Shown: positions 1-64,000 of the stretch, piece by piece | Position numbering within the stretch: the stretch's first letter is position 1 | How the letters are laid out: every line of letters starts with the position of its first letter | DNA from: Elusimicrobiota bacterium | Lineage (GTDB): Bacteria > Elusimicrobiota > Endomicrobiia > CG1-02-37-114 > XYA2-FULL-39-19 | Assembly: GCA_018816525.1 (NCBI GenBank) | Contig: JAHIVV010000012.1 | Coordinates: forward strand, 2,253-66,252 | Reading direction: 5' to 3' | DNA length: 64,000 nucleotides | Notes under the pieces: generated by a model | What the model saw: only the letters and a program-made list of their open reading frames with translations | The model's database searches: none | What the model was told of the DNA's origin: nothing | Program-made: the position numbers and the translations under genes

Positions 1-426
1 ACCAGCGAAGTTTTTATAAGAATGGTAAAAAGTATTGCTCAGCAGTCGGGCGATTTTAAAACGTGGCTTTACAAAATTGCATCAAATATGGTGATAGATC
101 ATTATCGGCAGAAAGCATCAATAAAAAAAACTATGTCACGATATGAAGAATTTTTACAGCTAGATAATCAAAAGAGTAATAACCGGAATTCAGGTGACTA
201 TGATAATTTGTTTTATGCTCTGACGCAGGAACAGCATGAGGTTGTAGCTTTAAGGTTTGTAGACGGTTTTAATGTTTCAGAAATATCAAAAATAATGCAG
301 AAGTCAGAAAATGCAGTCAAAGCGCTGCAATTCAGAGCGATGGTTACTTTGAGGGAAAAATTCAAGAAACAACCCGTCAACAGCCTCATAACTTTTGAAC
401 TTTTAGAAAATCAGGGAGTGTGCTAG
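1..426 (+). CDS. ECF-type sigma-70 family factor, C-terminal part (5' end lies upstream of the window)
   Basis: Translation contains region 2.4-like WLYKIASNMVIDHYR and a region 4 HTH (LTQEQHEVVALRFVDGFNVSEISKIMQKSENAVKALQFRAMVTL). The first in-window Met is at 22, but the frame is open from base 1. Confidence 0.6.
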   Translation, partial: TSEVFIRMVKSIAQQSGDFKTWLYKIASNMVIDHYRQKASIKKTMSRYEEFLQLDNQKSNNRNSGDYDNLFYALTQEQHEVVALRFVDGFNVSEISKIMQKSENAVKALQFRAMVTLREKFKKQPVNSLITFELLENQGVC

Positions 427-1173
427 ATGCAAACAAAAATTGAAGATGTGTTGGATCAGGCGATTGACCAGCTTAACAAAGGTAAAAGCATTCATGATTG
501 CCTGGATGCTTATCCGGAATACGCGGACGAATTAGCGCCTCTTTTAGCTACAGCGCAGAAACTGCAGGAAATTCAAATAAAGCAACCGCACGTATGTAAG
601 TTATCAGAAACAATCGAAAAGGTAAGGGAAACAGCTGTCCTGATGAAAACACAAGATTCTAAGTCCTTCCCGTTTGTTCCCTTAAACACAATAGTCAGAA
701 TGTCTGTAGCTGCCGGTTTTATATTTTTAGCGGTCATTGGCGTAATGTCATTTTCTTCGCGTTCCCTGCCGGGAGAATCATGGTATTCCATTAAATTGTT
801 CTGTGAAAAAATAGATCTGGATTATTTAACGTCTAAAAGTAATAAAGCTTCAAAACATATTGAATTGGCTGATAAAAGGTTGAACGAAGTCCAAAAGGTT
901 GCGCAGGCCAGGCATGTGATTGATAAAAATACTTTACATGAAATGCACGTACATACTGAAATTGCGCTTGATCAGGTCGATGAATATCCTGATGAGGAGG
1001 CTGCTGCTTTTTTAAAAAGAATCGAACAGCTTCACCGCCGGCAGATTGGGCAGTTAACAAAGACTCAGTCGGATTTTTACTCGGAGAGAAGTAATATGAA
1101 TGAGATAAACCAGTCAATTCAGCTTTGCAGCGACCGCATGGATTGGGTCCAACAGGCGAATGAGGGGGATTAG
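427..1173 (+). CDS. putative membrane-anchored anti-sigma factor / hypothetical protein
   Basis: Immediately follows the sigma factor gene with a 1-nt gap. Single TM segment (VAAGFIFLAVIGVMSF). No recognisable catalytic motif. Confidence 0.3.
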   Translation: MQTKIEDVLDQAIDQLNKGKSIHDCLDAYPEYADELAPLLATAQKLQEIQIKQPHVCKLSETIEKVRETAVLMKTQDSKSFPFVPLNTIVRMSVAAGFIFLAVIGVMSFSSRSLPGESWYSIKLFCEKIDLDYLTSKSNKASKHIELADKRLNEVQKVAQARHVIDKNTLHEMHVHTEIALDQVDEYPDEEAAAFLKRIEQLHRRQIGQLTKTQSDFYSERSNMNEINQSIQLCSDRMDWVQQANEGD

Positions 1174-1533
1174 ATGTTTAAGAATTTTGTTGGTTTAATG
1201 TTTTTAGTAGTTTTTGCAGCTGGTACGGCAGTTTTCGCGCAATCAGAGGGATGTAAGACTTCTTGCCCGATGGCAAAAAAAAGTTGTTCATGCAAAGGTG
1301 AGGTAATTTCGGTTGATACAGCGGCAAATACAATATCGCTAAAATGTAAAAAGGGCGATTGCCAAGTTTCTTTGACTGACAAAACGAAAATTATGCAGGG
1401 TAAGGATGTAAAAACGATCTCGGACATAAATTCGGGCGTGAAAGTAATAATAAAGTATTCAACAAAAGACGGGAAGAATGAAGCAAAAAAAGTTTTAATT
1501 GAACCGGTGGCGCCTTCAGGTAAAAAGAAGTAA
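1174..1533 (+). CDS. small secreted Cys-rich protein
   Basis: N-terminal signal peptide (MFKNFVGLMFLVVFAAGTAVFA) and a Cys-rich core (CKTSCPMAKKSCSCKG). Start overlaps the stop of the upstream gene (ATGA). Confidence 0.4.
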   Translation: MFKNFVGLMFLVVFAAGTAVFAQSEGCKTSCPMAKKSCSCKGEVISVDTAANTISLKCKKGDCQVSLTDKTKIMQGKDVKTISDINSGVKVIIKYSTKDGKNEAKKVLIEPVAPSGKKK

Positions 1534-1550
1534 ACTTCCTAAAATACAAC

Positions 1551-1591
1551 GCCCCGTCGTGTTACCAGTCTAACACGGCGGGGCAATATTT
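1551..1591 (+). terminator. Rho-independent terminator
   Basis: Perfect 14-bp inverted repeat gccccgtcgtgtta / taacacggcggggc with a 6-nt loop, followed by a short A/T-rich tail (aatattt). Confidence 0.7.
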
Positions 1592-1635
1592 AAGAACTAA
1601 AAAAACAATCAAAAATCTGTTATAATATGTATATC

Positions 1636-1789
1636 ATGCAAAAACACAATATTTCTCTCCCCGAGATATTTTATACGGTTCAAAAATCTAAAATTGACAA
1701 ACTCCTCCCAAGGGTCGTCAAACATGTCAATTTCTTAACGTTTTTTTCACCTAAATATCTCTATGTCGTTCAATATTGTGTTTTTGCAT
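1636..1789 (+). repeat. 18-bp inverted repeat pair (ATGCAAAAACACAATATT) enclosing a 9-bp palindrome (AAATTGACA/TGTCAATTT) in the moxR leader
   Basis: Seen directly: 1636-1653 is the reverse complement of 1772-1789; inner palindrome arms at 1691-1699 and 1725-1733. GTTATAAT occurs on both flanks (1618-1625 and 1807-1814). Confidence 0.5.
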
Positions 1790-1812
1790 ATAAATAATTT
1801 GGAGGTGTTATA

Positions 1813-2802
1813 ATGGAAGAAGGAATCAGGGAAATCAATGAGAAAGTAAAAAAAGAAAGCATGTTTATCCAGGAACTTACCGCGGAAATCGGCAAGGTAA
1901 TCGTAGGGCAGGACTATATCATTGAAAGACTGCTTATAGGGCTTTTAGGAAACGGCCATATTTTAATTGAAGGCGTGCCCGGGCTGGCAAAAACCCTGCT
2001 GATTAAAACTCTTTCGGACTGCGTCCAGACAAAATTCCAAAGAATCCAGTTTACCCCGGACCTTTTGCCTGCAGATATAATAGGAACGCTTATTTTTAAC
2101 CAAAAAAGCGGCGAGTTTACGGTTAAGAAAGGCCCTATATTTGCAAATATAATTCTCGCTGACGAAATCAACCGAGCGCCCGCAAAAGTCCAGTCGGCGC
2201 TGCTGGAAGCCATGCAGGAAAGGCAGATTACTATCGGTGAAAATACCTATAAACTGGACGAGCCTTTTCTCGTTCTTGCAACACAGAATCCCATTGAGCA
2301 GGAAGGGACCTATCCTCTGCCGGAAGCGCAGGTAGATAGGTTTATGCTTAAAGCAAAAATAACCTATCCGGATAAAGAGGAAGAACGTAAAATTATGGAC
2401 CGGATGACTGTAGGTACCGTGCCGGAAGCAAAAAAAATAATCAGCCCAAAAGATATTATCAAAGCAAGGGAAGTTGTAAACCAGGTTTATATGGACGACA
2501 AAATTAAAAACTACATCATTGACATAGTTTTTGCCAGCCGCAACCCTGAGAATTATAAGCTTCCTGATTTGAAATCAACCATAGCTTACGGCGCCAGCCC
2601 CAGGGCGACAATTTACCTTACAATCGCCAGCAAAGCTTACGCATTCCTGCACAGCCGCGGGTATGTAACGCCGGATGACGTAAAATCCGTAGCAATGGAT
2701 GTGTTGAGGCACAGAATAATTCTTTCCTACGAAGCAGAAGCTGAAGAACTTACGTCTGAAAATGTCGTAAAACAGATTTTGGATAGCGTAGAAGTTCCTT
2801 AA
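1813..2802 (+). CDS. moxR: MoxR-family AAA+ ATPase
   Basis: Walker A GVPGLAKT, Walker B ILADEINRA. GGAGG SD 5 nt upstream. First gene of the Bat operon. Confidence 0.9.
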   Translation: MEEGIREINEKVKKESMFIQELTAEIGKVIVGQDYIIERLLIGLLGNGHILIEGVPGLAKTLLIKTLSDCVQTKFQRIQFTPDLLPADIIGTLIFNQKSGEFTVKKGPIFANIILADEINRAPAKVQSALLEAMQERQITIGENTYKLDEPFLVLATQNPIEQEGTYPLPEAQVDRFMLKAKITYPDKEEERKIMDRMTVGTVPEAKKIISPKDIIKAREVVNQVYMDDKIKNYIIDIVFASRNPENYKLPDLKSTIAYGASPRATIYLTIASKAYAFLHSRGYVTPDDVKSVAMDVLRHRIILSYEAEAEELTSENVVKQILDSVEVP

Positions 2803-2806
2803 GCCC

Positions 2807-3688
2807 ATGATTCCTAAAGAAATTTTAAAACAGATAAAGCGTATTCAAATACGCACCGGCCGGATGGTAAATGATGTGTTTGCCGGACAGTATAGCAGTG
2901 TATTCAAAGGGCGCGGCATGGAATTCAGCGAAGTCCGCGAGTACCAGCCCGGAGATGAAGTAAGAACTATTGATTGGAACGTTTCCGCGCGTTACGGCAG
3001 GCCTTTTGTAAAGAAATTCACCGAAGAGCGCGAGCTTACCATTATGCTATTGGTGGATATGAGCCGTTCCGAGAAATTCGGCACGAAAGATAAAACAAAA
3101 GAAGAAATAGCCGCGGAAATAGCGTCCGTGCTGGCGTTTTCTGCCGTAAAAAATAATGACAAAGTCGGTATGATAATTTTTACCGATAAGATAGAAAAAT
3201 ACATCCCTCCTAAAAAAACAATTACACACATTTTAAGAATAATAAGCGAAATCCTTTATTATAAACCAGAAAACACCGGCACCGATATTACCGTGGCGCT
3301 GGAATACCTTTGCCGGGTCCAGAAAAAAAGAGCTACCGTGTTTATTATTTCGGATTTCATTGATCCGAAAGGTTATGCCCATGCGCTGAGGGTTGCGGGC
3401 AGAAAACATGACCTGGTTGCAATAACACTCACTGATAAAAGGGAAGAAAACATCCCTGCCGGTTATTTCTATGAACTTACAGACGGCGAAACAGGGCAGC
3501 GGGTTGTGATTGATGCAAGAAACCAGGATAAAGTAAATGAATTTATTGAGCTTGCAAGGCAAGAAAGGGTGAAAAAAGAACAGTTGTTTAAGAAATCAAA
3601 AATTGACTTTATCCCGATAAGTACGGACAAACCCTATGCGGATCCATTGTTAAAATTTTTCTATATGCGTGAAAGAAGGTTTAGGTAA
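2807..3688 (+). CDS. DUF58 (VWA-like) protein
   Basis: Conserved QYSSVFKGRGMEFSEVREYQPGDEVRTIDW motif typical of DUF58 proteins encoded next to moxR. Confidence 0.85.
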   Translation: MIPKEILKQIKRIQIRTGRMVNDVFAGQYSSVFKGRGMEFSEVREYQPGDEVRTIDWNVSARYGRPFVKKFTEERELTIMLLVDMSRSEKFGTKDKTKEEIAAEIASVLAFSAVKNNDKVGMIIFTDKIEKYIPPKKTITHILRIISEILYYKPENTGTDITVALEYLCRVQKKRATVFIISDFIDPKGYAHALRVAGRKHDLVAITLTDKREENIPAGYFYELTDGETGQRVVIDARNQDKVNEFIELARQERVKKEQLFKKSKIDFIPISTDKPYADPLLKFFYMRERRFR

Positions 3689-3703
3689 TCAGCTGACTGG
3701 GTT

Positions 3704-4630
3704 ATGAATAAAATTGTCTTTAAAATCATATTGTTGTTGTCATTGAGTTCGAACCTTTATTCAAGTGAAGTTCCAATCAATGTTTTAGCCGGAGCGGATA
3801 AAAAAGAAATTACTCTCGGCGATACTTTTGAATATGTTCTTAATCTAGAATACCCGAAAGATTATAAGTTTAACCTGCCTGATTTCACTTCAATTTTCAA
3901 CGGTTTTGAAATACGCAAGCAAACCAACATTGCCCCCAGGTCCCGGGGATGGTTGTTTGGCACGAAACATTATGAGGTGCAATTCAAATTTGAACTGACT
4001 AATTTTAATATCGGTGATCAAATGATCAGCTCATTTACTGTTACATTTGCCGGCCCTTCCGGCGAAATAAAAGAAAGTGTCGTTCCTGAAACAATAGTAA
4101 AAGTAACCCCTGTAAAAGAAAACGCGCAGGATGTGCAGGATATCCGCGATATAAAACCGCCGTTATCGATAGGAATTAATACACTCCTTTTGTTTGTTAT
4201 AATCATTTTTATTCTGGTAGGAGCATATTTATACTTTTTAATGCGTAAAAAAGAAGGGCCTGCTGTTGAAGGACAGGTTATTGAAGAACAGAGGTTATCT
4301 CCTGAAGAGCTTGCTAATAAACGGCTTGATGAACTGCTTGCAAAAAATCTCATAAAAGAAGGCCCTTTGGGGATAAAGCAATTTTATATTGAATTATCCG
4401 ACATCATAAGAAGGTACATTTCAGAAAAATACGGTGTTCCCGTAATCGAGAGGACCACGGATGAGGTTTGCCGCGATTTGAAAAAATCAGGGCAAGCGGA
4501 TAAAAAATCCCAGATAGAAATAAAGGAATTCCTTGAGAACTGCGATATGGTAAAGTTTGCTAAATACATCCCCCTGGACAACGAAATAAACGGCGATGTG
4601 GAAAAAGGAAGAGAGATAATAAAAATATGA
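3704..4630 (+). CDS. hypothetical membrane protein of the Bat operon
   Basis: Signal peptide plus an internal TM segment (LLLFVIIIFILVGAYLYFLM). Position matches the conserved hypothetical TM gene between DUF58 and batA in Bat operons. Confidence 0.5.
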   Translation: MNKIVFKIILLLSLSSNLYSSEVPINVLAGADKKEITLGDTFEYVLNLEYPKDYKFNLPDFTSIFNGFEIRKQTNIAPRSRGWLFGTKHYEVQFKFELTNFNIGDQMISSFTVTFAGPSGEIKESVVPETIVKVTPVKENAQDVQDIRDIKPPLSIGINTLLLFVIIIFILVGAYLYFLMRKKEGPAVEGQVIEEQRLSPEELANKRLDELLAKNLIKEGPLGIKQFYIELSDIIRRYISEKYGVPVIERTTDEVCRDLKKSGQADKKSQIEIKEFLENCDMVKFAKYIPLDNEINGDVEKGREIIKI

Positions 4631-5610
4631 GGTTTGCAAATCCGGTATTATTGCTGTTTTTATTGTTAATTCCGGCAGTTGTGTGGTATTTTGTAAAAAA
4701 ACACAAGTCGTCATCTATTCTATACCCCAATATAGGGCTGTTAAGTAAAGTATTTCCTGTAGATAATCAAAGAAACAAAATTTTGCTGATTATGCGCATG
4801 TGTGCGCTTGTTCTTTTAATTCTTGCTTTCGCGCGGCCTCAAAAGGGTTTGGTAACCAGTGAATCCAGCACAAAAGGCATAGACATAATGCTTTGCATAG
4901 ACACTTCATCAACCATGCAGGCGCTGGATTTTCAGCCGAAAAACCGCCTGGAAGTCGCAAAAGAGACCGCAAAAGATTTTATTAAAGCAAGAAAGCATGA
5001 CAGGATAGGCATAGTTGTTTTTAGCGGGCTGAGTTTTACCCAATGCCCGCTCACTCTTGACCATGATGCGTTGTTTGAATTTTTGGATAAAGTCCAGATT
5101 GGCATCGCGCAGATGGACGGCACAGCCATTGGGTCGGCTATAATGACCTGCATAAGCCGCCTTAAAGACAGCACAGGAAAAAGCAAGGTTGTAATATTGC
5201 TCAGCGACGGCAGGAATAATATGGGCGAAGTGGACCCGATAACTGCCAGCAAGGCAGCGCAATCTGTTGATATAAAAATTTATACCATCGGCATAGGCGT
5301 TCCCGGCAAAGCCTTGTTTCCCGTACAGGATCCCATGTTCGGATTGCAATATGTGTATATTCCGGAGGAACTTGATGAAGGCATGATGACAAATATAGCT
5401 GAAATTACCGGCGGTAAATATTTCCGCGCCAAAACTTACGGTGGTTTTAAGGATATTTTCAAGCAGATAGACAAGCTCGAAAAATCAGAAATTAAAACTG
5501 ACCAGTACACGGAATACGGTGAATTATACCGTTTCTTTCTTTTGCCGGCGTTTTTGCTGATATTGGCCGAGATAATTTTGGCCAAGACTATTTTTAGGAA
5601 AATACCATGA
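4627..5610 (+). CDS. batA: VWA-domain protein BatA
   Basis: N-terminal TM segments, VWA fold with MIDAS-type DTSSTM motif, C-terminal TM. Confidence 0.8.
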   Translation: MRFANPVLLLFLLLIPAVVWYFVKKHKSSSILYPNIGLLSKVFPVDNQRNKILLIMRMCALVLLILAFARPQKGLVTSESSTKGIDIMLCIDTSSTMQALDFQPKNRLEVAKETAKDFIKARKHDRIGIVVFSGLSFTQCPLTLDHDALFEFLDKVQIGIAQMDGTAIGSAIMTCISRLKDSTGKSKVVILLSDGRNNMGEVDPITASKAAQSVDIKIYTIGIGVPGKALFPVQDPMFGLQYVYIPEELDEGMMTNIAEITGGKYFRAKTYGGFKDIFKQIDKLEKSEIKTDQYTEYGELYRFFLLPAFLLILAEIILAKTIFRKIP

Positions 5611-6623
5611 ACTTTGACGCGAGGTTTTATTTATACTTGGCGGTTTTTGTCATTCCCGCAGTGCTGGCAGGGATGGCTTATTTGACAAGGAAATACAGGA
5701 ACGAGCTCAAAAGCTTCAGCGACGAGAAAATGTACCCTGTTTTATTTGATGTACAGGTTTTCAAAGCAAGGAAAACGAAAAACATTCTGCTGGTTCTCGT
5801 TATTTTCTTTTTGCTTTTAACTCTTGCCGGGCCGCGGTTCGGCACAAAACTTGTCAATATAAAAAGGAAATCAATTGATATAATTATTGCGCTTGACTGC
5901 TCAAAGAGCATGCTTGCCGAAGATATCCTGCCAAATAGAATGTCAAAGGTTAAAGATTTGTTTTCGATATTGATAGACAGGCTTAAAGAGAACAGGATAG
6001 GCGTGCTAGCGTTCAGCGGGGTCGCCTTTACCCAGTGCCCGCTTACTTATGATAACAATGCCGCAAAAATGCTTCTTGGGATGATTGATACAAACCTGAT
6101 TCCTTTTCCGGGGACATCCCTGGGTTCTGCCATAAAGCTTGCAACAAAAAGTTTCGGGGAAGACAAATATTCAAATAAAGTTCTTGTCCTGCTGACTGAC
6201 GGTGAGGACCATAAAAGCGATCCTCTGGATGCCGCGCAGGAAGCCAGGGATTATGGAATAAGGATTTTTACTGTAGGTATCGGCACTACCCGGGGCGAAG
6301 TTATCCCGATGAAGGATGAAAATGGGAATACTTTTGAATATAAAAGAAACAAAAAGGGCGAGGTTGTCGCCAGTAAACTTGACGAAAATACTCTTATGCA
6401 GATTGCCCAGGCGACGGACGGTAAATATTATTCGCTTTCCTATGCCGATACCGGCGTGGTGGAACAGCTGTTGGATGATTTAAACAATATAGAGAAAAAG
6501 GAAACAAAAAGCGGTGTGTATAATTTGTATGAACATAGGTTCCAGTACACCCTGCTGATTGCGATTGTTTTGTTGCTGATAGAAATGTTTATCCCGGAAA
6601 TAAAAAAACAAACCCCCACGTGA
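5607..6623 (+). CDS. batB: VWA-domain protein BatB
   Basis: Paralogous to the preceding gene. DCSKSM MIDAS motif, N- and C-terminal TM segments. Confidence 0.8.
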   Translation: MNFDARFYLYLAVFVIPAVLAGMAYLTRKYRNELKSFSDEKMYPVLFDVQVFKARKTKNILLVLVIFFLLLTLAGPRFGTKLVNIKRKSIDIIIALDCSKSMLAEDILPNRMSKVKDLFSILIDRLKENRIGVLAFSGVAFTQCPLTYDNNAAKMLLGMIDTNLIPFPGTSLGSAIKLATKSFGEDKYSNKVLVLLTDGEDHKSDPLDAAQEARDYGIRIFTVGIGTTRGEVIPMKDENGNTFEYKRNKKGEVVASKLDENTLMQIAQATDGKYYSLSYADTGVVEQLLDDLNNIEKKETKSGVYNLYEHRFQYTLLIAIVLLLIEMFIPEIKKQTPT

Positions 6624-6633
6624 ACTCTCCCTG

Positions 6634-6692
6634 CCTCTCTTTCACAAAGAGAGGGGACAAGGAGCTCTCTTCCCCTCTTTTTGAAAGAGGGG
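6634..6692 (+). promoter_or_regulatory. two tandem perfect palindromic hairpins between batB and batC
   Basis: cctctctttcacaaagagagg (6634-6654) and cccctctttttgaaagagggg (6672-6692), each a 9-bp stem with a 3-nt loop, sitting just upstream of the batC SD. Confidence 0.4.
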
Positions 6693-6713
6693 ATTTAGGG
6701 GAGTTAATAAAAT

Positions 6714-7412
6714 ATGAATAAATTAACCCTGACTTCTGTTTTAATTATTTTGAACTGCAGTATTATATTCGCCGGCGCTGGCAGCAGCGTGAACAAAGGG
6801 AATAAATTTTTTAGAAACAATCAGTTTAATGAAGCTCTTTCAGCCTATCAGAATGCCCAGATAAACGATCCCAGCTCACCAATAGTCAATTACAACATGG
6901 GAGATGCTTTATATAAGCTTGGCAGTTATGAAGATGCGCTGACCGAGTATAATAAAGCCCTCAAAATTAAGGACAAGAAAACTAAAAGCAAAATTTACTA
7001 CAATATAGGCAATACAATGTACCGCCTCCAGAAAAAAGACGAGGCGATTGCAAATTATAAGAAAACTTTGGAATTAAATTCTAAAGATGAAGATGCGAAG
7101 TATAACCTGCAATACCTTTTACAGGAGATGAAACAGCAAAAACAACAAAACAAGGACGGTAAAGACAACAAGGACAATAAAGACAAACAGAAACAACAGC
7201 AGGATCAGAAAAACCAGCAAAACAAACAGGATCAACAGAAACAGCAGCAGAAGCAGGCAGGGGAGAAGAAAGAAGAAAAGAAGAAGAAGTATATGTCAAA
7301 GGAAGATGTTGAGCGGCTTTTGCAGATGTCGAGAGAGCAGGAGAAGGAAGCGATGAAGAAGAAGATGAAGCAGGCGGCGCCGCAGCTTCCAAAACCCGAC
7401 GAAGACTGGTGA
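6714..7412 (+). CDS. batC: TPR-repeat protein BatC with K/Q-rich low-complexity tail
   Basis: Signal/TM N-terminus, TPR-like repeats (YYNMGDALYKLGSYEDALTEYNKALKI...), then a QQKQQNKD low-complexity region. Confidence 0.65.
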   Translation: MNKLTLTSVLIILNCSIIFAGAGSSVNKGNKFFRNNQFNEALSAYQNAQINDPSSPIVNYNMGDALYKLGSYEDALTEYNKALKIKDKKTKSKIYYNIGNTMYRLQKKDEAIANYKKTLELNSKDEDAKYNLQYLLQEMKQQKQQNKDGKDNKDNKDKQKQQQDQKNQQNKQDQQKQQQKQAGEKKEEKKKKYMSKEDVERLLQMSREQEKEAMKKKMKQAAPQLPKPDEDW

Positions 7413-7478
7413 AGACTGGTAAAGCGTGCTTGAGAAATCAGTTTTTTCACTCCCTTAGGTTTTTTTACGTTTAAAGTT

Positions 7479-9275
7479 ATGAAAAAGATTCTAATACTAA
7501 TAGCCATATTAGTTTTTGCATTTATTCAGGGTGCATATGCCCAGAATGTTAATATATCCGCTTCATTTGACAGGAATAGCGCCGCAGTCGGCGAGCAGAT
7601 TACGATGCAGATTTCGGTTTCCGGTGATACAAACGATATCCCCGAACCGAAGCTTCCGGGTATTCCGGATTTCAATGTATATTCTTCAGGAAGAAGCCAG
7701 AGCGTTTCAATTGTTAACGGAAAGATGTCTTCTTCCATTGCTTATAATTACGTTTTAAGCCCTACCAAGCCGGGTAAATTCACTATCGGTTCAGCAACCC
7801 TTGTTTATAAAGGACAGACCTATTCAACCCAGCCTGTAGAGATTACGGTTACTGCATCGCCACAGGCGGCTCCTGCGCAATTGCCTGCAGCTTCAGCGCA
7901 AAACCCGTCAGCGAGCCAGGCACAGCCTGCCGCAGCTTCAAGAGAACTTTTTGTTGAATCTTCGGTTGATAAAAAAACCGCGTATGTTAATGAGCAGATA
8001 ACTCTCAGTTTCAAATTTTTTCACCGGGTAAGCCTTCTTTCACAGCCTCAATACTCTCCGTCCGATACAACAGGTTTTCTCACGGAAGATTTGCCGCCGC
8101 AGAAAAATTACTATACCGATATTAACGGCCAGCGTTACCTTATTACAGAAGTAAAGACTGCTCTATTTGCTACATCAAAAGGCAGGTATACGGTTGGTTC
8201 GGCTCAGTTGAGATGTACAGTCAATGATAATGGGCAAGGCGGCGAAGATATTTTTAACCAGTTTTTCGGCGGGGGCAAGACGATAGTTTTGAAAAGCGAT
8301 CCAATTACTGTTGACGTAATTGATTTGCCGTCACAAAACAAACCTCAAAGTTTCACCGGGGCTGTAGGCAAGTTCAATATTTCAGCCAGCCTGGACAAAA
8401 GCCAGACAGAAACCAACCAACCAATTACTCTCAATGTGAAAATAAGCGGAAACGGGAGTATTAAAACAATTACTGAGCCTAAAGCGTCATTTCAGAATTT
8501 TAGAAAGTATGACACTATAACGTCGCTTAATATCGAAAAGCCAAATTATATAGTTTCCGGTTCGAAAGTTTTCAAAATTGTGCTTATGCCGCTGATTGCC
8601 GGCAATGTTACAATCCCGCCGGTAGAATTTACTTATTTTGACCTTGCGGAAAAAAACTACAAAACTATAAATACTCCAAGTTTAAGCGTTTCTGTCAAAC
8701 CCGGAACTTCTGCTCCGCCTCCTATGCCCGCGCTTTCTTCCGGCCAGGGAACCCAGGTGCTGTCGCAGGATATAAGGTATATTAAAACAAAATTATCCGG
8801 CGCGTTATCCTCTGCGCCTATTTATAAAAGCACTTTTTTATTTGCGTTGCAGTTTATTCCGGGTATTTTCTTTTTAATCTTCTGGAGATACAATACTTAC
8901 AGGCAAAACCTTTATAAGAATACCGGCCTCGTAAGGTTTACATTTGCTTATAAATCCGCGCTAAAGAAATTAAAAAAACTTAATCTTGAAATAGCCGCAT
9001 TGACGCCTGATAAAGTTTCCTCGCGGATATTCGATATATTATGTTCCTATCTGGCTGATAAATTTAATGTTTCTGCCTGCGGTATCATTTCAGAAGAGGT
9101 TAGGAAAAAACTGCAGGAGAAAAATGTAAACCCTGATGCTGTAGCAAAGATAGTAATTTTGTGGGAAGAATTGCAGTTTGTCCAGTATGCGCCTGCGCAG
9201 GCAACGCAGGATAAAGTCAACGAATTGCTGAATAATACAACTATAGTCCTGAAAGAACTGGAAAAAGAATTATGA
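7479..9275 (+). CDS. batD: BatD-like protein
   Basis: 598 aa with signal peptide, large periplasmic beta-rich region, TM segment and cytoplasmic tail. Position after batC. Confidence 0.6.
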   Translation: MKKILILIAILVFAFIQGAYAQNVNISASFDRNSAAVGEQITMQISVSGDTNDIPEPKLPGIPDFNVYSSGRSQSVSIVNGKMSSSIAYNYVLSPTKPGKFTIGSATLVYKGQTYSTQPVEITVTASPQAAPAQLPAASAQNPSASQAQPAAASRELFVESSVDKKTAYVNEQITLSFKFFHRVSLLSQPQYSPSDTTGFLTEDLPPQKNYYTDINGQRYLITEVKTALFATSKGRYTVGSAQLRCTVNDNGQGGEDIFNQFFGGGKTIVLKSDPITVDVIDLPSQNKPQSFTGAVGKFNISASLDKSQTETNQPITLNVKISGNGSIKTITEPKASFQNFRKYDTITSLNIEKPNYIVSGSKVFKIVLMPLIAGNVTIPPVEFTYFDLAEKNYKTINTPSLSVSVKPGTSAPPPMPALSSGQGTQVLSQDIRYIKTKLSGALSSAPIYKSTFLFALQFIPGIFFLIFWRYNTYRQNLYKNTGLVRFTFAYKSALKKLKKLNLEIAALTPDKVSSRIFDILCSYLADKFNVSACGIISEEVRKKLQEKNVNPDAVAKIVILWEELQFVQYAPAQATQDKVNELLNNTTIVLKELEKEL

Positions 9276-10039
9276 TAAAAAAACTTATATTTGTTATTTC
9301 TGTGCTCTTGTTGTCCTATCTAACTGCTTTTTCGGCAGAGGATATCTCAAAAGCCGTGAATGATTTATTTGTTCAGGCAAATAAGGCTTATGAACAGAAC
9401 AACTATGACCAGGCCATAGCTTTATACGAAAATGCGCTGGGCCGGTACAAAATCAACAATGACTCAATCTACTACAACCTGGGCAATTGCTATTACAGGA
9501 CCAATAAAATAGGCAAAGCTGTTCTGAACTATGAGCTTGCGCTGAAAATCAATCCGCGGGATGAAGATGCCAGGTATAACCTTAATTATATCAGGACGCT
9601 TATAAAAGATATCCAGGATACAAATTTCATTGACAAATTATATCTCCTGCTGACCGCAAATGAATTAGTCCTGATTACTTTATTCGTCAACATTTGTTTC
9701 TTTATATTTCTTTGGTTATTTGTGCATAAGAAGAATCCGGCATTAAAGCCTTATTGTTTATATATAGGAATTGCATTATTGGTGCTAGGTTTTTGGGCTT
9801 ATAATAGGGTAAAGGATGAAAAGAGAGTTTTTGCTGTTGTGATTACAACCCCCTGCGAAGTCCGCAGCGGCCCCGGCAAGGAATATACCGCGGGTTTGTC
9901 TGTCCAGGAAGGCAAGAAAGTTGAAATTTTAAGCCGGCAGGAAGATTGGTTTGCAGCCGGCCTTCATACCGAGAAATACAAAGGCTGGCTGGAAAAAGAA
10001 AAGGTAGAGCTGATCCTGTCAAGCCCTTTAAAAAGGTAA
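9272..10039 (+). CDS. batE: BatE-like TPR/SH3 domain protein
   Basis: TPR repeats, TM segments, C-terminal SH3b-like region (EDWFAAGLHTEKYKGWLEKE). Confidence 0.6.
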   Translation: MIKKLIFVISVLLLSYLTAFSAEDISKAVNDLFVQANKAYEQNNYDQAIALYENALGRYKINNDSIYYNLGNCYYRTNKIGKAVLNYELALKINPRDEDARYNLNYIRTLIKDIQDTNFIDKLYLLLTANELVLITLFVNICFFIFLWLFVHKKNPALKPYCLYIGIALLVLGFWAYNRVKDEKRVFAVVITTPCEVRSGPGKEYTAGLSVQEGKKVEILSRQEDWFAAGLHTEKYKGWLEKEKVELILSSPLKR

Positions 10040-10222
10040 CTTTAGTATGTACATGTCGCGCCATCTAAAATGTAACTTTGGGACATGTGAAATTATTGTT
10101 AATTTTTGATGTTTTTGTAACCAGCTTTAATCCTGGGAAAGCTTGTGTCAGAAAAATGGTTTTAAAGAAGGTTCAATAAGCAGCAACAACTGGATAAAAG
10201 CCCTAGGTGAGAAATAATCCCA

Positions 10223-12283
10223 TTAAAAGTAATACTTTAGCCCGCCGATGAACATAAATGGCAGCATATTCACCTCGGTTCTCTTTGAATAATCTTCATT
10301 ATACGCATACTGGTCAATATTTTTGTTACCGAAAGCATTAATAAACTGAATATATGTTTCCCATTTTTCAGTGAAACCCGGCATGGTTAGTTTTACATCA
10401 AACCTGTGATAATCAGGCGTGCGTTCCGATAGATATTCCGCATATTGCGGTACATAATTTCCGTTTAGATAAAGCGCTCCGGTTATAGGAGTGTAAGGCG
10501 TGCCTGTGGAATACCTGTAAGTTGTCGCAAGTTTCCATTTTTTGCTGAAATCGTAGTTCAATACCAGTGAAAAATTGTGTTTTCTTTCTCCGGAAAAAGG
10601 AAACCAATCATTTACCGGTTCAAGGTAATCAAAAGCGCTTTTCCCGTAAAGCGCAGGGTCGCTTCTTTCCAGGATTTTATCCTCCGCATTTAAATATGAA
10701 TAAGAAATCCAGCCGTCCCATTTTTCGGAAACTTTTCTCTGTAAAAATAAATCCATGCCCGATGCCCTTCTTACCCCGTTATTTGTATATGACATTTGCG
10801 GGTCGCTTACGACTTTGTCATGATAATCTTTAAGATAAAATTCCAACCTGACAAAATAATTTTCAAGAAAATTATGCTCCATGCCTAAAACATAATGTAT
10901 GGTTTTTTCTGATTTTATTTCTGTATTTTTAAACAGGGCAGAACCGTTAACCGGAAACTTCGTATATAATCCGGTGTTGAATTTTAGCGTGGTATCTTTT
11001 GTAATCATTAAACTCAACCCGCTTCTGGGCGAAAATGTAGTGTCGTCGGTACGGTTTAAATGCGAAATCGTTGCGCCGACATTCAGGTTAAGCAAATCCT
11101 GTTTCAGCGTTATATCGTCCTGAAGGTAGAAAACGCTGATTGTTACAGGAACCCAGTCATAAATAGTTGTACTTGTATGAACAATATAAGTGCCATCGGG
11201 CATAAACGTCCTGTATTTTGATGTATAGTAAACATAGAGCGAAAGATCAAAGACACCCAATCCCTGCTCAATATCATGAATCCCTGTTTTATATTCCGCC
11301 TTCTGGCTTCCAAAAAGCCACCTCTCATTCCCGATAGAATGAAAAGAAAAATTTGTTCCTGAAAGTTTATAATCTGAGGGGCTGTCAGTATAGGCAAAAG
11401 TATAAATTAAGGAAAGTTTGTCGTCAATTATATGGTACCAGTTGAAAGAAGGCATTATTTTTGTTGCGCGGTAATGGAAAAATCCTGAAAAATCGCCGGC
11501 TGAAATTTCTTCGCCTAACTCAAAATCCATCCCTTCATAGGAAGCAAGAAAATTTACAGAGAGTTTATTGAATTGGTCTTTTTCCCAGGTGAATTTACCC
11601 TGCGAATCATAAAAAAAAGGGAAAATTGTGTTTGTGTTGGTTGAAAAAGCATTTGCAAAAAGGTCGTATTGCGTCCTTCTTACGCCGAAAATATAAGATG
11701 ATTTATATTTTTCAACAGGCCCCTGGATAAACCCTTCTATTGTTGCCGCGGACAGCTCAAAAAAGCCGCTGGTTTTCTCGTAATTACCTTCCTTGTTTTT
11801 TACATCAAGCACGCCGGAGAGCGCTTCCGGATATTTTGCCGGAAACCCGCCTGAGTAAAAATCCACTGATTCAATGAATGAAGGATTGAATATGCTTTGG
11901 TTGCCTCCCCAGATGTAAGGGTTTGCTACCAGCACGTTGTCTATAAATCCGAGTGTCTCATAGGAGTTTCCCCCGCGGATATACATAAGAGAAGAAAAAT
12001 CGTTACCCGTGACAACGCCGGGCAGTGTCTGGACAACTTTCAGTGAATCAGAAAAAAGGTGTGTTGTGGCTTTATTTATCTGTTCTGCTTTTACTTTTTG
12101 TTTTGAGCCGGTAGTTTTTTTCGGGGGAGTGTACGTTATCTCCATTTTGATTTCCGAAAACGAATTTGAAGTGATTGTGCTGATAATTGCCCCGGTGACG
12201 GCAGGATTTTGCGCAGTTTCCCGGGCTAATGCGGCCGTATAAAAAAATAGAAAAAGAAAGACTGTAAAAAAAGTGTTTTTCAT
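10223..12283 (-). CDS. TonB-dependent outer-membrane receptor
   Basis: Signal peptide, plug-domain motifs (MYIRGGNSYETLGFIDNVLVANPYIWGG), long beta-barrel region rich in aromatic/Gly residues, C-terminal ...GGLKYYF. Confidence 0.7.
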   Translation of the reverse strand: MKNTFFTVFLFLFFYTAALARETAQNPAVTGAIISTITSNSFSEIKMEITYTPPKKTTGSKQKVKAEQINKATTHLFSDSLKVVQTLPGVVTGNDFSSLMYIRGGNSYETLGFIDNVLVANPYIWGGNQSIFNPSFIESVDFYSGGFPAKYPEALSGVLDVKNKEGNYEKTSGFFELSAATIEGFIQGPVEKYKSSYIFGVRRTQYDLFANAFSTNTNTIFPFFYDSQGKFTWEKDQFNKLSVNFLASYEGMDFELGEEISAGDFSGFFHYRATKIMPSFNWYHIIDDKLSLIYTFAYTDSPSDYKLSGTNFSFHSIGNERWLFGSQKAEYKTGIHDIEQGLGVFDLSLYVYYTSKYRTFMPDGTYIVHTSTTIYDWVPVTISVFYLQDDITLKQDLLNLNVGATISHLNRTDDTTFSPRSGLSLMITKDTTLKFNTGLYTKFPVNGSALFKNTEIKSEKTIHYVLGMEHNFLENYFVRLEFYLKDYHDKVVSDPQMSYTNNGVRRASGMDLFLQRKVSEKWDGWISYSYLNAEDKILERSDPALYGKSAFDYLEPVNDWFPFSGERKHNFSLVLNYDFSKKWKLATTYRYSTGTPYTPITGALYLNGNYVPQYAEYLSERTPDYHRFDVKLTMPGFTEKWETYIQFINAFGNKNIDQYAYNEDYSKRTEVNMLPFMFIGGLKYYF

Positions 12284-12368
12284 TTAGATTTACATTTTAA
12301 GAATATTATTATACCGTATAAACGTGAAAAAAACAAATTTTATACCAATACCCTCTTAATCGGCTTGC

Positions 12369-12397
12369 TTGACAAAACGGTGTCAGAGTTGTAAAAT
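12369..12397 (+). promoter_or_regulatory. sigma70-type promoter of the ferredoxin/por operon
   Basis: TTGACA (12369-12374), 17-nt spacer, TAAAAT (12392-12397), about 100 nt upstream of the ferredoxin ATG. Confidence 0.5.
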
Positions 12398-12494
12398 GTG
12401 TGCATTAGTTCCTACAAATAAATCAAATTCCTGCCATTAGCAAAGCAATTAACGCAACAAACAGGACAGGATACATTTTACAGGAGGGTTTTTC

Positions 12495-12680
12495 ATGAAA
12501 GTATCAGTTGATAAGGATTTGTGTACAGGCTGTAATCTTTGTGTGGACGATTGCCCGGATGTTTTTGAAATGTCCGGTGATTTTGCAATAGTCAAGGTTG
12601 ATTTAATGCCTCAAAATTTGGAAACCAAAGTGAAGGAAGCCGCAGATAATTGCCCGGTTGAAGCGATAAAAGTGTCGTAA
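12495..12680 (+). CDS. small ferredoxin
   Basis: CTGCNLCVDDCP ... CPVEAIKV cluster motifs. First gene of the por operon. Confidence 0.8.
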   Translation: MKVSVDKDLCTGCNLCVDDCPDVFEMSGDFAIVKVDLMPQNLETKVKEAADNCPVEAIKVS

Positions 12681-12701
12681 AAAGAAAGAGAGGTATTTCA
12701 C

Positions 12702-13280
12702 TTGAAAAAACAAATTATTGAAATCAGATTACACGGCCGCGGCGGCCAGGGAGCTAAAACAGCCGCAGATTTGCTTGCTCTAACAGCCCTGGAAGCTGGT
12801 AAGCACATACAGTCGTTCCCAGAATATGGGCCGGAACGCGCTGGTGCGCCGATAAAAGCATTTGTCCGTATCAGCGACAAACCAATAGGCCTTCATTGCT
12901 CGGTTGTAAACCCGGATATCGTTGCGGTAATTGACCCGACGCTCCTGGGGATCAACCCTCCGGTAACAGAAGGTTTGACCAATGAAGGGATCCTGCTTGT
13001 AAATACCGATGAAAGCCCGGCAGACGTAAGAAAAAAACTCAATTTTAAAGAAGGCACAGTTTATACAGTTGACGCAACAAAAATTGCCCTGGAAGAAACA
13101 GGCATTTCTTTGCCTAATACCCCGATGCTGGGGGCAATTATCAAGGCAACGGGAATTGTTACAGTTGACGATTTAAAAAACCAGGTAAAGAAAAAACTCG
13201 GAAAAAAACTCAGCCCTGAAAAAATGGAAGGCAATTTCAGGGCTATTGACAGAGCTTATAACTCGATAACCAAAGGCTAA
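12702..13280 (+). CDS. porG: pyruvate:ferredoxin oxidoreductase gamma subunit
   Basis: IRLHGRGGQGAKTAADLLA N-terminus typical of 2-oxoacid:ferredoxin oxidoreductase gamma subunits. Confidence 0.85.
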   Translation: MKKQIIEIRLHGRGGQGAKTAADLLALTALEAGKHIQSFPEYGPERAGAPIKAFVRISDKPIGLHCSVVNPDIVAVIDPTLLGINPPVTEGLTNEGILLVNTDESPADVRKKLNFKEGTVYTVDATKIALEETGISLPNTPMLGAIIKATGIVTVDDLKNQVKKKLGKKLSPEKMEGNFRAIDRAYNSITKG

Positions 13281-13305
13281 TTTAAGGATTTAAAGGATCA
13301 TAAAA

Positions 13306-13581
13306 ATGGAACTAAAAAACTCAAGAGAAATACCGATAGGCGGCAAGATAACTGAAGCAGGAAACGCCGAGGAATACAATACGGGCGATTGGAGAACGTT
13401 TAAACCCGTTATTGACCAGAGCAAATGCACGAATTGTCTTTTTTGCTGGATGTATTGCCCGGATTCTTCAATCCTGATAAAGGATGCAAAAGTGACAGGA
13501 GTAGACTACAAACATTGTAAAGGGTGTGGAATTTGCGCTGAAGTATGCCCCAGAAAATGTATAAAAATGGAAAAAGGATAA
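13306..13581 (+). CDS. porD: pyruvate:ferredoxin oxidoreductase delta subunit (2x[4Fe-4S])
   Basis: CTNCLFCWMYCP and CKGCGICAEVCP motifs. Confidence 0.85.
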   Translation: MELKNSREIPIGGKITEAGNAEEYNTGDWRTFKPVIDQSKCTNCLFCWMYCPDSSILIKDAKVTGVDYKHCKGCGICAEVCPRKCIKMEKG

Positions 13582-13610
13582 AAATATCATAGGTATTTAA
13601 GAGGAAAAAA

Positions 13611-14792
13611 ATGAAAATATTACCATTAACAGGAGACCAGGCAGCAGCGGAATCAATGAGGCAGATTAACCCGGATGTTGTCGCTGCATATCCCATTACG
13701 CCTCAAACAGAAATTGTTATGGTTTTTTCACAAATGGCTGCAAACGGCCTTGTGGACACGGAATTAATCCCGGTAGAAAGCGAACATTCTGCCATGAGCG
13801 CCTGTGTAGGATCATCTGCAAGCGGCGTTCGCACGATGACAGCCACTTCTTCACAAGGACTGGCATTAATGTGGGAAATACTTTACATTGCCGCTGGTTT
13901 ACGGCTTCCTATTGTAATGCATACCGTAAACAGGGCGCTTTCGGCTCCTATCAACATTCACGGCGATCATTCAGACGGCATGGGCGCAAGAGACAGCGGC
14001 TGGATACAGATTTACTGCGAAACAGGGCAGGAAGTTTATGAAATGGGAATTATGGCTATTAGAGTTGCGGAACATTCAGATATACTCCTTCCGATTATGG
14101 TCTGCCAGGACGGTTTCATAACCTCGCACGCAATTGAAGGCGTAAAAATACTTGATGATGCGGATGTAAAAAAATATATCGGCGAATACGTCCCGAAAGA
14201 CCCGCTCCTTGATGTAAATCATCCCGTTACTTACGGGCCGATAGATTTACAGGATTATTATTTCGAGCACAGATACCAGCAGGCAGAAGCTATGAGAACT
14301 GCAAAGAAGAAACTTCCGGAAATATTCGCGGAATTCAATAAGTTTTCTGGAAAAAATTACGATTTTATTGAAAAATATAAAATGGATGACGCAGAAGTTG
14401 CGATTTTTGCGCTTTCTTCAACATGCGGCACCACAAGAGTTGTCATCGACGACTTGCGCGAAAAAGGGATTAAGGTTGGAATGATAAAACTTACCGTTTT
14501 CCGTCCTTTCCCGATGGAAGAAGTTGCGGCAGCATGCAAGAATTTAAAAGCTCTGGCAGTTCTTGACAGGGCTGATTCGTGCGCAGCCCAGGGCGGTCCG
14601 GTATTCAATGATGTTTGTACAGCCATGTACACCCTTCTGGAAAAGAAAATCCCGACACTGAACTACATTTACGGTTTAGGCGGCAGAGATATTGATGAAG
14701 CGCAGATAAAAAACATTATCAATGAAACTCTAGAAGCGGCAAAAACAGGTAAAGTAAAGAAATTAATAAATTATTCAGGGGTGAGAATATAA
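13611..14792 (+). CDS. porA: pyruvate:ferredoxin oxidoreductase alpha subunit
   Basis: 393 aa, PFOR domain I/II-like sequence. Operon context. Confidence 0.85.
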   Translation: MKILPLTGDQAAAESMRQINPDVVAAYPITPQTEIVMVFSQMAANGLVDTELIPVESEHSAMSACVGSSASGVRTMTATSSQGLALMWEILYIAAGLRLPIVMHTVNRALSAPINIHGDHSDGMGARDSGWIQIYCETGQEVYEMGIMAIRVAEHSDILLPIMVCQDGFITSHAIEGVKILDDADVKKYIGEYVPKDPLLDVNHPVTYGPIDLQDYYFEHRYQQAEAMRTAKKKLPEIFAEFNKFSGKNYDFIEKYKMDDAEVAIFALSSTCGTTRVVIDDLREKGIKVGMIKLTVFRPFPMEEVAAACKNLKALAVLDRADSCAAQGGPVFNDVCTAMYTLLEKKIPTLNYIYGLGGRDIDEAQIKNIINETLEAAKTGKVKKLINYSGVRI

Positions 14793-15739
14793 TGGTCAAT
14801 ATAAAAGAATTATCACAGATTCCGGAGAGGCTTACAGGCGGGCATCGCCTTTGCGGCGGTTGCGGCGCAACAATTGCGGTCAGGCAGATTTTGATGGGAA
14901 CAAAAAACCCGGTTGTCGTAGGTTCTGCCACCGGTTGTTTGGAAGTATCAACAACAATTTATCCTTATTCGGCATGGAAGGTGCCTTTTATTCACAACGC
15001 TTTTGAAAACTCAGCGTCAAATATGAGCGGTGTTGAAACGGCATACAAAGCGATGAAGAAAAAAGGTAAAATCAAGGAAGATATTAAATTTTTGGCATTC
15101 GGCGGTGACGGCGGCACTTACGACATCGGTTTGCAGGCGCTCAGCGGAATGCTTGAAAGAGGCCACAATATACTTTATGTATGCTATAACAATGAAGCTT
15201 ACATGAATACAAGCGTCCAAAGAAGCGGCGCAACTCCTTATGGCGCTGATACAACAACATCTCCTGCAGGTAAAATCAAAGCCGGTAAAGACCGGATTAG
15301 AAAAGACCTTACTTCCATAGTAGCCGCGCATCATGTTCCATACGCAGCTCAGGCAACAATTTCCAACTGGAAAGACCTTGTTACAAAAGCGGAAAAAGCA
15401 TTTTCAACCGAAGGCCCTACGTTTATTAATGTGCTGGCGCCATGTTTCAGAGGCTGGAGATACCCGGCTGAAAAAACCGTTGAAATGTCAAAGCTTGCCG
15501 TCGAAACAGGTTACTGGCCTTTAATTGAAGTTGAAAACGGAGTTTGGAAATTTACATACAAACCGTCAGTAAGAAAACCCATAGCTGATTTTTTAAAGCC
15601 GCAGAGAAGGTTCGAGCACCTTTTCCAGGACAAGAACAAACACCTTTTAGATAAAATCCAGGAGCAGGTTGATGAACACTGGGCTTATCTTGAAAGGCTT
15701 ACGTCCGTTTCCTGTCTCGGAGAAGCGCCAGCTGTATGA
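14792..15739 (+). CDS. porB: pyruvate:ferredoxin oxidoreductase beta subunit (TPP-binding)
   Basis: GCGATIAVRQ Cys motif and TPP-binding GGDGGTYDIG motif. Confidence 0.9.
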   Translation: MVNIKELSQIPERLTGGHRLCGGCGATIAVRQILMGTKNPVVVGSATGCLEVSTTIYPYSAWKVPFIHNAFENSASNMSGVETAYKAMKKKGKIKEDIKFLAFGGDGGTYDIGLQALSGMLERGHNILYVCYNNEAYMNTSVQRSGATPYGADTTTSPAGKIKAGKDRIRKDLTSIVAAHHVPYAAQATISNWKDLVTKAEKAFSTEGPTFINVLAPCFRGWRYPAEKTVEMSKLAVETGYWPLIEVENGVWKFTYKPSVRKPIADFLKPQRRFEHLFQDKNKHLLDKIQEQVDEHWAYLERLTSVSCLGEAPAV

Positions 15740-16320
15740 AGCTGCTTGCAATTTACGGTAGTCCTAGAAAAGACGGCAATTCAGATATTTTATTGGATGA
15801 AGCCTGGAAGGGCGCTGGGATTACCGCAGAAAAAGTTTATATCCGGGATTTAGATATAAAACCCTGTACCGGGTGCAGGTCATGTGATTCGACAGGCAAA
15901 TGTATAATTTCGGATGACATGGCGCAATTGTATAAAAAAATTGAGGAGGCAGATAGAATAATTCTATCGTCTCCTATTTTTTTCTACGGCTTGCCGGGGA
16001 AATTAAAAGGAATGGCGGACCGCGCCCAATGTTACTGGGTGAGAAAATATAAACTTAAATCAGGCCAGCCCAGGGCTGGGAAATTTGACAGAAAGCTTGG
16101 TTCATTTATTTGTGTAGGAGCCACCGCAGGCGAAAAATTATTTGACGGGGTAAAACTCACGGTCAAATATTTTTATGATGTTTTCAATATAGAGTATTTT
16201 TCAGAGCTTTTAGTAAGAAAAGTAGACAACAAAGGGGATATTTTAGCTACCAATTCCCCGAAAGAAGCGCAAGAGCTTGGCAGAAAACTTTGTGAACCCG
16301 TCCATCCTTCCCATTCCTAA
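15736..16320 (+). CDS. NADPH-dependent FMN reductase-like iron-sulfur flavoprotein
   Basis: Flavodoxin-like N-terminus MKLLAIYGSPRKDGNS plus Cys cluster CTGCRSCDSTGKC (Isf-like). Confidence 0.7.
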   Translation: MKLLAIYGSPRKDGNSDILLDEAWKGAGITAEKVYIRDLDIKPCTGCRSCDSTGKCIISDDMAQLYKKIEEADRIILSSPIFFYGLPGKLKGMADRAQCYWVRKYKLKSGQPRAGKFDRKLGSFICVGATAGEKLFDGVKLTVKYFYDVFNIEYFSELLVRKVDNKGDILATNSPKEAQELGRKLCEPVHPSHS

Positions 16321-16376
16321 CTGGCTATAAATTTCAGAAGAGTTGGGCGAATCTTTTGTCCAGGCAGTGCATCTAA

Positions 16377-16886
16377 ATGAATGAAGATAAATTAGAAAAA
16401 AATACAGGCCAAAACGTAACAAGCCTTCAATTAGCTTCATCAGATGAAGAACTGGTTGAAAAGGCGCAAAATGGCGATAAACTTGCTTTTGAACAGCTTG
16501 TTATCAGGTATGAAAATAAGATTTATAATCTGATACTTCATTTGACGGGCAACCGTACTGTCGCAAAAGATATTTTACAGGAAACCTTTATCCAAGTATA
16601 CCGTTCTTTGAAGAATTTTAAGAGTAAATCAAAATTTTCAACCTGGCTTTATAAAATAACCGTGAATTACTGTTTGATGCATAGAAGAAAGAAAAAGATG
16701 ACAGTTTCGCTTGACGACTATTTAAAGACAGATAAAGACGAAATGCCCAGCCAGATAGCAGATTGGGCGGATATTCATACTTTAACAAAGACGGTTTCTT
16801 TGTGCAGAAGCATTGAAGTTGAAGAGGTGTCAGAAGAGGTGCATGAGGAATTTTGGCAGATAATAAGGATAGAAATAAGAAAATAA
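16377..16886 (+). CDS. ECF sigma-factor-like protein with region 2 only (no recognisable region 4 HTH)
   Basis: Sigma2 region (AFEQLVIRYENKIYNLILHLTGNRTVAKDILQETFIQVYRSL ... WLYKITVNYCLMHRRKK). C-terminal 60 aa are acidic and lack an HTH. Confidence 0.5.
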   Translation: MNEDKLEKNTGQNVTSLQLASSDEELVEKAQNGDKLAFEQLVIRYENKIYNLILHLTGNRTVAKDILQETFIQVYRSLKNFKSKSKFSTWLYKITVNYCLMHRRKKKMTVSLDDYLKTDKDEMPSQIADWADIHTLTKTVSLCRSIEVEEVSEEVHEEFWQIIRIEIRK

Positions 16887-16902
16887 ATTTGGGGGGTATA
16901 CT

Positions 16903-17223
16903 ATGTCCGAAGTGATCTTAAACGAACAAAATTTCAAGCCGGAAGTTTTAGACGCAAAAGGTATTGTGTTGGTGGATTTTTGGGCGGAATGGTGCGGGCC
17001 CTGCAAGATGATGTTTCCCGTTATTGAAGAACTTGCCAAAGAGTACGCAGGCAAGGCAAAAATCTGCAAGCTTAATGTTGATGAAAACCAGGAAATTGCT
17101 TCCCGGCATAGCGTTATGGCTATCCCAACCATAATCATATTCAAAGACGGCAAGCCGATGGAACGCGTTGTTGGTGCCCAGCAAAAAAAAGCCCTAGTAG
17201 AACGAATAAACTCCCTTCTTTAA
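16903..17223 (+). CDS. trxA: thioredoxin
   Basis: WAEWCGPCKMM active site, 106 aa. Confidence 0.9.
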   Translation: MSEVILNEQNFKPEVLDAKGIVLVDFWAEWCGPCKMMFPVIEELAKEYAGKAKICKLNVDENQEIASRHSVMAIPTIIIFKDGKPMERVVGAQQKKALVERINSLL

Positions 17224-18899
17224 TGTTCTAATTTCAGGGTGATTGTGGTTATATCCGCAACACTGGCGGGGCCGAAGTACTGAATAGGCCCGGGGAAAAT
17301 ATAACTTTCAGTGGCCGCCCAGTTTTCCCTGTTGTTTTGCAGGGTTTTAAAAGGCTTTCCGTTAAGGTCAACCAGCGCTTTTTGAATAACCGGTTTCTCT
17401 TTTCCTTTCCTTCTCTCAATATTCATCATCATAGTCAATGGCACGCCTCCGCACTCCCATTGGCTGGCAGGCTTGGTAAGCTTTCTTACTGATGAAAGAT
17501 ATCCTGTAAGCCCGTTCAGAGCAAGCACAGCCGCATTATAGCCCAGCGCATAAGTATAATTTGAATCAAAATTCGACGGCGCTCCGCAGCGCCCTTCATA
17601 ACCAAAGAAATGATTAATCGTTGAAAACTTGCCTGCATAAGCTCCTTCTTTTTTTAATGCTGAAAGCCTTGCTTTTACCATGCTAATAAGAAGCTTTTCA
17701 GTTTCAATCTGAGAAACCTGCACATTGCCGTGAGGGTCCCTGTCCAGCATCAACTGGGACGAAATACTATCCGGTAATGATTTCATTAGTTTAGAAAGCT
17801 TCTCGGGTAGTTTCGAACATACGAATATTTTTTTTTCCTCTAAAGATACCAGGCCATTTAACTGGGATTCATTATCAGCCAGAGTGTCATTCAAGGCTGA
17901 AATAAGTTCCTTCATTTCCGGAATAAATTCAATCAGCCCTTCAGGAACAAGCACCACGCCGAAATTCTTTTTAACTTCTGCGCGTTTAGCAACTATTCCG
18001 GCTATTGAATCAACCAGCTGGGAAAGCGTTAGATTATTTTCACGGACTTCTTCACCAATAAGACAGATGTTTGGCTGGGTTTTCAAACCTACTTCTAGCG
18101 CGATGTGGGAAGCGCTCCTGCCCATCAGGCGTATGAAATGCCAATATTTTCTAGCTGAGTTTACATCTCGGCAAATATTGCTTGTAAGTTCTGCGTAAAT
18201 TTTTGTGGCAGTATCAAACCCGAACGATGCTTCAATATGCTCATTTTTGAGGTCTCCGTCAATCGTTTTAGGAACTCCGATAACGCTGGTATTGAGGCCT
18301 TCTTTTTTAAAATATTCAGCAAGAAGCGCTGCATTAGTGTTTGAATCGTCGCCGCCAATTACAACAAGCGCGTCAATTTTGTTATCAATCAGCGTTTTCT
18401 TTGTTTGTTCAAGTTGTTCCGGAGTTTCTATTTTCGTTCTTCCGGACTGGATAATGTCAAAACCACCGGTGTTCCTGTAATCAGCAAGAAAGGGCGCGGT
18501 TATTTCCTTGAATTTGTTTTCTAAGATACCAGAAGGCCCTCCCAGGAAACCGATAAGTTTGTTTTTTTGATTTGCTTTTTTCAGGCTGTCAAAAAGGCCG
18601 GCTATTACATTGTGTCCGCCGGGTGCCTGTCCGCCGGAAAGCACAACTCCGATACTAACTGTTTTTTTTGCTATAGCAGGATTTTTACCTTTTACAAAAG
18701 CAACTACCGGCATGCCATAAGTATGAGGAAATAGCTTATTTACTGTTTCCTGGTCAGAAATGCTTTGGGTTGGTTTGCCTGATTTTGGTTTTACAGATAC
18801 GGGCCCGCCTTTTAAAGCTGATGGAAGCACGGGTTTAAATTTAAGCCTTTCAATTTGTAATTCAGAAATCTTTTGTTTAGCCATAGGACTCCTCTCCAC
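17220..18899 (-). CDS. pfp: pyrophosphate-dependent 6-phosphofructokinase (long form)
   Basis: 559 aa PFK-family sequence with GGDDS and PKTIDGD motifs, long N- and C-terminal extensions typical of PPi-PFK. Confidence 0.8.
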   Translation of the reverse strand: MERSPMAKQKISELQIERLKFKPVLPSALKGGPVSVKPKSGKPTQSISDQETVNKLFPHTYGMPVVAFVKGKNPAIAKKTVSIGVVLSGGQAPGGHNVIAGLFDSLKKANQKNKLIGFLGGPSGILENKFKEITAPFLADYRNTGGFDIIQSGRTKIETPEQLEQTKKTLIDNKIDALVVIGGDDSNTNAALLAEYFKKEGLNTSVIGVPKTIDGDLKNEHIEASFGFDTATKIYAELTSNICRDVNSARKYWHFIRLMGRSASHIALEVGLKTQPNICLIGEEVRENNLTLSQLVDSIAGIVAKRAEVKKNFGVVLVPEGLIEFIPEMKELISALNDTLADNESQLNGLVSLEEKKIFVCSKLPEKLSKLMKSLPDSISSQLMLDRDPHGNVQVSQIETEKLLISMVKARLSALKKEGAYAGKFSTINHFFGYEGRCGAPSNFDSNYTYALGYNAAVLALNGLTGYLSSVRKLTKPASQWECGGVPLTMMMNIERRKGKEKPVIQKALVDLNGKPFKTLQNNRENWAATESYIFPGPIQYFGPASVADITTITLKLEH

Positions 18900-18949
18900 C
18901 CGGCTATGTTCTCAAGCAGGGCTGTTTTTGTTTAATTACAATACCATTA

Positions 18950-19135
18950 TACCAAAATATTTTTTACTTTTTCTAATACCCGTTCTATATCAAAAGGCTT
19001 GGTTACATAATCAGTTGTATCGGGCCCAAGTGCCTTGTCAATAGCACCCGCAAGATTCTTTTGCAGCTTACAATTAAAATGGGTATTAAAACGGCAAGAG
19101 AAAATAAGGCGAGGATTTTTACTCTTAAAGAATGT
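18950..19135 (-). pseudogene. remnant of a CheY-like response-regulator receiver domain (C-terminal alpha4-beta5-alpha5 only)
   Basis: Minus-strand frame reads ...KLQKNLAGAIDKALGPDTTDYVTKPFDIERVLEKVKNILV* (stop at 18947-18949), carrying the receiver hallmark DY(V)TKPF. Only about 62 codons are open before an upstream stop, with no start codon; a full receiver needs about 115 aa. Confidence 0.4.
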
Positions 19136-19163
19136 TTAAATTTCACCCAGCCCTCTACTTAGG

Positions 19164-20543
19164 TTACTTGCAAACATATTCGGGAAAATATTTTTTTGAA
19201 ATTTCTGCCATTTCCGTATCGGAAATAGAAGTAACCCTGCCTTTAAGGTACTGATCGTCAATCCACTTTTTGATTTCTAAAAGCACAGGGCTATCTTTTT
19301 CTATTTTTTTATTTTTGGGCAGTTTTAAATGGTGGTTCAGCCAATAAGATATGCCGGAAACTCCTGATTTATCCGTAATGCCGACCTCAATCGGCCTTTT
19401 AAGAATCTTTTCGGTGTCAAATATAGTATAAATTTCCTTATTTTTCAATAAACCATCAGCATGTATTCCAGCAAAGGTTTTATTAAAATTTTCACCGACT
19501 AAAGGCTGATTGTGCGGGATTTTGTAACCGATTTCTTTTTCAAAATATTCTGCAATTTCCGTAATTACAGTTGTATCTATTCCATTTCTAGCGCCTCTTA
19601 AACCAATATACTCCATAATCAAGCCTTCGATAGGTGTATTGCCGGTTCTTTCTCCGATGCCTAACATTGAACCATTTGCTGAAGAGCAGCCATAAAGCCA
19701 GGCTGCAGTTGCATTGCTTACAGCCCGGTAAAAATCATTGTGGCCGTGCCATTCAAGCCATTCAGAGGGAACTTCCGCCAGGTGGGATAAACCATGGACG
19801 ATTCCGTGAACGCTTCTCGGCAGGGAAGCACCGGCGTGGATGACACCCAGGCCCAGCGTATCGCAAAGACGGATTTTAATTTTCATTTTTGCCTGTTTTG
19901 AAAGTTTCATAAGTTCTTCCGCGAAGGGGATAACGAAACCGTAAAAATCCGCCCGGGTAATATCTTCAAAGTGGCATCTGGGTATAATTCCCATTTCCAG
20001 CGCGGAACTGACGATTTTTAAATAGTCTGCCAGCGCCTGTTTTCTTGTTTTCTTGAGTTTTAAAAATATATGGTAGTCAGAGCACGATGTGAGAATTCCG
20101 GTTTCTTTTAAACCCAATTGTTTTATAAGCTTAAAATCATTTTCAGTAGCGCGGATCCAGCCGGTGATTTCCGGGTATTTGTAGCCTTTTGCAAGGCATT
20201 TTTCTATTGCTTCCCGGTCTCTCGGTGTATAGGGAAAAAATTCTGACTGTCTTATTATGCCTTTTTTGCCTCCCAGGCGGTGGAGCATGTCGTAGAGAGC
20301 TACAATCTGTTCAACTTTAAACGGAGCCATGCTTTGCTGGCCGTCACGGAAAGTTGTATCCGTAATCCAGATATTTTCAGGGGGATCCATCGGAACCAGC
20401 CGGTAATTGAATGTAATTTTCGGAACTTCGCCATAGGTAAAAACATCATGATAAAGTTTTGGTTCTTCAACATCCTGAAGCTGATAGTAAAACTCTGTCT
20501 GTTCCAGCGTGTTTTTGCGTTTATTAAATTTTATCATTTTCAT
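19164..20543 (-). CDS. DRE-TIM metallolyase of the isopropylmalate/homocitrate/Re-citrate synthase family
   Basis: ITDTTFRDGQQ substrate motif and HGHND metal-binding motif. About 70 aa N-terminal extension. Confidence 0.6.
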   Translation of the reverse strand: MKMIKFNKRKNTLEQTEFYYQLQDVEEPKLYHDVFTYGEVPKITFNYRLVPMDPPENIWITDTTFRDGQQSMAPFKVEQIVALYDMLHRLGGKKGIIRQSEFFPYTPRDREAIEKCLAKGYKYPEITGWIRATENDFKLIKQLGLKETGILTSCSDYHIFLKLKKTRKQALADYLKIVSSALEMGIIPRCHFEDITRADFYGFVIPFAEELMKLSKQAKMKIKIRLCDTLGLGVIHAGASLPRSVHGIVHGLSHLAEVPSEWLEWHGHNDFYRAVSNATAAWLYGCSSANGSMLGIGERTGNTPIEGLIMEYIGLRGARNGIDTTVITEIAEYFEKEIGYKIPHNQPLVGENFNKTFAGIHADGLLKNKEIYTIFDTEKILKRPIEVGITDKSGVSGISYWLNHHLKLPKNKKIEKDSPVLLEIKKWIDDQYLKGRVTSISDTEMAEISKKYFPEYVCK

Positions 20544-20590
20544 CCCCTTAACTGCTTAACAAAATATCATATTTTTAGAGCAAATTCAAA

Positions 20591-21784
20591 TTAGCGAACC
20601 GCGTTCGCGAACTTTTTGATTCTATCCAAGCCTTCAGAGATATTTTTGTCTGAAACAGCATAGGATAACCTTATCGCGTTGTCTTCGCCGAAAACACTTC
20701 CAGGGATCACTGCGACTTTTGCATTTTCCAGCAATAACTCTGTCAAAGCAAGCGAATTTCCTATGGTTTTACCGTTATAATTTTTTTTAAGCAGTTCTGA
20801 AATGTCAGGGAAAACATAAAAAGCGCCCTGCGGCTTCAGGCATTTTATTCCTTTTATTGAATTCAGGCCAGTAACCATTATATTTCTTCTTTTCACAAAT
20901 GCATCAAACATGATTTTGAAACTGTCCGCAGGCCCAGTTAATGCTTCTACTGCCGCCGCCTGGGAAATTGAAGCCGGGTTTGAAGTTGAGTGGTCCTGTA
21001 AGTTTGACATGGCCTGGATGATTTCTTTAGGGCCGGCACAGTAGCCGATTCTCCAGCCGGTCATAGAATGGGATTTTGAAACACCGTTAACAACCAGGGT
21101 AAGCCTTCGGATATTTTCATCAAAAGCCGCTATGCTTATATGTTTTTGATTGTCATAAACCAATTTTTCATAAATTTCATCGGAAATGCAGTAAATGTTT
21201 TTAGAGACAATAACTTTTGCCAAAGCTTTGAGTTCGGGTTCAGAATAAATCATTCCTGTAGGGTTTGAAGGTGAGTTTAAAATAAGGATTTTTGTTTTTG
21301 ATGTTATTGCTTTTTCAAGTTGTTCCGGAGTTATTTTAAAATTATTGTTTTGGGTTGTTTTTATAAATACAGGCCTGCCTCCGGCAGCGCGCACCATTTC
21401 AGGATAGCTGACCCAGTAGGGCGAGGGGATGATTGCTTCATCGCCGTCGTCGCACAAAGCGAAGATGATATTAAAAATGGAATGTTTTGCTCCGCAGGAT
21501 ACAAGTATTTGTTCAGGTGTATAATCCAGGTTGTTGTCATTTTTGAATTTTTTACAGACAGCTTCTTTTAGTTCTTTTGTTCCGGAAGTAGGCGTGTATT
21601 TTGTAAATCCCGAATCAATGGCTTTTTTTGCGGCTTCCTTTATGTTCGCCGGTGTATCAAAATCAGGCTCGCCTGCGCCAAAACCGATGACATTGATTCC
21701 TTCTGCTTTCATTTTGTTGGCTTTTGCCGTAATTGCAAGCGTAGGTGAAGGGCTGATTAAATTCATTCTTTTTGCTAAAACCAT
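20591..21784 (-). CDS. aspC: aspartate/aromatic aminotransferase (class I PLP)
   Basis: SKSHSMTGWRIGY PLP-lysine motif, 397 aa. Confidence 0.85.
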   Translation of the reverse strand: MVLAKRMNLISPSPTLAITAKANKMKAEGINVIGFGAGEPDFDTPANIKEAAKKAIDSGFTKYTPTSGTKELKEAVCKKFKNDNNLDYTPEQILVSCGAKHSIFNIIFALCDDGDEAIIPSPYWVSYPEMVRAAGGRPVFIKTTQNNNFKITPEQLEKAITSKTKILILNSPSNPTGMIYSEPELKALAKVIVSKNIYCISDEIYEKLVYDNQKHISIAAFDENIRRLTLVVNGVSKSHSMTGWRIGYCAGPKEIIQAMSNLQDHSTSNPASISQAAAVEALTGPADSFKIMFDAFVKRRNIMVTGLNSIKGIKCLKPQGAFYVFPDISELLKKNYNGKTIGNSLALTELLLENAKVAVIPGSVFGEDNAIRLSYAVSDKNISEGLDRIKKFANAVR

Positions 21785-21879
21785 AAATCCTCCTTGAATT
21801 GTAAATAAATAATTACTAATTAAAATTGGAAACTAATTTTATCAAAAGAAACAAAACAAAGCAACAAAAATACTCTCAA

Positions 21880-22425
21880 TTACTTATTTTTTTCGGATTT
21901 TTTGTAACCTTTTAATAAGCTTTTGTTGGTTTTAAGTACAGTTGTTACAAATCGTTCGGTTTTACCTGATGATGGTTTTAATGCGCTTAGATTTGTGGAT
22001 GAATCAATTTTGTTTCTGTTGTCAACAGTACATTTTGATGGAATATGCGCGTTTTCAACTACTACAAGATGTTTTAAAACAGCCTTATCTTCAATAACAG
22101 CATCAAACACTACAGAACCAAAACCGATGAAGCACATTTTTCCTATTTTGCACGGGCCGTGGACAATACAGCCGTGAGCCAGTGATGTATTTTTGCCTAT
22201 TTGAACTTTGCATCCGCTTAATGAATGTATAATAACGTTATCCTGAACATTGCAATTAGCTTCGATAAATATTGAGCTTTTTGATTCGTCTGCCCTGATT
22301 ACAGCTCCGGGGCCGACAAACACGTGCTTGCCGATTTTTACATTACCAATAATTACAGCTGTGGGGTGTATATAGCTTGAATTATGTATCAGGGGATGTT
22401 TCCCGTCAGGGCTGCGGTTAATCAT
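21880..22425 (-). CDS. hexapeptide-repeat (LbH) protein, gamma-carbonic-anhydrase/PaaY-like
   Basis: Left-handed beta-helix hexapeptide repeats (IGNVKIGKHVFVGPGAVIRADE...). Confidence 0.6.
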   Translation of the reverse strand: MINRSPDGKHPLIHNSSYIHPTAVIIGNVKIGKHVFVGPGAVIRADESKSSIFIEANCNVQDNVIIHSLSGCKVQIGKNTSLAHGCIVHGPCKIGKMCFIGFGSVVFDAVIEDKAVLKHLVVVENAHIPSKCTVDNRNKIDSSTNLSALKPSSGKTERFVTTVLKTNKSLLKGYKKSEKNK

Positions 22426-23459
22426 TATATCAGGTCTTTGCGGTGAATTAAGATCATGAAGGTGGCTTTTATAATGCAGACAATAGGCACGGAAAGGAAC
22501 ATTCCGATGACTCCTGCAACCTGCGCACCTGCCATTATGGCAAATATTACAGTAACCGGATGCAGGTTTACGCCTTTGCTCAATATTATCGGCTGAATTA
22601 AATTATTATCAATGAATTGAACTATTGAGAACATGGCTACAACTTTTATTAGTATGGATATATTCTGAAATTTAATGAAGCCAATAATCAGCGCGGGTAT
22701 CGCCCCTGCAAAAGGGCCCAGGTAGGGGATCATATTTGCCATGCCCGCTACTATTCCGATCAGCACGGCATAATCAACGCCAAGGATAAGCAATCCTATT
22801 ATTGAAAGAACGCCTACGCAGGACGATTCTATAAACTGGCCGCGGAAAAAATTACCCAGCACTTCGTCTATTTCGCAGATTAAACTTAAAATAGTTTCAG
22901 TGTACCTTGGGGGTATTTTTTGAAACACAAAGTCTATGCCGGCTTTGCCTTCCAGCAGAAAAAAGAAAGTGATAAACGGTATAAGTACAAAAATTGAAAG
23001 CATTGAAAACACAGCAGCAAGATATTCGGGAATTCTTGAGGTTTCAGTGTTTAAAAATTGTTCCGTGTTTTTTATTGTTGAATCGAATATTCCTTTTTGT
23101 TTTATTATCGGGTATTTTGCTTCCAGGGTTTGCTGCATGGAGTAGATGGAACCTTTAATACTGCTGGTATATTCCGGCAGGTTGTTGCTTAAAATGGAAA
23201 CTTCTTTAAAAATCTGAGGAATCAAAATTATGCAGCTGCCAATAAATACGATAAGAAATATCGAATACAAAATAAGGGCCGATACTATTCTTTTCAGGCC
23301 TTTTGTTTCAAAAAAGTTTACTAGAGGCGAAAGCAGGTAAGCTAAAACAGCAGACAAAACAAAAGGCATCAAAATGCTGTTGATTGCGTAAACAAACCAG
23401 ACAATTATGCCGATTACCAGCAGAAGCCCTATTGTTTTATAGATTTTTATGTTGGTCAC
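22425..23459 (-). CDS. AI-2E family transporter (PerM-like permease)
   Basis: 344 aa, about 8 TM segments, characteristic GxxxG-rich C-terminal half. Confidence 0.75.
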   Translation of the reverse strand: MTNIKIYKTIGLLLVIGIIVWFVYAINSILMPFVLSAVLAYLLSPLVNFFETKGLKRIVSALILYSIFLIVFIGSCIILIPQIFKEVSILSNNLPEYTSSIKGSIYSMQQTLEAKYPIIKQKGIFDSTIKNTEQFLNTETSRIPEYLAAVFSMLSIFVLIPFITFFFLLEGKAGIDFVFQKIPPRYTETILSLICEIDEVLGNFFRGQFIESSCVGVLSIIGLLILGVDYAVLIGIVAGMANMIPYLGPFAGAIPALIIGFIKFQNISILIKVVAMFSIVQFIDNNLIQPIILSKGVNLHPVTVIFAIMAGAQVAGVIGMFLSVPIVCIIKATFMILIHRKDLI

Positions 23460-23950
23460 AATGTTTTCGAAAAAAAGTTGCTGGTTTCACGAAGGCGGGC
23501 GCTGAGAACTTTTGCAATGTTGTGTATTATTTTTAACCCGACCCGCGGGTCTTTTTCTATAAACCAGTCAAACTTTACTTTATATATAAGGAAGAGTGTT
23601 GTTTCTTTTGTAGTTTTTGTTGTGGCTGAGCGGGGAAGTTCTTCCAGAAGCGCCATCTCACCGAAAAATGCGCCTTTTTGATGTGTTGCGATCACTTTTG
23701 CTTCAGCGCCATTGGATGCTTTGGTTATGGCCACTTCACCGTCATAAATAATAAACAGGGCTTTCCCAACCTTTCCTTCTTCAAAAATCAGCTCGTCAGC
23801 GGGATATTTTTTTGAATATATAATCCCGGTAATTTTTCCCAGGGCTGAATTGCTTAAGCCTTCAAAAATAGGAATATTTTTCAGGAAATTTACTTTTTCT
23901 GTAAATTCCTTGTCCATAAAAAGATTCCTAAGCGTAGGTTTTAGTGCCAT
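23456..23950 (-). CDS. cyclic-nucleotide-binding domain protein
   Basis: cNMP-binding signature FGEMALL...RSATTKT. Confidence 0.75.
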   Translation of the reverse strand: MALKPTLRNLFMDKEFTEKVNFLKNIPIFEGLSNSALGKITGIIYSKKYPADELIFEEGKVGKALFIIYDGEVAITKASNGAEAKVIATHQKGAFFGEMALLEELPRSATTKTTKETTLFLIYKVKFDWFIEKDPRVGLKIIHNIAKVLSARLRETSNFFSKTL

Positions 23951-23988
23951 AACATCCCGATTATAGAAATTAATAATCTATAAATCAA

Positions 23989-25248
23989 CTATTCTTTTGA
24001 GGATATAGCGTAAGTTTTTTCAACTTTTGTCATCTCGTAAAGCGCTGAGTAAAGTTTCTTTTCTTCCGGGGTAATTTTTACTTTTCTTCTGCCCATAACT
24101 TTTTCTGCAACTTCAATGGCTTTATCAGCTTTGTATTCTACCATTCCCTTGGCTCCGCCCCACGAAAATGAGGGGATGAACTTCGGCGGCAGGCCTTCGC
24201 CGTAAATGTTGCACATAATGCCGACTACCGTGCCGGTGTTAAATGTAGTGCCGATACCGGATTTGGAATGGTCTCCCATGGTAAGGCCTACGAACATGGA
24301 TCCGCTGTCCATTAATTTTCCTTCCACATATACTTTTACGTTTCCGTAATTATTTTTAAGGTCGCTGTTATTCGTGCAGGCGCCCAGGTTGCACCAGCTT
24401 CCCAAATAGCCGTGTCCCAGGAAACCATCATGTTGTTTATTTGAATAGCTTTGGATAATTGAGTCTTCAACTTCTCCGCCGACTCTGCAAACCTCGCCTA
24501 TAGTGGAACCTGTGCGGATTTTTGCTCCTATGCGGATAATGGATTTTCTGCCGGTGAAATGAGGGCCTTCAATTACTGCCCCGGGCTGAAGGACTGCATC
24601 TTCGTCGATGTAGATTGGGCCGTCTTCTGCGTTAAGCACACAGCCGGGATAAACGCTGGCGCCTTTTGCAATAAAAATCTGCGAAGGATTAAGCAGATAA
24701 GAGCCTTCATAAACCTTTCCTTCTATTTTGCCTTTGCCGCCGGTATAACTATTATAATCGATTTTAAGTTGTCCCGGATTATACTGGAAAACTTCCCAAG
24801 TGTAATTAATCATCGGGATATCTGTTACTTCAACTTTTTTTATGTCTGCAAGTTTTGCCAGCGGGTCGCTGCCAAGCAAAATCTCCGGATTAATTTTTTC
24901 GCAGTTGAATTTGTTTAAACGAATATAAACAATAGAACCATCCTTTGTTACTCCCGCTTCTTCCGGGCCCTTTAAAGGAATCTGTGAATTCAAAAGCGCT
25001 CTTCCGTTAATAAAAAGGCTGCCATCTCCCGAACATTCGCATTTATTTACGGAATGTGAATATTTTGTTTCAAGAACGTCCGCAAGGTACTCCCTGCAAA
25101 AAAGATTAATTGTGGTGCCTTTGTACTGTCTTTCAATTTTGTTGATTAAAAGATCAATACCGCAGCGCAGTTCAAATGTGGCTCTTGTGTAAACAATCGG
25201 CAATAACTTGCTAAAACCTTTATCTTCAAATACATTTACGCAGCTCAT
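23989..25248 (-). CDS. GlmU-like sugar nucleotidyltransferase / LbH acetyltransferase family protein
   Basis: N-terminal nucleotidyltransferase-like region plus C-terminal hexapeptide repeats. Adjacent to nagB. Confidence 0.5.
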   Translation of the reverse strand: MSCVNVFEDKGFSKLLPIVYTRATFELRCGIDLLINKIERQYKGTTINLFCREYLADVLETKYSHSVNKCECSGDGSLFINGRALLNSQIPLKGPEEAGVTKDGSIVYIRLNKFNCEKINPEILLGSDPLAKLADIKKVEVTDIPMINYTWEVFQYNPGQLKIDYNSYTGGKGKIEGKVYEGSYLLNPSQIFIAKGASVYPGCVLNAEDGPIYIDEDAVLQPGAVIEGPHFTGRKSIIRIGAKIRTGSTIGEVCRVGGEVEDSIIQSYSNKQHDGFLGHGYLGSWCNLGACTNNSDLKNNYGNVKVYVEGKLMDSGSMFVGLTMGDHSKSGIGTTFNTGTVVGIMCNIYGEGLPPKFIPSFSWGGAKGMVEYKADKAIEVAEKVMGRRKVKITPEEKKLYSALYEMTKVEKTYAISSKE

Positions 25249-25272
25249 CTCTATCCTCCTAAATTTTCCTTT

Positions 25273-26049
25273 TTAGTTTGTTTTTGTTGTTTTGAGAACT
25301 CTTGGTTCTGCAATATATTCTCTTGTCAGTTTGCTGGCCGCCGGTTTATCAACAATAATTGTTGTCCTGGGGTGCATCTGGACAACCGTAGCTGGTACCA
25401 TTGCAGTAATCGGTCCCTCAATTGCTTTTGAAATGGCGTCTGCTTTTGTTTCCTTATTCGCAAGCAGAATTAGTTCCCTTGCTTCAATGATTGTGCCGAT
25501 CCCCATTGTAATTGCATATTTAGGGACTTCATCCGAAGTTTTAAAGAATCTTGCATTGTCTTTGATTGTTTCTTTGGCGAGTGTTTTTATCCTGGTCCGT
25601 GACCCTAGCGATGAGCCCGGCTCATTAAATGCAATATGCCCGTTTCCGCCGATGCCTAAAAGTTGTACATCAATTCCGCCGGTTTTTATTATTTCATCCT
25701 CGTACCATTTGCAAAATGCAACGATATCCTTTGCAACGCCGTTGGGAGCGTGAATGGATTCTTTTCTTATGTTAATGTGTTTGAAAAGGTTTTCCCACAT
25801 GAAATAGTAACAACTCTGGTCGTGTTTAGGTTCCAGTCCTACGTATTCGTCAAGGTTGAAAGTTGAAACTTTCGACCAGTCAAGCCCTTCTTCTTTATGA
25901 AGCCTGATAAGTTCTTTGTAGGTCCCGATAGGAGTGCTGCCTGTGGGGAAACCAAGGACTGGTTTAGTTTTTGATTTAATGACATCTGCAATCATTTTTG
26001 CAGCCAGCTTGCTTATCTCATCGTAATCTTTTTTTACCACGACTTCCAT
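25273..26049 (-). CDS. nagB: glucosamine-6-phosphate deaminase
   Basis: GIGGNGHIAFNEPGSS active-site motif. Confidence 0.9.
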   Translation of the reverse strand: MEVVVKKDYDEISKLAAKMIADVIKSKTKPVLGFPTGSTPIGTYKELIRLHKEEGLDWSKVSTFNLDEYVGLEPKHDQSCYYFMWENLFKHINIRKESIHAPNGVAKDIVAFCKWYEDEIIKTGGIDVQLLGIGGNGHIAFNEPGSSLGSRTRIKTLAKETIKDNARFFKTSDEVPKYAITMGIGTIIEARELILLANKETKADAISKAIEGPITAMVPATVVQMHPRTTIIVDKPAASKLTREYIAEPRVLKTTKTN

Positions 26050-26061
26050 ATATTACCTCCT

Positions 26062-26100
26062 CAATACTCCGTGTTACTCGCTTGAAAGAGTACGGAGTAT
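26062..26100 (-). promoter_or_regulatory. conserved SD-adjacent hairpin element, copy A (nagB leader)
   Basis: mRNA sense ATACTCCGT-ACTCTTTCAAGCGAGT-AAC-ACGGAGTAT immediately 5' of GAGGAGGTAATATATG. Flanked by a 12-bp direct repeat ATATTACCTCCT (26050-26061 and 26099-26110). Confidence 0.5.
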
Positions 26101-26132
26101 ATTACCTCCTGGATACCCTAGTTTCGACCAAT

Positions 26133-26161
26133 ATATTATACTTAAAATCGACAAATGTCAA
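26133..26161 (-). promoter_or_regulatory. sigma70-type promoter for nagB
   Basis: Minus strand TTGACA (26156-26161), 17-nt spacer, TAATAT (26133-26138). Confidence 0.5.
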
Positions 26162-26214
26162 CCCTCCGTATTAAGTTGCCGTTTTTACTGTTTTTTAAGT
26201 TAAATTGATTATTT

Positions 26215-26520
26215 TTACTTAACAATAAATCCAATAATTACACTTCCGACTACCCCAATTCCGATTATCGGCGCATAAGCTCTGGTAATAATAGCTGAAG
26301 GTATGCTCAAACCAACTCCTAACAACAGGCCTGCCAAAGCCGGATGAATCCCCATGTCTACATTTGGAATCAAAAAACCAATCATAAATCGCTCAACAAA
26401 AGCAGCGGCCATTGCCTCGTTTCTCTTGCGATTATTCTCGTATTTAAGCGGAATCATTATCAAAACATCAATTATCCCGAAAACTAACCCGCAAATTACT
26501 CCTAAAAGTATTTTACTCAT
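26215..26520 (-). CDS. small integral membrane protein
   Basis: 101 aa with three hydrophobic segments. AGAGGAG SD upstream. Confidence 0.4.
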   Translation of the reverse strand: MSKILLGVICGLVFGIIDVLIMIPLKYENNRKRNEAMAAAFVERFMIGFLIPNVDMGIHPALAGLLLGVGLSIPSAIITRAYAPIIGIGVVGSVIIGFIVK

Positions 26521-26832
26521 AGCTATTTTCTCCTCTCTAAAACTTTTAATTGTAGTATTTCTTCAATTTTACCCATATTATTTTTTCCACCGCTTAAGCC
26601 TTAAAAATAAAAAAATTCGTTCGAGGTCCTGCTTCTGCGCATAATTATACCTCGTTTTTAACCGTTTGTCGATTGAAACTGCCTTCTTAATTTATGTCAG
26701 AAGCGATTAAACAGTATCTCGGCTTCATCAGAGCAAGTTTGCTGTCTGAGCCGAATAAGTTTAATCCGACTATTTTATGGTTAACAATAAATTAGTCTTG
26801 ACTTTTTTAATATAGTTGTATAAAATAGACAC

Positions 26833-28056
26833 ATGATAAAAAGAACCTTATATTTAGATTTATGGCAGGAACTAGCATCAGGAAAGCAAATGATATTTTT
26901 GTCAGGGCCAAGACAGGTAGGTAAAACCACATTTACTAAAGAAATAGCAAAGGAATTTAAAAATAATGTATATTTTAACTGGGACATTATTGAAAATAAA
27001 AAGAAATTACTACAGAATCCTGCTTTTTTTGAAACCATAAACAGGGTAGATGAGTCGGCTCCGCTAATAATTCTTGATGAAATACATAAATATAAAAACT
27101 GGAAAAATTATTTAAAGGGTATTTATGACCAGTTTTCAACAGATTATAGATTCATTATCTCAGGCAGTGGCCGGTTGGATTTGTTTCAAAAAGGCGGTGA
27201 TTCTTTAGCAGGCAGGTATTTTCAGTTACATTTGCTGCCACTGACACTGGCTGAATTGAGTAAAAAGAGGCGGAATATTGAAAGCTTTATCAAAAATCCA
27301 ATTAACGAATTTGATATTAATGAGATTAATCCCAGCCAGGATAAGTGGGATATGCTTTGTAATTTTGGCGGATTTCCTGAACCATTCATAAAAAGCAGCA
27401 AAACGTTTCTTAATAGATGGTCTAGAACCTATTTAGCGCAGTTATTAAGGGAAGATATAAGGAGTTTAACAGAAGTAAAGAAAGTCGACGATATTGAAAT
27501 ATTATTTTCGTTGTTACCTTCACGAATAGGCAGCCCGCTTTCAGTGAATAATCTGGTTAGCGACACGCAGGTTAGTTATGTCAGCATAAAAGATTGGTTA
27601 AATTTATTTGAAAAGTTTTATCTTACATTCAGGATAAGTCCCTGGACAAAAAGAATAGCCCGGGCAATTCTTAAAGAGAAAAAGTTATACTTATATAATT
27701 ATACCGAAATAAAGATTGAAGGCTATAAGTTTGAAAATATGATTGCGCTGGAACTGTTAAGGTGCATGTATTCCTGGAATGAGCACGGTTACGGGAAATT
27801 TAACCTTCACTATATCCGTAATAAGGACAAAGAAGAAGTGGATTTCCTAATTACTGAAAATAATAATCCAATGTTATTGGTTGAAACAAAATATTCGGAT
27901 GAAAGCGTGTCAAAAAATCTGATCAAGTTCCAGAACGAATTAAAAATTCCCGCAGTTCAGTTAGTAAATACAAAAAATGTGTTCAAATACATCAAAAACA
28001 ATGATAACAAAATTCTGATTGTAACTGCTCCGCGCTGGTTAGCGTCATTGCCCTAA
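26833..28056 (+). CDS. AAA-family ATPase with DUF4143-like C-terminal domain
   Basis: Walker A FLSGPRQVGKTTF, Walker B LIILDEIH. Common ATPase architecture. Confidence 0.75.
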   Translation: MIKRTLYLDLWQELASGKQMIFLSGPRQVGKTTFTKEIAKEFKNNVYFNWDIIENKKKLLQNPAFFETINRVDESAPLIILDEIHKYKNWKNYLKGIYDQFSTDYRFIISGSGRLDLFQKGGDSLAGRYFQLHLLPLTLAELSKKRRNIESFIKNPINEFDINEINPSQDKWDMLCNFGGFPEPFIKSSKTFLNRWSRTYLAQLLREDIRSLTEVKKVDDIEILFSLLPSRIGSPLSVNNLVSDTQVSYVSIKDWLNLFEKFYLTFRISPWTKRIARAILKEKKLYLYNYTEIKIEGYKFENMIALELLRCMYSWNEHGYGKFNLHYIRNKDKEEVDFLITENNNPMLLVETKYSDESVSKNLIKFQNELKIPAVQLVNTKNVFKYIKNNDNKILIVTAPRWLASLP

Positions 28057-28381
28057 GTTGAATCATTACAATTAATTAATAATGAAACAAAAGCAAAGAA
28101 ACTAAAAAAAATGGATAAACCCATTGAGATAGACGGCTTTATTAACAGTATGCTATTAGAAAACTTCAGGGTAGCGATAGACTTTAGAAAGATGCAACTA
28201 AGATTATCGCCCGCTAATTTTGAAAAATAAGAAAATGGTGTCAGACTACACTAACACCAATTCCACCAGTCCACACCATATGATACAATACGTTTTGATG
28301 TATTTTTTTGACAATTCTTAAAAAACTTGCTATTTTGTCATTCTGGATTTAATATGGCCAATAACAAATTAAAGGATTATT

Positions 28382-29074
28382 ATGATTGAGAAGCTTGTTA
28401 AATATTTAGGCGGGATTATTGTTGCTTTAATTTCAGCAACAGGTTACTACGGAATCATTGCCGCTATGTGCATTGAAAGCGCGTGCATTCCGCTTCCAAG
28501 CGAAATTATTATGCCTTTTTCCGGATACCTTGTAGCTACCGGAAGGTTTACATCAGTTTGTGGCCCCTGGATGGCGCTTGTTTATGTATCAGCGGCGGGA
28601 GCTTTCGGCTGTGTAATAGGTTCAATTATAGCTTATGTTGCTGGTGTTTGGGGCGGCAGGCCTTTTCTTGAAAAATATGGCAAATATATATTGATTTCCA
28701 GGCACGATATGGACAACGCTGACAGGTGGTTTGCTAAATATGGCCAGCTTTCAGCATTTATCAGCAGGATGCTGCCCGTTATCAGGACTTTTATTTCATT
28801 GCCTGCCGGAATTGGCAGGGTTCCATTTATTAAATTTATATTTTATACTTTTATCGGTTCGTTCCCGTGGTGTTTTCTTCTTTCTTATATTGGCTATGAA
28901 TTCGGCAAAAGGGCAGGCACTTTTCTTGAGTGGGAAATGCTGCTAAAAGATAAGTTAGGCAGATGGATGCATCTGGTGGATGCTGTAATTATTATCATTA
29001 TATTAGCAGGTGTTGTCTGGTTTGTGAAGCGCCACCTTTCGCACAGAAAATTGGAAAAAGTTATCCAAAAGTAA
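28382..29074 (+). CDS. DedA/SNARE-associated family membrane protein
   Basis: DedA signature region (GYYGIIAAMCIESACIPLPSEIIMPFSGYL). Confidence 0.8.
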   Translation: MIEKLVKYLGGIIVALISATGYYGIIAAMCIESACIPLPSEIIMPFSGYLVATGRFTSVCGPWMALVYVSAAGAFGCVIGSIIAYVAGVWGGRPFLEKYGKYILISRHDMDNADRWFAKYGQLSAFISRMLPVIRTFISLPAGIGRVPFIKFIFYTFIGSFPWCFLLSYIGYEFGKRAGTFLEWEMLLKDKLGRWMHLVDAVIIIIILAGVVWFVKRHLSHRKLEKVIQK

Positions 29075-29228
29075 GTTCTTCAGCTTTCTTGTCAAAACCA
29101 ACCTTGTAATTGCGCAGTTGATTTTTTATCTGCAGGGAATCAATACCTATTTTTTCGGTGATTTTATAAGCAAAGTCATCAACTTCAAAGGTTAGATGCC
29201 AGGGATAAAGAAAGGATTCAGGATTTTT

Positions 29229-29681
29229 TTAGAGTTGTTTCATTAGGGGGACTTCGTTACAGTCGGGGAAAATAGGGCATTTAATACAGTCTGTCCAGAC
29301 CTTGTGGGGCAATTTGTCTCTTGAAACTTCGTGATAGCCGAGTTTCTTAAAGAATTCCGGTATAAGCGTGAGAGCAAATACGTTTTTAACGCCGAGTTTT
29401 TTTGCTTCCTTGTGGCAGGTTTTCATAAGCTTGACTCCATAACCCTTGCCTTTGGTTTTAGTGTCAACAGCTAAAGAACGTATTTCAGCTAAATCTTCCC
29501 AGGTTACGTGAAGCCCGCAGCACCCGACTATCTTTTTGTTTTCTTCTACAACAAAGAAGTCAGATAAGTGGTCATAAATCTCGCTAAGCGCTTTGGAAAG
29601 CATTAACTTTTTATCAGCATAAGAATTTATTAATTTGTGCATTGAAGGCGCATCCTGAACTCTTGCTTTTCGAATTGTCAT
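29229..29681 (-). CDS. GNAT family N-acetyltransferase
   Basis: Acetyl-CoA binding motif (VDTKTKGKGYGVKLM). Confidence 0.75.
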   Translation of the reverse strand: MTIRKARVQDAPSMHKLINSYADKKLMLSKALSEIYDHLSDFFVVEENKKIVGCCGLHVTWEDLAEIRSLAVDTKTKGKGYGVKLMKTCHKEAKKLGVKNVFALTLIPEFFKKLGYHEVSRDKLPHKVWTDCIKCPIFPDCNEVPLMKQL

Positions 29682-30232
29682 AGGGGTTTTACTCCTGAAA
29701 TTCCTTTTTTGTAGGCTTCTATGTTTAATTTAACAAGTTCAGGTTTCTTGGAAAAAGTGTTATTTATCGCTTTGGATACGCTGTCAGACGAAATAATTTT
29801 TTTCACGCCTGTATAGGCTCCAAGCATTACCATATTCGCACAGCGTATATCGCCAAGTTCCTGGGCAATAGCCGTAGCTGGAATTTGAAATATTCCTGAA
29901 ATTCTATTTTTCAAATCCCGGGCTTCTTGTGAAATATCGATCAAGGAAGAATTTATTATCAACACTCCGTTACTTGTAAGCTTGGGCAGAAACTTAACTA
30001 ACGAGGGGGTATTCATGATAATCAGCGAGTTAGCGCAGCTGATTGTCGGAGAACCTATCTCTTCATCAGAGATTATTACAGTGCAGTTGGTTGTTCCGCC
30101 CCGGATCTCTGCGCCGTAACTTGGGTAAAAAGTTACGAACTTACCCTGCTCTACGGCAGATTCCGCAAGTATTTTTCCCAAGGCTAAAATTCCCTGGCCG
30201 CCTGCTCCTGCAATAAAAATTTCATCTTTCAT
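29678..30232 (-). CDS. 2-oxoacid:ferredoxin oxidoreductase gamma-subunit family protein (stand-alone)
   Basis: IFIAGAGGQGILALGKILAESA ... GAEIRGGTTNC, matching the POR/KOR/IOR gamma fold. Confidence 0.65.
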   Translation of the reverse strand: MKDEIFIAGAGGQGILALGKILAESAVEQGKFVTFYPSYGAEIRGGTTNCTVIISDEEIGSPTISCANSLIIMNTPSLVKFLPKLTSNGVLIINSSLIDISQEARDLKNRISGIFQIPATAIAQELGDIRCANMVMLGAYTGVKKIISSDSVSKAINNTFSKKPELVKLNIEAYKKGISGVKPL

Positions 30233-30285
30233 GTTTTAATTATATAATTTTGAAAATAGAAATGCAAAACAAATCCTCGGAAGGG

Positions 30286-30795
30286 TTACCATTTATCCCA
30301 GCGCACAATTTCCTCCAGGTTTTTTCTGTCCCGGGTATCCGGATTTTCTGCGGGATAACCGAGTGTGAGAAGTTCAACAACCTGAATGTCTTTTGGAATA
30401 CCCAGTATTTTTTTTACTTCATCTTTATAAAATGAGCCAATCCAGCAGGATCCCAGGCCTTCTTCTACAGCTTTTAGCGTCATATGATCAATTGCAATAG
30501 ATAAATCTACTGTGGTAGCTGGCTGTCCGCATCGCATTAAATATCCGTCATCCAGGCCGCAGCAGGCTATTACTACCGGCGCTTCCGAAACAAATGCCTG
30601 ATTATTTGCGGCTATGGATAATTTTTCCCTTGTTTGTTTATCTTGAACTACGATAAACTGCCATTCTTGCCGGTTTCGTGCTGATGGAGCCAGGCGGGCT
30701 GCTTCAAGGACAGAATTAAGTTTTTCTTTCTCAACAGGCTTGTTTTGATATTTTCTAATACTCCTGCGGTTTTTAATCGCTTCCATGACGTTCAT
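30286..30795 (-). CDS. nitroreductase family protein
   Basis: RRSIRKY N-terminal motif and nitroreductase fold, 169 aa. Confidence 0.8.
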   Translation of the reverse strand: MNVMEAIKNRRSIRKYQNKPVEKEKLNSVLEAARLAPSARNRQEWQFIVVQDKQTREKLSIAANNQAFVSEAPVVIACCGLDDGYLMRCGQPATTVDLSIAIDHMTLKAVEEGLGSCWIGSFYKDEVKKILGIPKDIQVVELLTLGYPAENPDTRDRKNLEEIVRWDKW

Positions 30796-30812
30796 TTCAG
30801 GCCTCTTTACTA

Positions 30813-32369
30813 TTAGTTTGCGATTATCGGGATTATTACTATAAGCAGTGTCAGGATTGATACTCCTAAGGCAACAGCTCCTGCCCAGGGGGAAGTCAGC
30901 ATTTTTTTGATTTTATCCCTATTTGCATTTTCCGGTTCCAGCGTTGTCTGAGCTTTTGCAATTCCCATTCTTTCCTGTATCGAGCTTAATTCTTTTTTTA
31001 AAAGCTCTACAGCTGTCTGCAACCCGGCTAGTTTGTCTGCAGTGTCCTGGGTTAAAGCGGGCTGCGGGTTATTTGATTCCCTGGTTTGCTCGGCATTTTT
31101 TTTGTCCTGGCCCGTAACTTTTTGCATTTTAAAATCTGTTTTAAATTGGTCAAATTGAGCCTGCAGTTCGGTCAGCTTCCTGTTAAGTTCGATTACCGCA
31201 AGGTTAGTTTCCCTTACGCGGTTTTTTGAATCCGCCTGATCGTCGTATAATTTTTGCTGGTTATCGGATAAAACCTTGAAAGAATCTTCAACGTTTGCCA
31301 AATCATCGCTTAATTGTATTATTTGAATTTCAAGAGATTTTAATTTTTTGTTTCCCGCTGGTGCAGGGCTTGCGGTTTTCTTTTTAGCTGTTGTTGCGGC
31401 AACAACAGAAATATTTGAAAACAATGCCAAAGAAAAAATACATAATGCAATTGCAGCAGATTTTTTTAATAATTTCAAAGCTTTTGAAAAATCGGCTGGT
31501 AATTTTGCGCTTAATTGTATTTCTTTTTTAGTTTTTGGGTGCATAATAGTAAGTTTCCAGGCGTGAAGCATCTGCCGGGAAATGTTGAGTTTTTCTGATT
31601 CATTTTTTGATTCAAAACTATAGTAAACCTTGTCGCCTAAAATTGAGCGCCCTATTGAATTTAAATGAACTCTTATCTGATGGGTCCTTCCGGTTAAAGG
31701 GTGGACTTCCAGAAAAGTGTTATCCTTAAAAGCTTCTTTTACTTTGAAATGAGTCATTGCCGTTCTCCCGAATCCGATTGTAAACTTTTTTCTGTCCCGG
31801 AAATCTCTTGCTAAAGGCGCATCGATGCTTCCATTTTTTTCAATAAATATGCCATGAACCAGCGCTAGGTATATTTTTTCTACAGACCTGTGCATAAACT
31901 GTTTCATTATGTTATACTGAGCGGCAGGTGTTTTTGCAATTATCATCAGCCCAGAAGTATCTTTATCCAGGCGGTGAACGAGCCCCGAACGGTCTATTTT
32001 TGAATTATTCCTCTGGGCGGAGATTATATCTGAAATCGTCGGTTCCTGTATTTTAACAGCGCGCCCGGAACGCCCAAAAACAGGATGCGCGCTTATACCA
32101 AAGGGTTTGTTTATTGCAATAAACGAATCGTCTTCGTAGATTATTTCCAGCGGGCATTTTGAAAAATCGGTTTTTGTTGTTGCTGGGAAAATGATGCTGA
32201 CCTTGTCATTTTCACGCAGTTTATAAGAAGGTTCAGTTGCCCGGCTGTTGATAAGCACAGCTTTTTCTTTTATGAGCTGTTTGAAGTAATTTCTTGAAAA
32301 ATCAGGGTAATTAGCGGCAAGAAAAGAATCTATTCTTGCCCCGGGTATTGCCGTAAGTTCTTTTTCCAT
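30813..32369 (-). CDS. RluA/RluD-family pseudouridine synthase fused in frame to a C-terminal signal-like/coiled-coil/TM-anchored module
   Basis: Residues 1-300: S4 domain plus catalytic HRLDKDTSGL. Residues 298-518: MKLLKKSAAIALCIFSLALFSNISVVA-like hydrophobic segment starting at an in-frame TTG (31476-31478), a long coiled coil, and a terminal TM (AVALGVSILTLLIVIIPIIAN). Confidence 0.75.
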   Translation of the reverse strand: MEKELTAIPGARIDSFLAANYPDFSRNYFKQLIKEKAVLINSRATEPSYKLRENDKVSIIFPATTKTDFSKCPLEIIYEDDSFIAINKPFGISAHPVFGRSGRAVKIQEPTISDIISAQRNNSKIDRSGLVHRLDKDTSGLMIIAKTPAAQYNIMKQFMHRSVEKIYLALVHGIFIEKNGSIDAPLARDFRDRKKFTIGFGRTAMTHFKVKEAFKDNTFLEVHPLTGRTHQIRVHLNSIGRSILGDKVYYSFESKNESEKLNISRQMLHAWKLTIMHPKTKKEIQLSAKLPADFSKALKLLKKSAAIALCIFSLALFSNISVVAATTAKKKTASPAPAGNKKLKSLEIQIIQLSDDLANVEDSFKVLSDNQQKLYDDQADSKNRVRETNLAVIELNRKLTELQAQFDQFKTDFKMQKVTGQDKKNAEQTRESNNPQPALTQDTADKLAGLQTAVELLKKELSSIQERMGIAKAQTTLEPENANRDKIKKMLTSPWAGAVALGVSILTLLIVIIPIIAN

Positions 32370-33112
32370 AAGTAATATAAGCTGACAGATGATATAACCA
32401 AGAAAAGTATCGAAATAAATTGCGACGGATACAAACGGTTAAAAATCATCGGCCCTCTGTCGTCTCCCCTGAAGAATTCAATAAAGAATCTCCATAAGCT
32501 GTAGATTATGATAGCAGTAAAAAAAGTCTGGCTGTTGAATATTTTTTTTCTGTTTAAATAATGAGTGAACACAAAGACAATAAAACTGAACAATGATTCT
32601 AAAATTTGCGTGGGGACTAATTTTATATTTAACGGTGCAAAAGCCTTCGTGTTAGAAAACACAATACCCCAAAAGCCGGTTGTTGGCCTTCCGTAACAGC
32701 ACCCGGCGCAAAGGCATCCTATTCTGCCGATAGCCAGGCCTAAAAAAAATGCGGGGGAAAATAGATCCGCAAATTTCAAAATGTCATATTTTTTCTTTCG
32801 CAAATAAAAGAAAACGGCAATAAAAGCTGTAACCACGCCGCCGTAAAGCACAAGGCCGCCGGACCAAATGAAAAATATTTCCAGGAGGTTGCTTCTATAG
32901 AATCCCCAGTTCAGCGCGACATAGATGGCCCTGGCGCCTATTAAACCGCTTAGAAGAATATAGAGCCCCAGGTCTAATATGGTTTCTACGCTTAACGCTT
33001 GTTTTGCGGCCTGCCTGCTCAAATAGTAAATAGCTGCTGCAAATCCCAGGGCTACAAAAAATCCATAAGTTTTAATTGACAAAGGGCCTAAATTGAAAAG
33101 TTCAGGGCACAT
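32330..33112 (-). CDS. lgt: prolipoprotein diacylglyceryl transferase
   Basis: Lgt signature and multi-TM topology (GPLSIKTYGFFVALGF...). Confidence 0.85.
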   Translation of the reverse strand: MCPELFNLGPLSIKTYGFFVALGFAAAIYYLSRQAAKQALSVETILDLGLYILLSGLIGARAIYVALNWGFYRSNLLEIFFIWSGGLVLYGGVVTAFIAVFFYLRKKKYDILKFADLFSPAFFLGLAIGRIGCLCAGCCYGRPTTGFWGIVFSNTKAFAPLNIKLVPTQILESLFSFIVFVFTHYLNRKKIFNSQTFFTAIIIYSLWRFFIEFFRGDDRGPMIFNRLYPSQFISILFLVISSVSLYYLWKKNLRQYPGQE

Positions 33113-33117
33113 AATTG

Positions 33118-33576
33118 TTAAGATTTCCTTTTAATAAAAAAAGAAATGAAAAGTATTGCGCCGCCGATTGAAATGGACGAATCTGCGACATTAAAAACGG
33201 GGAAAAAATGGAAATCAATAAAATCTATTACATTTCCCAGAAAAATTCTGTCTATCAGGTTTCCAAAAGCTCCGGCAAAAACCAGTGTAATTGCAATTTC
33301 AGCCGCTCGACCGCCAAATTCAATAAGTTTATTGTAATAAATGATGAAACAGGCGAGTATGGCGATCATAATAAAAATGAATGCAACATTTGAATAAGCC
33401 TGGTTCTGAAAAAAACCCCACGCCATGCCGGTATTATGTATATAGGTCAAGGATAGAAAGGATGTGACCGGTTTTGACTGGTAGAGGAAAAAGTTTTTTC
33501 TTATAAAAAACTTGGTTAGCTGATCAAGAATGACAATAAGAAGAATAACGGGACAGCTATATTTCAAATGTTTCAT
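33118..33576 (-). CDS. lspA: lipoprotein signal peptidase II
   Basis: 152 aa, 4 TM segments, LspA motifs (NTGMAWGF, FNVADS). Confidence 0.85.
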   Translation of the reverse strand: MKHLKYSCPVILLIVILDQLTKFFIRKNFFLYQSKPVTSFLSLTYIHNTGMAWGFFQNQAYSNVAFIFIMIAILACFIIYYNKLIEFGGRAAEIAITLVFAGAFGNLIDRIFLGNVIDFIDFHFFPVFNVADSSISIGGAILFISFFIKRKS

Positions 33577-33646
33577 TAATTATAATTATATCTTAATTTA
33601 CGGGTTAAGGCAATATTACCCTCTTTGGTGTTGATATTTTTTAGCG

Positions 33647-36406
33647 TTAAATAAGCTTTGCAATAGTATCCTTACACCGCGGGCATAAATCTTCCGCAGC
33701 GGTTTCAGTTGACCAGTTCCAGCATCTCGGGCATTTCTTGCCTTCGGCATGAGATACCGTAATTTTCAAACCCTCACTAATCGGTTTCAATTCAAGTTGT
33801 GATACAATCAGTATGGCAGGCAAATCTTTCTGATATTTTTTTAATAGTTCCAATAATTCATTATCGGTTTCAATAACAAGTTTTGCTTCTAAGGAGCCTC
33901 CGATAAGCGCCGATTTTCTTGCGCTTTCAAGTTCCATATTGGCTTTATCGCGAACTTCCATGATTTTTTTCCAATTTTTTTCAATGGTTTCATTCATCAA
34001 TTCTGTTTTTGGTTCTGGAATTGTTTCCATATAAATGCTTGCTGATGCTTCGCTGATATTCTTTGACTCCTGTCTTAAAGTCTGCCAGGCTTCTTCAGCT
34101 GTGAATGAAAGAATGGGGGAAATAAGTTTCAGCATGGTGATTAGAATTTCCTGAAGAACAGTTTGCGCTGAGCGTCTTTCTTTGGAATCAGCGGGATAAG
34201 TGTAGAGCCGGTCTTTAAGGATGTCTAAATAAAAACCTGAAAGATCAAGGACACAGAAATTATTCACGAGCGAGACAACACTATGGAATTCGTAACTGTC
34301 ATAGGCTTTTGTAACGTCTTTATTTAACTGTTGAAGGCGCAAAAGCATATATTTATCAAGCTCAAGCAGGTCCTCGTATTTTATTTTGTTGCTGTTGGCG
34401 TCATAGTCGCATAAATTGCCGATTATAAAGCGGACGGTGTTTCTTATTTTCCTGTAAGTTTCGACAAGCCGTTCGATAATTTCTTTTGAAATTCTTATAT
34501 CTTCGCTGTAATCGCTGGAACTTACCCACAGGCGCAAAATTTCTGCCCCGAAACTTTTCATTATTTCCTGTGGAGCGATCACATTTCCCTGCGATTTAGA
34601 CATTTTCTTTCCTTCAGCGTCAACAACAAAGCCATGGGTAAGTACTTCTTTAAAAGGCGCTTTACCGTGTAAAGCGACTGAAGGGATCAATGAAAGCTGG
34701 AACCAACCTCTGTGCTGATCGCTTCCTTCAAGGTACATATCAGCCGGCCAGTTTGATTTGTCAGATAAAACTACTTCGTGCGATCCGCCGGATTCGAACC
34801 AGACATCAAAAATATCGGATTCCTTTTTAAATTTGTCATTGCCGCACTTACATTTGTACCCTGAAGGAAGGAAATCTTCAATAGGCCTGGAAAACCAGCA
34901 ATCACTACTCTCTGTTTTGGTATATTTTTCAAATTTTTCTATAACTGTCGGATTTAAAGAAACATCTTCGCATTTTTCGCATTTAATCGCGGGGATTGGC
35001 AAACCCCAGTATCTTTGTCTTGACAAACACCAATCTGGGCGGTTTTCAAGCATTCCCGTGATTCTTTTAATACCGTACTCCGGAATCCATTTAACGTCTT
35101 TTACCGAGTTTAACAGTTTTTTGCGCAAACCCTGCAGGTCAACGTTCATAAACCATTGATAAGTTGCTCGGAAGATTACAGCATGTTTGCATCTCCAGCA
35201 GTGCGGGTACGAGTGAGTTATTTCTGTTTCATTCAGCAAGGCGCCGATTTCTTTTAACCTCTTGGTGATCATCGGGTTTGCTGCAAAAACCCTATGCCCG
35301 CAGAATTCAGGAACTTCACTTGTGAATGCGCCTTTATCGTCAACTGGTGAAAGAATGGGGAGATTATATTTTAGTCCGACAACATAATCTTCCTGTCCGT
35401 GGCCGGGAGCGTTGTGCACAATGCCTGAGCCGTCTTCCAGGCTGACAAAATCAGCAAGAATGCCTGTAGAAGTGCTGTCAATAAGAGGGTTTTTGCATTT
35501 TATGTATTCAAAATCTTTTCCTTTGAAAACGAGGTTGGTAACTTCATAATTTGTGAGGCCTATTTTTTCAGTAACTGATTTAAGAAGTTTTTCTGCGATC
35601 ACCATGTGTTCATCCCCTGTTTTTATAAATACGTAATTTTCTTCAGCCGCAAAAGACAATGCAACGTTTGCAGGAAGGGTCCAGGGTGTTGTGGTCCAGA
35701 TTACTATGGAACTATTTTCAGGAAGATTTTTTGCTTTTAGTGCCGGAGTATATTCAATTACTTTGAATTTTACAAAAATTGAAGGGGAAATGTGGTCTGC
35801 ATATTCCACTTCGGCGTCCGCCAGGGCTGTTTCGCAGTGAGTGCACCAATAAACCGGTTTTTTTGCGCGGTAAATATAATCTTTTTCTACCAGTTGTTTG
35901 AACATGTGGATTATGGTTGATTCATATTCTGGCGCCATAGTAAGATAAGGACGGCCCCAATCTCCGAAAACTCCAAGCTTCTTGAATTCATCTCTTTGTA
36001 TATCGACGAATTTCATGGCAAAATCTTTTGCTTTTTTACGCAATTCGATTTTATCTATCTGTCTTTTGTCTAATTTGAGGGTTTTGAATAACTGGTGTTC
36101 GATAGGAAGCCCGTGGCAGTCCCATCCCGGAACGTAGGGGGTGGAAAAACCGCGCATTGATTTGTATTTTACTACGATATCTTTCAATATTTTATTTAAA
36201 GCATGCCCGATGTGGATAACGCCGTTTGCGTAAGGTGGGCCGTCATGCAAAATGAACTGGTTTGCGCTTTTTTTGAGCATTTTTTCATAAACTTTGTTTT
36301 CGTTCCAAAGTGCCAGGATTTTTGGTTCCAGCACCGAAAGGTTTGCCTTCATTGAAAACTGGGTTTTTGGTAAATTAACTGTTTTTGAATAATTTTTCTT
36401 TTCCAT
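33647..36406 (-). CDS. ileS: isoleucyl-tRNA synthetase
   Basis: HIGH (PYANGVIHIGH) and KMSKS motifs, 919 aa, C-terminal zinc ribbon. Confidence 0.95.
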   Translation of the reverse strand: MEKKNYSKTVNLPKTQFSMKANLSVLEPKILALWNENKVYEKMLKKSANQFILHDGPPYANGVIHIGHALNKILKDIVVKYKSMRGFSTPYVPGWDCHGLPIEHQLFKTLKLDKRQIDKIELRKKAKDFAMKFVDIQRDEFKKLGVFGDWGRPYLTMAPEYESTIIHMFKQLVEKDYIYRAKKPVYWCTHCETALADAEVEYADHISPSIFVKFKVIEYTPALKAKNLPENSSIVIWTTTPWTLPANVALSFAAEENYVFIKTGDEHMVIAEKLLKSVTEKIGLTNYEVTNLVFKGKDFEYIKCKNPLIDSTSTGILADFVSLEDGSGIVHNAPGHGQEDYVVGLKYNLPILSPVDDKGAFTSEVPEFCGHRVFAANPMITKRLKEIGALLNETEITHSYPHCWRCKHAVIFRATYQWFMNVDLQGLRKKLLNSVKDVKWIPEYGIKRITGMLENRPDWCLSRQRYWGLPIPAIKCEKCEDVSLNPTVIEKFEKYTKTESSDCWFSRPIEDFLPSGYKCKCGNDKFKKESDIFDVWFESGGSHEVVLSDKSNWPADMYLEGSDQHRGWFQLSLIPSVALHGKAPFKEVLTHGFVVDAEGKKMSKSQGNVIAPQEIMKSFGAEILRLWVSSSDYSEDIRISKEIIERLVETYRKIRNTVRFIIGNLCDYDANSNKIKYEDLLELDKYMLLRLQQLNKDVTKAYDSYEFHSVVSLVNNFCVLDLSGFYLDILKDRLYTYPADSKERRSAQTVLQEILITMLKLISPILSFTAEEAWQTLRQESKNISEASASIYMETIPEPKTELMNETIEKNWKKIMEVRDKANMELESARKSALIGGSLEAKLVIETDNELLELLKKYQKDLPAILIVSQLELKPISEGLKITVSHAEGKKCPRCWNWSTETAAEDLCPRCKDTIAKLI

Positions 36407-36426
36407 TTTTATATTCCTTTTCGTAT

Positions 36427-36912
36427 TTACAATTTTATTAGTTCAACTTTTTTGGAAGGAAGCTCCAATAGGGCTATTGTGGATTTTCCGGTAAGCCATC
36501 CGCCGCATTCACCCGGGTTGATTATAAGCGTTTTTCCGGTAGTTTTTATTTCCGGGTTGTGCGTGTGCCCGTAAATTATGATATCATTTTTCTGTGATGC
36601 TATTAAAGCGTCAATAGAATCGGGTTCATGCATTAACAAAACCTGCCGGCCGTCCAAGTTTGTTTCGTAATATTTGTCATGAATGGTCCCGATATCTTTA
36701 AATTTTTCTCTTAGCATCTTTTTATCGCCGTCATTATTTCCAAAAACAGCAACAAACTTTGATTTTAGGTTTTTGAATTCTTTAGAAGTAAAGGGAGAGA
36801 CAAAATCCCCTGCATGCAAAACAATGTCCACTTTTCTTTTATTAAAAACATCTACAGTTCTGGCAATTAAAGGCAAATTGTCGTGCGTGTCTGAGATAAC
36901 CCCAATTAACAT
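36427..36912 (-). CDS. YfcE/MJ0936-type metallophosphoesterase
   Basis: Motifs DTHDN, GDFV, GHTH. Confidence 0.8.
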   Translation of the reverse strand: MLIGVISDTHDNLPLIARTVDVFNKRKVDIVLHAGDFVSPFTSKEFKNLKSKFVAVFGNNDGDKKMLREKFKDIGTIHDKYYETNLDGRQVLLMHEPDSIDALIASQKNDIIIYGHTHNPEIKTTGKTLIINPGECGGWLTGKSTIALLELPSKKVELIKL

Positions 36913-36924
36913 TACAACCTCTTT

Positions 36925-36963
36925 AATACCCCGTGTTAGTCTCTTGGAAGACTATGGGGTATT
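36925..36963 (-). promoter_or_regulatory. conserved SD-adjacent hairpin element, copy B (intercistronic, upstream of the phosphoesterase gene)
   Basis: mRNA sense AATACCCC-AT-AGTCTTCCAAGAGACT-AACAC-GGGGTATT followed by AAAGAGGTTGTAATG. Confidence 0.5.
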
Positions 36964-36967
36964 CCCT

Positions 36968-37507
36968 TTATCTTCCGTAGAACTCGTAAATATCTATTCC
37001 GTTTTTATTAAAATGTTCAAAAAAGTGCATTAAGAGTTTTCGTGTTGTATACACATCTGCCAGTGCCCTGTGTTTGTTCTTTGGGTTAATCTTATAATAA
37101 TCCGCCAGGCTCTGCAGTTTGTTTGAAGGAAATTTAAAAAATTTCCTTGCCAGGAGCAGTGTGTCCATTACCGGGTTATCAGGAGCGGGTTTATTTAATA
37201 GTGAAAGCTCCTGCTGGAGGAATTTCATGTCAAACGGCACGTTGTGGCAGACAATTATTCTATCGGAAAATAATTCTAAAATATTATCCGCAAGGTCATG
37301 AAAACGGGGGGCATCTTTTACCATTTCGTCGGTTATTCTGTTTACCATGCTTGCTGCAGGGTGAATGGGCTGGAGGGGGTTAACCAGGCTCGAAAAGGAT
37401 TTCTTGATTTTGAAATTATCACAGCACAAGATGCCTATTTCGCAGATTCTATCCCCGTTTGTAGGGCTCAACCCGGTAGTTTCCACATCAAAAAACACCA
37501 TTTTCAT
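36968..37507 (-). CDS. DEDDh 3'-5' exonuclease (DNA polymerase III epsilon-like)
   Basis: Exo I motif FFDVETTGL and later DEDDh motifs. TATAAT box 7 nt upstream of the ATG suggests a leaderless transcript. Confidence 0.8.
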   Translation of the reverse strand: MKMVFFDVETTGLSPTNGDRICEIGILCCDNFKIKKSFSSLVNPLQPIHPAASMVNRITDEMVKDAPRFHDLADNILELFSDRIIVCHNVPFDMKFLQQELSLLNKPAPDNPVMDTLLLARKFFKFPSNKLQSLADYYKINPKNKHRALADVYTTRKLLMHFFEHFNKNGIDIYEFYGR

Positions 37508-37585
37508 AGTTGTAATTATACCACTAAATCAGCTAAAAGACAAACTTTAATCGAAAACACTTTGACAACCTTTGACAAAAACACA

Positions 37586-37614
37586 TTGACAAAACGAGTA
37601 GGATTTTGTAGAAT
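37586..37614 (+). promoter_or_regulatory. sigma70-type promoter (extended -10) for the pal operon, preceded by two further TTGACAA boxes
   Basis: TTGACA (37586-37591), 17-nt spacer, TG-n-TAGAAT (37607-37614). Additional TTGACAA copies at 37562 and 37572. Confidence 0.45.
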
Positions 37615-37639
37615 TCTTAATCGAGAGATAATTGAAGCT

Positions 37640-37648
37640 GGGGGGGGG
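37640..37648 (+). repeat. G9 homopolymer tract in the pal 5' leader
   Basis: Nine consecutive G at 37640-37648, 9 nt upstream of the pal ATG (37658), overlapping the SD position. Confidence 0.9.
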
Positions 37649-37657
37649 TAAAAAGAG

Positions 37658-38176
37658 ATGAACGCAAAAAAAATTGTATTATTTTCAGGATTGTTTTTAA
37701 TTTTCGGCCTTCTGGGCTGCCCAAAGAAGCCTCAAAAGCCGCCGGAAGTTATTCAGGCTCTGGTTGAGCCTTCGGAAGCTAAAGAAGAGCCTTCTATCCG
37801 CGGAACAGAATTTCAGGCGGCGCCTGAATTAAAATCAATATATTTTTGGTATGAAAATTACGAACTTACGCCGGAAGCAAGAGCGGTCTTGCAAAAAAAT
37901 GCCGGTTACCTAAAGGACCATAAGGAATTGGAAGTTCTTATCGAAGGAAATTGCTGTGAATGCGGAACAAATGAATATAATCTTGCCTTGGGGCAAAAAC
38001 GCGCCCAGGTTACAAGAGAATATTATATAAACCTCGGCATTAATCCAGGCCTTATCGGTACGATTTCTTACGGCAAGGAAAAACCTGTCAAGCCTAATGT
38101 CGGCCCGCCGGATTCACCTGACTGCTCTTACAACCGCCATACTGACACAAAAGTAAGGACAAAAGGTGTTAAATAA
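37658..38176 (+). CDS. pal: peptidoglycan-associated lipoprotein (OmpA-like C-terminal domain)
   Basis: Lipobox LLGC, OmpA-like motif NLALGQKRAQVTREYY. Confidence 0.8.
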   Translation: MNAKKIVLFSGLFLIFGLLGCPKKPQKPPEVIQALVEPSEAKEEPSIRGTEFQAAPELKSIYFWYENYELTPEARAVLQKNAGYLKDHKELEVLIEGNCCECGTNEYNLALGQKRAQVTREYYINLGINPGLIGTISYGKEKPVKPNVGPPDSPDCSYNRHTDTKVRTKGVK

Positions 38177-38873
38177 ATTCAAAAATACCATTTCACTTGT
38201 TATTCTTTACTGCCTGCCAATGGCTCTTCTTTCAGGATGCATAGCCACCTCGAATGAATTTGCCCAGCTTCGTGACGATATCGAAGAACTGCGTTTCCAG
38301 ATAGGTTCCATGAATAAAAACCAGGCTGATCTGTCCCTAAAAATGGATGAGATCGGCCAGAACATGGAAGCTTTGAAGGAAAAACTTGACGATAATAAAA
38401 CTCATATGTCGTCGCTTTCCAAGAGAATGGACGATATTCATTCCAGCTTCAGCCAGAGAATGGACATTCTTTCCCAGCAGCTTTCCGGAGCGGCCCCGAC
38501 CATTACCACGCCGTCGGAACAATATAAACTTTCTTACAGCGATTATTCAAAAGGGAAGTATGATTTAGCTATTGTCGGATTCAGGTCCTTTATGGAAAGA
38601 TACCCGGACAGCGAACTATCTTCAAATGCCCAATATTATCTGGCAGATTCTTACTATAATAAAAACGATTTTGCTTCAGCTTTAAAGGAATTCAACAATA
38701 TGAAACAGCAGTTTTCAGCAAGCGAACTTGTTGTGTCAGCTGAATTCAAAACAGGACTATGCTATAGACAGCTTAAAAAACCCGCTGACGCAAAGGCGGT
38801 TTTTGAGCAGATCATAAAAGATCACCCGCAATCTCCAGAAGCAGAACAGGCCAAAGAAAGACTTAAAAAATAA
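38166..38873 (+). CDS. ybgF: Tol-Pal system protein YbgF/CpoB-like (coiled coil plus TPR)
   Basis: GTG start. Lipoprotein-like signal (LLSGC), coiled-coil region, C-terminal TPR (YYLADSYYNKNDFASALKEF). Confidence 0.6.
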   Translation: MLNKFKNTISLVILYCLPMALLSGCIATSNEFAQLRDDIEELRFQIGSMNKNQADLSLKMDEIGQNMEALKEKLDDNKTHMSSLSKRMDDIHSSFSQRMDILSQQLSGAAPTITTPSEQYKLSYSDYSKGKYDLAIVGFRSFMERYPDSELSSNAQYYLADSYYNKNDFASALKEFNNMKQQFSASELVVSAEFKTGLCYRQLKKPADAKAVFEQIIKDHPQSPEAEQAKERLKK

Positions 38874-38875
38874 TC

Positions 38876-40144
38876 TTGAAACCTCCTATATCTTTTAAAC
38901 TCATTCCACTGTCGCTTGCCCTTATTTTTTCAACTTCAGTTTTTACCTATCCAGTAGATGTTTATTTAAAACTCACTGCCAAAGGCGAAAAAATAAACAT
39001 AGGTTTGATTAGTTTTGGAGAAACTGAACTCGCAAAAAAAATTCAGGATGTGTTAAAAACAGACCTGCTATTTACCAGATATTTCAATGTTACCCCTATG
39101 CATGCTGCATTTACAGGCAAGAAAGAAGAATTTGATTACTTTAGGAACCAGTTTATTGATGTTATTCTCACCGGCAGTTTAAATACTGAAAATGCCCGCC
39201 GCACTTTAAACATAAAAATGTATAACGTTGAAAGCGGCGAACTGATGTTCGAAAAAAAATTCCAAGATTCAGGGAATGATTACCGCAGCAGCGCGCATAA
39301 TGTAAACGATGAAATAGTCCTGCGGTTTACCGGCCAACGAGGCATAGCGCATACAAAGGTTGTTTTTGTAAATGATTCTACTGGAAGCAAGGAAATATAT
39401 AAAATTGATTATGACGGCTATAATTTAAAAAGGCTTACCCAGGATGATTCAATAAACATTTTCCCGAAATGGTCAACTGACGGCGAAAAGATAGCGTTTA
39501 CAACCTATAAATACGGGAATCCTGATTTGTATGTTATGACTAACACCGGGACAAACAGGAGAGCAGTCTCCACATACCAGGGGTTGAATATTTCTCCAAC
39601 CTGGACTAATGACAACAATTCTATGGCTCTTACTGTTTCTAAAGGAAAATCACCAAATATTTATATTGAAAATTTGAGCGGGCAAATATTAAAACGCCTC
39701 ACGCATTCAACCGGCATAGATTCTTCTCCCTGTTTTTCTCCTAGTAACAGGGAGCTCGCTTTTATTTCAGACAGAGCTGGAATACCACAGCTTTACATTT
39801 GCGACAGTGAGGGCACGAATGTGCGCAGGATTATAACTGAGGGCTATAGTGATTCGCCTTCCTGGTCCCCAAAGGGCGACAAAATCACGTTCGCCATGCG
39901 TTTTGGCGCCGAAAGTTATTTTAATATTTATCTTTACGACATAGCTTCAGATAAAGCTGTCAGCCTTACTAACGGACAGGGGTCAAATGAAAACCCTTCA
40001 TTTTCTCCTGACGGCAGATTTATTGTATTTTCATCTACCAGAAACGGTAAAAAGGAATTATTCGTTATTTGCGTCGATGGTTCCGGTGAGCACAAGCTTG
40101 CGGATATAAAGAAAAATTCTATAATGCCTCATTGGTCACCCTAA
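38876..40144 (+). CDS. tolB: TolB-like periplasmic beta-propeller protein
   Basis: TTG start. Signal peptide, repeated propeller blades with SPxWSPDG-type motifs (PKWSTDG, SPTWTNDN, SPCFSPSN, SPSWSPKG, NPSFSPDG). Confidence 0.75.
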   Translation: MKPPISFKLIPLSLALIFSTSVFTYPVDVYLKLTAKGEKINIGLISFGETELAKKIQDVLKTDLLFTRYFNVTPMHAAFTGKKEEFDYFRNQFIDVILTGSLNTENARRTLNIKMYNVESGELMFEKKFQDSGNDYRSSAHNVNDEIVLRFTGQRGIAHTKVVFVNDSTGSKEIYKIDYDGYNLKRLTQDDSINIFPKWSTDGEKIAFTTYKYGNPDLYVMTNTGTNRRAVSTYQGLNISPTWTNDNNSMALTVSKGKSPNIYIENLSGQILKRLTHSTGIDSSPCFSPSNRELAFISDRAGIPQLYICDSEGTNVRRIITEGYSDSPSWSPKGDKITFAMRFGAESYFNIYLYDIASDKAVSLTNGQGSNENPSFSPDGRFIVFSSTRNGKKELFVICVDGSGEHKLADIKKNSIMPHWSP

Positions 40145-40146
40145 AT

Positions 40147-41310
40147 ATGAGTAAAATTTCCATAGTAAGATGTTCCGATTATAACGCCCAAAAGGTTGAA
40201 AAAGCCGTCCGGGAAGCTGTTTTGCTTGCCGGCGGGATTGAAAAATTCATTAAGAAAGGCGAAAGAGTCCTTCTTAAACCGAATTTGCTTGCGCCGAAAG
40301 CGCCCGCCCTGGCTGTAACCACGCATCCTGAAGTATTGAGAGCAGTAATACGTTTAGTAAAAGATGCCGGAGCTACTCCCTTTGTCGGTGATAGCCCCGG
40401 AGGAACTATAGTCGGTTCTTCCGGCAACAAAAGGGCGCTGGCTCTGCTGGATAAATATTGGGCTGACTGCGGGATGAAGAAAATATGCGAGGAAGAAGGA
40501 GCTGAAATAGTCAGCTTTGAAACCGGCGGTGTGGAAGTCTTTGAATTCAAAAATAGAAAAGGTGTTCCGAAGATAAATATATCAAAAGTTGCCCTCTCCT
40601 TTGACTCCGTAATTAATATACCAAAATTAAAAACCCACGGAATGGTTTTATACACAGGCGCCATAAAAAACTTATACGGCTGTGTACCGGGGCTTAAAAA
40701 AGCAGAATATCACATGCAGGCCGTTCATCCGGATGTTTTTTCACAAATACTTGTTGATATTTTTTCGGTTATTAAACCGAAACTGGCAATAATGGACGGC
40801 ATAATAGGAATGGACGGCAATGGCCCGTCTAATGGCAGGATAAAAAATTTCGGCGTTATTATTGCCGGCGGTGATAATGTGGCGTTGGATGCAGTCAGCA
40901 GTATGGTGATAGGACTTAATAGAAAAGAAATTTCCGCAATTAATATAGCCGGTAAACAGGGATTAGGGGAAGCAGATATAAAAAAAATTGAAGTGGTTGG
41001 CGAGAAACTTGAAAATGTTAAACAGGCTGATTTTGTTAGGCCGTCAAATTCTGCGTTGAAATACTTTCCTCAAATTTTTGCAAATATAGTCAGCAAATTG
41101 ATTTGGGTCCTGCCGAAAATTAATGAAACCAAATGTACCCGCTGCATGACCTGTGTTAAAAGTTGCCCGGCTAAGGCTATTGAAATGCACGGAAAAAACC
41201 TCAGGGTTGACATAAAAAAATGCATAAAGTGCATGTGCTGCCATGAGTTATGTACTTATGGCTCGATAGATATAGAGTTAAGCTGGCTGGCAAGCAAATT
41301 AGTAAAATGA
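40147..41310 (+). CDS. DUF362 domain iron-sulfur protein with C-terminal 2x[4Fe-4S] ferredoxin domain
   Basis: CTRCMTCVKSCP and CIKCMCCHELC motifs. Likely start at ATG 40147, just after the tolB stop. Confidence 0.7.
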   Translation: MSKISIVRCSDYNAQKVEKAVREAVLLAGGIEKFIKKGERVLLKPNLLAPKAPALAVTTHPEVLRAVIRLVKDAGATPFVGDSPGGTIVGSSGNKRALALLDKYWADCGMKKICEEEGAEIVSFETGGVEVFEFKNRKGVPKINISKVALSFDSVINIPKLKTHGMVLYTGAIKNLYGCVPGLKKAEYHMQAVHPDVFSQILVDIFSVIKPKLAIMDGIIGMDGNGPSNGRIKNFGVIIAGGDNVALDAVSSMVIGLNRKEISAINIAGKQGLGEADIKKIEVVGEKLENVKQADFVRPSNSALKYFPQIFANIVSKLIWVLPKINETKCTRCMTCVKSCPAKAIEMHGKNLRVDIKKCIKCMCCHELCTYGSIDIELSWLASKLVK

Positions 41311-42188
41311 AAATAAGGCAATATTTTGAATACTGGATTTTGCAGATTATCGTATTCTCAGTAAAAGTGCTGCCTCTTTCCGTATCTCTAGGGCTAGCAA
41401 GGATATTGGCAGATTTTGTGTTTTTTGTACCCAAAATAAGGGTTAAAGTTACCCAGGATAACTTAAAAATCGCTTTTGGGAACAATAAATCCGAAAAAGA
41501 GTTGAAAGCTTTAGCAAGGAAAGTTTACCGCAATTTTTTAATGATGGCGATAGAATCCCTCCGAATACCCAGATTATCTGACGCCGAAATAAAAAAAAAT
41601 GTCACAATGGTAGGTTTGGAACATATCGAAAATGCTTTGAAAAAAGGCAAGGGTATGATTTTTGTAGCCTGCCATTATGGAAACTGGGAATTAATGGGCA
41701 CAGCTATAAAAGCGAATGGTTATCCGATTACCTACATTGACGGTGAACAAAAAAATAAACTGGTAGAAGATTTTATGAGCAAACTCAGGCTTGATTCCGG
41801 AATTAAACTTATAGAAAGAAAAAATGCGCTGAGAGGTGTGATTAAAACCGTAAGGAGCAATGAAATACTGGCTTTGCTTTCGGACCAGAATGCCGGCCCG
41901 GACGGCGTGTTTGTGGACTTTTTCGGAAAATTGGCTTCAACACCTCAAGGCGCCGCAGCGTTTTCTATAAGGATCGGGGCGCCTATAGTTTTGGGTTATA
42001 ATGTACCTGATGAAGGCCGGATGCATAATACCGTGCATTTTACGCCTATTGCGCCAAAGCTAACAGGTGATGAAAAAAAAGATATTTTTATTATAACCCA
42101 GGAATTTACAAAAAAATTTGAGGAATTTATTAAAGAAAAACCGGAACATTATTTTTGGCTGCACCGCAGGTGGAAAGCCAGCCCATGA
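41307..42188 (+). CDS. LpxL/HtrB-family lipid A (Kdo2-lipid IVA) acyltransferase
   Basis: HYGNWE acyltransferase motif. Start ATG overlaps the upstream stop (ATGA). Confidence 0.65.
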   Translation: MKIRQYFEYWILQIIVFSVKVLPLSVSLGLARILADFVFFVPKIRVKVTQDNLKIAFGNNKSEKELKALARKVYRNFLMMAIESLRIPRLSDAEIKKNVTMVGLEHIENALKKGKGMIFVACHYGNWELMGTAIKANGYPITYIDGEQKNKLVEDFMSKLRLDSGIKLIERKNALRGVIKTVRSNEILALLSDQNAGPDGVFVDFFGKLASTPQGAAAFSIRIGAPIVLGYNVPDEGRMHNTVHFTPIAPKLTGDEKKDIFIITQEFTKKFEEFIKEKPEHYFWLHRRWKASP

Positions 42189-43048
42189 AAGAATCACTTT
42201 ATTATTCGTTCTTTGACAAGGGGAAAAAGCTGGTACAGTGTAATTTGTGCCCGCATAATTGCAAAATTATGCCGGATAAGGCCGGGGTGTGCCATATCAG
42301 GAAAAATATTGAAGGAAAACTATACAGCCTTACTTATGGCGGTTTCAGTTCAGTAAATCTGGATCCAATAGAAAAAAAGCCTTTATATCATTTTTACCCG
42401 GGTAGTCAGATTCTTTCGGTTGGAACCATAGGCTGTAATTTTAAGTGCTCAAATTGCCAGAATTGGGAAATATCTCAGGCAGAATATCAAGAGGATACTC
42501 TGCGTGAATTATCTCCTGAACAAGCTTTAGAGCTGGCCAAAAGATACGATTCTATCGGAATTGCCTATACCTATAATGAGCCGTTAATTAATTACGAGTG
42601 GGTAATAGAGACAGCTAAACTCTTTAAAAAAGAAAATATGAAAAATGTGCTGGTTACCAACGGTTTTGTTAATGAGCAGCCTTGGGAAAATCTGCTTCCG
42701 TTTATTGATGCGGCAAATATCGACGTAAAAGCGTTTAAAAATGATTTTTATAAAAGTGTCTGCCAGGGCGAGATAGGGCCGGTTTTACGCTCCGTAGAAA
42801 TAATGTTCAAAAGGGGAAAACATTTGGAAGTCACTTATCTTGTCATACCGGGCAAGAATGACTCTGAACATGAAATAATAGATTTTGTCGATTGGCTTAG
42901 TTCCTTAAGCCCGGAAATTCCGGTTCATTTCAGCAGGTATTTTCCCCGGTATAAAATGGAAGAAAAAACCACGCCTGTTGAAACTCTGGAAATGGCAAAG
43001 AAAATAGCTTTAAAACGGATGAAATACGTATATGTAGGCAATATTTAA
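42185..43048 (+). CDS. radical SAM enzyme of the AmmeMemoRadiSam-system type (PFL-activase-like)
   Basis: CNFKCSNCQNW CX3CX2C cluster. N-terminal CPHNC...C motif. ATGA overlap with the upstream gene. Confidence 0.7.
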   Translation: MKESLYYSFFDKGKKLVQCNLCPHNCKIMPDKAGVCHIRKNIEGKLYSLTYGGFSSVNLDPIEKKPLYHFYPGSQILSVGTIGCNFKCSNCQNWEISQAEYQEDTLRELSPEQALELAKRYDSIGIAYTYNEPLINYEWVIETAKLFKKENMKNVLVTNGFVNEQPWENLLPFIDAANIDVKAFKNDFYKSVCQGEIGPVLRSVEIMFKRGKHLEVTYLVIPGKNDSEHEIIDFVDWLSSLSPEIPVHFSRYFPRYKMEEKTTPVETLEMAKKIALKRMKYVYVGNI

Positions 43049-43075
43049 ATAAAAGAGGAGGGAGGATTAACGGTT

Positions 43076-43348
43076 ATGTCAAAAAACATTTTTTTCTTTT
43101 TGCTGGTGATCATTGTTGGCGCTTTAATCGGTTCGTTTTTGGGGAAGTTTATAGAAAGCGCTTTTCCGGCAGGCGGTTCGGTGCGGGATTTATTCGCAAC
43201 AGAAATCTCAGCGGGATTGTCTCCCACAAACCTTGATTTGCGCATAATTGACCTTACGTTCGGCTGCATGGTTAAAATTAATGTTATGGCAGTTTTAGGC
43301 ATGGTAGTGGCAGCCTGGGTGTTCAGACTGCTTTTTAGCGGCAAATAA
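43076..43348 (+). CDS. small membrane protein (DUF4321-like)
   Basis: 90 aa, two TM segments. GGAGG SD upstream. Confidence 0.4.
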   Translation: MSKNIFFFLLVIIVGALIGSFLGKFIESAFPAGGSVRDLFATEISAGLSPTNLDLRIIDLTFGCMVKINVMAVLGMVVAAWVFRLLFSGK

Positions 43349-43905
43349 TGAGAATTATACTCTGTTCTTCATCACAAAGGAGGAAGGAACTTGTAAAAAA
43401 GTTCAGGCTTCCTTACATTGTATACCAACCAGATGTTGATGAAAACATCAAAATAAATGATCCAATAAAGCTTGTAAAGAAACTAGCCCTGCTTAAGGCT
43501 TTAGACGGCACGAAATGCTTTTCTAAGGGCCTTGCGCTTGGCGTAGATACTATTGTTGTGTTAAACAGGGAAATAATAGGCAAGCCAAAAAACTCATCAG
43601 ATGCAATCAGAATATTGAACAAATTAAACGGTTCTACTCACAGTGTCTATAGCGGATTTGCTTTAATTGATTGCGCTACAGGCAAAGCGGTTATCGATTA
43701 TGATGTTACTAAAGTAAAAATGCACAGGCTTTCCCGGGAAAGAATAAAAAGCCTTTCCTCAAAGCACCAGGATAAAGCCGGAGCTTATGCCGTACAGGAA
43801 AAAGATGATTGTTTTGTAGAAAAAATTTACGGTGATTACGATAATGTGGTTGGGTTACCGGTAAAAAAAATCAAAAGGGCAATTTATTTGAAGTTTTCGG
43901 TATAA
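43348..43905 (+). CDS. maf: Maf-like nucleotide pyrophosphatase
   Basis: MRIILCSSSQRRKELV N-terminus typical of Maf/YhdE. Confidence 0.85.
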   Translation: MRIILCSSSQRRKELVKKFRLPYIVYQPDVDENIKINDPIKLVKKLALLKALDGTKCFSKGLALGVDTIVVLNREIIGKPKNSSDAIRILNKLNGSTHSVYSGFALIDCATGKAVIDYDVTKVKMHRLSRERIKSLSSKHQDKAGAYAVQEKDDCFVEKIYGDYDNVVGLPVKKIKRAIYLKFSV

Positions 43906-44576
43906 ACTTTGATTTTAAGAGACGTATTAATACTTTTGTACCAATCGTTCATATAGGCAAGAGATTTTTCCTGCAGTAATTCCTGGCTGAATTTTTCCCT
44001 GTCTTTTTCAAATACTTTCATGTTTCCTGCATGACGCCTCATATATTCCAGCTGAAGTTCCGGTTCAGTAATTCTTACACCTGATGCGATTATATTGCGC
44101 ATTTTTGCGATTGCAATCTGTCTTTTCTGGGATTCTTCAAATTCCATGGGGGTCATTTTAAGCCGGTAAGCAAGTACCTGAAAATAAGCTCTCTGGTCAA
44201 ACCTGCCCTCTTGCTGAAAGGCGGGAATCTGCGCAATATTTGCAGCTACTTCACTATTTGTAACTACTATACCGTGCTTTTTTGTTTCTCCGTAAAAAAC
44301 TTCTTCGCGGATCAGGTCATCTACAACTTCCTGCCGTGTTTTGTTTACTACTTCTTCAGTAATGTCAGTGTTTTTATCCCGCATATCTTCCATGATGCGG
44401 TTATAAAGAAGGGAATATTTTCTTAAAGGAATAGTTGTCCCGTTGACGACAGCGACAGCGTTTGTTGATTTGCCGCTGAAAAAGTAACTGCCAAAACCAA
44501 CAAACATACCGGCAAAAAAGCCGATAATTGTAATCAAAAAAATATAACGCATGTTCTTTCTTAACCAATCCATCAT
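43884..44576 (-). CDS. SurA-N/PpiD-like periplasmic chaperone domain protein
   Basis: N-terminal TM anchor plus SurA N-terminal-like helical region. No clear PPIase motif. Confidence 0.45.
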   Translation of the reverse strand: MMDWLRKNMRYIFLITIIGFFAGMFVGFGSYFFSGKSTNAVAVVNGTTIPLRKYSLLYNRIMEDMRDKNTDITEEVVNKTRQEVVDDLIREEVFYGETKKHGIVVTNSEVAANIAQIPAFQQEGRFDQRAYFQVLAYRLKMTPMEFEESQKRQIAIAKMRNIIASGVRITEPELQLEYMRRHAGNMKVFEKDREKFSQELLQEKSLAYMNDWYKSINTSLKIKVYTENFK

Positions 44577-44596
44577 ATTCGTTTACCTTTGTTGGT

Positions 44597-44983
44597 TTAT
44601 CTTCTGACAGGAATGTCCATCTCGATAACCTTGTTTTGTTCCGCTGCCATGACACAGTGGCCCTCAAAGAGAGCTCCTTCGCTGATTGAAAGCAGGGCAG
44701 TATGTATATCGCCGAAAACCTGTGCTTTTGACTGGATTTCCAGGTTCTGGGTAGAGGTAATATTCCCGGTGACTTTACCGCCGACAATAACATTTTTTGC
44801 GTTTACATCGCCCTGAATCTGTCCGGATGCGCCGATAATAACGCTTGAAGCTTCCAAAATACCGCCTTCAATTTTACCGTCTATTCTTATGGAACCTTTT
44901 GATTTTATCGTTCCCTGAAAAATTGTTTCCGGGCCAACTATTGTTTCAAGACTGTCTGATGTTTCTTTCTTTTTACCAAACAT
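44597..44983 (-). CDS. bactofilin (DUF583) cytoskeletal protein
   Basis: Beta-helical repeat signature (TIFQGTIKSKGSIRIDGKIEGGI...). Likely start at ATG 44981-44983, just upstream of the M23 peptidase stop. Confidence 0.8.
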   Translation of the reverse strand: MFGKKKETSDSLETIVGPETIFQGTIKSKGSIRIDGKIEGGILEASSVIIGASGQIQGDVNAKNVIVGGKVTGNITSTQNLEIQSKAQVFGDIHTALLSISEGALFEGHCVMAAEQNKVIEMDIPVRR

Positions 44984-46004
44984 TTTTGTCACCCCTGTTT
45001 TGTTTTGCGAAGAATGATGAATCATCAAGGAATTTTGTTGGATTAACTGATTTATCGCCAAGCCTTACTTCATAATGCAGATGAGTACCGGTTGTTGAAC
45101 CTGTTTCGCCCATTAACCCGATAAGTTGATTTCTACTGACTTTATCGCCCACTTTTATGCATATTTTTGACAAATGCCCGTAATAAGTCCTGCAACCATA
45201 ACCATGGTCAACGATGATAAGATTTCCATAACCTGCAGACCAGCCTGCATAAATTACTTTTCCGTTTGCACAGGCGACTATTTTGGAACCTCTATCACCG
45301 CCAATATCAAGTCCGGTGTGAAATTCGTACCTGCCTGTTATGGGATGTATCCTGAAGCCGAACGGCGAAGTGATTCTGTTAGGTTTACAAGGCCAGATAT
45401 TAGGAGTCGCTTTGTATAACAACTGCTGGTAAGCTATAAATCCGTTTATTTCTTTTACACTTGCTAATTCTTGCTTGGTTTCCTTTTGAAGAGCTTTTGT
45501 TTGATGGTAAAGGTCTTTTACTGATACTTCGTGGACTTTCTTTTCAAGATATTTTTGAAGGTATACCGCTTCTTCTTGAGACGGCCCGCCCTTGCCCATA
45601 GAGTCATTGGTTACTATTGCTTTCTTTGACTTCATGTCAAGCAAGTCCCTTAGTTTTTCATCTTTTTCACGCACCTGAGCCAGAAGTTCCTGGGATTTTT
45701 TCAGTTCGCCGGCGAAAAACATCAGTTTAAATTTTATGACTTCCCTGTCAAGTTTTACCCGCCAATAATCGGTGTTGTTTGTTGTAATTACTGTTGCCCA
45801 GATGGTTAATCCTGTCCAAAACATCATTACAAAAATCAAAAACGAGAGCGTAAACGTCTTTCTTACCGGTTTTGTTGTAGAATGCGGTAAGACGATGATC
45901 GTTACATCCCGTTTAAGTATCTTTCGTAAGTGCAATAGTGTCTTATTCATCGATTGTACATTATAACCCGAATACTTAAATAAGTCAAGATATATTAATA
46001 ACAT
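44973..46004 (-). CDS. M23 (LytM) family metallopeptidase
   Basis: HxxxD and HLHYE zinc motifs. N-terminal TM and coiled coil. Confidence 0.8.
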   Translation of the reverse strand: MLLIYLDLFKYSGYNVQSMNKTLLHLRKILKRDVTIIVLPHSTTKPVRKTFTLSFLIFVMMFWTGLTIWATVITTNNTDYWRVKLDREVIKFKLMFFAGELKKSQELLAQVREKDEKLRDLLDMKSKKAIVTNDSMGKGGPSQEEAVYLQKYLEKKVHEVSVKDLYHQTKALQKETKQELASVKEINGFIAYQQLLYKATPNIWPCKPNRITSPFGFRIHPITGRYEFHTGLDIGGDRGSKIVACANGKVIYAGWSAGYGNLIIVDHGYGCRTYYGHLSKICIKVGDKVSRNQLIGLMGETGSTTGTHLHYEVRLGDKSVNPTKFLDDSSFFAKQNRGDKNVW

Positions 46005-46098
46005 GTTGTTATGATATTAAGATGTTGAAGTATTTGATTTTTTAAAATGTTAAACTTTTTGAAAGTTTCTAAGTCAATTTTAAAAAGGAGCTTTCAAA

Positions 46099-46233
46099 AT
46101 GGGAGAGCAAGGTGGCGTTGTTGAGGTTTTAAAGTATTTTTTTAAGGAAGAAAAAAATATCAAGGGTTTTGTAATAAAAAAGAATAAAACCAAAAAAGAA
46201 GTAATTAAAACTTATAAGCTAGGCGGGAACTAG
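46099..46233 (+). CDS. small ORF (44 aa) with good SD, function unknown
   Basis: AAAGGAG 8 nt upstream of the ATG. Product MGEQGGVVEVLKYFFKEEKNIKGFVIKKNKTKKEVIKTYKLGGN. Below the ORF-track size cutoff. Confidence 0.25.
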   Translation: MGEQGGVVEVLKYFFKEEKNIKGFVIKKNKTKKEVIKTYKLGGN

Positions 46234-46393
46234 TTATGTCGAATTACAAAACATTCCGAACAGCGGAGATTCTGATTATGAATGGAATCTTAAAAACAAA
46301 GTTGGAGAAAAAGTTGTCAGCGGGGTTTATGTATATATAGTTTCAAATAGTCAAAAAGAAAAGAAAATGGGAAAGTTGGCAATATTGAAATAA
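46223..46393 (+). pseudogene. remnant of a T9SS-type C-terminal sorting domain (por_Secre_tail-like)
   Basis: Open frame without a start codon reads ...YVELQNIPNSGDSDYEWNLKNKVGEKVVSGVYVYIVSNSQKEKKMGKLAILK*. It matches the CTD ends (LxQNyPNPF ... WdgxNxxGxxVaSGVYFYrL ... KxvLLK) but the middle beta-strands are missing. Confidence 0.4.
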
Positions 46394-46458
46394 TAAAGAT
46401 GTCCTTTCTTTTTTGAAAACCTTCCTTATTTTTGGTATAGTAAATCGGGAAAATAAAT

Positions 46459-47247
46459 ATGATTACATTGTTTGATACGCACGCGCATTTAAGCGATAAA
46501 GTTTACAGCGGTGATTTTGAAAAAATTATTGAGAACGCTAAAAACGCCGGCCTGGTAAAGATTTTAAATATTTGCAACAGCGCAAATAAACCAGGGAATT
46601 TTATTGAGTTGTTAAAAAAGTACGATTTTATTTACGGCGCGGCGGGAGTTCACCCGCTTGAGATGAAGGGCGCCGATATAGAAAAACTTATGCCTCTGCT
46701 TGGCCTTGGAAAGATAGTTGCGTTAGGCGAAATAGGGCTTGATTATCACTATCTTTATGAAAAAAATGACAAAGAAAAAGAAATACAGTTGCAAAAGGAA
46801 TTTTTTAGGGCTCAACTAAAGATAGCAAAAGAAAAAAACTTGCCGGTTATTGTGCATTGCCGCGAAGCCTGGGAAGATACAATGAAAATAGTTGAGGAAG
46901 AAAAAGTGAATAACGGTGTTTTTCATTATTTTTCCGGCGGGGAAGATGAGCTAAAAAAATGCATAGATTTTGGGTTTTATGTGTCTTTTACGGGCCCGGT
47001 AACTTATCCGAAATCAGATGTTTTAAGAGAAGCGGTTAAAATCGCCCCGATTGAAAAGATTCTTATAGAAACTGATTGCCCTTACCTTACACCCCAGCCT
47101 AAAAGAGGAACACGCAATGAACCTGCTTATGTAAGGTTTACTGCCGAAAAAATAGCGCAAATAAGAGGTATGTCTTTAGAAGAACTTTCTCAAATCACTC
47201 ACCAAAACGCCTGCCGCTTGTTCGGCCTTAAATTCCTAAAAACTTGA
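46459..47247 (+). CDS. tatD: TatD-family metal-dependent hydrolase
   Basis: FDTHAHL N-terminus plus conserved His/Asp/Glu residues. Confidence 0.85.
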   Translation: MITLFDTHAHLSDKVYSGDFEKIIENAKNAGLVKILNICNSANKPGNFIELLKKYDFIYGAAGVHPLEMKGADIEKLMPLLGLGKIVALGEIGLDYHYLYEKNDKEKEIQLQKEFFRAQLKIAKEKNLPVIVHCREAWEDTMKIVEEEKVNNGVFHYFSGGEDELKKCIDFGFYVSFTGPVTYPKSDVLREAVKIAPIEKILIETDCPYLTPQPKRGTRNEPAYVRFTAEKIAQIRGMSLEELSQITHQNACRLFGLKFLKT

Positions 47248-47282
47248 CCTGAAGGGAAAATTTTAGTATAGTCTTTAGCACT

Positions 47283-47423
47283 ATGCCAAAGAATACGTTT
47301 CAACCAAACAAAAGACGCAGAGCAAAAACACACGGTTTTTTCGCAAGAATGTCCACACCTGGCGGGAAAAATGTTCTCAGCCGTAGAAGACAAAAAGGGC
47401 GCTGGAATCTTACCCCTAAATAA
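47283..47423 (+). CDS. rpmH: 50S ribosomal protein L34
   Basis: 46 aa [46 protein letters not shown], strongly similar to bacterial L34. Missed by the ORF track (under 60 aa). Confidence 0.85.
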
Positions 47424-47426
47424 TAG

Positions 47427-47819
47427 TTGTTTTCTATGAAACAGTTTACTTTCCGTAAAGAGGAAAGGCTGCATTTTGATAAAGAGTTCAGGCGCATTTT
47501 CAAAAAAGGAATAGCGCTGCGCAATTCCGGCATTCTGATGTTCGCCTACAAGCGCAATGAACCTGCGGAAAGCAAAATAAAGAATACGCGTTTAGGTTTG
47601 GTTATTTCCCGAAAAGCGGGCAGGGCAGTTGACAGAAACAGGCTAAAGCGCCAATTGAGGGAAATTTTCAGGCTGAATAAGCATACCCTAAAGCAGGATT
47701 TTGACATTGTTTTCATGGCCAAGGAAAAACTTGCTTCCTTTAAATACGATAGGCTTCAAAATATTGTATTTAACCTGTGGCAGCGCGCGAAGGTGCTTGA
47801 GCAGCAGGGCACTCTTTAA
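47427..47819 (+). CDS. rnpA: ribonuclease P protein component
   Basis: RnpA signature. Immediately after rpmH as in most bacteria. Confidence 0.85.
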
Positions 47820-47842
47820 ACCGAAATTTATTTTTAAAATAT

Positions 47843-48067
47843 ATGATCAAAACATTTTGTTTAAGCCTTATTAGAGCATACCAGATAATTGTCCGTTTTG
47901 TTTCACCTCTTCCCAGATGCAGATTCTACCCGACTTGTTCCGAATATACTTACCAGTCAATTGAAAATTCTGGAATAACAAAGGGAATATTTTTGGGAAC
48001 AAAAAGAATCTTTAAATGCCATCCTTTGCACCCCGGAGGTTACGACCCAGTATGGAAAAAAGAATAG
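47843..48067 (+). CDS. yidD: membrane protein insertion efficiency factor YidD
   Basis: YidD signature [10 protein letters not shown]. Confidence 0.85.
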
Positions 48068-49635
48068 TAGTAGCCACAGTTTTATCTACCCTTGTAATTT
48101 TAGCCTGGTGGATGTGGGTAACGCCGCCGGCAAAAATGTTACCGCCCCAGACACAAGCCCAGTCAGGAACCAAGCCGGCAGATCAGCCATGCGTGCTTTC
48201 CGGAAATGACGCAAGCCAGATGCCTGCAGTTGGCGTACCGGGCAAAGGCAATCAAAAAGCGGTCAAAGTAACCGATACAGTTCTTAAATTCAATTCATTT
48301 GAGGTTGTTTTTAACAGCCTGGGCGCAAAAATAAAAAATTGGTATGTCAAAGAAAAGGGAAATTGCCTTACAGACCTGGTTTATTATCCGGCAGATAATT
48401 CGTTTGTGCCGGACAATTTTGCAACTTTTAACAATTTAAATTTTAATGTTATCACACAAACCCAGGACAGTATTATTTTCTCCGCTGTTACCGACAATGT
48501 CCGCATAATTAAAACTTACGAATTATCCGAAACAGGGCTGCATAAACTTGAGTTTCAACTGACAAACCTTTCCAATAAAGAAAAAGTATTTCCTTTAAAT
48601 ATCCCCTGGGGCCCCGGAATCGGCAGCACGCCTTCTGACCAAAAAAGCGAAGTTGCGTTTACCCGGCTTATAGGGCTTGCCAAGATTACCGATAAATCAT
48701 CAAAAATTGTCAAACTTAAAGCGGATAGCCATAACACCAGGGCCTACAATTGGATAGGAATTGATAACAGGTATTTTTTAATGTCCGTTCTTTCAAACGA
48801 AAGTTTTTCCAAAGCTTTGGTGAATATTGATAAAACAGCTATCGGAAAACTGCCTAAAACTGATTTTGTTTCTACCGTAAAAATACCTGCAGGAAAAAGC
48901 GTTAGCATCGGCTTGTCTTTTTACCTGGGCCCGAAAGTTTATTCCGAGCTTAAAAAAACAGGCCACGGCCTGGACCAGAGCGTAGATTTCGGTTTTTTCA
49001 GCTCGCTGGGAAAGGGAGCGTTTTATTCCCTTCATTATTTTTACGATATCACAAAAAACTATGGTGTCGCAATAATTATACTTACGCTCATCATGCAGAT
49101 AGTCCTTTTTCCGCTTACCATGAAAAGTTACCAGGCGTCAAAGGCTATGAGAATTTTACAGCCGAAAATGAAAGAAATGCAGACAAAGTTTAAAGGAGAC
49201 CCGAAAAGATTAAATGTCGAAATGCTCAACCTGTATAAATCGCATAAAGTTAATCCGTTGAGCGGCTGCCTGCCTATGTTGTTGCAGCTGCCTATTTTCT
49301 GGGCTTTATACCAGACCTTGAGCAACACTTATGAATTAAGAAAGGCCCCGTTTATTTTCTGGATGACAGATTTATCAGCTCCGGATTTGCTTTTCACGGT
49401 TAGCGGAGTTCCTATCCGGGTCCTGCCGTTATTGATGGGGGGCGCGATGTTTTTTCAGCAGAAAGCTTCCGGTACAACGATGGACCCCTCGCAGAAAAGT
49501 TTGATGTATATGATGCCGATTATTTTTACCGTAATATTCTGGAATTTTGCCAGCGGCCTGGTTTTATACTGGCTGATTAACAGCATACTGACATTAGCCG
49601 GGCAATATATTGTTATGAGGCCGAAAGAGGCCTAA
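48016..49635 (+). CDS. yidC: membrane protein insertase YidC
   Basis: N-terminal TM, large periplasmic domain, conserved C-terminal 5-TM core. Confidence 0.9.
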
Positions 49636-49651
49636 AGAAAGAGGTAATAGT

Positions 49652-50332
49652 ATGAAAAAAATTGAAGCGGTTGAATTTGAAGGCAAGACTGCCGAAGAAG
49701 CAATAAAGAAAGGTTTAGAACAGCTGGGTTTAACAAAAGAGTCAGCGGATATCAAAATTATTGATGAAGGCGCTTCCGGTCTTTTCGGGCTGATGGGCTC
49801 CAAACCTGCAAGAATTAAAATACAACCCAGGGGCCATCAGGAAAAAGCGGATGAACGCCTTGAGAAATCTATCAAGGACCATCTTTATAAAATGTTCCAG
49901 CTTATGAGTTTTACCGAAGAGAAACCCGAAATAAATGTTTCCCAGTCGGAAGAATGTCTTGTAGAAGTAGAGTTTAAGGATAATAAATTAAGTTCGCTTC
50001 TTATAGGAAAAAACGGCAAGGTTTTAAGAGCCATAGAAATAGTCCTGCAGAGCATGCTCAATAAGGAATTCCGGGGAAAAATAGAATCCATCCCCAAAAT
50101 TCTTGTCGATGTAAACAAGTATACAGTCAGGCAGAAAGAAAAAATCAAAGAAGAAGTAAATGAAGCGCTGGAAACAGCTAAAAAATCAGGCAAACCCGTC
50201 AGATTAACTCCCATGCCTCCTCAACTGCGCAAATATGTCCATGTACTGCTTCAGGATAATCCTGATTTTGAAACGATTTCTGAAGGCGAAGATGAACAGC
50301 GCAGGATAGTAATTAAACCCAGAGAAGGCTGA
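49652..50332 (+). CDS. jag: Jag/KhpB RNA-binding protein (KH plus R3H domains)
   Basis: Jag N-terminus and C-terminal R3H region. Conserved position after yidC. Confidence 0.8.
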   Translation: MKKIEAVEFEGKTAEEAIKKGLEQLGLTKESADIKIIDEGASGLFGLMGSKPARIKIQPRGHQEKADERLEKSIKDHLYKMFQLMSFTEEKPEINVSQSEECLVEVEFKDNKLSSLLIGKNGKVLRAIEIVLQSMLNKEFRGKIESIPKILVDVNKYTVRQKEKIKEEVNEALETAKKSGKPVRLTPMPPQLRKYVHVLLQDNPDFETISEGEDEQRRIVIKPREG

Positions 50333-50347
50333 AGGTGTGATTAGAAC

Positions 50348-51805
50348 ATGGAAAATGATACCATTGTAGCTATTTCCACGCCAAATACGGGCGAAGGAGG
50401 CATTGGTATTATCAGGTTGAGCGGAAAAGGCTCGCTTTCCCTGGCGGACAAGATTTTCACCTCTGGAAAAAATACCGGCAAGCCCTCCCAATTTGAAACC
50501 CACACAATAAATTACGGCTGGATAACCGACGGTAAAACAAAAATAGACGAAGTCCTGCTAAGCGTAATGAAAGCTCCAAAAACCTATACCCGCGAGGATA
50601 TTGTTGAAATTTCTGCGCACGGGGGGCCGGCGGTTTTAAGGAAAATTCTTGAGCTTTGCCTCGCCTCCGGCGCCAGGATGGCCGGGCCCGGCGAATTTAC
50701 AAAACGCGCATTTTTAAACGGCAGAATAGATTTGTCCCAGGCGGAAGCTGTCAGCGAACTTATCCGCGCAAAAACTGATAAATCAGCGCGGTTTGCGGTT
50801 GAACAGGTTACAGGCGGGCTTTCACAAAAAATAAAGGGTTTGCGCTCGCAATTGATCAGCTTAATTGCAAATTTTGAAGTTGAACTGGATCATTCCGAGG
50901 AAGATATAAAGTTTGCCTCCGGAGAAGAAACAGAAAAGACCTTAAATAATATTTTAAAAGACATCGGCAATATAATAACTGCTTCGCAAAAAAACAGGGT
51001 ATATGTTGAAGGCGTGAAAATCGCTATAGCAGGAAAGCCCAATGTTGGCAAATCGAGCCTGTTTAACGCTGTTCTTGAAAAAGAACGGGCCATCGTCACA
51101 GCCCTGCCAGGAACTACACGCGATATTGTGGCGGAAACTTTTAACCTGCAGGGAATACCCGTTACCATTATGGATACAGCCGGCATAATGGCTGATTATT
51201 TACACGAGGGTAAAATAGAAATTCAGAGGCTGGAACAGCATATAGAAAAAATATCCACCCAAAAAGCCAGGGATGTACTGGGTAAAACGGACATTGTTCT
51301 TTTTGTAATTGATGTTACAGCCCTTCTTACAAACGACGATACTAAAATTGCGGAACTTGTTTCAAAAGCTGCGGTTAAAGTAATCTTTGTTTTAAATAAA
51401 ACTGATTTAGTTACAAATACGGAACAAAAAAGAAAAGAGATTTTAGAAAAATTCAGGCCATATTTTGATAAAATATATTTTACGGAGTGTTCAGCGTTAA
51501 AGATGGATGGTATCACCGGGCTTGAAAATGCAATATATGATAAAATTCTTGAAGAAAAAGCTTATTCTAACGCTCCTGATACGGCTGACAGCGAATTTGT
51601 TGTCAATCTCAGGCAGGAAGAGGCGTTAAATAAAGCGTGCGTTAATATTAAAAGTGCATCGCAAACTGTCCGAAAAGGCGAATCCGGGGAATTTACTGTG
51701 CTGTCAGTGCGCAGCGCGCTGGATAATTTAGGTGAAATAACCGGTGAAACCACTAATGAAGAAATACTGGATATAATATTTTCAAAATTTTGCGTAGGGA
51801 AATAA
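50348..51805 (+). CDS. mnmE: tRNA modification GTPase MnmE/TrmE
   Basis: G1 motif GKPNVGKSS, G3 DTAG, C-terminal CVGK. Confidence 0.9.
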   Translation: MENDTIVAISTPNTGEGGIGIIRLSGKGSLSLADKIFTSGKNTGKPSQFETHTINYGWITDGKTKIDEVLLSVMKAPKTYTREDIVEISAHGGPAVLRKILELCLASGARMAGPGEFTKRAFLNGRIDLSQAEAVSELIRAKTDKSARFAVEQVTGGLSQKIKGLRSQLISLIANFEVELDHSEEDIKFASGEETEKTLNNILKDIGNIITASQKNRVYVEGVKIAIAGKPNVGKSSLFNAVLEKERAIVTALPGTTRDIVAETFNLQGIPVTIMDTAGIMADYLHEGKIEIQRLEQHIEKISTQKARDVLGKTDIVLFVIDVTALLTNDDTKIAELVSKAAVKVIFVLNKTDLVTNTEQKRKEILEKFRPYFDKIYFTECSALKMDGITGLENAIYDKILEEKAYSNAPDTADSEFVVNLRQEEALNKACVNIKSASQTVRKGESGEFTVLSVRSALDNLGEITGETTNEEILDIIFSKFCVGK

Positions 51806-53134
51806 ATGGCTCAGGAAAAAAGTTTAAAATTTTCTGCTTTGGATGGTTTTTTTGCTTCCGTAATGACGGGGTTTACTTTAAATTACACAATTCCGTTTGC
51901 TCTTGTTCTGGGCGCGACTTTTTTTCAGATAGGCCTGCTTACTTCTTTTCCTCAAATAGTCGGATCTTTTATTCAATTAAAATCGGTAGACATTGTTGAA
52001 AAAGTAAAAGGGCGGGTCAGATTTATTACTATCTGTATCATGCTTCAGGCGCTATCCTGGATAGCTATTTCGGTGCTTCATTTCATTTTTAAAAAAAATC
52101 CGATGTTTATCTATATAGTATTGGTCACATTTAACACCGTTTCAGGAGCTTTGTTCGTGCCTGCCTGGTATTCTTTAATGAGCGACACAGTTGACAAGAA
52201 CAGTTATGGAAAATATTTTGCCTGGCGCGGCAGGATAATGGGTTTTATCAATATAGGCAACAGCCTGCTTGCGGGATTCTTTCTGTACGCAATGACAAAA
52301 AACATTTATCTTGCCTTTTTTGTTTTATTCGCCATAGCAGGGGTATGCAGGTTTATTTCAGGGTATTTTGTAAGCAAAATGGATGATATCCCGCCTGTAA
52401 TAGTTCCGGAAAAAGCTTTTAATTACTGGGATTTTTTAAAAAGGTTTCCTAAAGGCAATTTTATAAGGTTTACATTTTTTGTTTCAGGAATAAATTTTGC
52501 CACCTATATTGCAAGCCCCTTTTTCACTGTTTATATGTTTAAAGAGCTTCATTTTACTTATGCGGTTTATACATTGATTGTAACTTTATCCACGCTCATA
52601 GGTTTGCTTATCGTGCCCTCCTGGGGCAAGCTTGCCGATAAGGTTGGAAATGTAAAAATTTTACAGATTTGCGCTGTATTTCTGCCGGTAATTCCTGTTT
52701 TGTGGTGTTTCTCCGGGAATCCATATTACCTTTTTATAGTTAATATTTTCGCTGTTCATTTATTGAACGGATTTAACCTGAGCACATTCAATTTTATTTT
52801 TGATGCGGCTTCTCCCGCAGTAAGGACCAGATGCATAGGCTACTTTAGTTTCACAAACGGCCTCCTGATTGGACTGGCCTGTTTACTGGGAGGGTTTATA
52901 GTAATTTATGTACCGGCTTTTATGAACGCTTCTAAAATTTTAAACGTATTTTACATTTCGAGCCTGCTAGGAGCAATAGTCAATATTTTTGGGATTAATT
53001 CACTCAAGGAAGTAAGGCATAGCAATAAGATTGAAGATTCAAAATTAATATTAACAGTGTTTGGAATAACGCCTGTGTTAGAATTGAGTAATGAAATTTT
53101 AGGACTCAGGTTCCACCGGTTAAAAGAGAAATAA
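51806..53134 (+). CDS. MFS-type transporter
   Basis: 442 aa, about 12 TM segments, MFS-like topology. Confidence 0.65.
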   Translation: MAQEKSLKFSALDGFFASVMTGFTLNYTIPFALVLGATFFQIGLLTSFPQIVGSFIQLKSVDIVEKVKGRVRFITICIMLQALSWIAISVLHFIFKKNPMFIYIVLVTFNTVSGALFVPAWYSLMSDTVDKNSYGKYFAWRGRIMGFINIGNSLLAGFFLYAMTKNIYLAFFVLFAIAGVCRFISGYFVSKMDDIPPVIVPEKAFNYWDFLKRFPKGNFIRFTFFVSGINFATYIASPFFTVYMFKELHFTYAVYTLIVTLSTLIGLLIVPSWGKLADKVGNVKILQICAVFLPVIPVLWCFSGNPYYLFIVNIFAVHLLNGFNLSTFNFIFDAASPAVRTRCIGYFSFTNGLLIGLACLLGGFIVIYVPAFMNASKILNVFYISSLLGAIVNIFGINSLKEVRHSNKIEDSKLILTVFGITPVLELSNEILGLRFHRLKEK

Positions 53135-54189
53135 TGAAGTCATTTTTTGCTATAGCCATTTTATTTATTTCCGTAATTGTTGTTTCGGCTGAAGATGCGG
53201 CTGTTGAACTCAATCTTGACGCTTCTACCGATACAGTTATTGATATTTCAAGCAATTCGGCCCTTCGGGAAGATTTTTCATACCGGATGGAAACATTTCC
53301 TTACAATCAGTTTTTTTCTTCCGGCACTTTATTTGTTGTTGTAAGTTTTGACGGCTGCAAAGAATTGTCCCGGTGGCAGGATATTCTGAATTTTTCAAAG
53401 GCCAACGATATAAAATTTACATTTTTTATAAGCGCGGCCTATTTCGTTCCTGAAAAAGAGAAGGCCCTTTATTACGAACCCACAAACCCGGTAAAAGAGG
53501 GTTATTCTCGTATCGGTTTCGGCGGAACCCAAGAAGACGTGGCAAAACGAAAAAAATATGTTTTAGAAGCTATTGAATCAGGCAATGATATTGAATCTCA
53601 TTTATGCGGGCATTTTGACGCAAAAAATTGGGATGAATCTGCCTGGCGCATAGAATTTGAAGAATTCAATGAGCTCTGTAGTTTTCTGCCTGAACCTGTT
53701 CACCATATCCGCTTTCCTTTACTATCAATGAATAAATATGTTTATCCGGTCCTGGCGGAATTCAACTTTAAATCAATAATGTCCGTGGATGAAGATGAGT
53801 TTGACAAATTTAACCGTGTTACAATACAAATACCCAAAGGGGGCCAGCCAGTGTCATTTCTTGAATTTCCCATGGGAACTGTGCAGGAAGGTAATTCAAA
53901 AGTGATGCTGATGGATTACAATTTTTCCGTGCATGATCAAAGGAATAAAATTCCAGTATCAAAAATACAGAAGAAAATGGTTGATATATATATACAGGAA
54001 GCAAACCGCTGTTTTACCCAAAACCGCCCGCTTTTGTTAAGCCACCATTTTTCAGTAACCAACAGCCAGGATTCTTACTGGAAAGCGTTGAAGGAAGTTA
54101 TACTCAACTTAAAAGCGATATATCCCACTAAATTTATCACGCTTTCACAGCTTAGTGAAATGTGCAACCCGGATAACGCGGTACGTTAA
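53134..54189 (+). CDS. secreted hypothetical protein, possibly divergent polysaccharide deacetylase (CE4-like)
   Basis: Signal peptide. VSFDGCKE and HLCGHFD weakly resemble the CE4 TFDDG and His motifs. Confidence 0.3.
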   Translation: MKSFFAIAILFISVIVVSAEDAAVELNLDASTDTVIDISSNSALREDFSYRMETFPYNQFFSSGTLFVVVSFDGCKELSRWQDILNFSKANDIKFTFFISAAYFVPEKEKALYYEPTNPVKEGYSRIGFGGTQEDVAKRKKYVLEAIESGNDIESHLCGHFDAKNWDESAWRIEFEEFNELCSFLPEPVHHIRFPLLSMNKYVYPVLAEFNFKSIMSVDEDEFDKFNRVTIQIPKGGQPVSFLEFPMGTVQEGNSKVMLMDYNFSVHDQRNKIPVSKIQKKMVDIYIQEANRCFTQNRPLLLSHHFSVTNSQDSYWKALKEVILNLKAIYPTKFITLSQLSEMCNPDNAVR

Positions 54190-54233
54190 TTTGTTATAAT
54201 TTTCATCTTATAGTATAATCAAGGTATAAAATT

Positions 54234-55658
54234 TTGTCCCGATTGTTCCTTCAAGTAAGATATCGGGATGCCAACTCGGCAAGGGAGCAACAATTGAACA
54301 CAGACAAAGAGAAAAACATTATTCAAAGATTTGGGCAAGTATTCAGCAATCTTTCAAAACCGGAGGACAAAACGCCTTCAAAACCTGTTGTACAGCCGGT
54401 TAATGTGCCGACAGTTCCGGTTCACGCAGCCGCACCTAAACATGTCGAACATAAACCTCAGGGCCCTTCGGCAAGTTTTTACGGCCTGGGTATTGCGCCC
54501 AGGATTCTTGAATCCCTGGCTAAATTAAAATTTACCGAACCGACACCGATTCAGCATAAAGCTATTCCGATTGCCCTTGAAGGAAAGGATTTAATCGGTG
54601 TTGCCCAGACCGGTACCGGGAAAACTCTTGCATTTTGCATTCCTATGTACCAGCGCCTGGCGCAAATTTCAAAAAACGGGCTTATACTTCTTCCTACCAG
54701 GGAACTTGCGCTGCAGGTGGATGAAGTATTCAGAAAAGTCGGCCATACATTTGGCATAAAAACAGCTGTGCTTATCGGCGGGGCGCCTATGGGCGCCCAG
54801 ATTTCGGCCCTAAGAGCCAAACCGCGCATTATTATTGCCACGCCCGGCCGTTTGCTTGACCACCTTCAACAAAGAAATGTGACACTTTCAGAAGTAAGCC
54901 TAGTCGTATTGGATGAAGCAGACAGAATGCTGGATATGGGTTTTGCTCCGCAGATAGACCGCGTGCTTCAAAGCGTAACCAAGGACCGGCAGACAATGTT
55001 GTTTTCTGCCACGCTTCCTGCAGAAATATTAAGAATTGTAAACAGGTATATGAAGCTTCCGGTAAGCATTGAAATTGCGCCGTCGGGTACGGTAGCTGAA
55101 AACATAGACCAAAAATTATTTGTAGTAAACAAAGAATCAAAATTGAAACTGCTTGAAAAAATTGTCAGGCAATATACCGGCTCCATACTTTTATTTACGC
55201 GCACAAAACACGGCGCCAGGAATATTACCCAGAAACTGAGGAATATAAATTGCCAGGCGGCGGAAATACATTCAAACCGTTCGTTAAGCCAGCGCAGGGA
55301 AGCGCTCGACGGTTTCAGGTCAGGCAAATACAGGATATTGGTAGCAACGGATATCGCATCCCGCGGCATTGACGTAAAAAATATTGAATTAGTAATAAAT
55401 TATGATATCCCAGAGGACCCGGAAAATTATGTACACCGTATCGGCAGGACCGGCCGCATCGGCGCGCAGGGACAGGCAATTACCTTTGCTACCCGCGAGC
55501 AATATAAGGACGTAAAGAATATTGAAAGATTGATCAAAAATGCACTGCCTGTTTCCAGCCACCCGGATATACCTTCGGAGGCTTTTTTCCAGCCCTCTAA
55601 TTCCTTTGTTTTAAGAAACAATTTCCGCAGGCCCAGGACTTCCATGCGCCGCAGATAA
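54234..55658 (+). CDS. DEAD-box ATP-dependent RNA helicase
   Basis: Q motif, Walker A AQTGTGKT, DEAD (VLDEADRMLDMGF), SAT, HRIGRTGR. TTG start in the track; N-terminal 90-aa extension is of uncertain reality. Confidence 0.9.
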   Translation: MSRLFLQVRYRDANSAREQQLNTDKEKNIIQRFGQVFSNLSKPEDKTPSKPVVQPVNVPTVPVHAAAPKHVEHKPQGPSASFYGLGIAPRILESLAKLKFTEPTPIQHKAIPIALEGKDLIGVAQTGTGKTLAFCIPMYQRLAQISKNGLILLPTRELALQVDEVFRKVGHTFGIKTAVLIGGAPMGAQISALRAKPRIIIATPGRLLDHLQQRNVTLSEVSLVVLDEADRMLDMGFAPQIDRVLQSVTKDRQTMLFSATLPAEILRIVNRYMKLPVSIEIAPSGTVAENIDQKLFVVNKESKLKLLEKIVRQYTGSILLFTRTKHGARNITQKLRNINCQAAEIHSNRSLSQRREALDGFRSGKYRILVATDIASRGIDVKNIELVINYDIPEDPENYVHRIGRTGRIGAQGQAITFATREQYKDVKNIERLIKNALPVSSHPDIPSEAFFQPSNSFVLRNNFRRPRTSMRRR

Positions 55659-55720
55659 AATGCATAAATAACCCCCGCGGACAGGAACATCGGTGTTGAT
55701 TATCAGGGGCCGAAATAACT

Positions 55721-56914
55721 ATGGCGACTTTAAAAATAACATTAATTCTTCTTTTTCTGATTTTATGGATTAAACGTAAGCAGGACCTGGGCGCAGGGCT
55801 GCTAATAGGTTCTTTTGTGCTTGGTATTTTAAGCGCAGGGTTTTTTGACGTGTTAAAGTTTATGTTCCGGTCGGTTTACGCTACCGACACCATTGATTTA
55901 ATTGTCGTAATGATCCTGATTTTTTATTTCATTGAAATTTGGAGCAAGACCGGCGGCACAGCATCGCTTTGCAAAAATTTAAACCATGTAATAAAGGATT
56001 CGCCTGTGGCGCTTGTAATCCCTCCGGCAATAATCGGGCTTATTCCGATAATGGGCGGGGCGATGGTATCCGCTCCTTTAGTTAAGGATTCCTTTTACGC
56101 GAAAAATGTTTCACCCGCAAAACAGACTTTCCAGAACTTCTGGTTCAGGCATATCTGGGAGTATGCAATTCCCACCTATCCCGGGGTAATTATTTCAGCA
56201 GGGATTCTCGGCGTATCCTACGGTAAAGTTTTTGCCCTGAATTTTCCCTTAACTATTTTTGCAATAATAATCGGCTCGATAGTAGGCCTGACAGGCATTA
56301 AATACAGGAAGCCCGATTTGTTAAATAATGATACAAGCGGCATAAAAGGACTGCTGGTAGCGTTCTTGCCTCTTTTTGTAATTTTGGTGCCGGCCCTGGT
56401 TTTTAAAGTTCCGCTGTTTCTTTCATTGGCAATTTCCATAATTCTTATGGCGCTTGTAAATAAAATAAGCATCCCCCGGCTTAATGGCCTATTTATAAAA
56501 AGTTTTAATTTTAATATAATCAGCGTTGTAGTAGGCATTATGGCTTTCAAATACGTCATGGAAGACACTGGGGTAATAGTGCAGATGTCCAGGGAATTCA
56601 TCAGCTGGAAAATCCCTGTTTTGTTATTATTGTTTTTACTCCCGTTTATTACAGGTTTTATTACGGGAATTACGCAGGCGTTTGTGGCTATTTCATTTCC
56701 GCTTCTTATAAATTATCTCAGCGCAGATAACAACCTGCTTACCTGGGCTTATGTATCGGGTTATATGGGGGTCCTGCTTTCACCCGTCCATGTATGCCTG
56801 GTCCTGACGAAAGAGTATTTTGGCGCATCCTGGAAAGATGTTTATAAAATACTGATAATCCCGTGCCTGTTCATGCTGGCAGCGGCTTTTTTCATAATCA
56901 AAATCAGAGGATAA
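55721..56914 (+). CDS. polytopic membrane protein (DUF401-like / putative transporter)
   Basis: 397 aa, about 10 to 12 TM segments. No diagnostic motif recognised. Confidence 0.4.
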   Translation: MATLKITLILLFLILWIKRKQDLGAGLLIGSFVLGILSAGFFDVLKFMFRSVYATDTIDLIVVMILIFYFIEIWSKTGGTASLCKNLNHVIKDSPVALVIPPAIIGLIPIMGGAMVSAPLVKDSFYAKNVSPAKQTFQNFWFRHIWEYAIPTYPGVIISAGILGVSYGKVFALNFPLTIFAIIIGSIVGLTGIKYRKPDLLNNDTSGIKGLLVAFLPLFVILVPALVFKVPLFLSLAISIILMALVNKISIPRLNGLFIKSFNFNIISVVVGIMAFKYVMEDTGVIVQMSREFISWKIPVLLLLFLLPFITGFITGITQAFVAISFPLLINYLSADNNLLTWAYVSGYMGVLLSPVHVCLVLTKEYFGASWKDVYKILIIPCLFMLAAAFFIIKIRG

Positions 56915-57043
56915 ATAAAACAATAATTGGAGGCTAAGCAGTAGATATATCAAAAAAATTACAAGGCATATTATTACAAGTAACGACGCAAAAGAAATGA
57001 TAAAAGATACTGCCTATAGATTGGCAAAAAAGGCTTATAAATT

Positions 57044-58255
57044 ATGAGTAAAACAATCGATGAAATAAACGAAAAAATCAAGAAAGGCCAGGCTGTTATA
57101 GTTACCGCTGAAGAAATGATAGATATCGTGGAACAAAAAGGCGCCGCTAAAGCAGCTCAGGAAGTGGATGTGGTCACAACAGGCACTTTCGGGCCCATGT
57201 GTTCCAGCGGCATGTATTTAAATCTGGGGCATTCAAAACCAAGAATAAAAATAGGAGGCGGGAGCTGTTATTTAAATGACGTTCCGGCATATTGCGGTTT
57301 CGCCGCAGTTGATATTTACCTGGGTTGCACCCAAACGCCGGATTTTGACCCGAGAAATGCGGATTATCCCGGCGATTTCAGGTATGGCGGCGGCCATGTT
57401 ATAGAAGAATTTGTTGCAGGTAAAGACATACGGCTTGTTGCTATGGCTTATGGCACAGATTGCTACCCCAGAAAAAAACTTGAAACCCTTGTAAATATAA
57501 AAGACGTTAATGAAGCAGTATTGTTCAATCCGAGAAATGCTTATCAAAATTACAATGTAGCAGTAAACCTTTCGGATAAAGTTATTTACACCTACATGGG
57601 GACTCTGCGGCCAAAATTGGGTAATGCAAATTATTGCAGCGCCGGCCAGTTGTCGCCGCTTTTAAATGACCCTCTTTTTAAAACTATCGGCATAGGAACA
57701 AGGTTGTTTTTGGGCGGCGGTATCGGTTATGTAGCATGGAACGGCACCCAGCATAATCCTCACGTAAAACGAAAAGAAAACGGTACTCCCTGCGTGCCTG
57801 CCGGAACGCTTGCGCTGATAGGGGATTTAAAACAAATGAAATCCGGATGGCTCGTTGGGGCAAGTTTTCAGGGCTACGGCGCTACTTTAAATGTCGGCGT
57901 CGGAATACCGATTCCGATCCTAAATGAAGAAATGGCAAAATACACTGCTGTCAAAGATGACGCTATATTTGCCCCGGTTGTAGATTACAGCGAAAATTAC
58001 CCGAAAATGATTCCCGGAAATCTCGGCGAAGTTTCTTATGCGCAATTAAAATCAGGCAAAATAACTGTCCAGGGAAAAGAAGTCCCCTCAGGGTCGCTTT
58101 CAAGTTATTCAAAAGCCAGAGAAATTGCGGAAGTCTTGAAAGACTGGATTGTGAAAAAGCAATTTTTTCTTTCAGAACCTGTCGCGCCTCTGCCTGGGCC
58201 TGATTCAATCACCACTTTTAAGGCCATGCATGAGAGGCTCGGGGCAAAAGGATAA
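57044..58255 (+). CDS. DUF39 (COG1900) homocysteine-biosynthesis sulfur-incorporation enzyme homolog
   Basis: 403 aa. DUF39-like architecture with a conserved Cys-containing N-terminal half (GTFGPMCSSGMYLN...GGGSCYLNDVPAYCGF). Confidence 0.65.
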   Translation: MSKTIDEINEKIKKGQAVIVTAEEMIDIVEQKGAAKAAQEVDVVTTGTFGPMCSSGMYLNLGHSKPRIKIGGGSCYLNDVPAYCGFAAVDIYLGCTQTPDFDPRNADYPGDFRYGGGHVIEEFVAGKDIRLVAMAYGTDCYPRKKLETLVNIKDVNEAVLFNPRNAYQNYNVAVNLSDKVIYTYMGTLRPKLGNANYCSAGQLSPLLNDPLFKTIGIGTRLFLGGGIGYVAWNGTQHNPHVKRKENGTPCVPAGTLALIGDLKQMKSGWLVGASFQGYGATLNVGVGIPIPILNEEMAKYTAVKDDAIFAPVVDYSENYPKMIPGNLGEVSYAQLKSGKITVQGKEVPSGSLSSYSKAREIAEVLKDWIVKKQFFLSEPVAPLPGPDSITTFKAMHERLGAKG

Positions 58256-58263
58256 GGTATCCG

Positions 58264-58671
58264 ATGTTCACAAAAAGAGTCATAATGAGATATCCCACAA
58301 AACTGGTTGATAAGCCGATAGTAAGCAAGCTTGTCAAAGAGTTCCATCTTGATTTTAATATTTTAAAAGCGTCAGTAACACCCAATGAAGAAGGGGTGTT
58401 AGTTCTTGAGCTGATCGGCGACCGCAAGAATTACAATAAAGCAATGGATTATCTGAAAGGCTTAAACGTAACCATACAGCCTTTTAAGCATGATATAATC
58501 CGCAATGAAAAAAAATGTACCCATTGCGGGGCCTGTGTTGTAGCCTGCCCAGCGGAAGCATTAATAGTAGAAACCAAAAGCAGAAAAATTATTTTCGATG
58601 AGAAAAAGTGTATAGCCTGCGAACTTTGCATACCTATCTGCCCGGTCCGCGCTATGGAAATGCATTATTAA
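58264..58671 (+). CDS. NIL-domain protein fused to 2x[4Fe-4S] ferredoxin (MA1822-like)
   Basis: NIL domain (VLVLELIGD) followed by CTHCGACVVACP and CIACELCIPICP. Confidence 0.7.
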   Translation: MFTKRVIMRYPTKLVDKPIVSKLVKEFHLDFNILKASVTPNEEGVLVLELIGDRKNYNKAMDYLKGLNVTIQPFKHDIIRNEKKCTHCGACVVACPAEALIVETKSRKIIFDEKKCIACELCIPICPVRAMEMHY

Positions 58672-58675
58672 AGCC

Positions 58676-59419
58676 ATGGTTTATGAACCCCGTTTTTACC
58701 GCGATTGGACGCTTTCGGAAACCGAAAGCGATTTAGCCTCTTTTGAAGCAATAGTTAAGGAAACCGACCTTTTTATCCGCGTTAGTTCCGCTAAAAAAAA
58801 CCTTCAGAAAAAAGCCATAAATTCAATTCTGAAATACCGCCGGTCAATCGAGAAATATATTTCCCGCCATCCTGAATTTTTAAAAGCGCTGGCGCCGGTT
58901 ACCCTGGAAAAAGATGCCCCCTCAATAATCAAAGATATGATTGAGTGCGCAAAAACCTGCAATGTAGGCCCTATGGCATCTGTTGCCGGGGCTATTGCGC
59001 AGTATGCAGGCAATGATTTGCTCGCCTATTGCGATGAAGTGATTGTAGAAAACGGGGGAGATATTTTTATCAAGACGAATAAAAAAAGGCTGGTAGGAGT
59101 TTATGCCGGCAGTTCAGTATTTACAAAAAAAATTGCACTTGAAATCCTTCCGGAAAAGACCCCGCTTGGGATCTGCGCTTCTTCTGGAACCGTGGGACCC
59201 AGTTTAAGTTTCGGCAAAGCGGACGCAGTTATAATTGTTGCGCGTTCAGCTATCTTGGCTGACGCTGCGGCCACAACCGTAGGCAATGCAATCAATGAAG
59301 TATCCGATATACCAAAGGGATTGGACCTTGCCAAAACAATTAAAGGAATTAAAGGCGTCATTATTATCAAGAACGACAAACTGGGCGCCTGGGGCGAGGT
59401 AAAAATTACAGTTTGTTAG
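58676..59419 (+). CDS. UPF0280-family protein
   Basis: 247 aa, UPF0280/ApbE-like fold features. Tightly linked (4-nt gap) to the NIL-ferredoxin gene. Confidence 0.5.
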   Translation: MVYEPRFYRDWTLSETESDLASFEAIVKETDLFIRVSSAKKNLQKKAINSILKYRRSIEKYISRHPEFLKALAPVTLEKDAPSIIKDMIECAKTCNVGPMASVAGAIAQYAGNDLLAYCDEVIVENGGDIFIKTNKKRLVGVYAGSSVFTKKIALEILPEKTPLGICASSGTVGPSLSFGKADAVIIVARSAILADAAATTVGNAINEVSDIPKGLDLAKTIKGIKGVIIIKNDKLGAWGEVKITVC

Positions 59420-59484
59420 AGGGTAGCTTTAGCAATGCTATCCGGGAAAAAATGTACATGAAAATCGATAATCATTTATTAAAG

Positions 59485-60051
59485 TTAGAATGATACTTTT
59501 GGAACTGTTTTAGCAACTTCTTCCGCTTTAAAGTAAGCATCCTTCTTTTGGAAGCCGCCCATAGAAGCAACTATATTGCTTGGAAAACGCTGAACTAAAA
59601 TATTGTAAATCCGGACAACTTCATTGTATCTTTGTCTTTCAACGGAAATCCTGTTTTCAGTTCCTTCAAGAGAGTCCTGCAATCTGATGAAATTCTCGTT
59701 TGCCTTTAATTGAGGATAATTTTCCGCAATCATTAGCAGGCGGGAAACCGCGCTGTCCAGTTCGCCGGTAGCTTTTACTTTGTCATTGGTTGTTTTTGCG
59801 CCGATTAATTTTGCCCTGGCTTCTGCAACGCGCGTGAATATTTCATTTTCATGTTTTGCATAGCCTTTTACCGTGTTTATCAGGTTCGGTATAAGGTCAA
59901 GCCTTCTCTGGTACTGGTTTTCTACCTGGGCCCAGGATGCGTTGATGCTTTCGTTAAGCGTTACAAACTTATTAAAATAAGAAGCGTACATCCCGCCGAC
60001 AATTACTACAACGCCTACAATCACTCCTAAAACAATCCACACTTGTTTCAT
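59485..60051 (-). CDS. lemA: LemA family protein
   Basis: N-terminal TM plus conserved LemA helical region (AQVENQYQRRLDLIPNLINTVKGYAKHE). Confidence 0.85.
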   Translation of the reverse strand: MKQVWIVLGVIVGVVVIVGGMYASYFNKFVTLNESINASWAQVENQYQRRLDLIPNLINTVKGYAKHENEIFTRVAEARAKLIGAKTTNDKVKATGELDSAVSRLLMIAENYPQLKANENFIRLQDSLEGTENRISVERQRYNEVVRIYNILVQRFPSNIVASMGGFQKKDAYFKAEEVAKTVPKVSF

Positions 60052-60102
60052 TTTATCCTCCAGTATTTTTGAGTCGGACGAAACCCTGAAAATCCTTTCA
60101 AA

Positions 60103-60816
60103 TTATTTTCGGGGTACCATAAAACTACCTACAAAATCAATAACTTTTTCAATCTCATTTAAATAAGAGTTGAACAAAACTTCTATCTCAACTTTTTGTG
60201 CCGCCTTGTCGCCTTCCTTAATTTTAGAAACAGTTATAAAAGGTTCAGTATTAATTCTTACCTGCTTGGATAACATGCTTAAAGCGTCAATTTTTTTCGG
60301 CGGCGGTACCTGGCCGGTTAAGCGTAGGACATTCCTGAAAAGAACAAGAAAAGTTGAAATTGAGTTTATCAACAATTCTTTGATTTCTGATTGTTTGCCT
60401 TTAGTTGCCATAAACTCTTGGCAAAGTTTGAGGTATTTGCTTTTAAGCTCGTGTTCGCACTCATGGCGCAGGTTTGAAGAAACAATTTCCATGTTAACAA
60501 AGGGGTTTTCGCCGTAAAGGATTTTGTGATGCTCTTTCATATCGAGGAATTCTATGGGAAAAACGTCAAATGATTCCTCGAATTGATTGCAGGTAAAGAT
60601 GACTGGTACAGAATTATTGCTTTTTATCCACTTGTTCACAGGTTTTTGAAGTAATTTTAGTTCAGTAAATCCAAAATTTTCCAATGTAAGCAGTAAATTA
60701 TAGTCAGAACGTTTTTTTACCGCCTCTCCGCTTGCCTGGGACCCGTAAAGTACTATTGATTTTAGGTTTGAACCCAGTGTGTTTTTTAGTTCTTCAACAA
60801 ATTTTGTAAGTTCCAT
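60103..60816 (-). CDS. nucleotidyltransferase-fold protein (minimal NTase with GS...D motif plus helical C-terminal domain)
   Basis: IVLYGSQASGEAVKKRSDYNLLL resembles the Pol-beta NTase hG[GS]x9-13Dh[DE]h motif with the second acidic residue replaced by N. Likely start is ATG 60814-60816 (SD AAAGAGGTG 4 nt upstream), not the TTG at 60837 used by the track. Confidence 0.4.
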   Translation of the reverse strand: MELTKFVEELKNTLGSNLKSIVLYGSQASGEAVKKRSDYNLLLTLENFGFTELKLLQKPVNKWIKSNNSVPVIFTCNQFEESFDVFPIEFLDMKEHHKILYGENPFVNMEIVSSNLRHECEHELKSKYLKLCQEFMATKGKQSEIKELLINSISTFLVLFRNVLRLTGQVPPPKKIDALSMLSKQVRINTEPFITVSKIKEGDKAAQKVEIEVLFNSYLNEIEKVIDFVGSFMVPRK

Positions 60817-60829
60817 TGTCACCTCTTTC

Positions 60830-60866
60830 ATACCCAATGCCAGTCGCTTGGAAGACTATTGGGTAT
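60830..60866 (-). promoter_or_regulatory. conserved SD-adjacent hairpin element, copy C (intercistronic, TPM to NTase gene)
   Basis: mRNA sense ATACCCAAT-AGTCTTCCAAGCGACT-GGC-ATTGGGTAT followed by GAAAGAGGTGACAATG. Confidence 0.5.
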
Positions 60867-60884
60867 ATTTTCCCCTCCATGTTT

Positions 60885-61670
60885 TTACCAGCCTCTCGAT
60901 GCTCCACCGCCACCGCTTGAGCCTCCGCCGAATCCTCCCCAGCCGCCTCCTCCGCCGAATCCTCCGCCACCGCCTCTTCCTCCGGAAAATAGCACGTTAA
61001 GCAGCAGGAAAAAAAACAGCCCAGGGTGAAAAATCATCAGGTAAAGCAGGATAAGAAATATTATTGCGATAAAAATAATGTTTGCTAAACCTAATTTGAG
61101 CGGGGGATAACTATTTTGAGCAAGAGTTGGGATTGCGGTGTTTTCAGGTATTAAACCGTTACTAAGATCAACATTGTATTCTTTTGCTACTAGCAAGGCT
61201 ATTCCGTAAACGCCTCCCAATATTCCTTGTCCGGTATCACCCTGTTTAAAGAAGGGAATAACAGCCTTGTCCAGGATTTCACCGCAGAGCCCATCCGGTA
61301 AAGCTCCTTCCAGCCCGTAACCAACTTCAATGCGCAATTTCCGGTCTTCTGACGCTATAAGGAAAAGAATGCCGTTATTTTTATCTTTCTTCCCTATTTT
61401 CCACTTTTCAAATAATTTTACGGAATAGTCTTCAATAGCGAGGCCGTTAAGATTTTTAACCGTTACTACCGCAACTTCTGCGGAAGTTTTTTGTTCGATT
61501 TCGGCCGCAATTTTATTGATTTGTAATTGTGTTTCAGAAGGTATTATCTGGGCGAAATCGGATACCCAGCCCTGCGGGCGGGGTGTATCTAAAACGCAGC
61601 TTTGTGGGAAAGCTGAAGCTGTTAAAGATAATAAAAATGTATAAGCCAACAAATATTTTCTCATTCGCAC
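60885..61670 (-). CDS. TPM-domain (DUF477, YgcG-like) protein with Gly-rich C-terminal tail
   Basis: Signal peptide, TPM phosphatase-like domain, TM segment, GGRGGGGGFGGGGGWGGFGGG tail. Confidence 0.8.
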   Translation of the reverse strand: MRMRKYLLAYTFLLSLTASAFPQSCVLDTPRPQGWVSDFAQIIPSETQLQINKIAAEIEQKTSAEVAVVTVKNLNGLAIEDYSVKLFEKWKIGKKDKNNGILFLIASEDRKLRIEVGYGLEGALPDGLCGEILDKAVIPFFKQGDTGQGILGGVYGIALLVAKEYNVDLSNGLIPENTAIPTLAQNSYPPLKLGLANIIFIAIIFLILLYLMIFHPGLFFFLLLNVLFSGGRGGGGGFGGGGGWGGFGGGSSGGGGASRGW

Positions 61671-61752
61671 TATTCTACAGTATTATTTGATTGTAGTCAA
61701 CTCACCCGATACCGTACATTTGTGGTATCTAAAAAACCCTCTAAAAAAACCC

Positions 61753-61781
61753 TTGACTTTTTTGAAAAGCCATACTATACT
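61753..61781 (+). promoter_or_regulatory. sigma70-type promoter upstream of the riboswitch-like leader
   Basis: TTGACT (61753-61758), 17-nt spacer, TATACT (61776-61781). Confidence 0.45.
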
Positions 61782-61874
61782 TACAATATGCAAGCTTTTA
61801 ATAAGGCTTTTTTTGTTGTACTGTTCAAACAGATGGTTTTACTGTTTTTTTGATTAAATTTTTTCATTTCAAGA

Positions 61875-62001
61875 AGATCCGAAATGGCAAATCCCATGAA
61901 AATGGGAGACGCAAAGTTACAGGACTAAAGGTAAATGATTTAGAATCAGACCTATGCTCGCCGGACTGTCGAGAATGCTGGAAGCGCTTTCCTTTTAAAT
62001 T
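61875..62001 (+). ncRNA. candidate c-di-GMP class I (GEMM) riboswitch with terminator-like expression platform
   Basis: GGCAAA (61885-61890); hairpin TCCCAT-GAAA-ATGGGA with GNRA tetraloop (61891-61906); near-invariant GACGCAAAG (61907-61915). Tetraloop-receptor-like CUAAAG ... CUAUG downstream, then GGAAGCGCTTTCC stem (61979-61991) plus TTTTAAATTT. Confidence 0.55.
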
Positions 62002-62107
62002 TCTGTTGACAAACCTAATAAAACAGACTATATACGTATTAGGAGTGTTATAGGCGGAAGGGAGAGAAAAGCACTAGAAGGAACTATTAGGAGAATAGGT
62101 AATTTTT

Positions 62108-64000
62108 ATGAAAACCAGAATTTTTATTTTGCTGGTACAGTTATTTCTTTTCTGCGCGCAGGTTTCAGGCAGGGTGGGTGATGTGCAGATGAAGAGTGAC
62201 CATTCGTGGTATCCCGGCGAATTGGCTTGTTCTACCTTTGACCGTCTTTTTGCTTTTCAGTCACAAATATACACGAGGACAACAGGAAGAACAACAGTGT
62301 CTGACCAGGATAAGGCGGTGGCTTCCTGGTTTTTCAGAAACATATATTACTATCACGCTTTTGAAGGTCACGAGGACCTGGGTTATACTACTGTTGGCGC
62401 CACTCCCCATTTTAATGATGATTACTGGAAAGGGCTTTTTGCTTATGGACACGGTGAATGCGCGCCAGGCCATAACCAGATGACTGCAGAAATGGAATAT
62501 AAATTAGGCCACTGCAGGGCCAGGCAAACCGCAGTTGGTGGACACTCGTCTTTTGAGGTATGGTTAACAGGCACGGGTTATGGTTCAGGCAACTGGGCAG
62601 TAATGAATTGTGATCAGGGCACCGTTGTTTTTGATACGTCCACTTATACTTATATGCTTGGTCTGCACAAAGTTGTTTATGAAGATCAACAAAGTAGCGG
62701 TACTAATTACAATAATTATTCAAAGTATTCCTCTAATGCAGCGCCCAATGCAAATCAAGGTTGGTATAAAAACAGTATGTCAAGTTGGTACAGTATCAAT
62801 TTTGTAGGATATTGCAGTGGCTACCCGAGCGTTCCTCCGGTGGTAGAGTTAAGAAGCGGTGAGAAATTAAGGAGGTATCTTAAACCTGGTTTAGCTGATG
62901 GCAACACATATGTTTTTTTTGGTTATAATCAAGTATTGGCTGGCGTGGGTAGGGGGCCTGTCAGGGATGCCACCTGGTGCAACCAGCCGGATAAGATGTA
63001 CAGGGCAACTTCCGGTACTGGCAGTGATTATTCAAGAGGAATATATGGTAACGGTGTTTATACATATACTCCAAATTTTTCTGATGATTCTTACAAAGAA
63101 GGGGTAATCAGCGAAGATACAGGTTCTGTAACTTTTTATTTTTGCACGCCGTATGTTATCGGAGGGAGGCCTGCGCTGGCACGCAGGAATCAAAACGATA
63201 GCGGTGATTTATATCCATTTATGGTTGATTATGCAGGCGCCACGGAAGGTTTAGTAATTACAGGCAGCACTGTTGGTTGCACTGTCCAGGTTTCTTCTGA
63301 CAATGGAAATAGCTGGGCCTCAGCCCAGACCCTTTCAAATAGTTTGGATTTAACAGATTATGTAAAAGGCAACCACTCATATTTTTTGCGGTTTAACACA
63401 GCCGCTAATAACTTAAAAAGTAAAAATCTTACAATAAAGACCGTTACCCAGTGTAACGAGCGGCTAATACCGCATCTAAAGGACAATGGTTCAACGCTTA
63501 CATACCAGGCGTCGGGTAAAGCGGTTTTTAATGCTGGTCCTGGCAGGAAGCAGGCGCAGAAATATATAATCAGCGGCGGTTTTAACACTTCAGGAATAAC
63601 CATGGAAATTCCTACGCCGCACGGAGAAAAGATACTTGAAGTCTATGCTTCTGCGCTGGTAGGGTCAGGGGTTCCACCAAACACCTCTTGTATTTATAAA
63701 ATAGATTATTCCGTAAACAATGGTACGAGCTGGGAGTCAATAGTTGACAACTGGCAGATAGTTCGCAGAGGTTGGGAACCGAGTGATTTTCTATCAACCA
63801 GTTTTTACTATGGTAATAAAGATATTTCATCTAAAAATGCCGATAGTGTCAGAGTCCGGTTTTCTAATAATGGAGAAAGGGAATACAAGAGAGCGGAAGT
63901 ATATCTTGTTTATGAAAGCGCAGTGAATTCTCCTCTGTCAGTGAGATTTAATTATACTGACACTACAGGTAATCATACTGCAGAGAATACCTATCCTGCA
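62108..64000 (+). CDS. large secreted Gly/Tyr/Asn/Ser/Thr-rich protein, 3' end beyond the window (not in ORF track)
   Basis: Continuous open frame from ATG 62108 to the window end (>630 codons, translated by hand with no stop). Signal peptide MKTRIFILLVQLFLFCAQVSG. SD TAGGAGAATAGG upstream. Aromatic/Gly-rich beta-type composition. Confidence 0.7.
   Translation, partial: MKTRIFILLVQLFLFCAQVSGRVGDVQMKSDHSWYPGELACSTFDRLFAFQSQIYTRTTGRTTVSDQDKAVASWFFRNIYYYHAFEGHEDLGYTTVGATPHFNDDYWKGLFAYGHGECAPGHNQMTAEMEYKLGHCRARQTAVGGHSSFEVWLTGTGYGSGNWAVMNCDQGTVVFDTSTYTYMLGLHKVVYEDQQSSGTNYNNYSKYSSNAAPNANQGWYKNSMSSWYSINFVGYCSGYPSVPPVVELRSGEKLRRYLKPGLADGNTYVFFGYNQVLAGVGRGPVRDATWCNQPDKMYRATSGTGSDYSRGIYGNGVYTYTPNFSDDSYKEGVISEDTGSVTFYFCTPYVIGGRPALARRNQNDSGDLYPFMVDYAGATEGLVITGSTVGCTVQVSSDNGNSWASAQTLSNSLDLTDYVKGNHSYFLRFNTAANNLKSKNLTIKTVTQCNERLIPHLKDNGSTLTYQASGKAVFNAGPGRKQAQKYIISGGFNTSGITMEIPTPHGEKILEVYASALVGSGVPPNTSCIYKIDYSVNNGTSWESIVDNWQIVRRGWEPSDFLSTSFYYGNKDISSKNADSVRVRFSNNGEREYKRAEVYLVYESAVNSPLSVRFNYTDTTGNHTAENTYPA

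Follow-up and report, generated by a model that had tools for sequence, protein, structure and literature searches.

A short hairpin unit, probably an insertion element, at Shine-Dalgarno sequences of uncultured Elusimicrobiota

Small palindromic repeats are common in bacteria, where they usually lie behind genes, and how they spread is poorly understood. Insertion sequences of the IS200/IS605 group have ends defined by hairpins and insert in a strand- and orientation-specific manner beside a short target motif, with no target duplication. In a different setting, a stable hairpin stands 5' of a Shine-Dalgarno sequence (SD) that itself remains single-stranded; examples are 5' stem-loop stabilisers of mRNA, the intercistronic RNase III hairpins of phage T7 and the insulators used with synthetic ribosome-binding sites.

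Several families of dispersed repeats have been described that share one or another feature with the hairpins reported here. REP sequences and BIMEs are dispersed imperfect palindromes, transcribed within mRNAs, that are thought to be non-autonomous and mobilised in trans, by an enzyme reading the hairpin, and may affect mRNA stability (PMC3184786). Neisseria REP2 (CREN) and the Borrelia IR element are likewise dispersed but directly upstream of ORFs, for which they supply a ribosome-binding site, and they contain internal stem-loops (PMC3184786). Mycobacterial interspersed repetitive units (MIRUs), of 40-100 bp, occupy the intercistronic gaps of operons in the orientation of the genes, with filled and empty sites when species are compared, and the Rickettsia palindromic elements (RPE), of 105-146 bp, typically lie within coding sequences (PMC3184786). 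REP/RAYT, Neisseria REP2/CREN, MIRU and RPE are the nearest described kinds (PMC3184786), and the element described below is itself undescribed in Rfam or the literature searched. Its hairpins gave no Rfam match at the gathering score nor at E<=10, in agreement with a first-pass annotation of this DNA that had assigned them to no known RNA family, and a full-text literature search found no description of the hairpin element.

Three copies lie on the minus strand of the window (the whole 64-kb stretch of DNA that was analysed), where they are the top direct-repeat family. All three are exactly 37 nt long and are followed after 1 nt by an SD (GAGGAGG or AAAGAGG), with the ATG at +13 or +14. Two are intercistronic, the upstream stop lying at 5 and 18 nt, and copy 1 is in a short leader. 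The first-pass annotation had located them to within 1-2 nt and had described the strand, the position before SD and ATG and the two intercistronic settings as we find them. A scan of the window for the 12-mer TCTTYCAAGNGA gave exact matches only at the three hairpins, and when a covariance model was run on the 64 kb with filters off, only these hairpins were significant (55-58 bits, E ~1e-14 to 1e-16). The sole Rfam family to appear in the window is c-di-GMP-I, away from the hairpins.

The hairpin of copy 1 (ATACTCCGTACTCTTTCAAGCGAGTAACACGGAGTAT, 26064..26100; covariance model 55-58 bits, E ~1e-14) is bulged and occupies the leader of nagB (Glucosamine_iso, PF01182), whose product is named glucosamine-6-phosphate deaminase at NCBI. 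On its left stands an SD-like AGGAGGTAAT followed by ATA (26098..26110), which forms the left half of an exact 13-nt direct duplication of the sequence AGGAGGTAATATA. The left copy of this duplication, 26110-26098, overlaps the hairpin, its last 3 nt being hairpin nt 1-3, and the right copy is 26061-26049. The tail (26047..26063) consists of T, the working SD GAGGAGG, the spacer TAATAT and the nagB ATG. Further upstream a consensus scan picked out a promoter-like site, TTGACA-17-TAATAT (26133..26161, minus strand; 10/12 consensus matches), from which transcription of nagB would begin ~25 nt 5' of hairpin 1.

Copy 2 (ATACCCCATAGTCTTCCAAGAGACTAACACGGGGTAT, 36926..36962) lies between an RNase_T exonuclease gene and a Metallophos_2 phosphoesterase gene. 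The stop codon TAA of the upstream gene and an SD-like AGGGA make up its left flank (36963..36970), and its tail (36910..36925) reads T, the SD AAAGAGG, TTGTA and the phosphoesterase ATG. Copy 3 (ATACCCAATAGTCTTCCAAGCGACTGGCATTGGGTAT, 60830..60866) separates a TPM-domain gene, whose stop codon is at 60885-60887, from the gene for a nucleotidyltransferase-domain protein. It is flanked on the left by an SD-like GGAGGGGAAAAT (60867..60878), and its tail (60814..60829) is composed of G, the SD AAAGAGG, TGACA and ATG; the tail sequence GAAAGAGGT(A/G)AC is also found in two copies from other genomes (L014a and L015). Each window hairpin thus has an SD-like purine run adjoining its 5' side (AGGAGGTAAT, AAAGGGA or GGAGGGGAAAAT). 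Neither this run, present at every hairpin, nor the 13-nt duplication of copy 1 had been mentioned in the first-pass annotation.

In the predicted fold of the window copies, an outer stem of 9 bp and an inner stem of 4 bp, separated by a 3-nt bulge on the 3' strand, carry a loop of 8 nt (UUYCAAGM); the energy is ~-13 to -15 kcal/mol for the 37-mer. Complementary changes in the outer and inner stems had already been noted and read as selection on secondary structure. Among the three copies 4 of the 13 pairs are changed on both sides, the variants being TCCGT/ACGGA, CCCAT/ACGGG and CCAAT/ATTGG in the outer stem and ACTC/GAGT versus AGTC/GACT in the inner one; copy 2 has a single A.C mismatch, at pair 8-30. 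In the 12 sequences of the whole family, 10 of 13 pairs are compensatory and 96.2% of cells are paired. None of 500 shuffles attained the observed values, partners slid by 1-3 columns pair in 29-49% of cases, and RNAalifold, to which the fold was not supplied, returned the identical structure. With the extra copies included, selection on the secondary structure of the hairpin is strongly supported. The wobble counts (5 G.U vs 4 A.C) are uninformative on the folding strand, that is, on RNA versus single-stranded DNA.

In the alignment the hairpin ends are paired, (A/G)TAC...GTA(T/C), with 5' ends of ATAC, GTAC, GCAC or ACAC. The loop UUCC(A/U)AGC (CUUCC(A/U)AGCG with its closing bases) and the bulge A(G/A)(C/A) hardly vary in a sample that is small and in which nine loci were recruited by a loop-fixing pattern, biasing the rest of the sample. 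Four copies (L014b, L014c, L007b and L038) were found by covariance model only and not by the loop pattern, and they too retain the loop CUUCC(A/U)AGCG, so that loop conservation is not merely an effect of the search pattern.

Several structural assignments were considered and rejected. A pseudoknot between loop and SD is not feasible, as the purine runs are at the foot of a 13-bp helix, out of reach of the loop. The strand 3' of the bulge begins with AC or AU and not GA, which speaks against a K-turn, and a tRNA-like minihelix or T-loop serving as substrate of RNase P is contradicted by a bulge on the opposite strand from the one required, by a C-G closing pair and by the lack of NCCA. A guide function of the loop by complementarity to its target was rejected, GGAA being found in just 4-5 of 13 left flanks, as was the operator of a dimeric transcription factor, since the arms covary and no single sequence is kept. 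Integron attC sites stand at the 3' end of a cassette and have RYYYAAC ... GTTRRRY core sites on either side of a bulged hairpin; here there are no R''/R' core sites, the ends are ATAC...GTAT and the copies lie in housekeeping operons, a location that also rules out a solitary CRISPR repeat.

The family comprises 12 distinct sequences at 13 distinct sites, all on contigs of Elusimicrobiota. A pattern fixing the loop and three terminal bases yielded nine loci in JGI metagenomes. The first-pass annotation had proposed a covariance-model search of further sequences, and such searches of the nine loci and of relatives' contigs added the four copies named above; covariation is supported. The same pattern had 0 matches in GTDB species-representative genomes, from which the hairpin-bearing lineage is evidently absent, and 0 matches in viral contigs. 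A scan of genome contigs based on IleRS retrieved only relatives of ~50% identity or less and no copies. Among named relatives, Elusimicrobia RIFOXYB2_FULL_48_7 and RIFOXYA2_FULL_39_19 are the closest to the window. The MAGs GCA_043819315.1 and GCA_018830695.1, both labelled 'Elusimicrobiota bacterium', have proteins identical to those encoded here. There are three copies in the 64-kb window and one in 12.9 kb of RIFOXYB2_FULL_48_7-like sequence, and ~137 kb sampled from other relatives (L035, L040, L045-L050) contained no copy. The distribution is patchy, and is best explained if the element is confined to a subclade of uncultured groundwater Elusimicrobiota.

At 13 of 13 sites the hairpin is in the sense orientation with respect to the flanking gene and directly 5' of an SD and ATG; the strict placement described in the first-pass annotation is thus kept throughout the family as found. 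The base of the stem lies 1-5 nt 5' of the SD, and the start codon 12-18 nt past the stem. Eleven of the sites are intercistronic; the remaining two are the nagB leader (copy 1) and a site within coding sequence. For intercistronic copies the distance to the upstream stop is variable, 5-25 nt, and because the SD distance is fixed while the upstream-stop distance is not, it is the ribosome-binding site with which the hairpin is associated. On its 5' side the stem adjoins a further SD-like purine run, with G at -5/-4 in most copies and the consensus AAGG(A/G)AU.

Copies are single and are found in conserved housekeeping operons such as ilvB-ilvN and cpaF-tadB. The downstream genes include nagB, a phosphoesterase, a nucleotidyltransferase, cpaF, tadB, an ilvN-like gene (acetolactate-synthase small subunit), flavodoxin, a NifU-like gene, a 44-residue Cys-rich peptide, a sugar-isomerase-like gene, a glycosyltransferase (heptosyltransferase-like) and NTP_transf_4. 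Since these genes share no function, a regulon is disfavoured. Two loci have more than one copy: in L014 an oxidative-stress-type operon has a copy at each of three junctions in a row, the three being strongly diverged, and in L007 two copies precede cpaF and tadB. Clustering of this kind suits either a host role or local hopping.

A loop and bulge that hardly vary, in model-only copies as well, on stems that vary by compensation are what might be expected of an operator for a lineage-specific trans-acting RNA-binding protein or nuclease, one that would control translation or cleavage of dispersed genes by recognition analogous to that of coat proteins or of Cas6-type enzymes; the position is, moreover, ideal to block or expose the SD. 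A transposase reading the DNA hairpin explains the constant loop and bulge equally well, however, and no candidate partner gene adjoins any copy. Given also that the downstream genes have no common function, that the orthologous leaders of relatives lack the element and that one copy is an in-frame part of a coding sequence, we regard such an operator as distinctly unlikely.

Filled and empty orthologous sites, as expected for a MITE or an insertion element generally, were found at three places. In the two closest relatives, whose NagB is 81-83% identical, the hairpin is missing from the nagB leader, where the SD and ATG are ordinary. The junction occupied by copy 2, between RNase_T and phosphoesterase genes, is empty in the RIFOXYA2_FULL_39_19 lineage, where it reads TAAtATG. 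The third place is the flavodoxin gene, in which the hairpin (loci L009 and L011) is in frame, within an ORF that spans from the signal peptide to the flavodoxin domain. The empty orthologue (P0123, in L042) reads GCTAAAGAGGGGGC followed directly by GGGAAAAATGG, and the filled site in L009 reads GCTAAAGAGGGGGC, the 37-nt hairpin, TCACAAGGAGG and then AAAAAAAATGG. The two differ by exactly 48 nt (the hairpin plus TCACAAGGAGG); their left flanks are identical, and a duplication is not evident. The copy adds 16 residues after the signal peptide, and more distant homologues are without the insert. The empty flavodoxin site is an SD look-alike, GAGGGGG with an ATG 8 nt on, and judged by its sequence the apparent insertion point is the SD/spacer boundary, as in real ribosome-binding sites. 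Annotators should be warned that gene callers start the flavodoxin at the internal ATG after the inserted SD.

What travels is evidently more than the hairpin. Copies inherit the tail TCA(C/T/A) together with the bulge AGA and C37, and the tail GAAAGAGGTAAC is common to copies at different genes in different genomes. Because bulge AGA, C37 and tail occur together, the SD-bearing tail is part of the unit and travels with the hairpin.

Flank duplication is less regular. Flank similarity scores 26 in copy 1, whereas comparisons across copies average 10.4 (sd 2.4), a z of ~6.6. The extent of duplication is inconsistent, from 13 nt at copy 1 and ~8 nt at L038 to none at the flavodoxin site, and in the other copies it is indistinguishable from the general SD-likeness of all flanks. 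A permutation test gave p=0.017 with copy 1 and p=0.14 without it, and at the latter value a uniform target-site duplication is unsupported.

These comparisons qualify two statements of the first-pass annotation. It had taken the compensatory changes as the mark of structural selection and 'not of recent copy-paste'. Structural selection stands, but because the units are insertions the statement is only half right; copy 1 still bears its perfect 13-nt flank duplication. It had also offered a cis-regulatory RNA or a mobile hairpin as alternatives. The evidence now favours the mobile hairpin, and it disfavours a gene-specific cis-regulatory operator because the genes share no function and the leaders of relatives are without the element; it is possible that the hairpin contributes generically, as RNA, to stability or insulation.

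In predicted minimum-energy and centroid folds the SD is unpaired. The mean unpaired probability from -13 to +3 around the ATG, over 13 copies, was 0.61 with the hairpin, 0.61 with the hairpin deleted and 0.50 with the 37 nt scrambled (Wilcoxon p=0.0002 for the comparison with the scrambled 37 nt). Self-folding would therefore make the insertion neutral for the ribosome-binding site in these models, with no improvement. If unfolded, the pyrimidine-rich CUCUUCC would be predicted to compete for the neighbouring SD, and this competition would give the host a reason of its own for compensatory evolution at each locus, beside any need of mobilisation.

Two classes of regulatory RNA were discarded. 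An SD-sequestering riboswitch or RNA thermometer does not fit an SD that is 1-5 nt outside the stem and unpaired, with accessibility equal to that of the deletion construct. As to an intrinsic terminator or attenuator, the stem is followed by UGAGGAGG, UAAAGAGG or GAAAGAGG, with no U tract, and a terminator scan was silent.

We hold it probable that the hairpins are copies of a small non-autonomous structured insertion element of REP/MITE-like kind, ~48 nt long, that lands in a single orientation at the SD/spacer boundary and supplies a working SD. The unit would consist of the 37-nt hairpin and, 1-5 nt on, the SD, ~48 nt in total. It would insert where a resident SD meets its spacer; the SD already present would be stranded 5' of the stem, a 3' SD, either element-borne or regenerated, would take over, and translation of the downstream gene would survive the insertion. 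The hairpin unit is necessarily transcribed together with its gene. Within the mRNA it would fold on itself, hiding the anti-SD-like CUCUUCC and leaving the ribosome-binding site as open as it was without the insertion, and host-level selection for stem integrity at each locus would follow from this need for self-folding. Mobilisation would take place in trans, by an enzyme that reads hairpin, loop and bulge, in analogy with REP/RAYT or IS200/IS605 single-strand transposition, which is strand-specific, occurs beside a short target motif and leaves little or no target duplication. No transposase or RAYT (Y1) was detected in the window (Pfam, all 63 ORFs) or in the hairpin-bearing loci (tblastn). 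Because no mobilising enzyme was found in window or loci, we infer the mechanism of spread by analogy only. A RAYT-like gene was seen in one place only, L040, which comes from a relative that has no hairpins. An extra benefit to the host, for example from a 5' protective or insulating hairpin, is possible.

Persistence of the hairpin in place points beyond an element that is purely selfish. The orthologous flavodoxin hairpins of two species are identical at 37 of 37 positions, while identity is 80% over the gene as a whole and 61% at third codon positions; at the gene-wide rate the chance of such identity is P ~3e-4. This argues against a decaying selfish relic, and in favour of in-place constraint, gene conversion by sister copies or more than one insertion at a hot spot. 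The first of these would suit a generic host mRNA module or intercistronic expression element, with the hairpin kept for expression of the downstream cistron, its spread due to its usefulness, and mobility secondary. Such a module could be a 5' protective stem-loop, exposed after endonucleolytic processing in the purine-rich flank, or an insulator against upstream folding or terminating ribosomes. It would account for a downstream SD distance held at 1-5 nt with an upstream stop that varies from 5 to 25 nt, for the three diverged copies at consecutive junctions in L014 and for an SD unpaired in predicted folds. It is hard to reconcile with a predicted accessibility no better than that of the deletion (0.61 vs 0.61), with close relatives that have the same genes without the hairpin, and with the presence of the hairpin at just 3 of ~63 genes of the window, most of which do without. 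On balance we think a host module rather unlikely, although it is the chief competitor of the insertion reading and might also complement it.

A stronger form of the preferred insertion-element reading can also be entertained. The mobilising machinery may recognise SD-like DNA itself and deliver the hairpin with a fresh SD, a genuine homing that would be selfish yet translationally harmless; or else the unit may be a domesticated portable module of translation initiation, read by a lineage-specific factor through loop and bulge. This is a tentative proposal that we consider possible, if doubtful. The in-frame insertion at an SD-plus-ATG look-alike within the flavodoxin coding sequence is the observation cited for homing.

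The reading frame through the hairpin deserves comment, since with UAC as codon 2 it is open throughout. An ATG directly precedes the hairpin in L007a, L010 and L014c, seven copies have a stop within 3 codons after the hairpin, and four or five others are in frame with the downstream ATG, so that a translated mini-ORF or leader peptide (e.g. MYPILFQASSMGY*) might be imagined, with translational coupling as in bicistronic designs. Most copies, however, including all three in the window, have no start at that place (ATA or GAA); the stop is merely the UAA of the extended SD UAAGGAGG, and the supposed SD of the mini-ORF is only 0-2 nt from its start. The peptide is unconserved (MHLIRFLARSIRC in L014c), and substitutions are RNA-compensatory and not synonymous, all of which makes translation of the hairpin highly improbable.

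How far the insertion element resembles described systems can now be stated. Like the REPs associated with RAYTs, of which those of E. coli, Pseudomonas and Stenotrophomonas (SMAG) are examples, it is a dispersed imperfect palindrome of 35-40 nt, inside the general REP range of 20-40 nt, with a stem kept by compensation (here 37 nt, 13 sites and 10 of 13 pairs). REPs, however, have an unpaired 5' GTAG, whereas here the 5' end (ATAC, GTAC, GCAC or ACAC) is paired. REPs are found for the most part 3' of a gene or where two genes converge, frequently in inverted pairs (BIMEs), and have no link to the SD; the copies described here are single, gene-oriented and adjoin an SD, and no RAYT gene is near them.

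With REP2/CREN our element shares a position upstream of an ORF, with an SD at 1-5 nt, and the flavodoxin insertion brought TCACAAGGAGG with it. REP2/CREN and the Borrelia IR are longer, have a promoter and an ATG as well as two stem-loops, and serve a co-regulated gene set. Here there are ~48 nt with one hairpin, the genes are unrelated, and there is no promoter, for which the intercistronic copies (11 of 13) leave no room. The intercistronic setting, the co-orientation with genes and the contrast of filled and empty sites are as in MIRUs, but MIRUs encode small ORFs that overlap the stop and start codons of their neighbours and have short direct repeats, and they have no covarying hairpin with a conserved loop. 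The flavodoxin copy, an in-frame palindromic repeat inside a protein gene, resembles an RPE; RPEs are larger (105-146 bp), and only 1 of 13 sites here is in coding sequence.

Among transposable elements proper, the clean 48-nt flavodoxin insertion would fit an IS200/IS605-like process by analogy. IS200/IS605 elements differ in that their two subterminal hairpins are unlike each other and in that insertion occurs 3' of a sequence of four or five nucleotides. The present unit has a single hairpin and an SD-like apparent target, a 13-nt duplication flanks one of its copies, and TnpA was not seen. MITEs have terminal inverted repeats of fixed sequence and a target-site duplication of constant length; here the outer arms covary, and the flank duplication is 13 nt, ~8 nt or none. 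The likeness to mRNA stabilisers, T7 hairpins and synthetic insulators is functional only, since theirs are single-locus structures and ours a dispersed insertional family; the helix, with 13 bp and a bulge in it, is also short for RNase III substrates of the classical type.

An element so small (~48 nt), gene-oriented and locked to the SD, which apparently replaces the site that it displaces, could explain how operons are colonised harmlessly at their most sensitive nucleotides. It would be a natural counterpart of the hairpin insulators of synthetic biology. If homing or the domesticated module were true, it would represent a class of mobile DNA whose target is the translation signal itself. 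With its clean filled and empty sites in uncultured Elusimicrobiota, the family is a compact system in which to study the movement of REP-like hairpins. It serves a second question as well, whether compensation in the stem is driven by the element or by the need of the host for an open ribosome-binding site.

Copy 3 of the hairpin is adjoined on its upstream side by tandem-like repeats of 12-15 nt (family D12), which code for the glycine-rich C-terminal tail (GGRGGGGGFGGGGGWGGFGGGSSGGGGASRGW) of the TPM-domain protein (window 60888-61000, minus strand). A c-di-GMP-I riboswitch aptamer (RF01051; window 61876-61973, plus strand; 61.4 bits) lies on the strand opposite to the TPM-domain gene, about 200 nt away from that gene's start.

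Cumulative GC skew rises over the entire window with no switch, and the C-rich strand holds all three window hairpins together with their genes. The plus strand carries an rnpA-yidC-jag(KhpB)-mnmE cluster (window 47427-51802), a gene order usually located close to the replication origin, and a complete Bat/MoxR aerotolerance-type operon (window 1813-10036) encoding MoxR AAA_3, DUF58, BatA, VWA, TPR, BatD and TPR proteins; the repeat pair at window 5000-5069 and 5992-6061 reflects paralogous VWA genes. Another hairpin, inside a DEAD-box helicase gene (window 54684-54729, plus strand), has the ATAC...GTAT ends of the three window copies around an unrelated interior. Because it scores weakly against the covariance model (9-11 bits, E ~2-3), its resemblance is probably due to chance.

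In L040, a sequence from a relative lacking the hairpins, a RAYT-like Y1 transposase gene (12983-13561) and a type I-E CRISPR-Cas locus (14024-20765) lie immediately downstream of nagB. No similar transposase was found among the hairpin-bearing sequences examined.

Three diverged copies, one per gap, occupy three successive intercistronic gaps of a single operon in L014, from another genome (2559-3069, plus strand), whose genes encode, in order, a Fur-family regulator, a flavin reductase-rubredoxin fusion, a NifU-like 73-aa protein, a 44-aa Cys-rich peptide and the next gene product. Such clustering is unlikely if only ~5% of genes bear a copy.

In two Elusimicrobiota species the 48-nt element lies in frame within a flavodoxin-like gene (L009:3276-3893, plus strand; also L011 and L044), where it adds ~16 residues (YPILFQASSMGYSQ...) that separate the flavodoxin domain from a preceding signal peptide (MKIILSCLFAVSVLFQQNVYA); the orthologous site in locus L042 is empty (1245-1330). 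Gene callers and NCBI take as start codon the internal ATG that the inserted SD precedes, giving a protein of 162 aa, and the signal peptide is therefore missing from the annotation.

Follow-up and report, generated by a model that had tools for sequence, protein, structure and literature searches.

The leader of nagB in the 64,000-nucleotide stretch of DNA analyzed here (the window) carries its ribosome-binding site (RBS) twice, once on either side of a small hairpin. An earlier note on this DNA proposed either that the repeat records the insertion of a mobile hairpin or that the hairpin controls which of two Shine-Dalgarno (SD) sequences is used. Comparison of the locus with related contigs and with other copies of the hairpin supports the interpretation of the nagB repeat as an apparent insertion-generated duplication of the RBS, a scar rather than a two-SD switch. 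We conclude that the hairpin at nagB, copy A, is probably an insertion of a 35- to 37-nt imperfect palindrome from an undescribed Elusimicrobiota family whose members land at RBSs in the sense orientation. The locus comprises the following features.

25273 to 26049, minus strand: nagB, glucosamine-6-phosphate deaminase, 258 aa (PF01182)
26049 to 26061, minus strand: downstream RBS copy AGGAGGTAATATA, in which the SD AGGAGG is followed by 6 nt of spacer and the first base of the ATG
26064 to 26100, minus strand: hairpin copy A, 37 nt, sense ATACTCCGTACTCTTTCAAGCGAGTAACACGGAGTAT (55.8 bits sense, 17 bits antisense)
26098 to 26110, minus strand: upstream (5') duplicated RBS copy AGGAGGTAATATA, with no start codon in range
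26113 to 26118, minus strand: the word GGGTAT, just 5' of the upstream repeat, matching the 3' end of the family hairpin
26133 to 26161, minus strand: nagB promoter-like site TTGACA-17-TAATAT, conserved in contigs L012 and L015

Both positions reported for a 12-bp direct repeat bracketing the hairpin were confirmed, with ATATTACCTCCT on the plus strand at 26050 to 26061 and 26099 to 26110 of the window sequence; the exact repeat is actually 13 bp long (26049 to 26061 and 26098 to 26110, sense AGGAGGTAATATA). It extends further to 16 matches in 18 positions (TATccAGGAGGTAATATA versus TATtgAGGAGGTAATATA) by taking in GGGTAT at 26113 to 26118. This word, with which the family hairpin also ends, may represent microhomology or a relic. 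A GGGGTAT also lies outside the hairpin in the metagenome-derived contig L010 (3075 to 3081, plus strand), 3' of the third hairpin copy there, and such extra-hairpin words could be relics of older copies or insertion microhomology. The last 3 nt of the upstream repeat (ATA, 26100 to 26098) double as the start of the hairpin, which in its best placement overlaps the upstream ATATTACCTCCT (26099 to 26110) by 2 nt. The possibility that the repeat is simply a common SD-context word, raised in the earlier note as a test, was not borne out: a search of the 64-kb window for ATATTACCTCCT allowing one mismatch returned just these two matches (0.29 expected by chance), the repeat has no other occurrence in the window or across ∼400 kb of related DNA, and among 42 fetched loci the sense word AGGAGGTAATAT was confined to six contigs with the same nagB leader.

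The downstream copy is indeed the nagB SD and spacer, directly before the start codon ATG at 26049 to 26047 (minus strand), so that the repeat duplicates the nagB RBS as previously claimed. In mRNA sense, the leader reads promoter ...GGGTATCC-AGGAGGTAATAT-[hairpin]-TG-AGGAGGTAATAT-ATG, and it is identical in six contigs (NCBI MAGs, ENA, and Logan) carrying a 100%-identical NagB. Based on the start-proximal SD being unpaired in both single-sequence and consensus folds, we infer that the downstream copy, at its native spacing, is the predicted working nagB RBS. AUG, GUG, and UUG are all absent within reach of the upstream SD, and that copy is likely a relic or a decoy SD. The effect of the hairpin on nagB is probably small, because the working SD is single-stranded at native spacing in the modeled folds.

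Copy A is one of eight distinct members of a hairpin family, three in the window and five in metagenome-derived contigs (three in L010, one in L011, and one in L012), at least one of which comes from an Elusimicrobia relative. L010 and L011 came from a degenerate-pattern scan of metagenome contigs, and the five copies outside the window were then identified with a covariance model. True members score 52 to 61 bits in sense and at most 21 bits in antisense, and everything else scores below 11 bits. The other two window copies are as follows.

36926 to 36962, minus strand: hairpin copy B, between genes for an RNase_T-family exonuclease and a YfcE-like phosphoesterase
60830 to 60866, minus strand: hairpin copy C, between genes for a TPM-domain protein and a nucleotidyltransferase-like protein

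Copy A has a 9-bp outer stem, a 4-bp inner stem set off from it by a 3-nt bulge on the 3' side, and an 8-nt loop, UUUCAAGC, with a folding energy of −14.9 kcal/mol (z = −5.5); the same layout recurs in all copies, with energies of −13 to −17 kcal/mol. The outer stem, ATACNCCNT/ANGGNGTAT, forms 9-bp terminal inverted repeats, and the element contains no ORF. Across the eight copies, 97.1% of stem cells are paired, compared with merely 26 to 48% in slid registers, and 9 of 13 pairs show compensatory change on both sides, a value reached by none of 500 shuffles. The loop CUUCCAAGNG is near-invariant, reading C-UUCCAAGN-G with its closing pair. Since compensatory changes keep the stem paired, the hairpin appears to be under selection as a structure, and the loop as a sequence. 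The invariant loop in turn implies recognition by some factor, so the hairpin would be read in trans by a candidate mobilizing enzyme or RNA-binding protein. A consensus fold of the eight copies with 25-nt flanks contained no conserved pairing beyond the hairpin and left the downstream SD unpaired.

No further member turned up in broader searches. A scan of 185,579 GTDB representative genomes with TANTCTTYCAAGNGANTNNCANNNNGTAT returned only three chance matches lacking the hairpin, and two looser patterns run against viral contigs gave no score above 22 bits. With filters off, models R1 and R2 detected neither additional nor degenerate copies across the window and ∼180 kb of relatives, and candidate hairpin relics 5' of the genes at 13611 and 49652 were not convincing. 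E-value scans of the copy A leader and of L010 against Rfam gave chance eukaryotic matches only. At the gathering threshold, the sole Rfam match in the window is a c-di-GMP-I riboswitch elsewhere (61876 to 61973, plus strand; 61.4 bits, E = 1.4e-9), upstream of a 95-aa ORF (62196 to 62483) with no Pfam match.

Several structural identities were considered for the hairpin and set aside. It lacks the U tract of an intrinsic terminator. By eye, it shows none of the tandem G.A pairs that a K-turn would have beside the bulge, and its 8-nt, C-G-closed loop does not fit a T-loop or anticodon-loop mimic; a pseudoknot between the loop and the upstream AAGGAA, again judged by eye, would have too short a linker for the 13-bp span. 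Covariation for pairing of the loop with the downstream SD is absent.

All eight copies are co-oriented with their flanking genes and lie with the hairpin 3' end 12 to 16 nt before a start codon, although these orientation and position statistics represent ∼6 independent loci, as three of the eight known copies sit in one L010 operon. Every copy also has a free SD between hairpin and start codon and a second SD-like run just 5', in which the last bases of the purine run are usually AAT(AT), abutting the AC of the stem. Copy A is in a leader; the others lie after the stop codon of a preceding gene and ahead of the SD of the gene that follows. The downstream genes are functionally unrelated. Within the window, they are nagB (A), the YfcE-like phosphoesterase gene before ileS (B), and the nucleotidyltransferase-like gene before lemA (C); for the remaining copies, they encode a NifU-like protein, a Cys-rich peptide, the product of the gene following it, a family-9 glycosyltransferase, and a sugar nucleotidyltransferase. 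The L010 copies occupy three successive intergenic gaps and differ in their stems, and nowhere else were copies seen as close together as in this stretch (2559 to 3069, plus strand). The products of the operon are a Fur-like regulator, a flavin reductase-rubredoxin fusion, the NifU-like protein, and the Cys-rich peptide of 44 aa. GC skew is positive on the plus strand over the whole window (1 to 64000), yet copies A to C and their genes all lie on the minus strand; three copies do not suffice to tell a replication-strand bias from a gene-strand bias.

Position close to start codons has a practical consequence. Mechanical ORF calling places starts (GTG, TTG, or ATG) inside the hairpin at window position 60837 and L010 position 2867, giving proteins of 244 aa rather than the real 237 aa after copy C and 52 aa rather than 44 aa after L010 copy 2. 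Annotation pipelines may mis-start genes after these hairpins, and the family accounts for double SDs and odd start-codon calls in these MAGs.

Relatives with empty sites were found for all three window loci. At nagB, the leaders of L012 (83% NagB identity) and L015 (81%), compared as the earlier note had proposed, are syntenic and have one SD and no hairpin. If 49 nt are taken out of the window leader, 34 nt remain downstream of the −10 element, close to the 36 nt in L012; an exact empty allele of the nagB site was not found among these nearest relatives, which are ∼17 to 19% diverged in NagB. The copy B site is empty in L018 (Elusimicrobia RIFOXYA2_FULL_40_6; phosphoesterase 83% identical), which reads TAG-AGGTTGTA-ATG with a single SD. 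The window reads TAA-AGGGA-[37 nt]-TAAAGAGGTTGTA-ATG, a clean 47-nt gap relative to L018 with the coding flanks aligned. At the copy C site, L021 and L022 (86% identical) have TAA-AAGGAGAGTAAC-ATG, with a 12-nt spacer and a single SD, in place of the 68-nt intergenic spacer of the window, and the hairpin is also absent from L024 (70% identical). A 99%-identical strain contig, L039, ends 4 nt before the copy B site, and a look-up with ribosomal protein L34 returned the same species only.

The empty sites are the decisive evidence for insertion. Presence and absence alone give no polarity, and a repeat-hairpin-repeat arrangement is prone to precise deletion, so the arrangement might instead be ancestral, with the hairpin deleted in relatives through slippage between the direct repeats on either side of it. 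This would, however, require at least six losses in place of three gains, since at each site the hairpin is missing from two relatives of increasing distance (L012 and L015 for A, L018 and L019/L020 for B, and L021 and L024 for C), and three gains in the window lineage are more parsimonious. The closest relative, moreover, has no copies in ∼11 kb against three in the 64-kb window. We consider ancestral presence followed by loss very improbable.

That close relatives lack the element at the sites orthologous to A, B, and C alike also counts against a host cis-regulatory RNA, whether it acted as a two-SD switch, as a standby site, in coupling, or as a 5' stabilizer after intercistronic processing. 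Constant transcription in sense next to an SD, covarying stems, and an invariant loop would all suit such a role, and SD-like runs can stabilize mRNA without initiating translation, as does the STAB-SD of cryIIIA. Yet the genes that follow the copies are not related in function, pairing never involves the working SD and is not conserved past the hairpin, no start codon follows the upstream SD, and Rfam offers no match; we regard regulation of this kind as improbable. In particular, the proposal that the hairpin chooses between two SDs is not supported, given an upstream SD without a reachable start, an unpaired proximal SD, and orthologues that lack the element. A riboswitch, an RNA thermometer, and an SD-sequestering leader were likewise rejected: the SD is not occluded, orthologous leaders lack the hairpin, and there is no gene-specific association.

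The flanks of the other two window copies, B and C, were delimited as follows.

36913 to 36925, minus strand: copy B downstream flank TAAAGAGGTTGTA
36918 to 36925: TAAAGAGG, downstream of copy B
36963 to 36970, minus strand: copy B upstream flank TAAAGGGA, a stop codon and SD-like run, imperfect duplicate of TAAAGAGG
60817 to 60829, minus strand: copy C downstream flank GAAAGAGGTGACA, the working SD and spacer (ATG at 60816 to 60814)
60867 to 60884, minus strand: copy C upstream flank AAACATGGAGGGGAAAAT, including the SD-like GGAGGGG at 60878 to 60872

At copy B, the SD and spacer downstream of the hairpin, AGAGGTTGTA, match the L018 empty site exactly, and the working SD is native for that reason. 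The SD-like GGAGGGG noted earlier 5' of the copy C hairpin is present, and the copy C flanks match at 9 of 11 positions (GAGGgGAaAAT versus GAGGtGAcAAT). Together with the first AT of the hairpin, the upstream flank of copy C reads AACAT[GGAGG]GGAAAATAT, compared with AACATGGAAAATAT in L021, where this sequence comprises the spacer end, the start codon, and the first codons; the window equivalent differs by a 5-nt insertion, GGAGG. Similarity this high was reached in 54 of 5,000 shuffles. The copy C upstream flank looks like a retained ancestral start region. The gene following copy C begins MELTKF rather than MENILESF as in L021. Its ATG lines up with what was ancestrally a TTG codon, and the gene may have been re-started by the insertion; the duplicated segment may here reach ∼22 nt and span the start codon. 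In the alignment of window positions 60814 to 60884 (minus strand) with L021 positions 2330 to 2380, the old start region is kept 5' of the hairpin without the old SD.

Elsewhere, the L012 copy has AAAAGGAG exactly on both sides, and the L011 flanks match at 8 of 9 positions (AGGTAATAT versus AGGTAACAT). AGAGG-type SDs are common in this genome, so flank resemblance is partly just SD consensus, and similarity within a copy clearly exceeds that between copies for A and L012 only. L010 copy 1 and the L011 copy share an identical 3' flank, GAAAGAGGTAACATG, before unrelated genes, and the element could in these cases carry its own SD. Duplicated lengths are 12 to 13 nt at A (perfect), ∼8 to 15 nt at B, 8 nt at L012, and up to ∼22 nt at C, suggesting that the length is not fixed among sites. 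The mobile-hairpin insertion with target duplication envisaged in the earlier note is supported by the dispersed family, the empty B and C sites, the hairpin-free nagB leaders of two relatives, and the uniqueness of the repeat word; a classical target-site duplication of fixed length was not recovered, nor was the exact empty nagB allele.

A MITE-like miniature transposon would account for the locus in conventional terms, the outer stem serving as terminal inverted repeats and a transposase making a staggered cut of ∼12 to 13 bp to leave an ordinary target-site duplication. The 9-bp terminal repeats and the 12- to 13-bp flanking repeat at A are both perfect, filled and empty sites are observed, and the conserved loop suggests recognition by a protein. 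Some IS4-family transposases yield duplications of ∼11 to 13 bp. The duplicated length is nevertheless inconstant, from ∼8 nt at B and 8 nt at L012 to 12 to 13 nt at A and up to ∼22 nt at C, and neither strict sense orientation nor a fixed distance to the start codon is expected of a cut-and-paste element. The window encodes no transposase, and a 37-bp element is smaller than MITEs usually are (Delihas 2011, PMC3184786). The sole IS-like end seen belongs to a DUF4372 IS-like gene in L040 (MAG GCA_043819315.1, contig 52), tried as a parent element and rejected, as its end, CGTGTGTCCAAATTAGG, is unrelated in sequence. Based on these discrepancies, we think a MITE-like origin unlikely. The DUF4372 gene (L040, 1 to 600) abuts TTAATAACATG, and the junction corresponds to window position ∼45999 in the region of an M23 peptidase gene, a strain-level insertion or rearrangement.

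Under the favored reading of copy A as a palindrome inserted at an RBS, an ancestral nagB leader ending ...CCAGGAGGTAATAT-ATG would have received the hairpin, with the SD and spacer (12 to 13 nt) becoming duplicated on both sides. The start-proximal SD would still drive nagB translation, and the distal copy would be a relic without a start codon. The repeat would be perfect at A because the event was recent, the upstream copies at B and C would have decayed, and the element would have multiplied in one Elusimicrobiota lineage.

How the element is copied is a separate matter, for which we tentatively propose short homology or template switching through its SD-like arms, a step read solely from the anatomy of the junctions. 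The SD region of the target would anneal to the SD-like arms of a donor. On reaching ...AAT(AT), the nascent strand would switch from the target to the identical 5' arm of the donor, copy the donor hairpin, and come back to the target SD via the SD-like 3' arm of the donor, so that the segment between the two switch points becomes duplicated. Such a switch would explain the sense orientation, the RBS position, the left junction (AAT(AT) followed by AC), and the variable duplicated length, which at ∼8 to 22 nt fits short-homology copying better than a fixed staggered cut. The resemblance of the native nagB GGGTATCC-AGGAGGTAATAT to both arms of the element is also consistent with template switching.

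Strict conservation of the loop is not required by template switching and, under either that scheme or a staggered-cutting transposase, points to a protein partner. A Pfam search of ∼60 window ORFs detected no transposase, reverse transcriptase, HUH nuclease, or RAYT. The element might instead home to translation-initiation regions, with a dedicated factor reading the CUUCCAAGNG loop and the 3' bulge and insertion rebuilding the RBS on the 3' side; we consider this doubtful. If true, the homing element would be a portable hairpin-plus-RBS insulator, able to re-start genes at new codons, an outcome for which copy C may be an instance.

To our knowledge, no 37-nt element that occurs only in sense and only at RBSs and that duplicates the SD region has been described. 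It resembles the REPs of Enterobacteria, Pseudomonas, and Stenotrophomonas in being a dispersed, noncoding imperfect palindrome of the same size class with an asymmetric bulge, transcribed within operons, its hairpin kept by compensatory change. REPs are ∼35 bp long (range, 21 to 65 bp) (PMC3184786); the eight copies of this 37-nt palindrome are likewise all intergenic or in a leader. However, REPs are found in either orientation, frequently grouped into inverted clusters (BIMEs), and favor gene 3' ends and convergent genes, whereas here all eight copies are in sense, single, 12 to 16 nt 5' of a start codon, and flanked by duplicated SDs. REPs also have GTAG beside the stem in some species, are linked to RAYTs, and have no described target duplication. 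Their copy number is above 100 per genome; the 64 kb here contain 3 copies. Neither GTAG nor a RAYT was seen with this hairpin (RAYT by Pfam among ∼60 window ORFs).

Like the MITEs Correia, RUP, and ERIC, the element is noncoding, with terminal inverted repeats, flanking direct repeats, and filled and empty sites (B versus L018, C versus L021 and L024, and nagB versus L012 and L015), and effects of MITEs on the expression of neighboring genes are a further likeness. MITEs, however, are ∼100 to 400 bp long with a fixed short duplication (e.g., TA), unlike a 37-bp element that is one hairpin over its whole length, has a variable duplication, is confined to RBSs, and has one orientation. No parent IS with matching ends was present in the window. 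With MIRUs, it shares intercistronic operon gaps, orientation with respect to genes, presence on polycistronic mRNA, filled and empty sites, and short direct repeats (PMC3184786). MIRUs, in contrast, are 40- to 100-bp units, often in tandem, with small ORFs overlapping the ends of neighboring genes; the units here are single hairpins without an ORF, as sense frames run into stops or lack a start codon.

Neisseria REP2 and Borrelia IR are, as here, dispersed immediately 5' of genes and combine an RBS with stem-loops (PMC3184786), but they are much longer and have their own promoter, RBS, and ATG, whereas no promoter is carried here and the SD at nagB and at copy B is the gene's own, duplicated or retained. 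The element thus shares features with REP, MITE, MIRU, and REP2/IR and falls within the definition of none (PMC3184786). If it proves to be genome-wide, it would offer a natural experiment on how much extra structure and how many decoy SDs bacterial leaders tolerate, a possible case of a repeat that spreads through short homology and not through a transposase, and a marker for typing strains and lineages of uncultured Elusimicrobiota.

What the first reader, a model, noticed from the sequence alone, without database searches (positions are those of the whole stretch)
30813..31478. RluD-type pseudouridine synthase carrying an in-frame signal-peptide / coiled-coil / membrane-anchor C-terminal module
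The first about 300 residues form a complete S4 plus pseudouridine-synthase core (HRLDKDTSGL). With no stop, the frame continues into 220 residues that look like a different protein: a signal-peptide-like segment (LKLLKKSAAIALCIFSLALFSNISVVA, beginning at an in-frame TTG at 31476-31478), a long coiled coil, and a C-terminal TM helix. It is either an unusual fusion (a membrane-tethered RluD), a nested or overlapping second gene started internally, or loss of the RluD stop codon.
Basis: seen in the sequence. Interest (0 to 1): 0.5.

Follow-up and report, generated by a model that had tools for sequence, protein, structure and literature searches.

The report
RluD fused to downstream envelope protein
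In this Elusimicrobiota genome the ribosomal-RNA pseudouridine synthase gene rluD has merged in frame with the gene that normally follows it, which encodes a secreted, membrane-anchored coiled-coil protein, so one 518-residue product carries a signal peptide in its middle; the fusion is real, conserved and unusual, but not a new kind of system.

Summary
ORF 30813-32369 (minus strand, 518 aa) runs without a stop from a complete S4 + RluA/RluD-type pseudouridine synthase (residues 10-301) into 217 more residues. These comprise a hydrophobic signal-peptide-like segment, about 150 residues of coiled coil, and a C-terminal TM helix.

It is not a sequencing error. The identical protein is in NCBI (MBU0951485.1), and four MAG proteins at 90% identity or more, plus homologs down to 38% identity, have the same architecture and the same ileS-lspA-lgt synteny.

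The C-terminal module belongs to a small, unannotated Elusimicrobiota family that I call X. In other Elusimicrobiota X is a separate 160-245 aa protein (N-terminal signal peptide, coiled coil, SSPW motif, TM). Its gene lies directly downstream of a separate rluD in 5 of 6 independent contexts, with spacers from -11 to +88 nt. In one locus it is in frame, 12 nt after the rluD stop.

The window gene is therefore an evolutionary fusion of two adjacent genes. A conserved internal start is not supported: two of five fused genes have no start codon before the hydrophobic segment.

Most likely mechanism (inferred): RluD stays in the cytoplasm, its basic tail acts as the signal peptide's n-region, and X is exported and probably cut off by signal peptidase I.

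Moderate interest; a new variant of a known kind.

The parts
30813..32369 (-). Whole fused gene rluD::X (518 codons plus stop at 30813-30815).
   Evidence: ORF; 100% identical to NCBI MBU0951485.1 from an Elusimicrobiota MAG.
31467..32342 (-). Complete RluA/RluD-type pseudouridine synthase, residues 10-301. S4 domain: residues 12-57 (32199-32336). Catalytic domain: residues 83-237 (31659-32123). Catalytic Asp135 of the HRLD motif: 31965-31967.
   Evidence: HRLD, TSG and GRTHQIRVH are invariant in fused and unfused relatives.
31458..31478 (-). Junction, residues 298-304 (LKLLKKS). This is the natural basic C-terminal tail of RluD, and here it also serves as the positively charged n-region of the internal signal peptide.
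   Evidence: unfused relatives end ...LKLLKKNVN*...LKKLKI*...LEYLRKKN*. P0004 ends ...LKYIKST*; the start codon is not conserved and there is no SD.
31398..31457 (-). Internal signal-peptide-like segment, residues 305-324. h-region AAIALCIFSLALF (13 aa), c-region SNISVVA, putative signal peptidase I site VVA|A between residues 324 and 325.
   Evidence: hydropathy; it aligns with the N-terminal signal peptides of stand-alone X proteins; (-3,-1) sites are retained in all fused homologs.
31359..31397 (-). Ala/Pro/Lys-rich linker, residues 325-337 (ATTAKKKTASPAPAGNKK region), predicted disordered.
   Evidence: pLDDT below 50 for module residues 31-40.
31071..31358 (-). Coiled-coil helix 1, residues 338-433. 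It contains the family signature R-x-x-E-x-N-x-A-x-x-x-L-N-R-K (residues 384-398, nt 31176-31220).
   Evidence: helix, pLDDT above 90. R87, E90, A94, L98 and N99 are invariant in 13 sequences.
30894..31049 (-). Coiled-coil helix 2, residues 441-492, following the NNPQP break.
30816..30893 (-). S-P-W motif plus C-terminal transmembrane anchor, residues 493-518.
   Evidence: KD 2.89; the SSPW + TM block is conserved in the family.
32330..33112 (-). lgt (prolipoprotein diacylglyceryl transferase), the upstream operon partner. It overlaps the start of the fusion gene by 40 nt.
33118..33576 (-). lspA (signal peptidase II).
33647..36406 (-). ileS, the first gene of the conserved ileS-lspA-lgt-rluD(-X) block.
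   Evidence: Same order in L002, L004, L012 and L014.

Best explanation
The gene is an evolutionary in-frame fusion of two neighbouring genes of a conserved Elusimicrobiota block, ileS-lspA-lgt-rluD-X. X is an uncharacterised envelope protein: signal peptide, about 150 aa of periplasmic coiled coil, SSPW motif, C-terminal TM anchor.

Shown: the rluD stop, the spacer, and X's own start and n-region have been lost. As a result the basic C-terminal tail of RluD (LKLLKK) runs straight into the hydrophobic core of X's signal peptide.

Inferred: the fusion is tolerated because the two topologies are compatible. A signal peptide inserts with its N-terminus in the cytoplasm, so the catalytically intact RluD domain stays cytoplasmic, where its 23S rRNA substrate is. 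The coiled coil is translocated through Sec, and the last helix stops transfer.

Inferred: the internal segment keeps a short h-region (11-18 residues), a polar or helix-breaking residue (N or P) ahead of the site, and small residues at -3 and -1 in all fused lineages. Signal peptidase I therefore most likely cuts after VVA324. That would release mature X, identical in design to the product of the two-gene arrangement, and leave RluD with a short hydrophobic tail that is either membrane-associated or removed. On this reading the gene is a bacterial 'polyprotein' with an internal signal peptide.

My probabilities: about 0.95 for fusion of adjacent genes, and about 0.5-0.55 for the cleavage step. 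The confidence value given (0.55) is for the whole statement including cleavage.
For: - Fusion conserved and independently assembled. The window protein is identical to an NCBI protein and has 4 relatives at 90% identity or more, 515-518 aa, from other MAGs. P0002/L019 (63% identity), P0122 (on 6 contigs, up to 132 kb), P0121 (3 members), P0003 and P0123 all have RluD + hydrophobic segment + coiled coil + TM.
- Stand-alone homologs. An exhaustive HMMER search of 1.84 billion representatives gave 35 hits. About 30 of them are 130-245 aa, have N-terminal signal peptides and end in SSPW + TM. Pairwise tblastn against the window gave E = 1e-24 and 2e-23.
- Adjacency to a separate rluD. L004/L005 have an 88-nt spacer, L008 82 nt, L009/L010 1 nt, L014/L015 an 11-nt overlap, and L016 12 nt in frame ('...LKKLKI*RRNNMRLISLF...').
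- Same synteny in fused and unfused loci.
- RluD intact: TIGR00005 262.7 bits, catalytic motif invariant.
- No conserved internal start.
- Signal-peptide features retained in fused forms: VVA|A, GGA|Q, VFA|Q, VNA|T, LNA|Y.
- The RluD domains of fused genes and of adjacent-unfused genes form one clade apart from other bacterial RluDs.
Against: - Cleavage is inferred only from a rule-based reading of the sequence. No trained signal-peptide predictor was available and there are no protein data.
- P0122's best site (LNA|Y, or A-Y-C-A|G) is less canonical.
- In L002 the internal ATGs are preceded by GGAGGA. In the window a TTG is present. Some separate initiation of X therefore cannot be excluded in individual lineages.
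- The NJ tree has no support values, so the number of fusion events (one or two, or fusion followed by fission) is open.
- The function of X is unknown. No Pfam, NCBIfam or PDB relative scored above noise.
Confidence: 0.55

Rival explanations
1. Stable, uncleaved membrane-tethered RluD. The internal hydrophobic segment acts as a signal anchor. The protein stays in one piece, with RluD on the cytoplasmic face, a periplasmic coiled-coil loop, and a second TM. Pseudouridylation of helix 69 would then be localised at the membrane.
For: - A single ORF with two hydrophobic segments and a consistent in-out-in topology.
- The fusion is conserved over deep divergence, 38% identity. That could indicate an advantage of physical linkage.
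- AF2 models residues 2-30 of the module as one helix.
Against: - The hydrophobic cores are only 11-18 residues and are followed by N or P and by small residues at -3 and -1, exactly as in the cleavable signal peptides of stand-alone X.
- The unfused arrangement in sister lineages shows that linkage is not required.
Confidence: 0.3
2. Two products from one reading frame. Besides read-through from the rluD start, ribosomes initiate internally at TTG 31476-31478 (Leu298) and make a normal pre-X with its own signal peptide. This is the nested-gene idea.
For: - An in-frame TTG sits exactly at the start of the n-region in the window.
- The homologous codon is ATG in L002, preceded by GGAGGA 5 nt upstream.
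Against: - The same position is TTA in L001 and TTA in L012, and neither gene has any start codon before the h-region.
- The window TTG has only 'AAG' 2 nt upstream, whereas many genes in the window have 4-7 nt SD matches.
- The L002 GGAGGA encodes the conserved E-D of the RluD LPxDF motif.
- There is no promoter-like site upstream.
- With no stop codon, the fused product is made in any case.
Confidence: 0.1
3. Artefact or recent pseudogenisation. An assembly or sequencing error, or a recent mutation, removed the rluD stop, and the extension is not functional.
For: The source is a MAG. Most RluD homologs (hundreds) are 296-320 aa.
Against: - The same fusion occurs in at least 6 protein clusters from independent samples and assemblers (NCBI, JGI, ENA, Logan), some on contigs above 100 kb.
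- The module is conserved at the protein level: invariant motif, SPW + TM.
- The alternative frames are closed.
Confidence: 0.02

Closest known systems
RluD / RluA-family 23S rRNA pseudouridine synthases (TIGR00005; Pfam PF01479 S4 + PF00849). Examples are E. coli RluD and B. subtilis RluD (YlyB), which is encoded next to lspA (the gene neighbourhood is from my own knowledge).
   Same: - N-terminal S4 domain and catalytic domain with HRLD...TSG and GRTHQIRVH motifs.
- End-to-end match to TIGR00005, above its cut-off.
- Position downstream of lspA.
   Different: - Ordinary members stop at about 300-325 aa, right after LPxDFxxxLxxL(K/R). This one continues for 217 residues into an exported or membrane module.
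- It scores 189.5 bits on the E. coli-type RluD equivalog model, below the 351-bit cut-off. The exact target uridines are therefore not established.
Stand-alone 'X' proteins of Elusimicrobiota, annotated as hypothetical proteins. Examples: MFH2070334.1 (P0126), PIV53553.1/OIO75521.1 (P0163/P0164), P0124, P0128, P0129.
   Same: - Homologous over the whole module: E down to 2.6e-28 against the profile and 1e-24 pairwise.
- Same order of elements: signal peptide, coiled coil with the RxxExNxAxxxLN(R)K motif, SSPW, TM.
- Same genomic position after rluD.
   Different: They have their own start codon and n-region and are separate polypeptides. In the window the signal peptide is internal and borrows RluD's basic tail.
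Bacterial polyproteins split at an internal signal peptide, such as Bradyrhizobium japonicum FbcH (cytochrome b-c1 precursor; Thony-Meyer et al. 1991). This is recalled from my own knowledge. My literature searches found no paper describing this precedent.
   Same: One ORF in which an upstream domain is followed by a signal-peptide-like segment with an AXA-type site and then an exported domain. Two mature proteins are expected from one translation product.
   Different: - FbcH joins two subunits of one membrane complex. Here a soluble cytoplasmic RNA-modifying enzyme is joined to an unrelated envelope protein.
- Cleavage is untested here.
C-tail-anchored coiled-coil inner-membrane proteins: E. 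coli YgiM-type TIGR04211 'SH3_and_anchor', and ElaB/YqjD ribosome-associated tail-anchored proteins (the latter from my own knowledge).
   Same: Coiled coil followed by a single C-terminal TM. There is weak similarity to the coiled-coil-plus-anchor part of TIGR04211: E = 3.6e-4 for the window module and 1.1e-5 for P0127.
   Different: - All scores (16-25 bits) are far below the 65-bit cut-off.
- There is no SH3 domain.
- X has a signal peptide, so its coiled coil is periplasmic, whereas the ElaB/YqjD coiled coils are cytoplasmic.

Membership tests
RluA-family (RluD-type) pseudouridine synthase | PseudoU_synth_2 catalytic domain above the Pfam gathering score | tested here: met
   PF00849, 104.3 bits against a 26.8-bit cut-off, residues 83-237.
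RluA-family (RluD-type) pseudouridine synthase | N-terminal S4 RNA-binding domain | tested here: met
   PF01479, 26.8 bits against a 22.8-bit cut-off, residues 12-57.
RluA-family (RluD-type) pseudouridine synthase | Catalytic Asp in the HRLD motif and the conserved GRTHQIRVH block | tested here: met
   H132, R133, L134, D135 and G227-H235 are invariant in the alignment with unfused relatives.
RluA-family (RluD-type) pseudouridine synthase | Full-length match to NCBIfam TIGR00005 above its cut-off | tested here: met
   262.7 bits against 192.7, profile positions 5-297 of 298.
RluD equivalog (23S rRNA psi1911/1915/1917 synthase, NF008385) | Score above the equivalog cut-off (351 bits) | tested here: not met
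   189.5 bits. It is the best-scoring equivalog (RluC scores 143.7), but the score is below the cut-off, so site specificity is inferred rather than established.
RluD equivalog (23S rRNA psi1911/1915/1917 synthase, NF008385) | Pseudouridylation of helix 69 of 23S rRNA | not testable with these tools
   This needs rRNA modification mapping.
Elusimicrobiota X family (signal peptide, coiled coil, SSPW, TM; no database model) | Significant sequence homology across the module, including the invariant R..E.N.A...LN motif | tested here: met
Elusimicrobiota X family (signal peptide, coiled coil, SSPW, TM; no database model) | C-terminal S-P-W followed by a single TM at the extreme C-terminus | tested here: met
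   residues 493-517.
Elusimicrobiota X family (signal peptide, coiled coil, SSPW, TM; no database model) | Signal peptide at the N-terminus of the polypeptide, with its own start codon | tested here: not met
   Here the homologous segment is internal (residues 298-324), after RluD. The start codon is not conserved among fused genes.
Elusimicrobiota X family (signal peptide, coiled coil, SSPW, TM; no database model) | Gene located immediately 3' of rluD in the lspA-lgt-rluD block | tested here: met
   In the window the spacing is zero, because the genes are fused.
Polyprotein processed at an internal signal peptide (FbcH-like logic) | Internal segment with n-, h- and c-regions and a (-3,-1) small-residue site | tested here: inconclusive
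   a rule-based scan finds VVA|A, with equivalents in all fused homologs. No trained predictor was available.
Polyprotein processed at an internal signal peptide (FbcH-like logic) | Demonstrated cleavage into two mature proteins | not testable with these tools
   This needs proteomics or a western blot.
TIGR04211 SH3_and_anchor (YgiM-like) | Score above the 65-bit cut-off, and an SH3 domain | tested here: not met
   20.2 bits. The match covers only the coiled-coil and anchor part, and there is no SH3 hit.

The most novel reading that the evidence does not exclude
The fusion is not a neutral accident but a selected coupling device. By encoding RluD upstream of an internal signal sequence, the cell would force every RluD molecule to be made on a membrane-targeted ribosome and to remain tethered, permanently or transiently. 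That would place late 50S maturation (helix-69 pseudouridylation) at the membrane or translocon and fix a 1:1 stoichiometry with an envelope coiled-coil protein. The tight rluD-X coupling seen across Elusimicrobiota would then reflect a real functional link between ribosome biogenesis and envelope assembly.
Probability: 0.1. Interest if true: 0.7.

Novelty: new variant of a known kind. Interest (0 to 1): 0.4.

Why it matters
- **Annotation.** Database entries call this protein simply 'RluA family pseudouridine synthase'. About 40% of it is a different, exported protein. That protein belongs to an unmodelled Elusimicrobiota family, which could now be defined (signature RxxExNxAxxxLN(R)K ... SSPW-TM).
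- **Natural test case.** The locus shows a cytoplasmic enzyme placed upstream of an internal signal peptide in a bacterium. Closely related lineages carry the two-gene version as a built-in control. This is useful for studying Sec/SRP targeting of internal signals, signal peptidase I processing of polyproteins, and how topological compatibility governs which gene fusions survive.
- **Gene pairing.** The conserved and often overlapping rluD-X arrangement is an unexplained pairing in a poorly studied phylum.
- **Limits.** It does not by itself reveal a new molecular mechanism.

Tried and rejected
- **Word-indexed protein search with the C-terminal alignment.** It returned nothing, not even the query. 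The low-complexity coiled-coil words swamped the candidate list. I treated this as uninformative and replaced it with the exhaustive HMMER search.
- **The search for related loci with the 13- and 7-sequence alignments.** With the 3-sequence alignment, the GTDB scan found only the already known RIFOXYB2 contig. The metagenome scan found 3 loci: L019 and L020 are fused (L019 gives the complete C-terminus of P0002), and L018 is cut at its 5' end and probably fused.
- **Pfam and NCBIfam on the module and on 10 stand-alone homologs.** Only generic coiled-coil noise below the cut-offs (SMC, Rad50, ATG16 and similar).
- **PDB searches.** The profile search hit only generic coiled coils: P22 gp26, reovirus sigma-1, keratin, tetherin, Lpp. 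Foldseek of the AF2 model against PDB found nothing.
- **Lipoprotein idea, prompted by the lspA/lgt neighbours.** There is no consistent lipobox Cys in the family alignment (my reading). Rejected.
- **ElaB/YqjD-like cytoplasmic tail-anchored ribosome binder.** Rejected because the family's N-terminal signal peptides place the coiled coil outside the cytoplasm.
- **Internal promoter or terminator.** There is no promoter-like site upstream of 31478, and the counts do not exceed the shuffled controls.
- **Literature.** I found no paper describing a membrane-anchored or signal-peptide-fused RluD. The FbcH precedent could not be retrieved and is cited from memory.
Full report
**1. Observation**

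The window contains one uninterrupted minus-strand ORF, 30813..32369, of 518 aa.

- Residues 12-57 match Pfam S4 and residues 83-237 match PseudoU_synth_2.
- NCBIfam TIGR00005 (RluA subfamily) aligns residues 10-301 to positions 5-297 of its 298-position profile, at 262.7 bits against a cut-off of 192.7. The synthase is therefore complete at about residue 301.
- The reading frame then continues for 217 residues.
- The whole protein has only two hydrophobic peaks, at residues about 304-326 and about 493-517.
- AlphaFold2 models the region between them as two long helices: module residues 41-136, mostly pLDDT above 90, and 144-195, separated by NNPQP.
- The in-frame TTG at 31476-31478 encodes Leu298.

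The description and the coordinates are correct.

**2. Not an error**

- The two other frames across the junction are closed by many stops.
- The protein is 100% identical to NCBI MBU0951485.1 from an Elusimicrobiota MAG. Four further proteins at 90% identity or more, 515-518 aa long, come from other MAGs and assemblies.
- More distant homologs have the same architecture:
  - P0002 (63% identity, Elusimicrobia RIFOXYB2_FULL_48_7). It is truncated by a contig end, and its complete C-terminus was recovered on L019.
  - P0122 (Elusimicrobia RIFOXYA2_FULL_39_19), seen on 6 contigs of up to 132 kb.
  - P0121, a cluster of three members.
  - P0003 (38% identity) and P0123.
- Synteny is also shared. 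The window reads RNase T, metallophosphoesterase, ileS, lspA, lgt, fusion gene, (nitroreductase), POR-gamma, GNAT. L012 has the same order without the nitroreductase. L002 and L011 share the upstream part.

**3. What the C-terminal module is**

A word-indexed search failed for technical reasons. An exhaustive HMMER search of 1.84 billion representative proteins, using a profile of the three fused C-termini, found only 35 proteins at E <= 1e-3.

- Three are further fused proteins.
- About 30 are short stand-alone proteins of 130-245 aa.

The stand-alone proteins begin with a typical N-terminal signal peptide, for example MKKAMVFAALAHLAVFSCFAGA|QE and MRSFILTIVVLSAVNAFA|AP. They contain a coiled coil with the signature R-x-x-E-x-N-x-A-x-x-x-L-N-(R)-K. 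They end with SSPW followed by one TM helix and usually a terminal K or R.

Pairwise tblastn of stand-alone P0124 and P0126 against the window gave E = 1e-24 and 2e-23, at 33% identity over about 185 aa. This is specific homology, not generic coiled-coil similarity.

Every member that carries a source name comes from Elusimicrobia/Elusimicrobiota and is called 'hypothetical protein'. No Pfam, NCBIfam or PDB entry reaches significance. I call this family X.

**4. Origin of the fusion**

In six independent stand-alone contexts long enough to judge, X lies directly downstream of a separate rluD in five:

| Locus | rluD-to-X spacing |
|---|---|
| L004/L005 | 88 nt |
| L008 | 82 nt |
| L009/L010 | 1 nt |
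| L014/L015 | genes overlap by 11 nt |
| L016 | 12 nt, in the same frame |
| L007 | exception: the upstream gene is not rluD |

L003 was too short to judge. Where the contig extends far enough upstream, the pair sits inside the same lspA-lgt-rluD block (L004, L009/L010, L014/L015, L016).

L016 reads '...LPDDFRTALKKLKI*RRNNMRLISLFLVV...'. One substitution in its stop codon would reproduce the window's architecture.

Unfused RluDs end in a basic tail...LKLLKKNVN*...LKKLKI*...LEYLRKKN*...LKYIKST*. In all fused proteins the hydrophobic core starts 0-1 residues after that tail. Examples are the window's LKLLKKS-AAIALCIF, P0003's LRAIRK-LAVVVL and P0121's LKK-LSVLFF. X's own Met and n-region have therefore been lost, and the RluD tail supplies the positive n-region.

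An NJ tree of the RluD domains puts the fused and the adjacent-unfused genes in one clade, separate from other bacterial RluDs. The fused genes fall into two sub-groups. The tree has no support values, so I do not decide between one or two fusion events.

**5. Internal start?**

| Gene | Start codon before the h-region | Shine-Dalgarno |
|---|---|---|
| Window | TTG at Leu298 | none: 'AAG' 2 nt upstream |
| L002 | two ATGs | GGAGGA upstream, but it encodes the conserved E-D of LPxDF |
| L011 | TTG directly at the start of the hydrophobic segment, leaving no basic n-region; also the ATG of the M in MPDDF | not examined |
| L001 | none (the homologous codon is TTA) | not applicable |
| L012 | none (the homologous codon is TTA) | not applicable |

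Source. Many genes in the window have 4-7 nt SD matches, so the absence of one at the TTG is meaningful. No promoter-like site precedes 31478. The conserved product is therefore the fused polypeptide. Occasional internal initiation in single lineages cannot be excluded.

**6. Mechanism**

Shown:
- RluD is intact. The catalytic Asp135 and the other motifs are invariant.
- The module retains every element of X.

Inferred from established Sec/signal-peptide rules (positive-inside rule; von Heijne's -3,-1 rule; h-region lengths of 7-15 residues for cleavable signals against about 20 for TM anchors):
- The internal segment inserts with its N-terminus in the cytoplasm, so RluD stays cytoplasmic.
- The coiled coil is translocated, and the C-terminal helix anchors it with a very short cytoplasmic end. 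The two topologies are compatible, which explains why this fusion survives.
- The fused segments keep short hydrophobic cores of 11-18 residues, then N or P, then small residues at -3 and -1: VVA|A, GGA|Q, VFA|Q, VNA|T, LNA|Y. Stand-alone X signal peptides look the same.

I therefore favour cleavage by signal peptidase I (about 0.5-0.55). That would give mature X plus RluD carrying a C-terminal signal-peptide remnant of about 25 residues. The main rival (about 0.3) is an uncleaved signal anchor, giving a permanently membrane-tethered RluD.

The function of X is unknown. My best guess is a periplasmic structural or spacer coiled coil anchored in the inner membrane. Its two invariant Asn residues, seven positions apart (residues 389 and 396), suggest polar core layers that fix the oligomeric state. 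This is inference only.

**7. Comparison with what is known**

- The N-terminal part is a bona fide RluA-family, RluD-like synthase. All family features I tested are met, but it scores below the cut-off of the E. coli RluD equivalog model (189.5 against 351 bits). Site specificity is therefore inferred.
- The C-terminal part is a member of the undescribed X family in everything except having its own N-terminus.
- The overall logic resembles bacterial polyproteins cleaved at an internal signal peptide, such as B. japonicum FbcH. That example is from my own knowledge; my literature searches did not retrieve it.
- I found no paper describing a signal-peptide- or TM-fused RluD.

**8. Verdict**

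This is a lineage-specific gene fusion of a known enzyme with an uncharacterised envelope protein: a new variant of a known kind. It is of moderate interest, mainly as an annotation correction and as a natural model for internal signal peptides.

Noticed in passing
L001 (P0003) and P0123; alignment A1 columns about 112-175: Two fused homologs carry an insertion of about 40-60 aa, rich in Arg and Glu and of low complexity, inside the RluD catalytic domain. It lies between the KPxG..HP motif and the TIxDI segment. It is absent from the window protein and from all other relatives examined.
   Followed up: no
window about 31182-31205 (residues 389 and 396 of the ORF): Two invariant Asn residues of the X module are exactly seven residues apart, so they share a heptad position. 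They lie within the most confidently predicted helix. This suggests buried polar layers that set the oligomeric state of the coiled coil. The only PDB profile hits are generic, mostly trimeric, coiled coils.
   Followed up: partly
L014/L015 1621-2246: In the Elusimicrobia CG-type genomes, a small ORF plus a PIN-domain gene (a toxin-antitoxin-like pair) is inserted between lspA and lgt in the otherwise conserved ileS-lspA-lgt-rluD-X block.
   Followed up: no
window 30286-30795 (-): A nitroreductase-family gene sits 17 nt downstream of the fusion gene, between it and the POR-gamma/GNAT genes. The syntenic locus L012 lacks it, so it looks like a lineage-specific insertion.
   Followed up: partly
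P0101 (548 aa; not in the window): This is another kind of RluD fusion. A complete RluD-like synthase is followed in frame by a second S4 + pseudouridine synthase (RsuA/RluB-like; Pfam PF22421 is listed). It shows that 3' fusions to rluD occur in other lineages too.
   Followed up: no
window 32330-32369: The lgt ORF as listed overlaps the start of the fusion gene by 40 nt. Similar overlaps of about 20-55 nt are called in L002, L009, L011, L012, L014 and L016. This suggests translational coupling along the lspA-lgt-rluD block.
   Followed up: no
L018 3-641: A metagenome contig encodes an X module 69% identical to the window's. Its ORF runs off the 5' contig end starting at LRKTVVVVICIF, with no Met. 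It is probably another fused gene, but the RluD part is not on the contig.
   Followed up: partly

Follow-up and report, generated by a model that had tools for sequence, protein, structure and literature searches.

The 64-kb window (the whole stretch of 64,000 nucleotides analysed, from an Elusimicrobiota bacterium) contains, according to its ORF list, three plus-strand open reading frames in the same orientation at 57044–58255 (gene 1), 58264–58671 (gene 2), and 58676–59419 (gene 3). Inspection of the sequence placed the TAA stop codon of gene 1 at 58253–58255, separated by an 8-nt spacer (GGTATCCG) from the ATG of gene 2 at 58264. Between the TAA stop codon of gene 2, at 58669–58671, and the ATG of gene 3 at 58676 lie 4 nt (AGCC). 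The original prediction had reported these three genes, with a UPF0280 gene starting 4 nt after gene 2, and its positions were exact to the base. The 8-nt and 4-nt gaps suggest that genes 1–3 are co-transcribed and translationally coupled.

Upstream of gene 1 lies an AT-rich operon leader of 129 nt (56915–57043, plus strand), which is presumed to be the promoter region. Rfam gave no riboswitch match to the leader at the gathering threshold and none at E ≤ 1 over 56700–57200, the predicted RNA fold of the leader was no better than that of shuffled sequences (z = −0.37), and comparison with the leader of an 88%-identical Elusimicrobia relative (L004) revealed no meaningful conservation. Control of the operon by a SAM, methionine, or T-box element was rejected on these three grounds. 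As no methionine- or SAM-responsive element was found upstream, regulation does not tie the operon to methionine. Promoter-like matches were not enriched (6 found, 10.1 expected), and the counts from both the terminator and the promoter scans were at or below shuffle expectation, with no convincing signals; a terminator-like site at 57291–57309, inside gene 1, was taken as a chance occurrence. The upstream DUF401/TIGR00529 membrane gene (55721–56914) and the downstream LemA gene were both considered as possible parts of the module and rejected, each being found near DUF39 in 0 of 80 reference loci.

[quoted passage not shown] The profile search against PF01837 (HcyBio) gave E = 5e-153 and 509.5 bits, with residues 17–376 covering the whole profile (1–349 of 349), in agreement with the predicted DUF39/COG1900 identity and length. 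The Pfam name of PF01837 is now "Homocysteine biosynthesis enzyme, sulfur-incorporation". Public records carry related names: an NCBI entry 100% identical to gene 1, from an Elusimicrobia MAG (GCA_043819315.1), is called "homocysteine biosynthesis protein", and JGI relatives are called "L-aspartate semialdehyde sulfurtransferase". A sequence search of the PDB found no solved structure for DUF39.

Two cysteines of gene 1, C53 (in TFGPMCSSG) and C140 (in YGTDCYPR), were invariant in 24 of 24 close homologs. Both were also kept in the L-ASST-like representatives of 50%-identity clusters, including the CBS-bearing representative P0242, and were lost in distant paralogs. P0242, together with numbering arithmetic, served as a stand-in for a direct alignment with MA1821 of Methanosarcina acetivorans. 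By this arithmetic, which takes account of an offset and of a loop that is, on balance, 10 residues shorter in the CBS-type representative, C53 and C140 would correspond to Cys54 and Cys131 of MA1821. In PMC12068725, L-ASST is identified as MA1821-22, the two cysteines are described as almost universal in COG1900a, and the C54A variant is described as non-functional; Cys54 is essential and Cys131 is not.

P0242 (504 amino acids) carries two CBS domains and is 55% identical to gene 1 over its full length. A Pfam search found no CBS domain in gene 1, which ends about 25 residues past the DUF39 domain. The CBS pair is confined to the L-ASSTs of methanogens and is not a defining feature of the bacterial DUF39 members, and its absence is Desulfovibrio-like: M. 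jannaschii and D. alaskensis have been contrasted on CBS presence, and the Dde_3007-type bacterial DUF39 is without it (PMC4045070).

Since genes of the PF01837 superfamily include MMP16 (ComF, COG1900d), a synthase that makes coenzyme M from sulfoacetaldehyde by aldehyde-to-thiol chemistry with ferredoxin-type clusters, gene 1 was also considered as a COG1900 paralog with another substrate, which together with gene 2 would form a different thiol, for example a coenzyme M-like one, from a different aldehyde. L-ASST, too, may have activities besides its main one (PMC12068725), and distant DUF39 paralogs lacking both cysteines do exist. However, the MMP16 model TIGR03287 scored gene 1 at only 109.7 bits, far short of its cutoff of 363.95, and in MMP16 a ferredoxin is inserted in the COG1900 domain and the cysteines lie elsewhere and are non-essential (PMC12068725), whereas the alignment showed no inserted ferredoxin domain in gene 1; the representative P0390, in contrast, has a Cys-rich insertion. 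Identity with MMP16/coenzyme M synthase was rejected on the score and the missing insert. With both COG1900a cysteines present and the similarity to P0242, whose domain layout (DUF39 plus CBS) is that of archaeal L-ASST, the sequence supports assignment of gene 1 to the COG1900a homocysteine (L-ASST) type rather than the MMP16 type, and a different thiol product appears very improbable. It is further disfavored by the 69–73% identity of gene 1 to the DUF39 proteins of Dehalococcoidia, including that of a Dehalococcoides mccartyi MAG, which occur in the published gene arrangement.

Gene 2 (58264–58671, plus strand; 135 amino acids) is an MA1822-like NIL plus 2x[4Fe-4S] ferredoxin, a putative electron donor and possibly a methionine sensor. 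The Pfam search identified NIL (PF09383, residues 5–71, E = 2.3e-16) and Fer4 (E = 7.3e-14, in two stretches), and two CxxCxxCxxxCP motifs are present, CTHCGACVVACP at residues 85–96 and CIACELCIPICP at 116–127. All eight cysteines of the protein fall inside these two cluster motifs, and the predicted kinship with MA1822 was thereby borne out. Public gene callers place the start of gene 2 at 58285, giving a protein of 128 amino acids. Because the alignments with homologs start at residues 1–4 of the 135-residue form, and a start codon is aligned with 58264 in 38 of 63 homologous loci, 58264 is the better start. NIL is a methionine-binding domain type, and NIL and CBS have been proposed as methionine and SAM sensors, respectively (PMC12068725); the presence of NIL in gene 2 is another point against a product other than homocysteine.

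Gene 3 (58676–59419, plus strand; 247 amino acids) belongs to the UPF0280/COG2122/PF27030 family of ApbE-like proteins, which includes MA1715, DvMF_0044, and DVU1097 and for which a role as sulfur-trafficking helper has been proposed. The family named in the original prediction was recovered with the NCBIfam UPF0280 model NF003323 (PRK04334) at 302.4 bits, above the cutoff of 271, and precomputed annotation lists PF27030 (AbpE_bact) as its Pfam family. The family matches of all three genes are far stronger than chance would give. A search with the single sequence found the structure of DVU1097 (PDB 2o34) at E = 5e-33, a profile search found it at 2.2e-55, and superposition of the AF2 model of gene 3 (pLDDT 81) on 2o34 gave a TM-score of 0.78–0.83 at ~30% identity. 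Judged from this model, gene 3 shares the fold of DVU1097, with ApbE as no more than a distant structural relative. Residue C167, within a GxCxSxGT motif, was invariant in 24 of 24 homologs and aligned with a cysteine in 2o34. A literature search for DVU1097 returned nothing.

The names given to gene 3 and its relatives in public databases vary. The exact protein is listed by NCBI as "UPF0280 family protein" (GCA_043819315.1), and JGI relatives are called "ApbE superfamily uncharacterized protein (UPF0280 family)", which we take to be the name of COG2122. The ortholog in RIFOXYA2_FULL_39_19 is named "thiamine biosynthesis protein ApbE", and in the fold search the ApbE/Ftp/FmnB FAD:protein FMN transferases, which have their core fold in common with gene 3, were the sole structural relatives besides DVU1097 (E about 1e-6, TMq 0.50–0.62, TMt 0.41–0.51, 9–17% identity). 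Both the name and the fold would fit an ApbE-type flavin transferase that attaches flavin to some other protein, unrelated in function to genes 1 and 2, and adjacent to them by chance or through co-expression. At the sequence level, however, similarity to ApbE was undetectable: Pfam reported no match to PF02424 in gene 3, and a PDB search with a profile of 24 sequences found no ApbE chain at E ≤ 0.1. Gene 3 is also 60–80 residues shorter than ApbE and has the invariant C167. Membership of gene 3 in ApbE was rejected, as it is unsupported by sequence and distant by fold, with about half of ApbE covered.

The arrangement of the three genes was surveyed in 80 reference genome loci with DUF39, of which 58 had room for all three genes, with 1900 nt or more of sequence downstream. 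In 56 of the 67 loci with room for it, the NIL-ferredoxin gene was the next gene after DUF39. DUF39, NIL-ferredoxin, and UPF0280 followed one another in the same order in 24 of all 80 loci, spread over at least four phyla (19 of the 58 with room). Most of these were Chloroflexota loci, and 17 of the 21 Chloroflexota loci with room had the trio, which was also present in the D. mccartyi MAG (L021) and in L004. The gap between the NIL-ferredoxin and UPF0280 genes was not conserved, with 4 nt here, 318 nt in L004, and about 450 nt in L021. The survey supports the three genes as a recurrent module. The linkage of UPF0280, which had been put forward as a notable addition, is real and recurrent; it is not new, having been published under the name COG2122 (PMC4045070, PMC5764234).

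This recurrence also bears on the flavin transferase reading. In most phyla the family of gene 3 is not linked to DUF39, as in the majority of Omnitrophota, Planctomycetota, and Desulfobacterota loci; this would be expected if its function lay elsewhere, and the recurring trio order argues against chance adjacency. In Desulfovibrio vulgaris Miyazaki, moreover, COG2122 is unlinked to DUF39, and yet mutants in DUF39, NIL/ferredoxin, and COG2122 are all methionine auxotrophs, and the fitness of COG2122 mutants correlates with that of DUF39 mutants at r = 0.98 across 170 experiments (PMC5764234; Price et al., 2018). A flavin transferase function unconnected with genes 1 and 2 is for these reasons very unlikely.

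Taken together, the operon is very probably a three-gene route to homocysteine, formed directly from aspartate semialdehyde and sulfide as in other anaerobes. The locus itself contributes to this reading the gene order and spacing, the protein families, the conserved cysteines and cluster motifs, the fold predicted for gene 3, and a synteny that recurs in other genomes. From the literature come the genetic requirement for all three proteins in Desulfovibrio vulgaris, the substrate pair of aspartate semialdehyde and sulfide, the finding that Cys54 is essential, and the phenotype of MA1715 in sulfide assimilation.

We considered that the three proteins would act as follows. Gene 1 would take up aspartate-4-semialdehyde and exchange the aldehyde oxygen for sulfur by means of its core cysteine C53, the presumed equivalent of the essential Cys54 of MA1821. 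A thioaldehyde or hemithioacetal-type intermediate would then be reduced to the thiol of homocysteine, with the two [4Fe-4S] clusters of gene 2 relaying the electrons. The NIL domain of gene 2 probably binds methionine and would so allow feedback control. Gene 3, with its ApbE-like fold, may assist the delivery of sulfide or persulfide sulfur to gene 1, a chemical role we infer. Homoserine and O-acylhomoserine would be bypassed as intermediates. The ultimate source of electrons here may be reduced ferredoxin from 2-oxoacid:ferredoxin oxidoreductases. The window contains POR, POR_N, PFOR_II, and TPP_enzyme_C genes at 12702–15739 and a second POR-gamma gene at 29678–30232, which is consistent with the PFOR/ferredoxin-based metabolism anticipated in the original prediction.

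Among the roughly 60 genes of the 64-kb window, none belongs to a canonical route, and metA/X/Y/B/E/H are all absent from it. An alternative reading accepts the module as real but not as the sole or main route to homocysteine: the organism would also have a canonical O-acylhomoserine route, with the operon as a parallel route favored by abundant sulfide, for which Methanosarcina acetivorans is the model. In that archaeon, a second, orthogonal pathway leaves the L-ASST deletion without a methionine phenotype (PMC12068725), and cysteine gave partial rescue of D. vulgaris mutants, which hints at another, minor route (PMC5764234). D. vulgaris Miyazaki, however, appears to be without a well-characterised methionine pathway and needs the DUF39 pathway genes in minimal medium (PMC5764234), and the absence of canonical genes from the window points in the same direction. 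A parallel role is thus the less probable reading, but one that keeps appreciable weight. It concerns the physiological weight of the module and not its biochemistry. A canonical pathway elsewhere in the genome would not refute the function of the operon, because M. acetivorans has both routes (PMC12068725).

The preferred reading, a direct route from aspartate semialdehyde and sulfide, means that this uncultured Elusimicrobia lineage probably makes homocysteine without passing through homoserine. The observation is correct but already described, as publications from 2014 to 2018 cover the pathway, the three components, and the way they cluster in bacteria. Recognition of the L-ASST route here should keep metabolic reconstructions from scoring the lineage falsely as a "methionine auxotroph", and public annotation still leaves gene 3 as a "UPF0280 family protein" without a pathway assignment. 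Work with purified L-ASST has been described as ongoing (PMC12068725), and in the open literature examined we found no in vitro reconstitution. Compact operons without CBS domains are reasonable material for work on L-ASST biochemistry, such as which sulfur species is used, how many electrons are needed, what COG2122 does, and what the structure looks like. As a tentative idea, and one more likely to be wrong than right, the CBS-less enzyme found here and in Chloroflexota could be an obligate three-subunit complex, in which Cys167 of gene 3 captures sulfide as a persulfide and passes it to Cys53 of the DUF39 protein. If this were so, COG2122 would gain a defined chemical role, and the compact operon would be convenient for reconstituting L-ASST in vitro and solving its structure for the first time.

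Comparison with the M. acetivorans system (MA1821-MA1822 together with MA1715; work of Rauch et al. from 2014, 2016, and 2017, via PMC5764234 and PMC12068725) revealed a COG1900a protein with two cysteines, adjoined by a NIL plus ferredoxin protein, as in the operon described here. The substrates of L-ASST are aspartate semialdehyde and sulfide, and MA1715, a COG2122 helper in sulfide assimilation of the same family as gene 3, is described as a sulfur-trafficking protein (PMC12068725). MA1821 has a C-terminal CBS pair for SAM regulation, whereas gene 1 is without it, and L-ASST is dispensable in M. acetivorans by virtue of the second methionine route. The locus number of MA1715 suggests that it is encoded at a distance from MA1821-22, whereas gene 3 is adjacent here. 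MA1715 also serves SepCysS-dependent cysteine synthesis, a function not known to bear on this operon.

D. vulgaris Miyazaki F (DvMF_1464, DvMF_0262, and DvMF_0044; PMC5764234) has the same three families, and its bacterial DUF39 is probably without CBS, as suggested by the related Dde_3007 (PMC4045070). There, all three genes are genetically required for methionine, homoserine is no intermediate, and homoserine dehydrogenase mutants were rescued by threonine alone (PMC5764234). Judging by their locus tags, the D. vulgaris Miyazaki F genes are scattered, whereas the genes here are contiguous. The DVU1097 protein of D. vulgaris Hildenborough (2o34) corresponds to gene 3 in fold, at about 30% identity.

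A matching gene arrangement occurs in Chloroflexota. DUF39 orthologs were reported in 2014 to adjoin ferredoxin and COG2122 often (PMC4045070), and DET0921:DET0919 have been cited as the pathway genes of Dehalococcoides (PMC5764234); the wording of that paper and the layout of L021 suggest that DET0919 is the COG2122 gene. Dehalococcoides and the Chloroflexota loci have the same order of DUF39, NIL-ferredoxin, and UPF0280 on one strand as the operon described here, and the Chloroflexota proteins are 69–76% (DUF39) and about 60% (UPF0280) identical to those of the window. L021 differs in its wider spacing before UPF0280 and in its phylum, Chloroflexota as opposed to Elusimicrobia.

Three plus-strand open reading frames lie at exactly the coordinates of the original prediction, which had proposed a methanogen-type sulfide-dependent homocysteine module with a linked UPF0280 gene at 57044-59419. 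They encode a DUF39/COG1900 protein (gene 1, 57044-58255, 403 aa), a NIL-ferredoxin (gene 2, 58264-58671, 135 aa), and a UPF0280 protein (gene 3, 58676-59419, 247 aa). The spacers read from the sequence are 8 nt between genes 1 and 2 and 4 nt (AGCC) between genes 2 and 3, and the three genes are presumably co-transcribed. Profile searches confirmed all three family assignments: gene 1 covered the whole PF01837 profile (E=5e-153), which now carries the name 'HcyBio, Homocysteine biosynthesis enzyme, sulfur-incorporation'; gene 2 matched the NIL domain (E=2.3e-16) and two Fer4 stretches; and gene 3 scored 302 bits (cutoff 271) on the UPF0280 model NF003323 (PRK04334).

[quoted passage not shown] An MMP16 identity for gene 1 was rejected, as the protein's score on the MMP16 model was 110 bits, far short of the cutoff of 364, and it carries no ferredoxin insertion. 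C53 and C140 of gene 1 were invariant among 24 close homologs. The whole DUF39 family comprises only ~1,000 members (clusters at 50% identity) in the representative library; when 13 full-length, diverse representatives were aligned, both cysteines were kept in the L-ASST-like ones and lost in more distant paralogs. The former include a 504-aa protein with the archaeal L-ASST architecture (DUF39 plus two CBS domains), which is 55% identical to the gene 1 protein. The numbering would fit that of MA1821 if the N-terminus is offset by one residue and a loop of the CBS-type form is shorter by a net 10 residues. Despite the enzymatic role assigned to the DUF39/HcyBio family, no solved structure for it was detectable by sequence search in the 2026 PDB copy.

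All eight cysteines of gene 2 fall in two canonical CxxCxxCxxxCP motifs. Public gene calls place its start at 58285, giving 128 aa; however, homologs align from residues 1-4 of the 135-aa form onward, and a start codon is aligned with 58264 in 38 of 63 homologous loci, whereas an ATG is aligned with 58285 in only 2. The longer form is therefore favored, and the true start is probably 58264, the deposited one being 7 codons too short. The idea of the NIL domain as a methionine sensor, and of the CBS pair as a SAM sensor, has been stated (PMC12068725), and gene 2 may be subject to such NIL-based regulation.

Gene 3 found no match in the Pfam copy used, and precomputed annotations assign it to PF27030 ('AbpE_bact'), a more recent Pfam family. 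Among solved structures it is closest to 2o34, 'protein DVU1097 from Desulfovibrio vulgaris Hildenborough, Pfam DUF375', with E=5e-33 for the single sequence and 2.2e-55 for a 24-sequence profile. An AlphaFold2 model of gene 3 (pLDDT 81, pTM 0.83) superimposed on 2o34 with a TM of 0.78-0.83. The only other structural relatives were the ApbE/Ftp/FmnB flavin transferases (TMq 0.50-0.62, 9-17% identity), with a fold match spanning about half of ApbE; by sequence, ApbE was not detected in the Pfam search or with the 24-sequence profile against the PDB. C167, located in a G-x-C-x-S-x-G-T motif, was invariant among 24 homologs and aligned with a cysteine of DVU1097.

A single scan of species-representative genomes yielded 80 loci with DUF39 proteins 68-88% identical to gene 1, spanning Chloroflexota, Omnitrophota, Desulfobacterota, Planctomycetota, Elusimicrobia, and other phyla. 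The NIL-ferredoxin gene lies directly 3' of DUF39 in 56 of the 67 loci with room for it. The full trio, in the order DUF39, NIL-ferredoxin, UPF0280, recurs in 24 of all 80 loci, in 19 of the 58 with at least 1900 nt downstream, and in 17 of 21 when only Chloroflexota are counted. It is also found in a Dehalococcoides mccartyi MAG (L021), an 88%-identical Elusimicrobia relative (L004, RIFOXYA2_FULL_39_19), one Deltaproteobacteria MAG (L005), and one Omnitrophota MAG (L045). The gap between genes 2 and 3 is 4 nt in the window (58671-58676) but 318 nt in L004 (4611-4930) and ~450 nt in L021 (7780-8234), so the tight coupling of gene 3 is not conserved within the trio. DUF39 itself is unusually conserved across phyla, the window protein being 68-79% identical to Chloroflexota, Omnitrophota, Planctomycetota, Desulfobacterota, and other homologs; gene 3 identity drops to ~60% outside Elusimicrobia, where its named relatives are almost all Dehalococcoidia/Chloroflexota. 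Together, these two patterns hint at a possible transfer of the linked trio between Chloroflexota and Elusimicrobia.

Upstream, a DUF401/TIGR00529 membrane-protein gene (55721-56914) is separated from gene 1 by a 129-nt AT-rich gap, and downstream a LemA gene (59485-60051, minus strand) converges on the operon. Both were placed outside the module because neither was ever found near DUF39 in other genomes of the 80-locus scan. The convergent minus-strand stretch (59485-61670) also encodes a TPM-domain protein whose C-terminal tail is Gly-rich and a 244-aa protein that weakly matched a nucleotidyltransferase domain; these two genes are likewise unlinked to DUF39 elsewhere. No riboswitch or conserved leader tying the operon to methionine was found upstream of gene 1. 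The DUF39 leader of L004 (~2790-2920) contains about three tandem copies of a ~45-nt unit with AAAGGATRTCAGGACGCTACCC followed by a T-rich stretch, a repeat not present in the window's leader.

Elsewhere in the window, a c-di-GMP-I riboswitch aptamer (RF01051, 61876-61973, plus strand; 61.4 bits, gathering score 35, E=1.4e-09) precedes by ~135 nt a long ORF that runs from 62108 past the window end (at least 630 aa in the window). On the full contig this ORF reaches 1130 aa and shows a weak Por_Secre_tail (T9SS sorting domain) match and faint fn3 matches. The arrangement points to a large secreted or surface protein under c-di-GMP control in an Elusimicrobia genome. The plus strand also carries a complete 'aerotolerance' (Bat) type operon (MoxR-AAA, DUF58, VWA (BatA, BatB), TPR, BatD, TPR; 1813-10039), a multi-subunit 2-oxoacid:ferredoxin oxidoreductase (POR gamma; POR_N + PFOR_II; TPP_enzyme_C) followed by an FMN reductase (12702-16320), and the string rpmH-rnpA-yidD-yidC-jag-mnmE (47283-51805), which adjoins the replication origin in many bacteria. 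A second, isolated POR-gamma gene adjoins a nitroreductase gene (29678-30795, minus strand), and a DUF362 + 4Fe-4S protein is encoded at 40132-41310.

The COG1900a cysteines, the NIL domain with two ferredoxin motifs, the UPF0280 model, and the recurrent trio support the homocysteine-module interpretation, and the operon very probably encodes an L-ASST plus helper. DUF39 would use Cys53 to put sulfur in place of the aldehyde oxygen in aspartate semialdehyde, and the NIL-ferredoxin would feed reducing electrons through its two [4Fe-4S] clusters. The 2-oxoacid:ferredoxin oxidoreductases whose genes lie in the window (12702-15739; 29678-30232) could supply reduced ferredoxin, and the COG2122 protein may help sulfur delivery. 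A stronger proposal, in which the ApbE-like protein would be translationally coupled and would serve as an obligate subunit relaying sulfur via Cys167, appears unlikely; if true, it would mainly offer a handle on the missing biochemistry and structure of L-ASST. No canonical methionine genes were found in the rest of the 64-kb window, and the bypass of O-acylhomoserine sulfhydrylase implied by the original prediction is a possibility for this organism. A canonical route alongside the operon would not refute its function, since M. acetivorans has both (PMC12068725).

The substrates and genetic requirement proposed here are by analogy with homologs. Homocysteine formation in D. alaskensis needs DUF39, whose orthologs often have an adjacent or fused ferredoxin and an adjacent COG2122 gene (Kuehl et al., 2014, PMC4045070). 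In D. vulgaris Miyazaki, methionine rescues DUF39, NIL/ferredoxin, and COG2122 mutants, the fitness values of COG2122 and DUF39 are correlated (r=0.98), and the pathway does not pass through homoserine (Price et al., 2018, PMC5764234). The methanogen work (Rauch 2014, 2016, 2017; Allen 2015), as relayed in PMC4045070, PMC5764234, and PMC12068725, established aspartate semialdehyde and sulfide as substrates, Cys54 as essential, the presence of a persulfide on MA1821, and a need for the COG2122 protein MA1715 in efficient sulfide assimilation. Like the Desulfovibrio DUF39, the gene 1 protein has no CBS domains (PMC4045070). Genes 1 and 3 are 100% identical to the NCBI entries 'MAG: homocysteine biosynthesis protein [Elusimicrobia bacterium]' and 'MAG: UPF0280 family protein [Elusimicrobia bacterium]', and the locus is also present on JBDREY010000052.1 (GCA_043819315.1) and on a 67,768-nt ENA metagenome contig. 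The proteins are thus already annotated and the system is already known: because UPF0280 is COG2122, the three-gene module is the textbook form of the pathway under another name.
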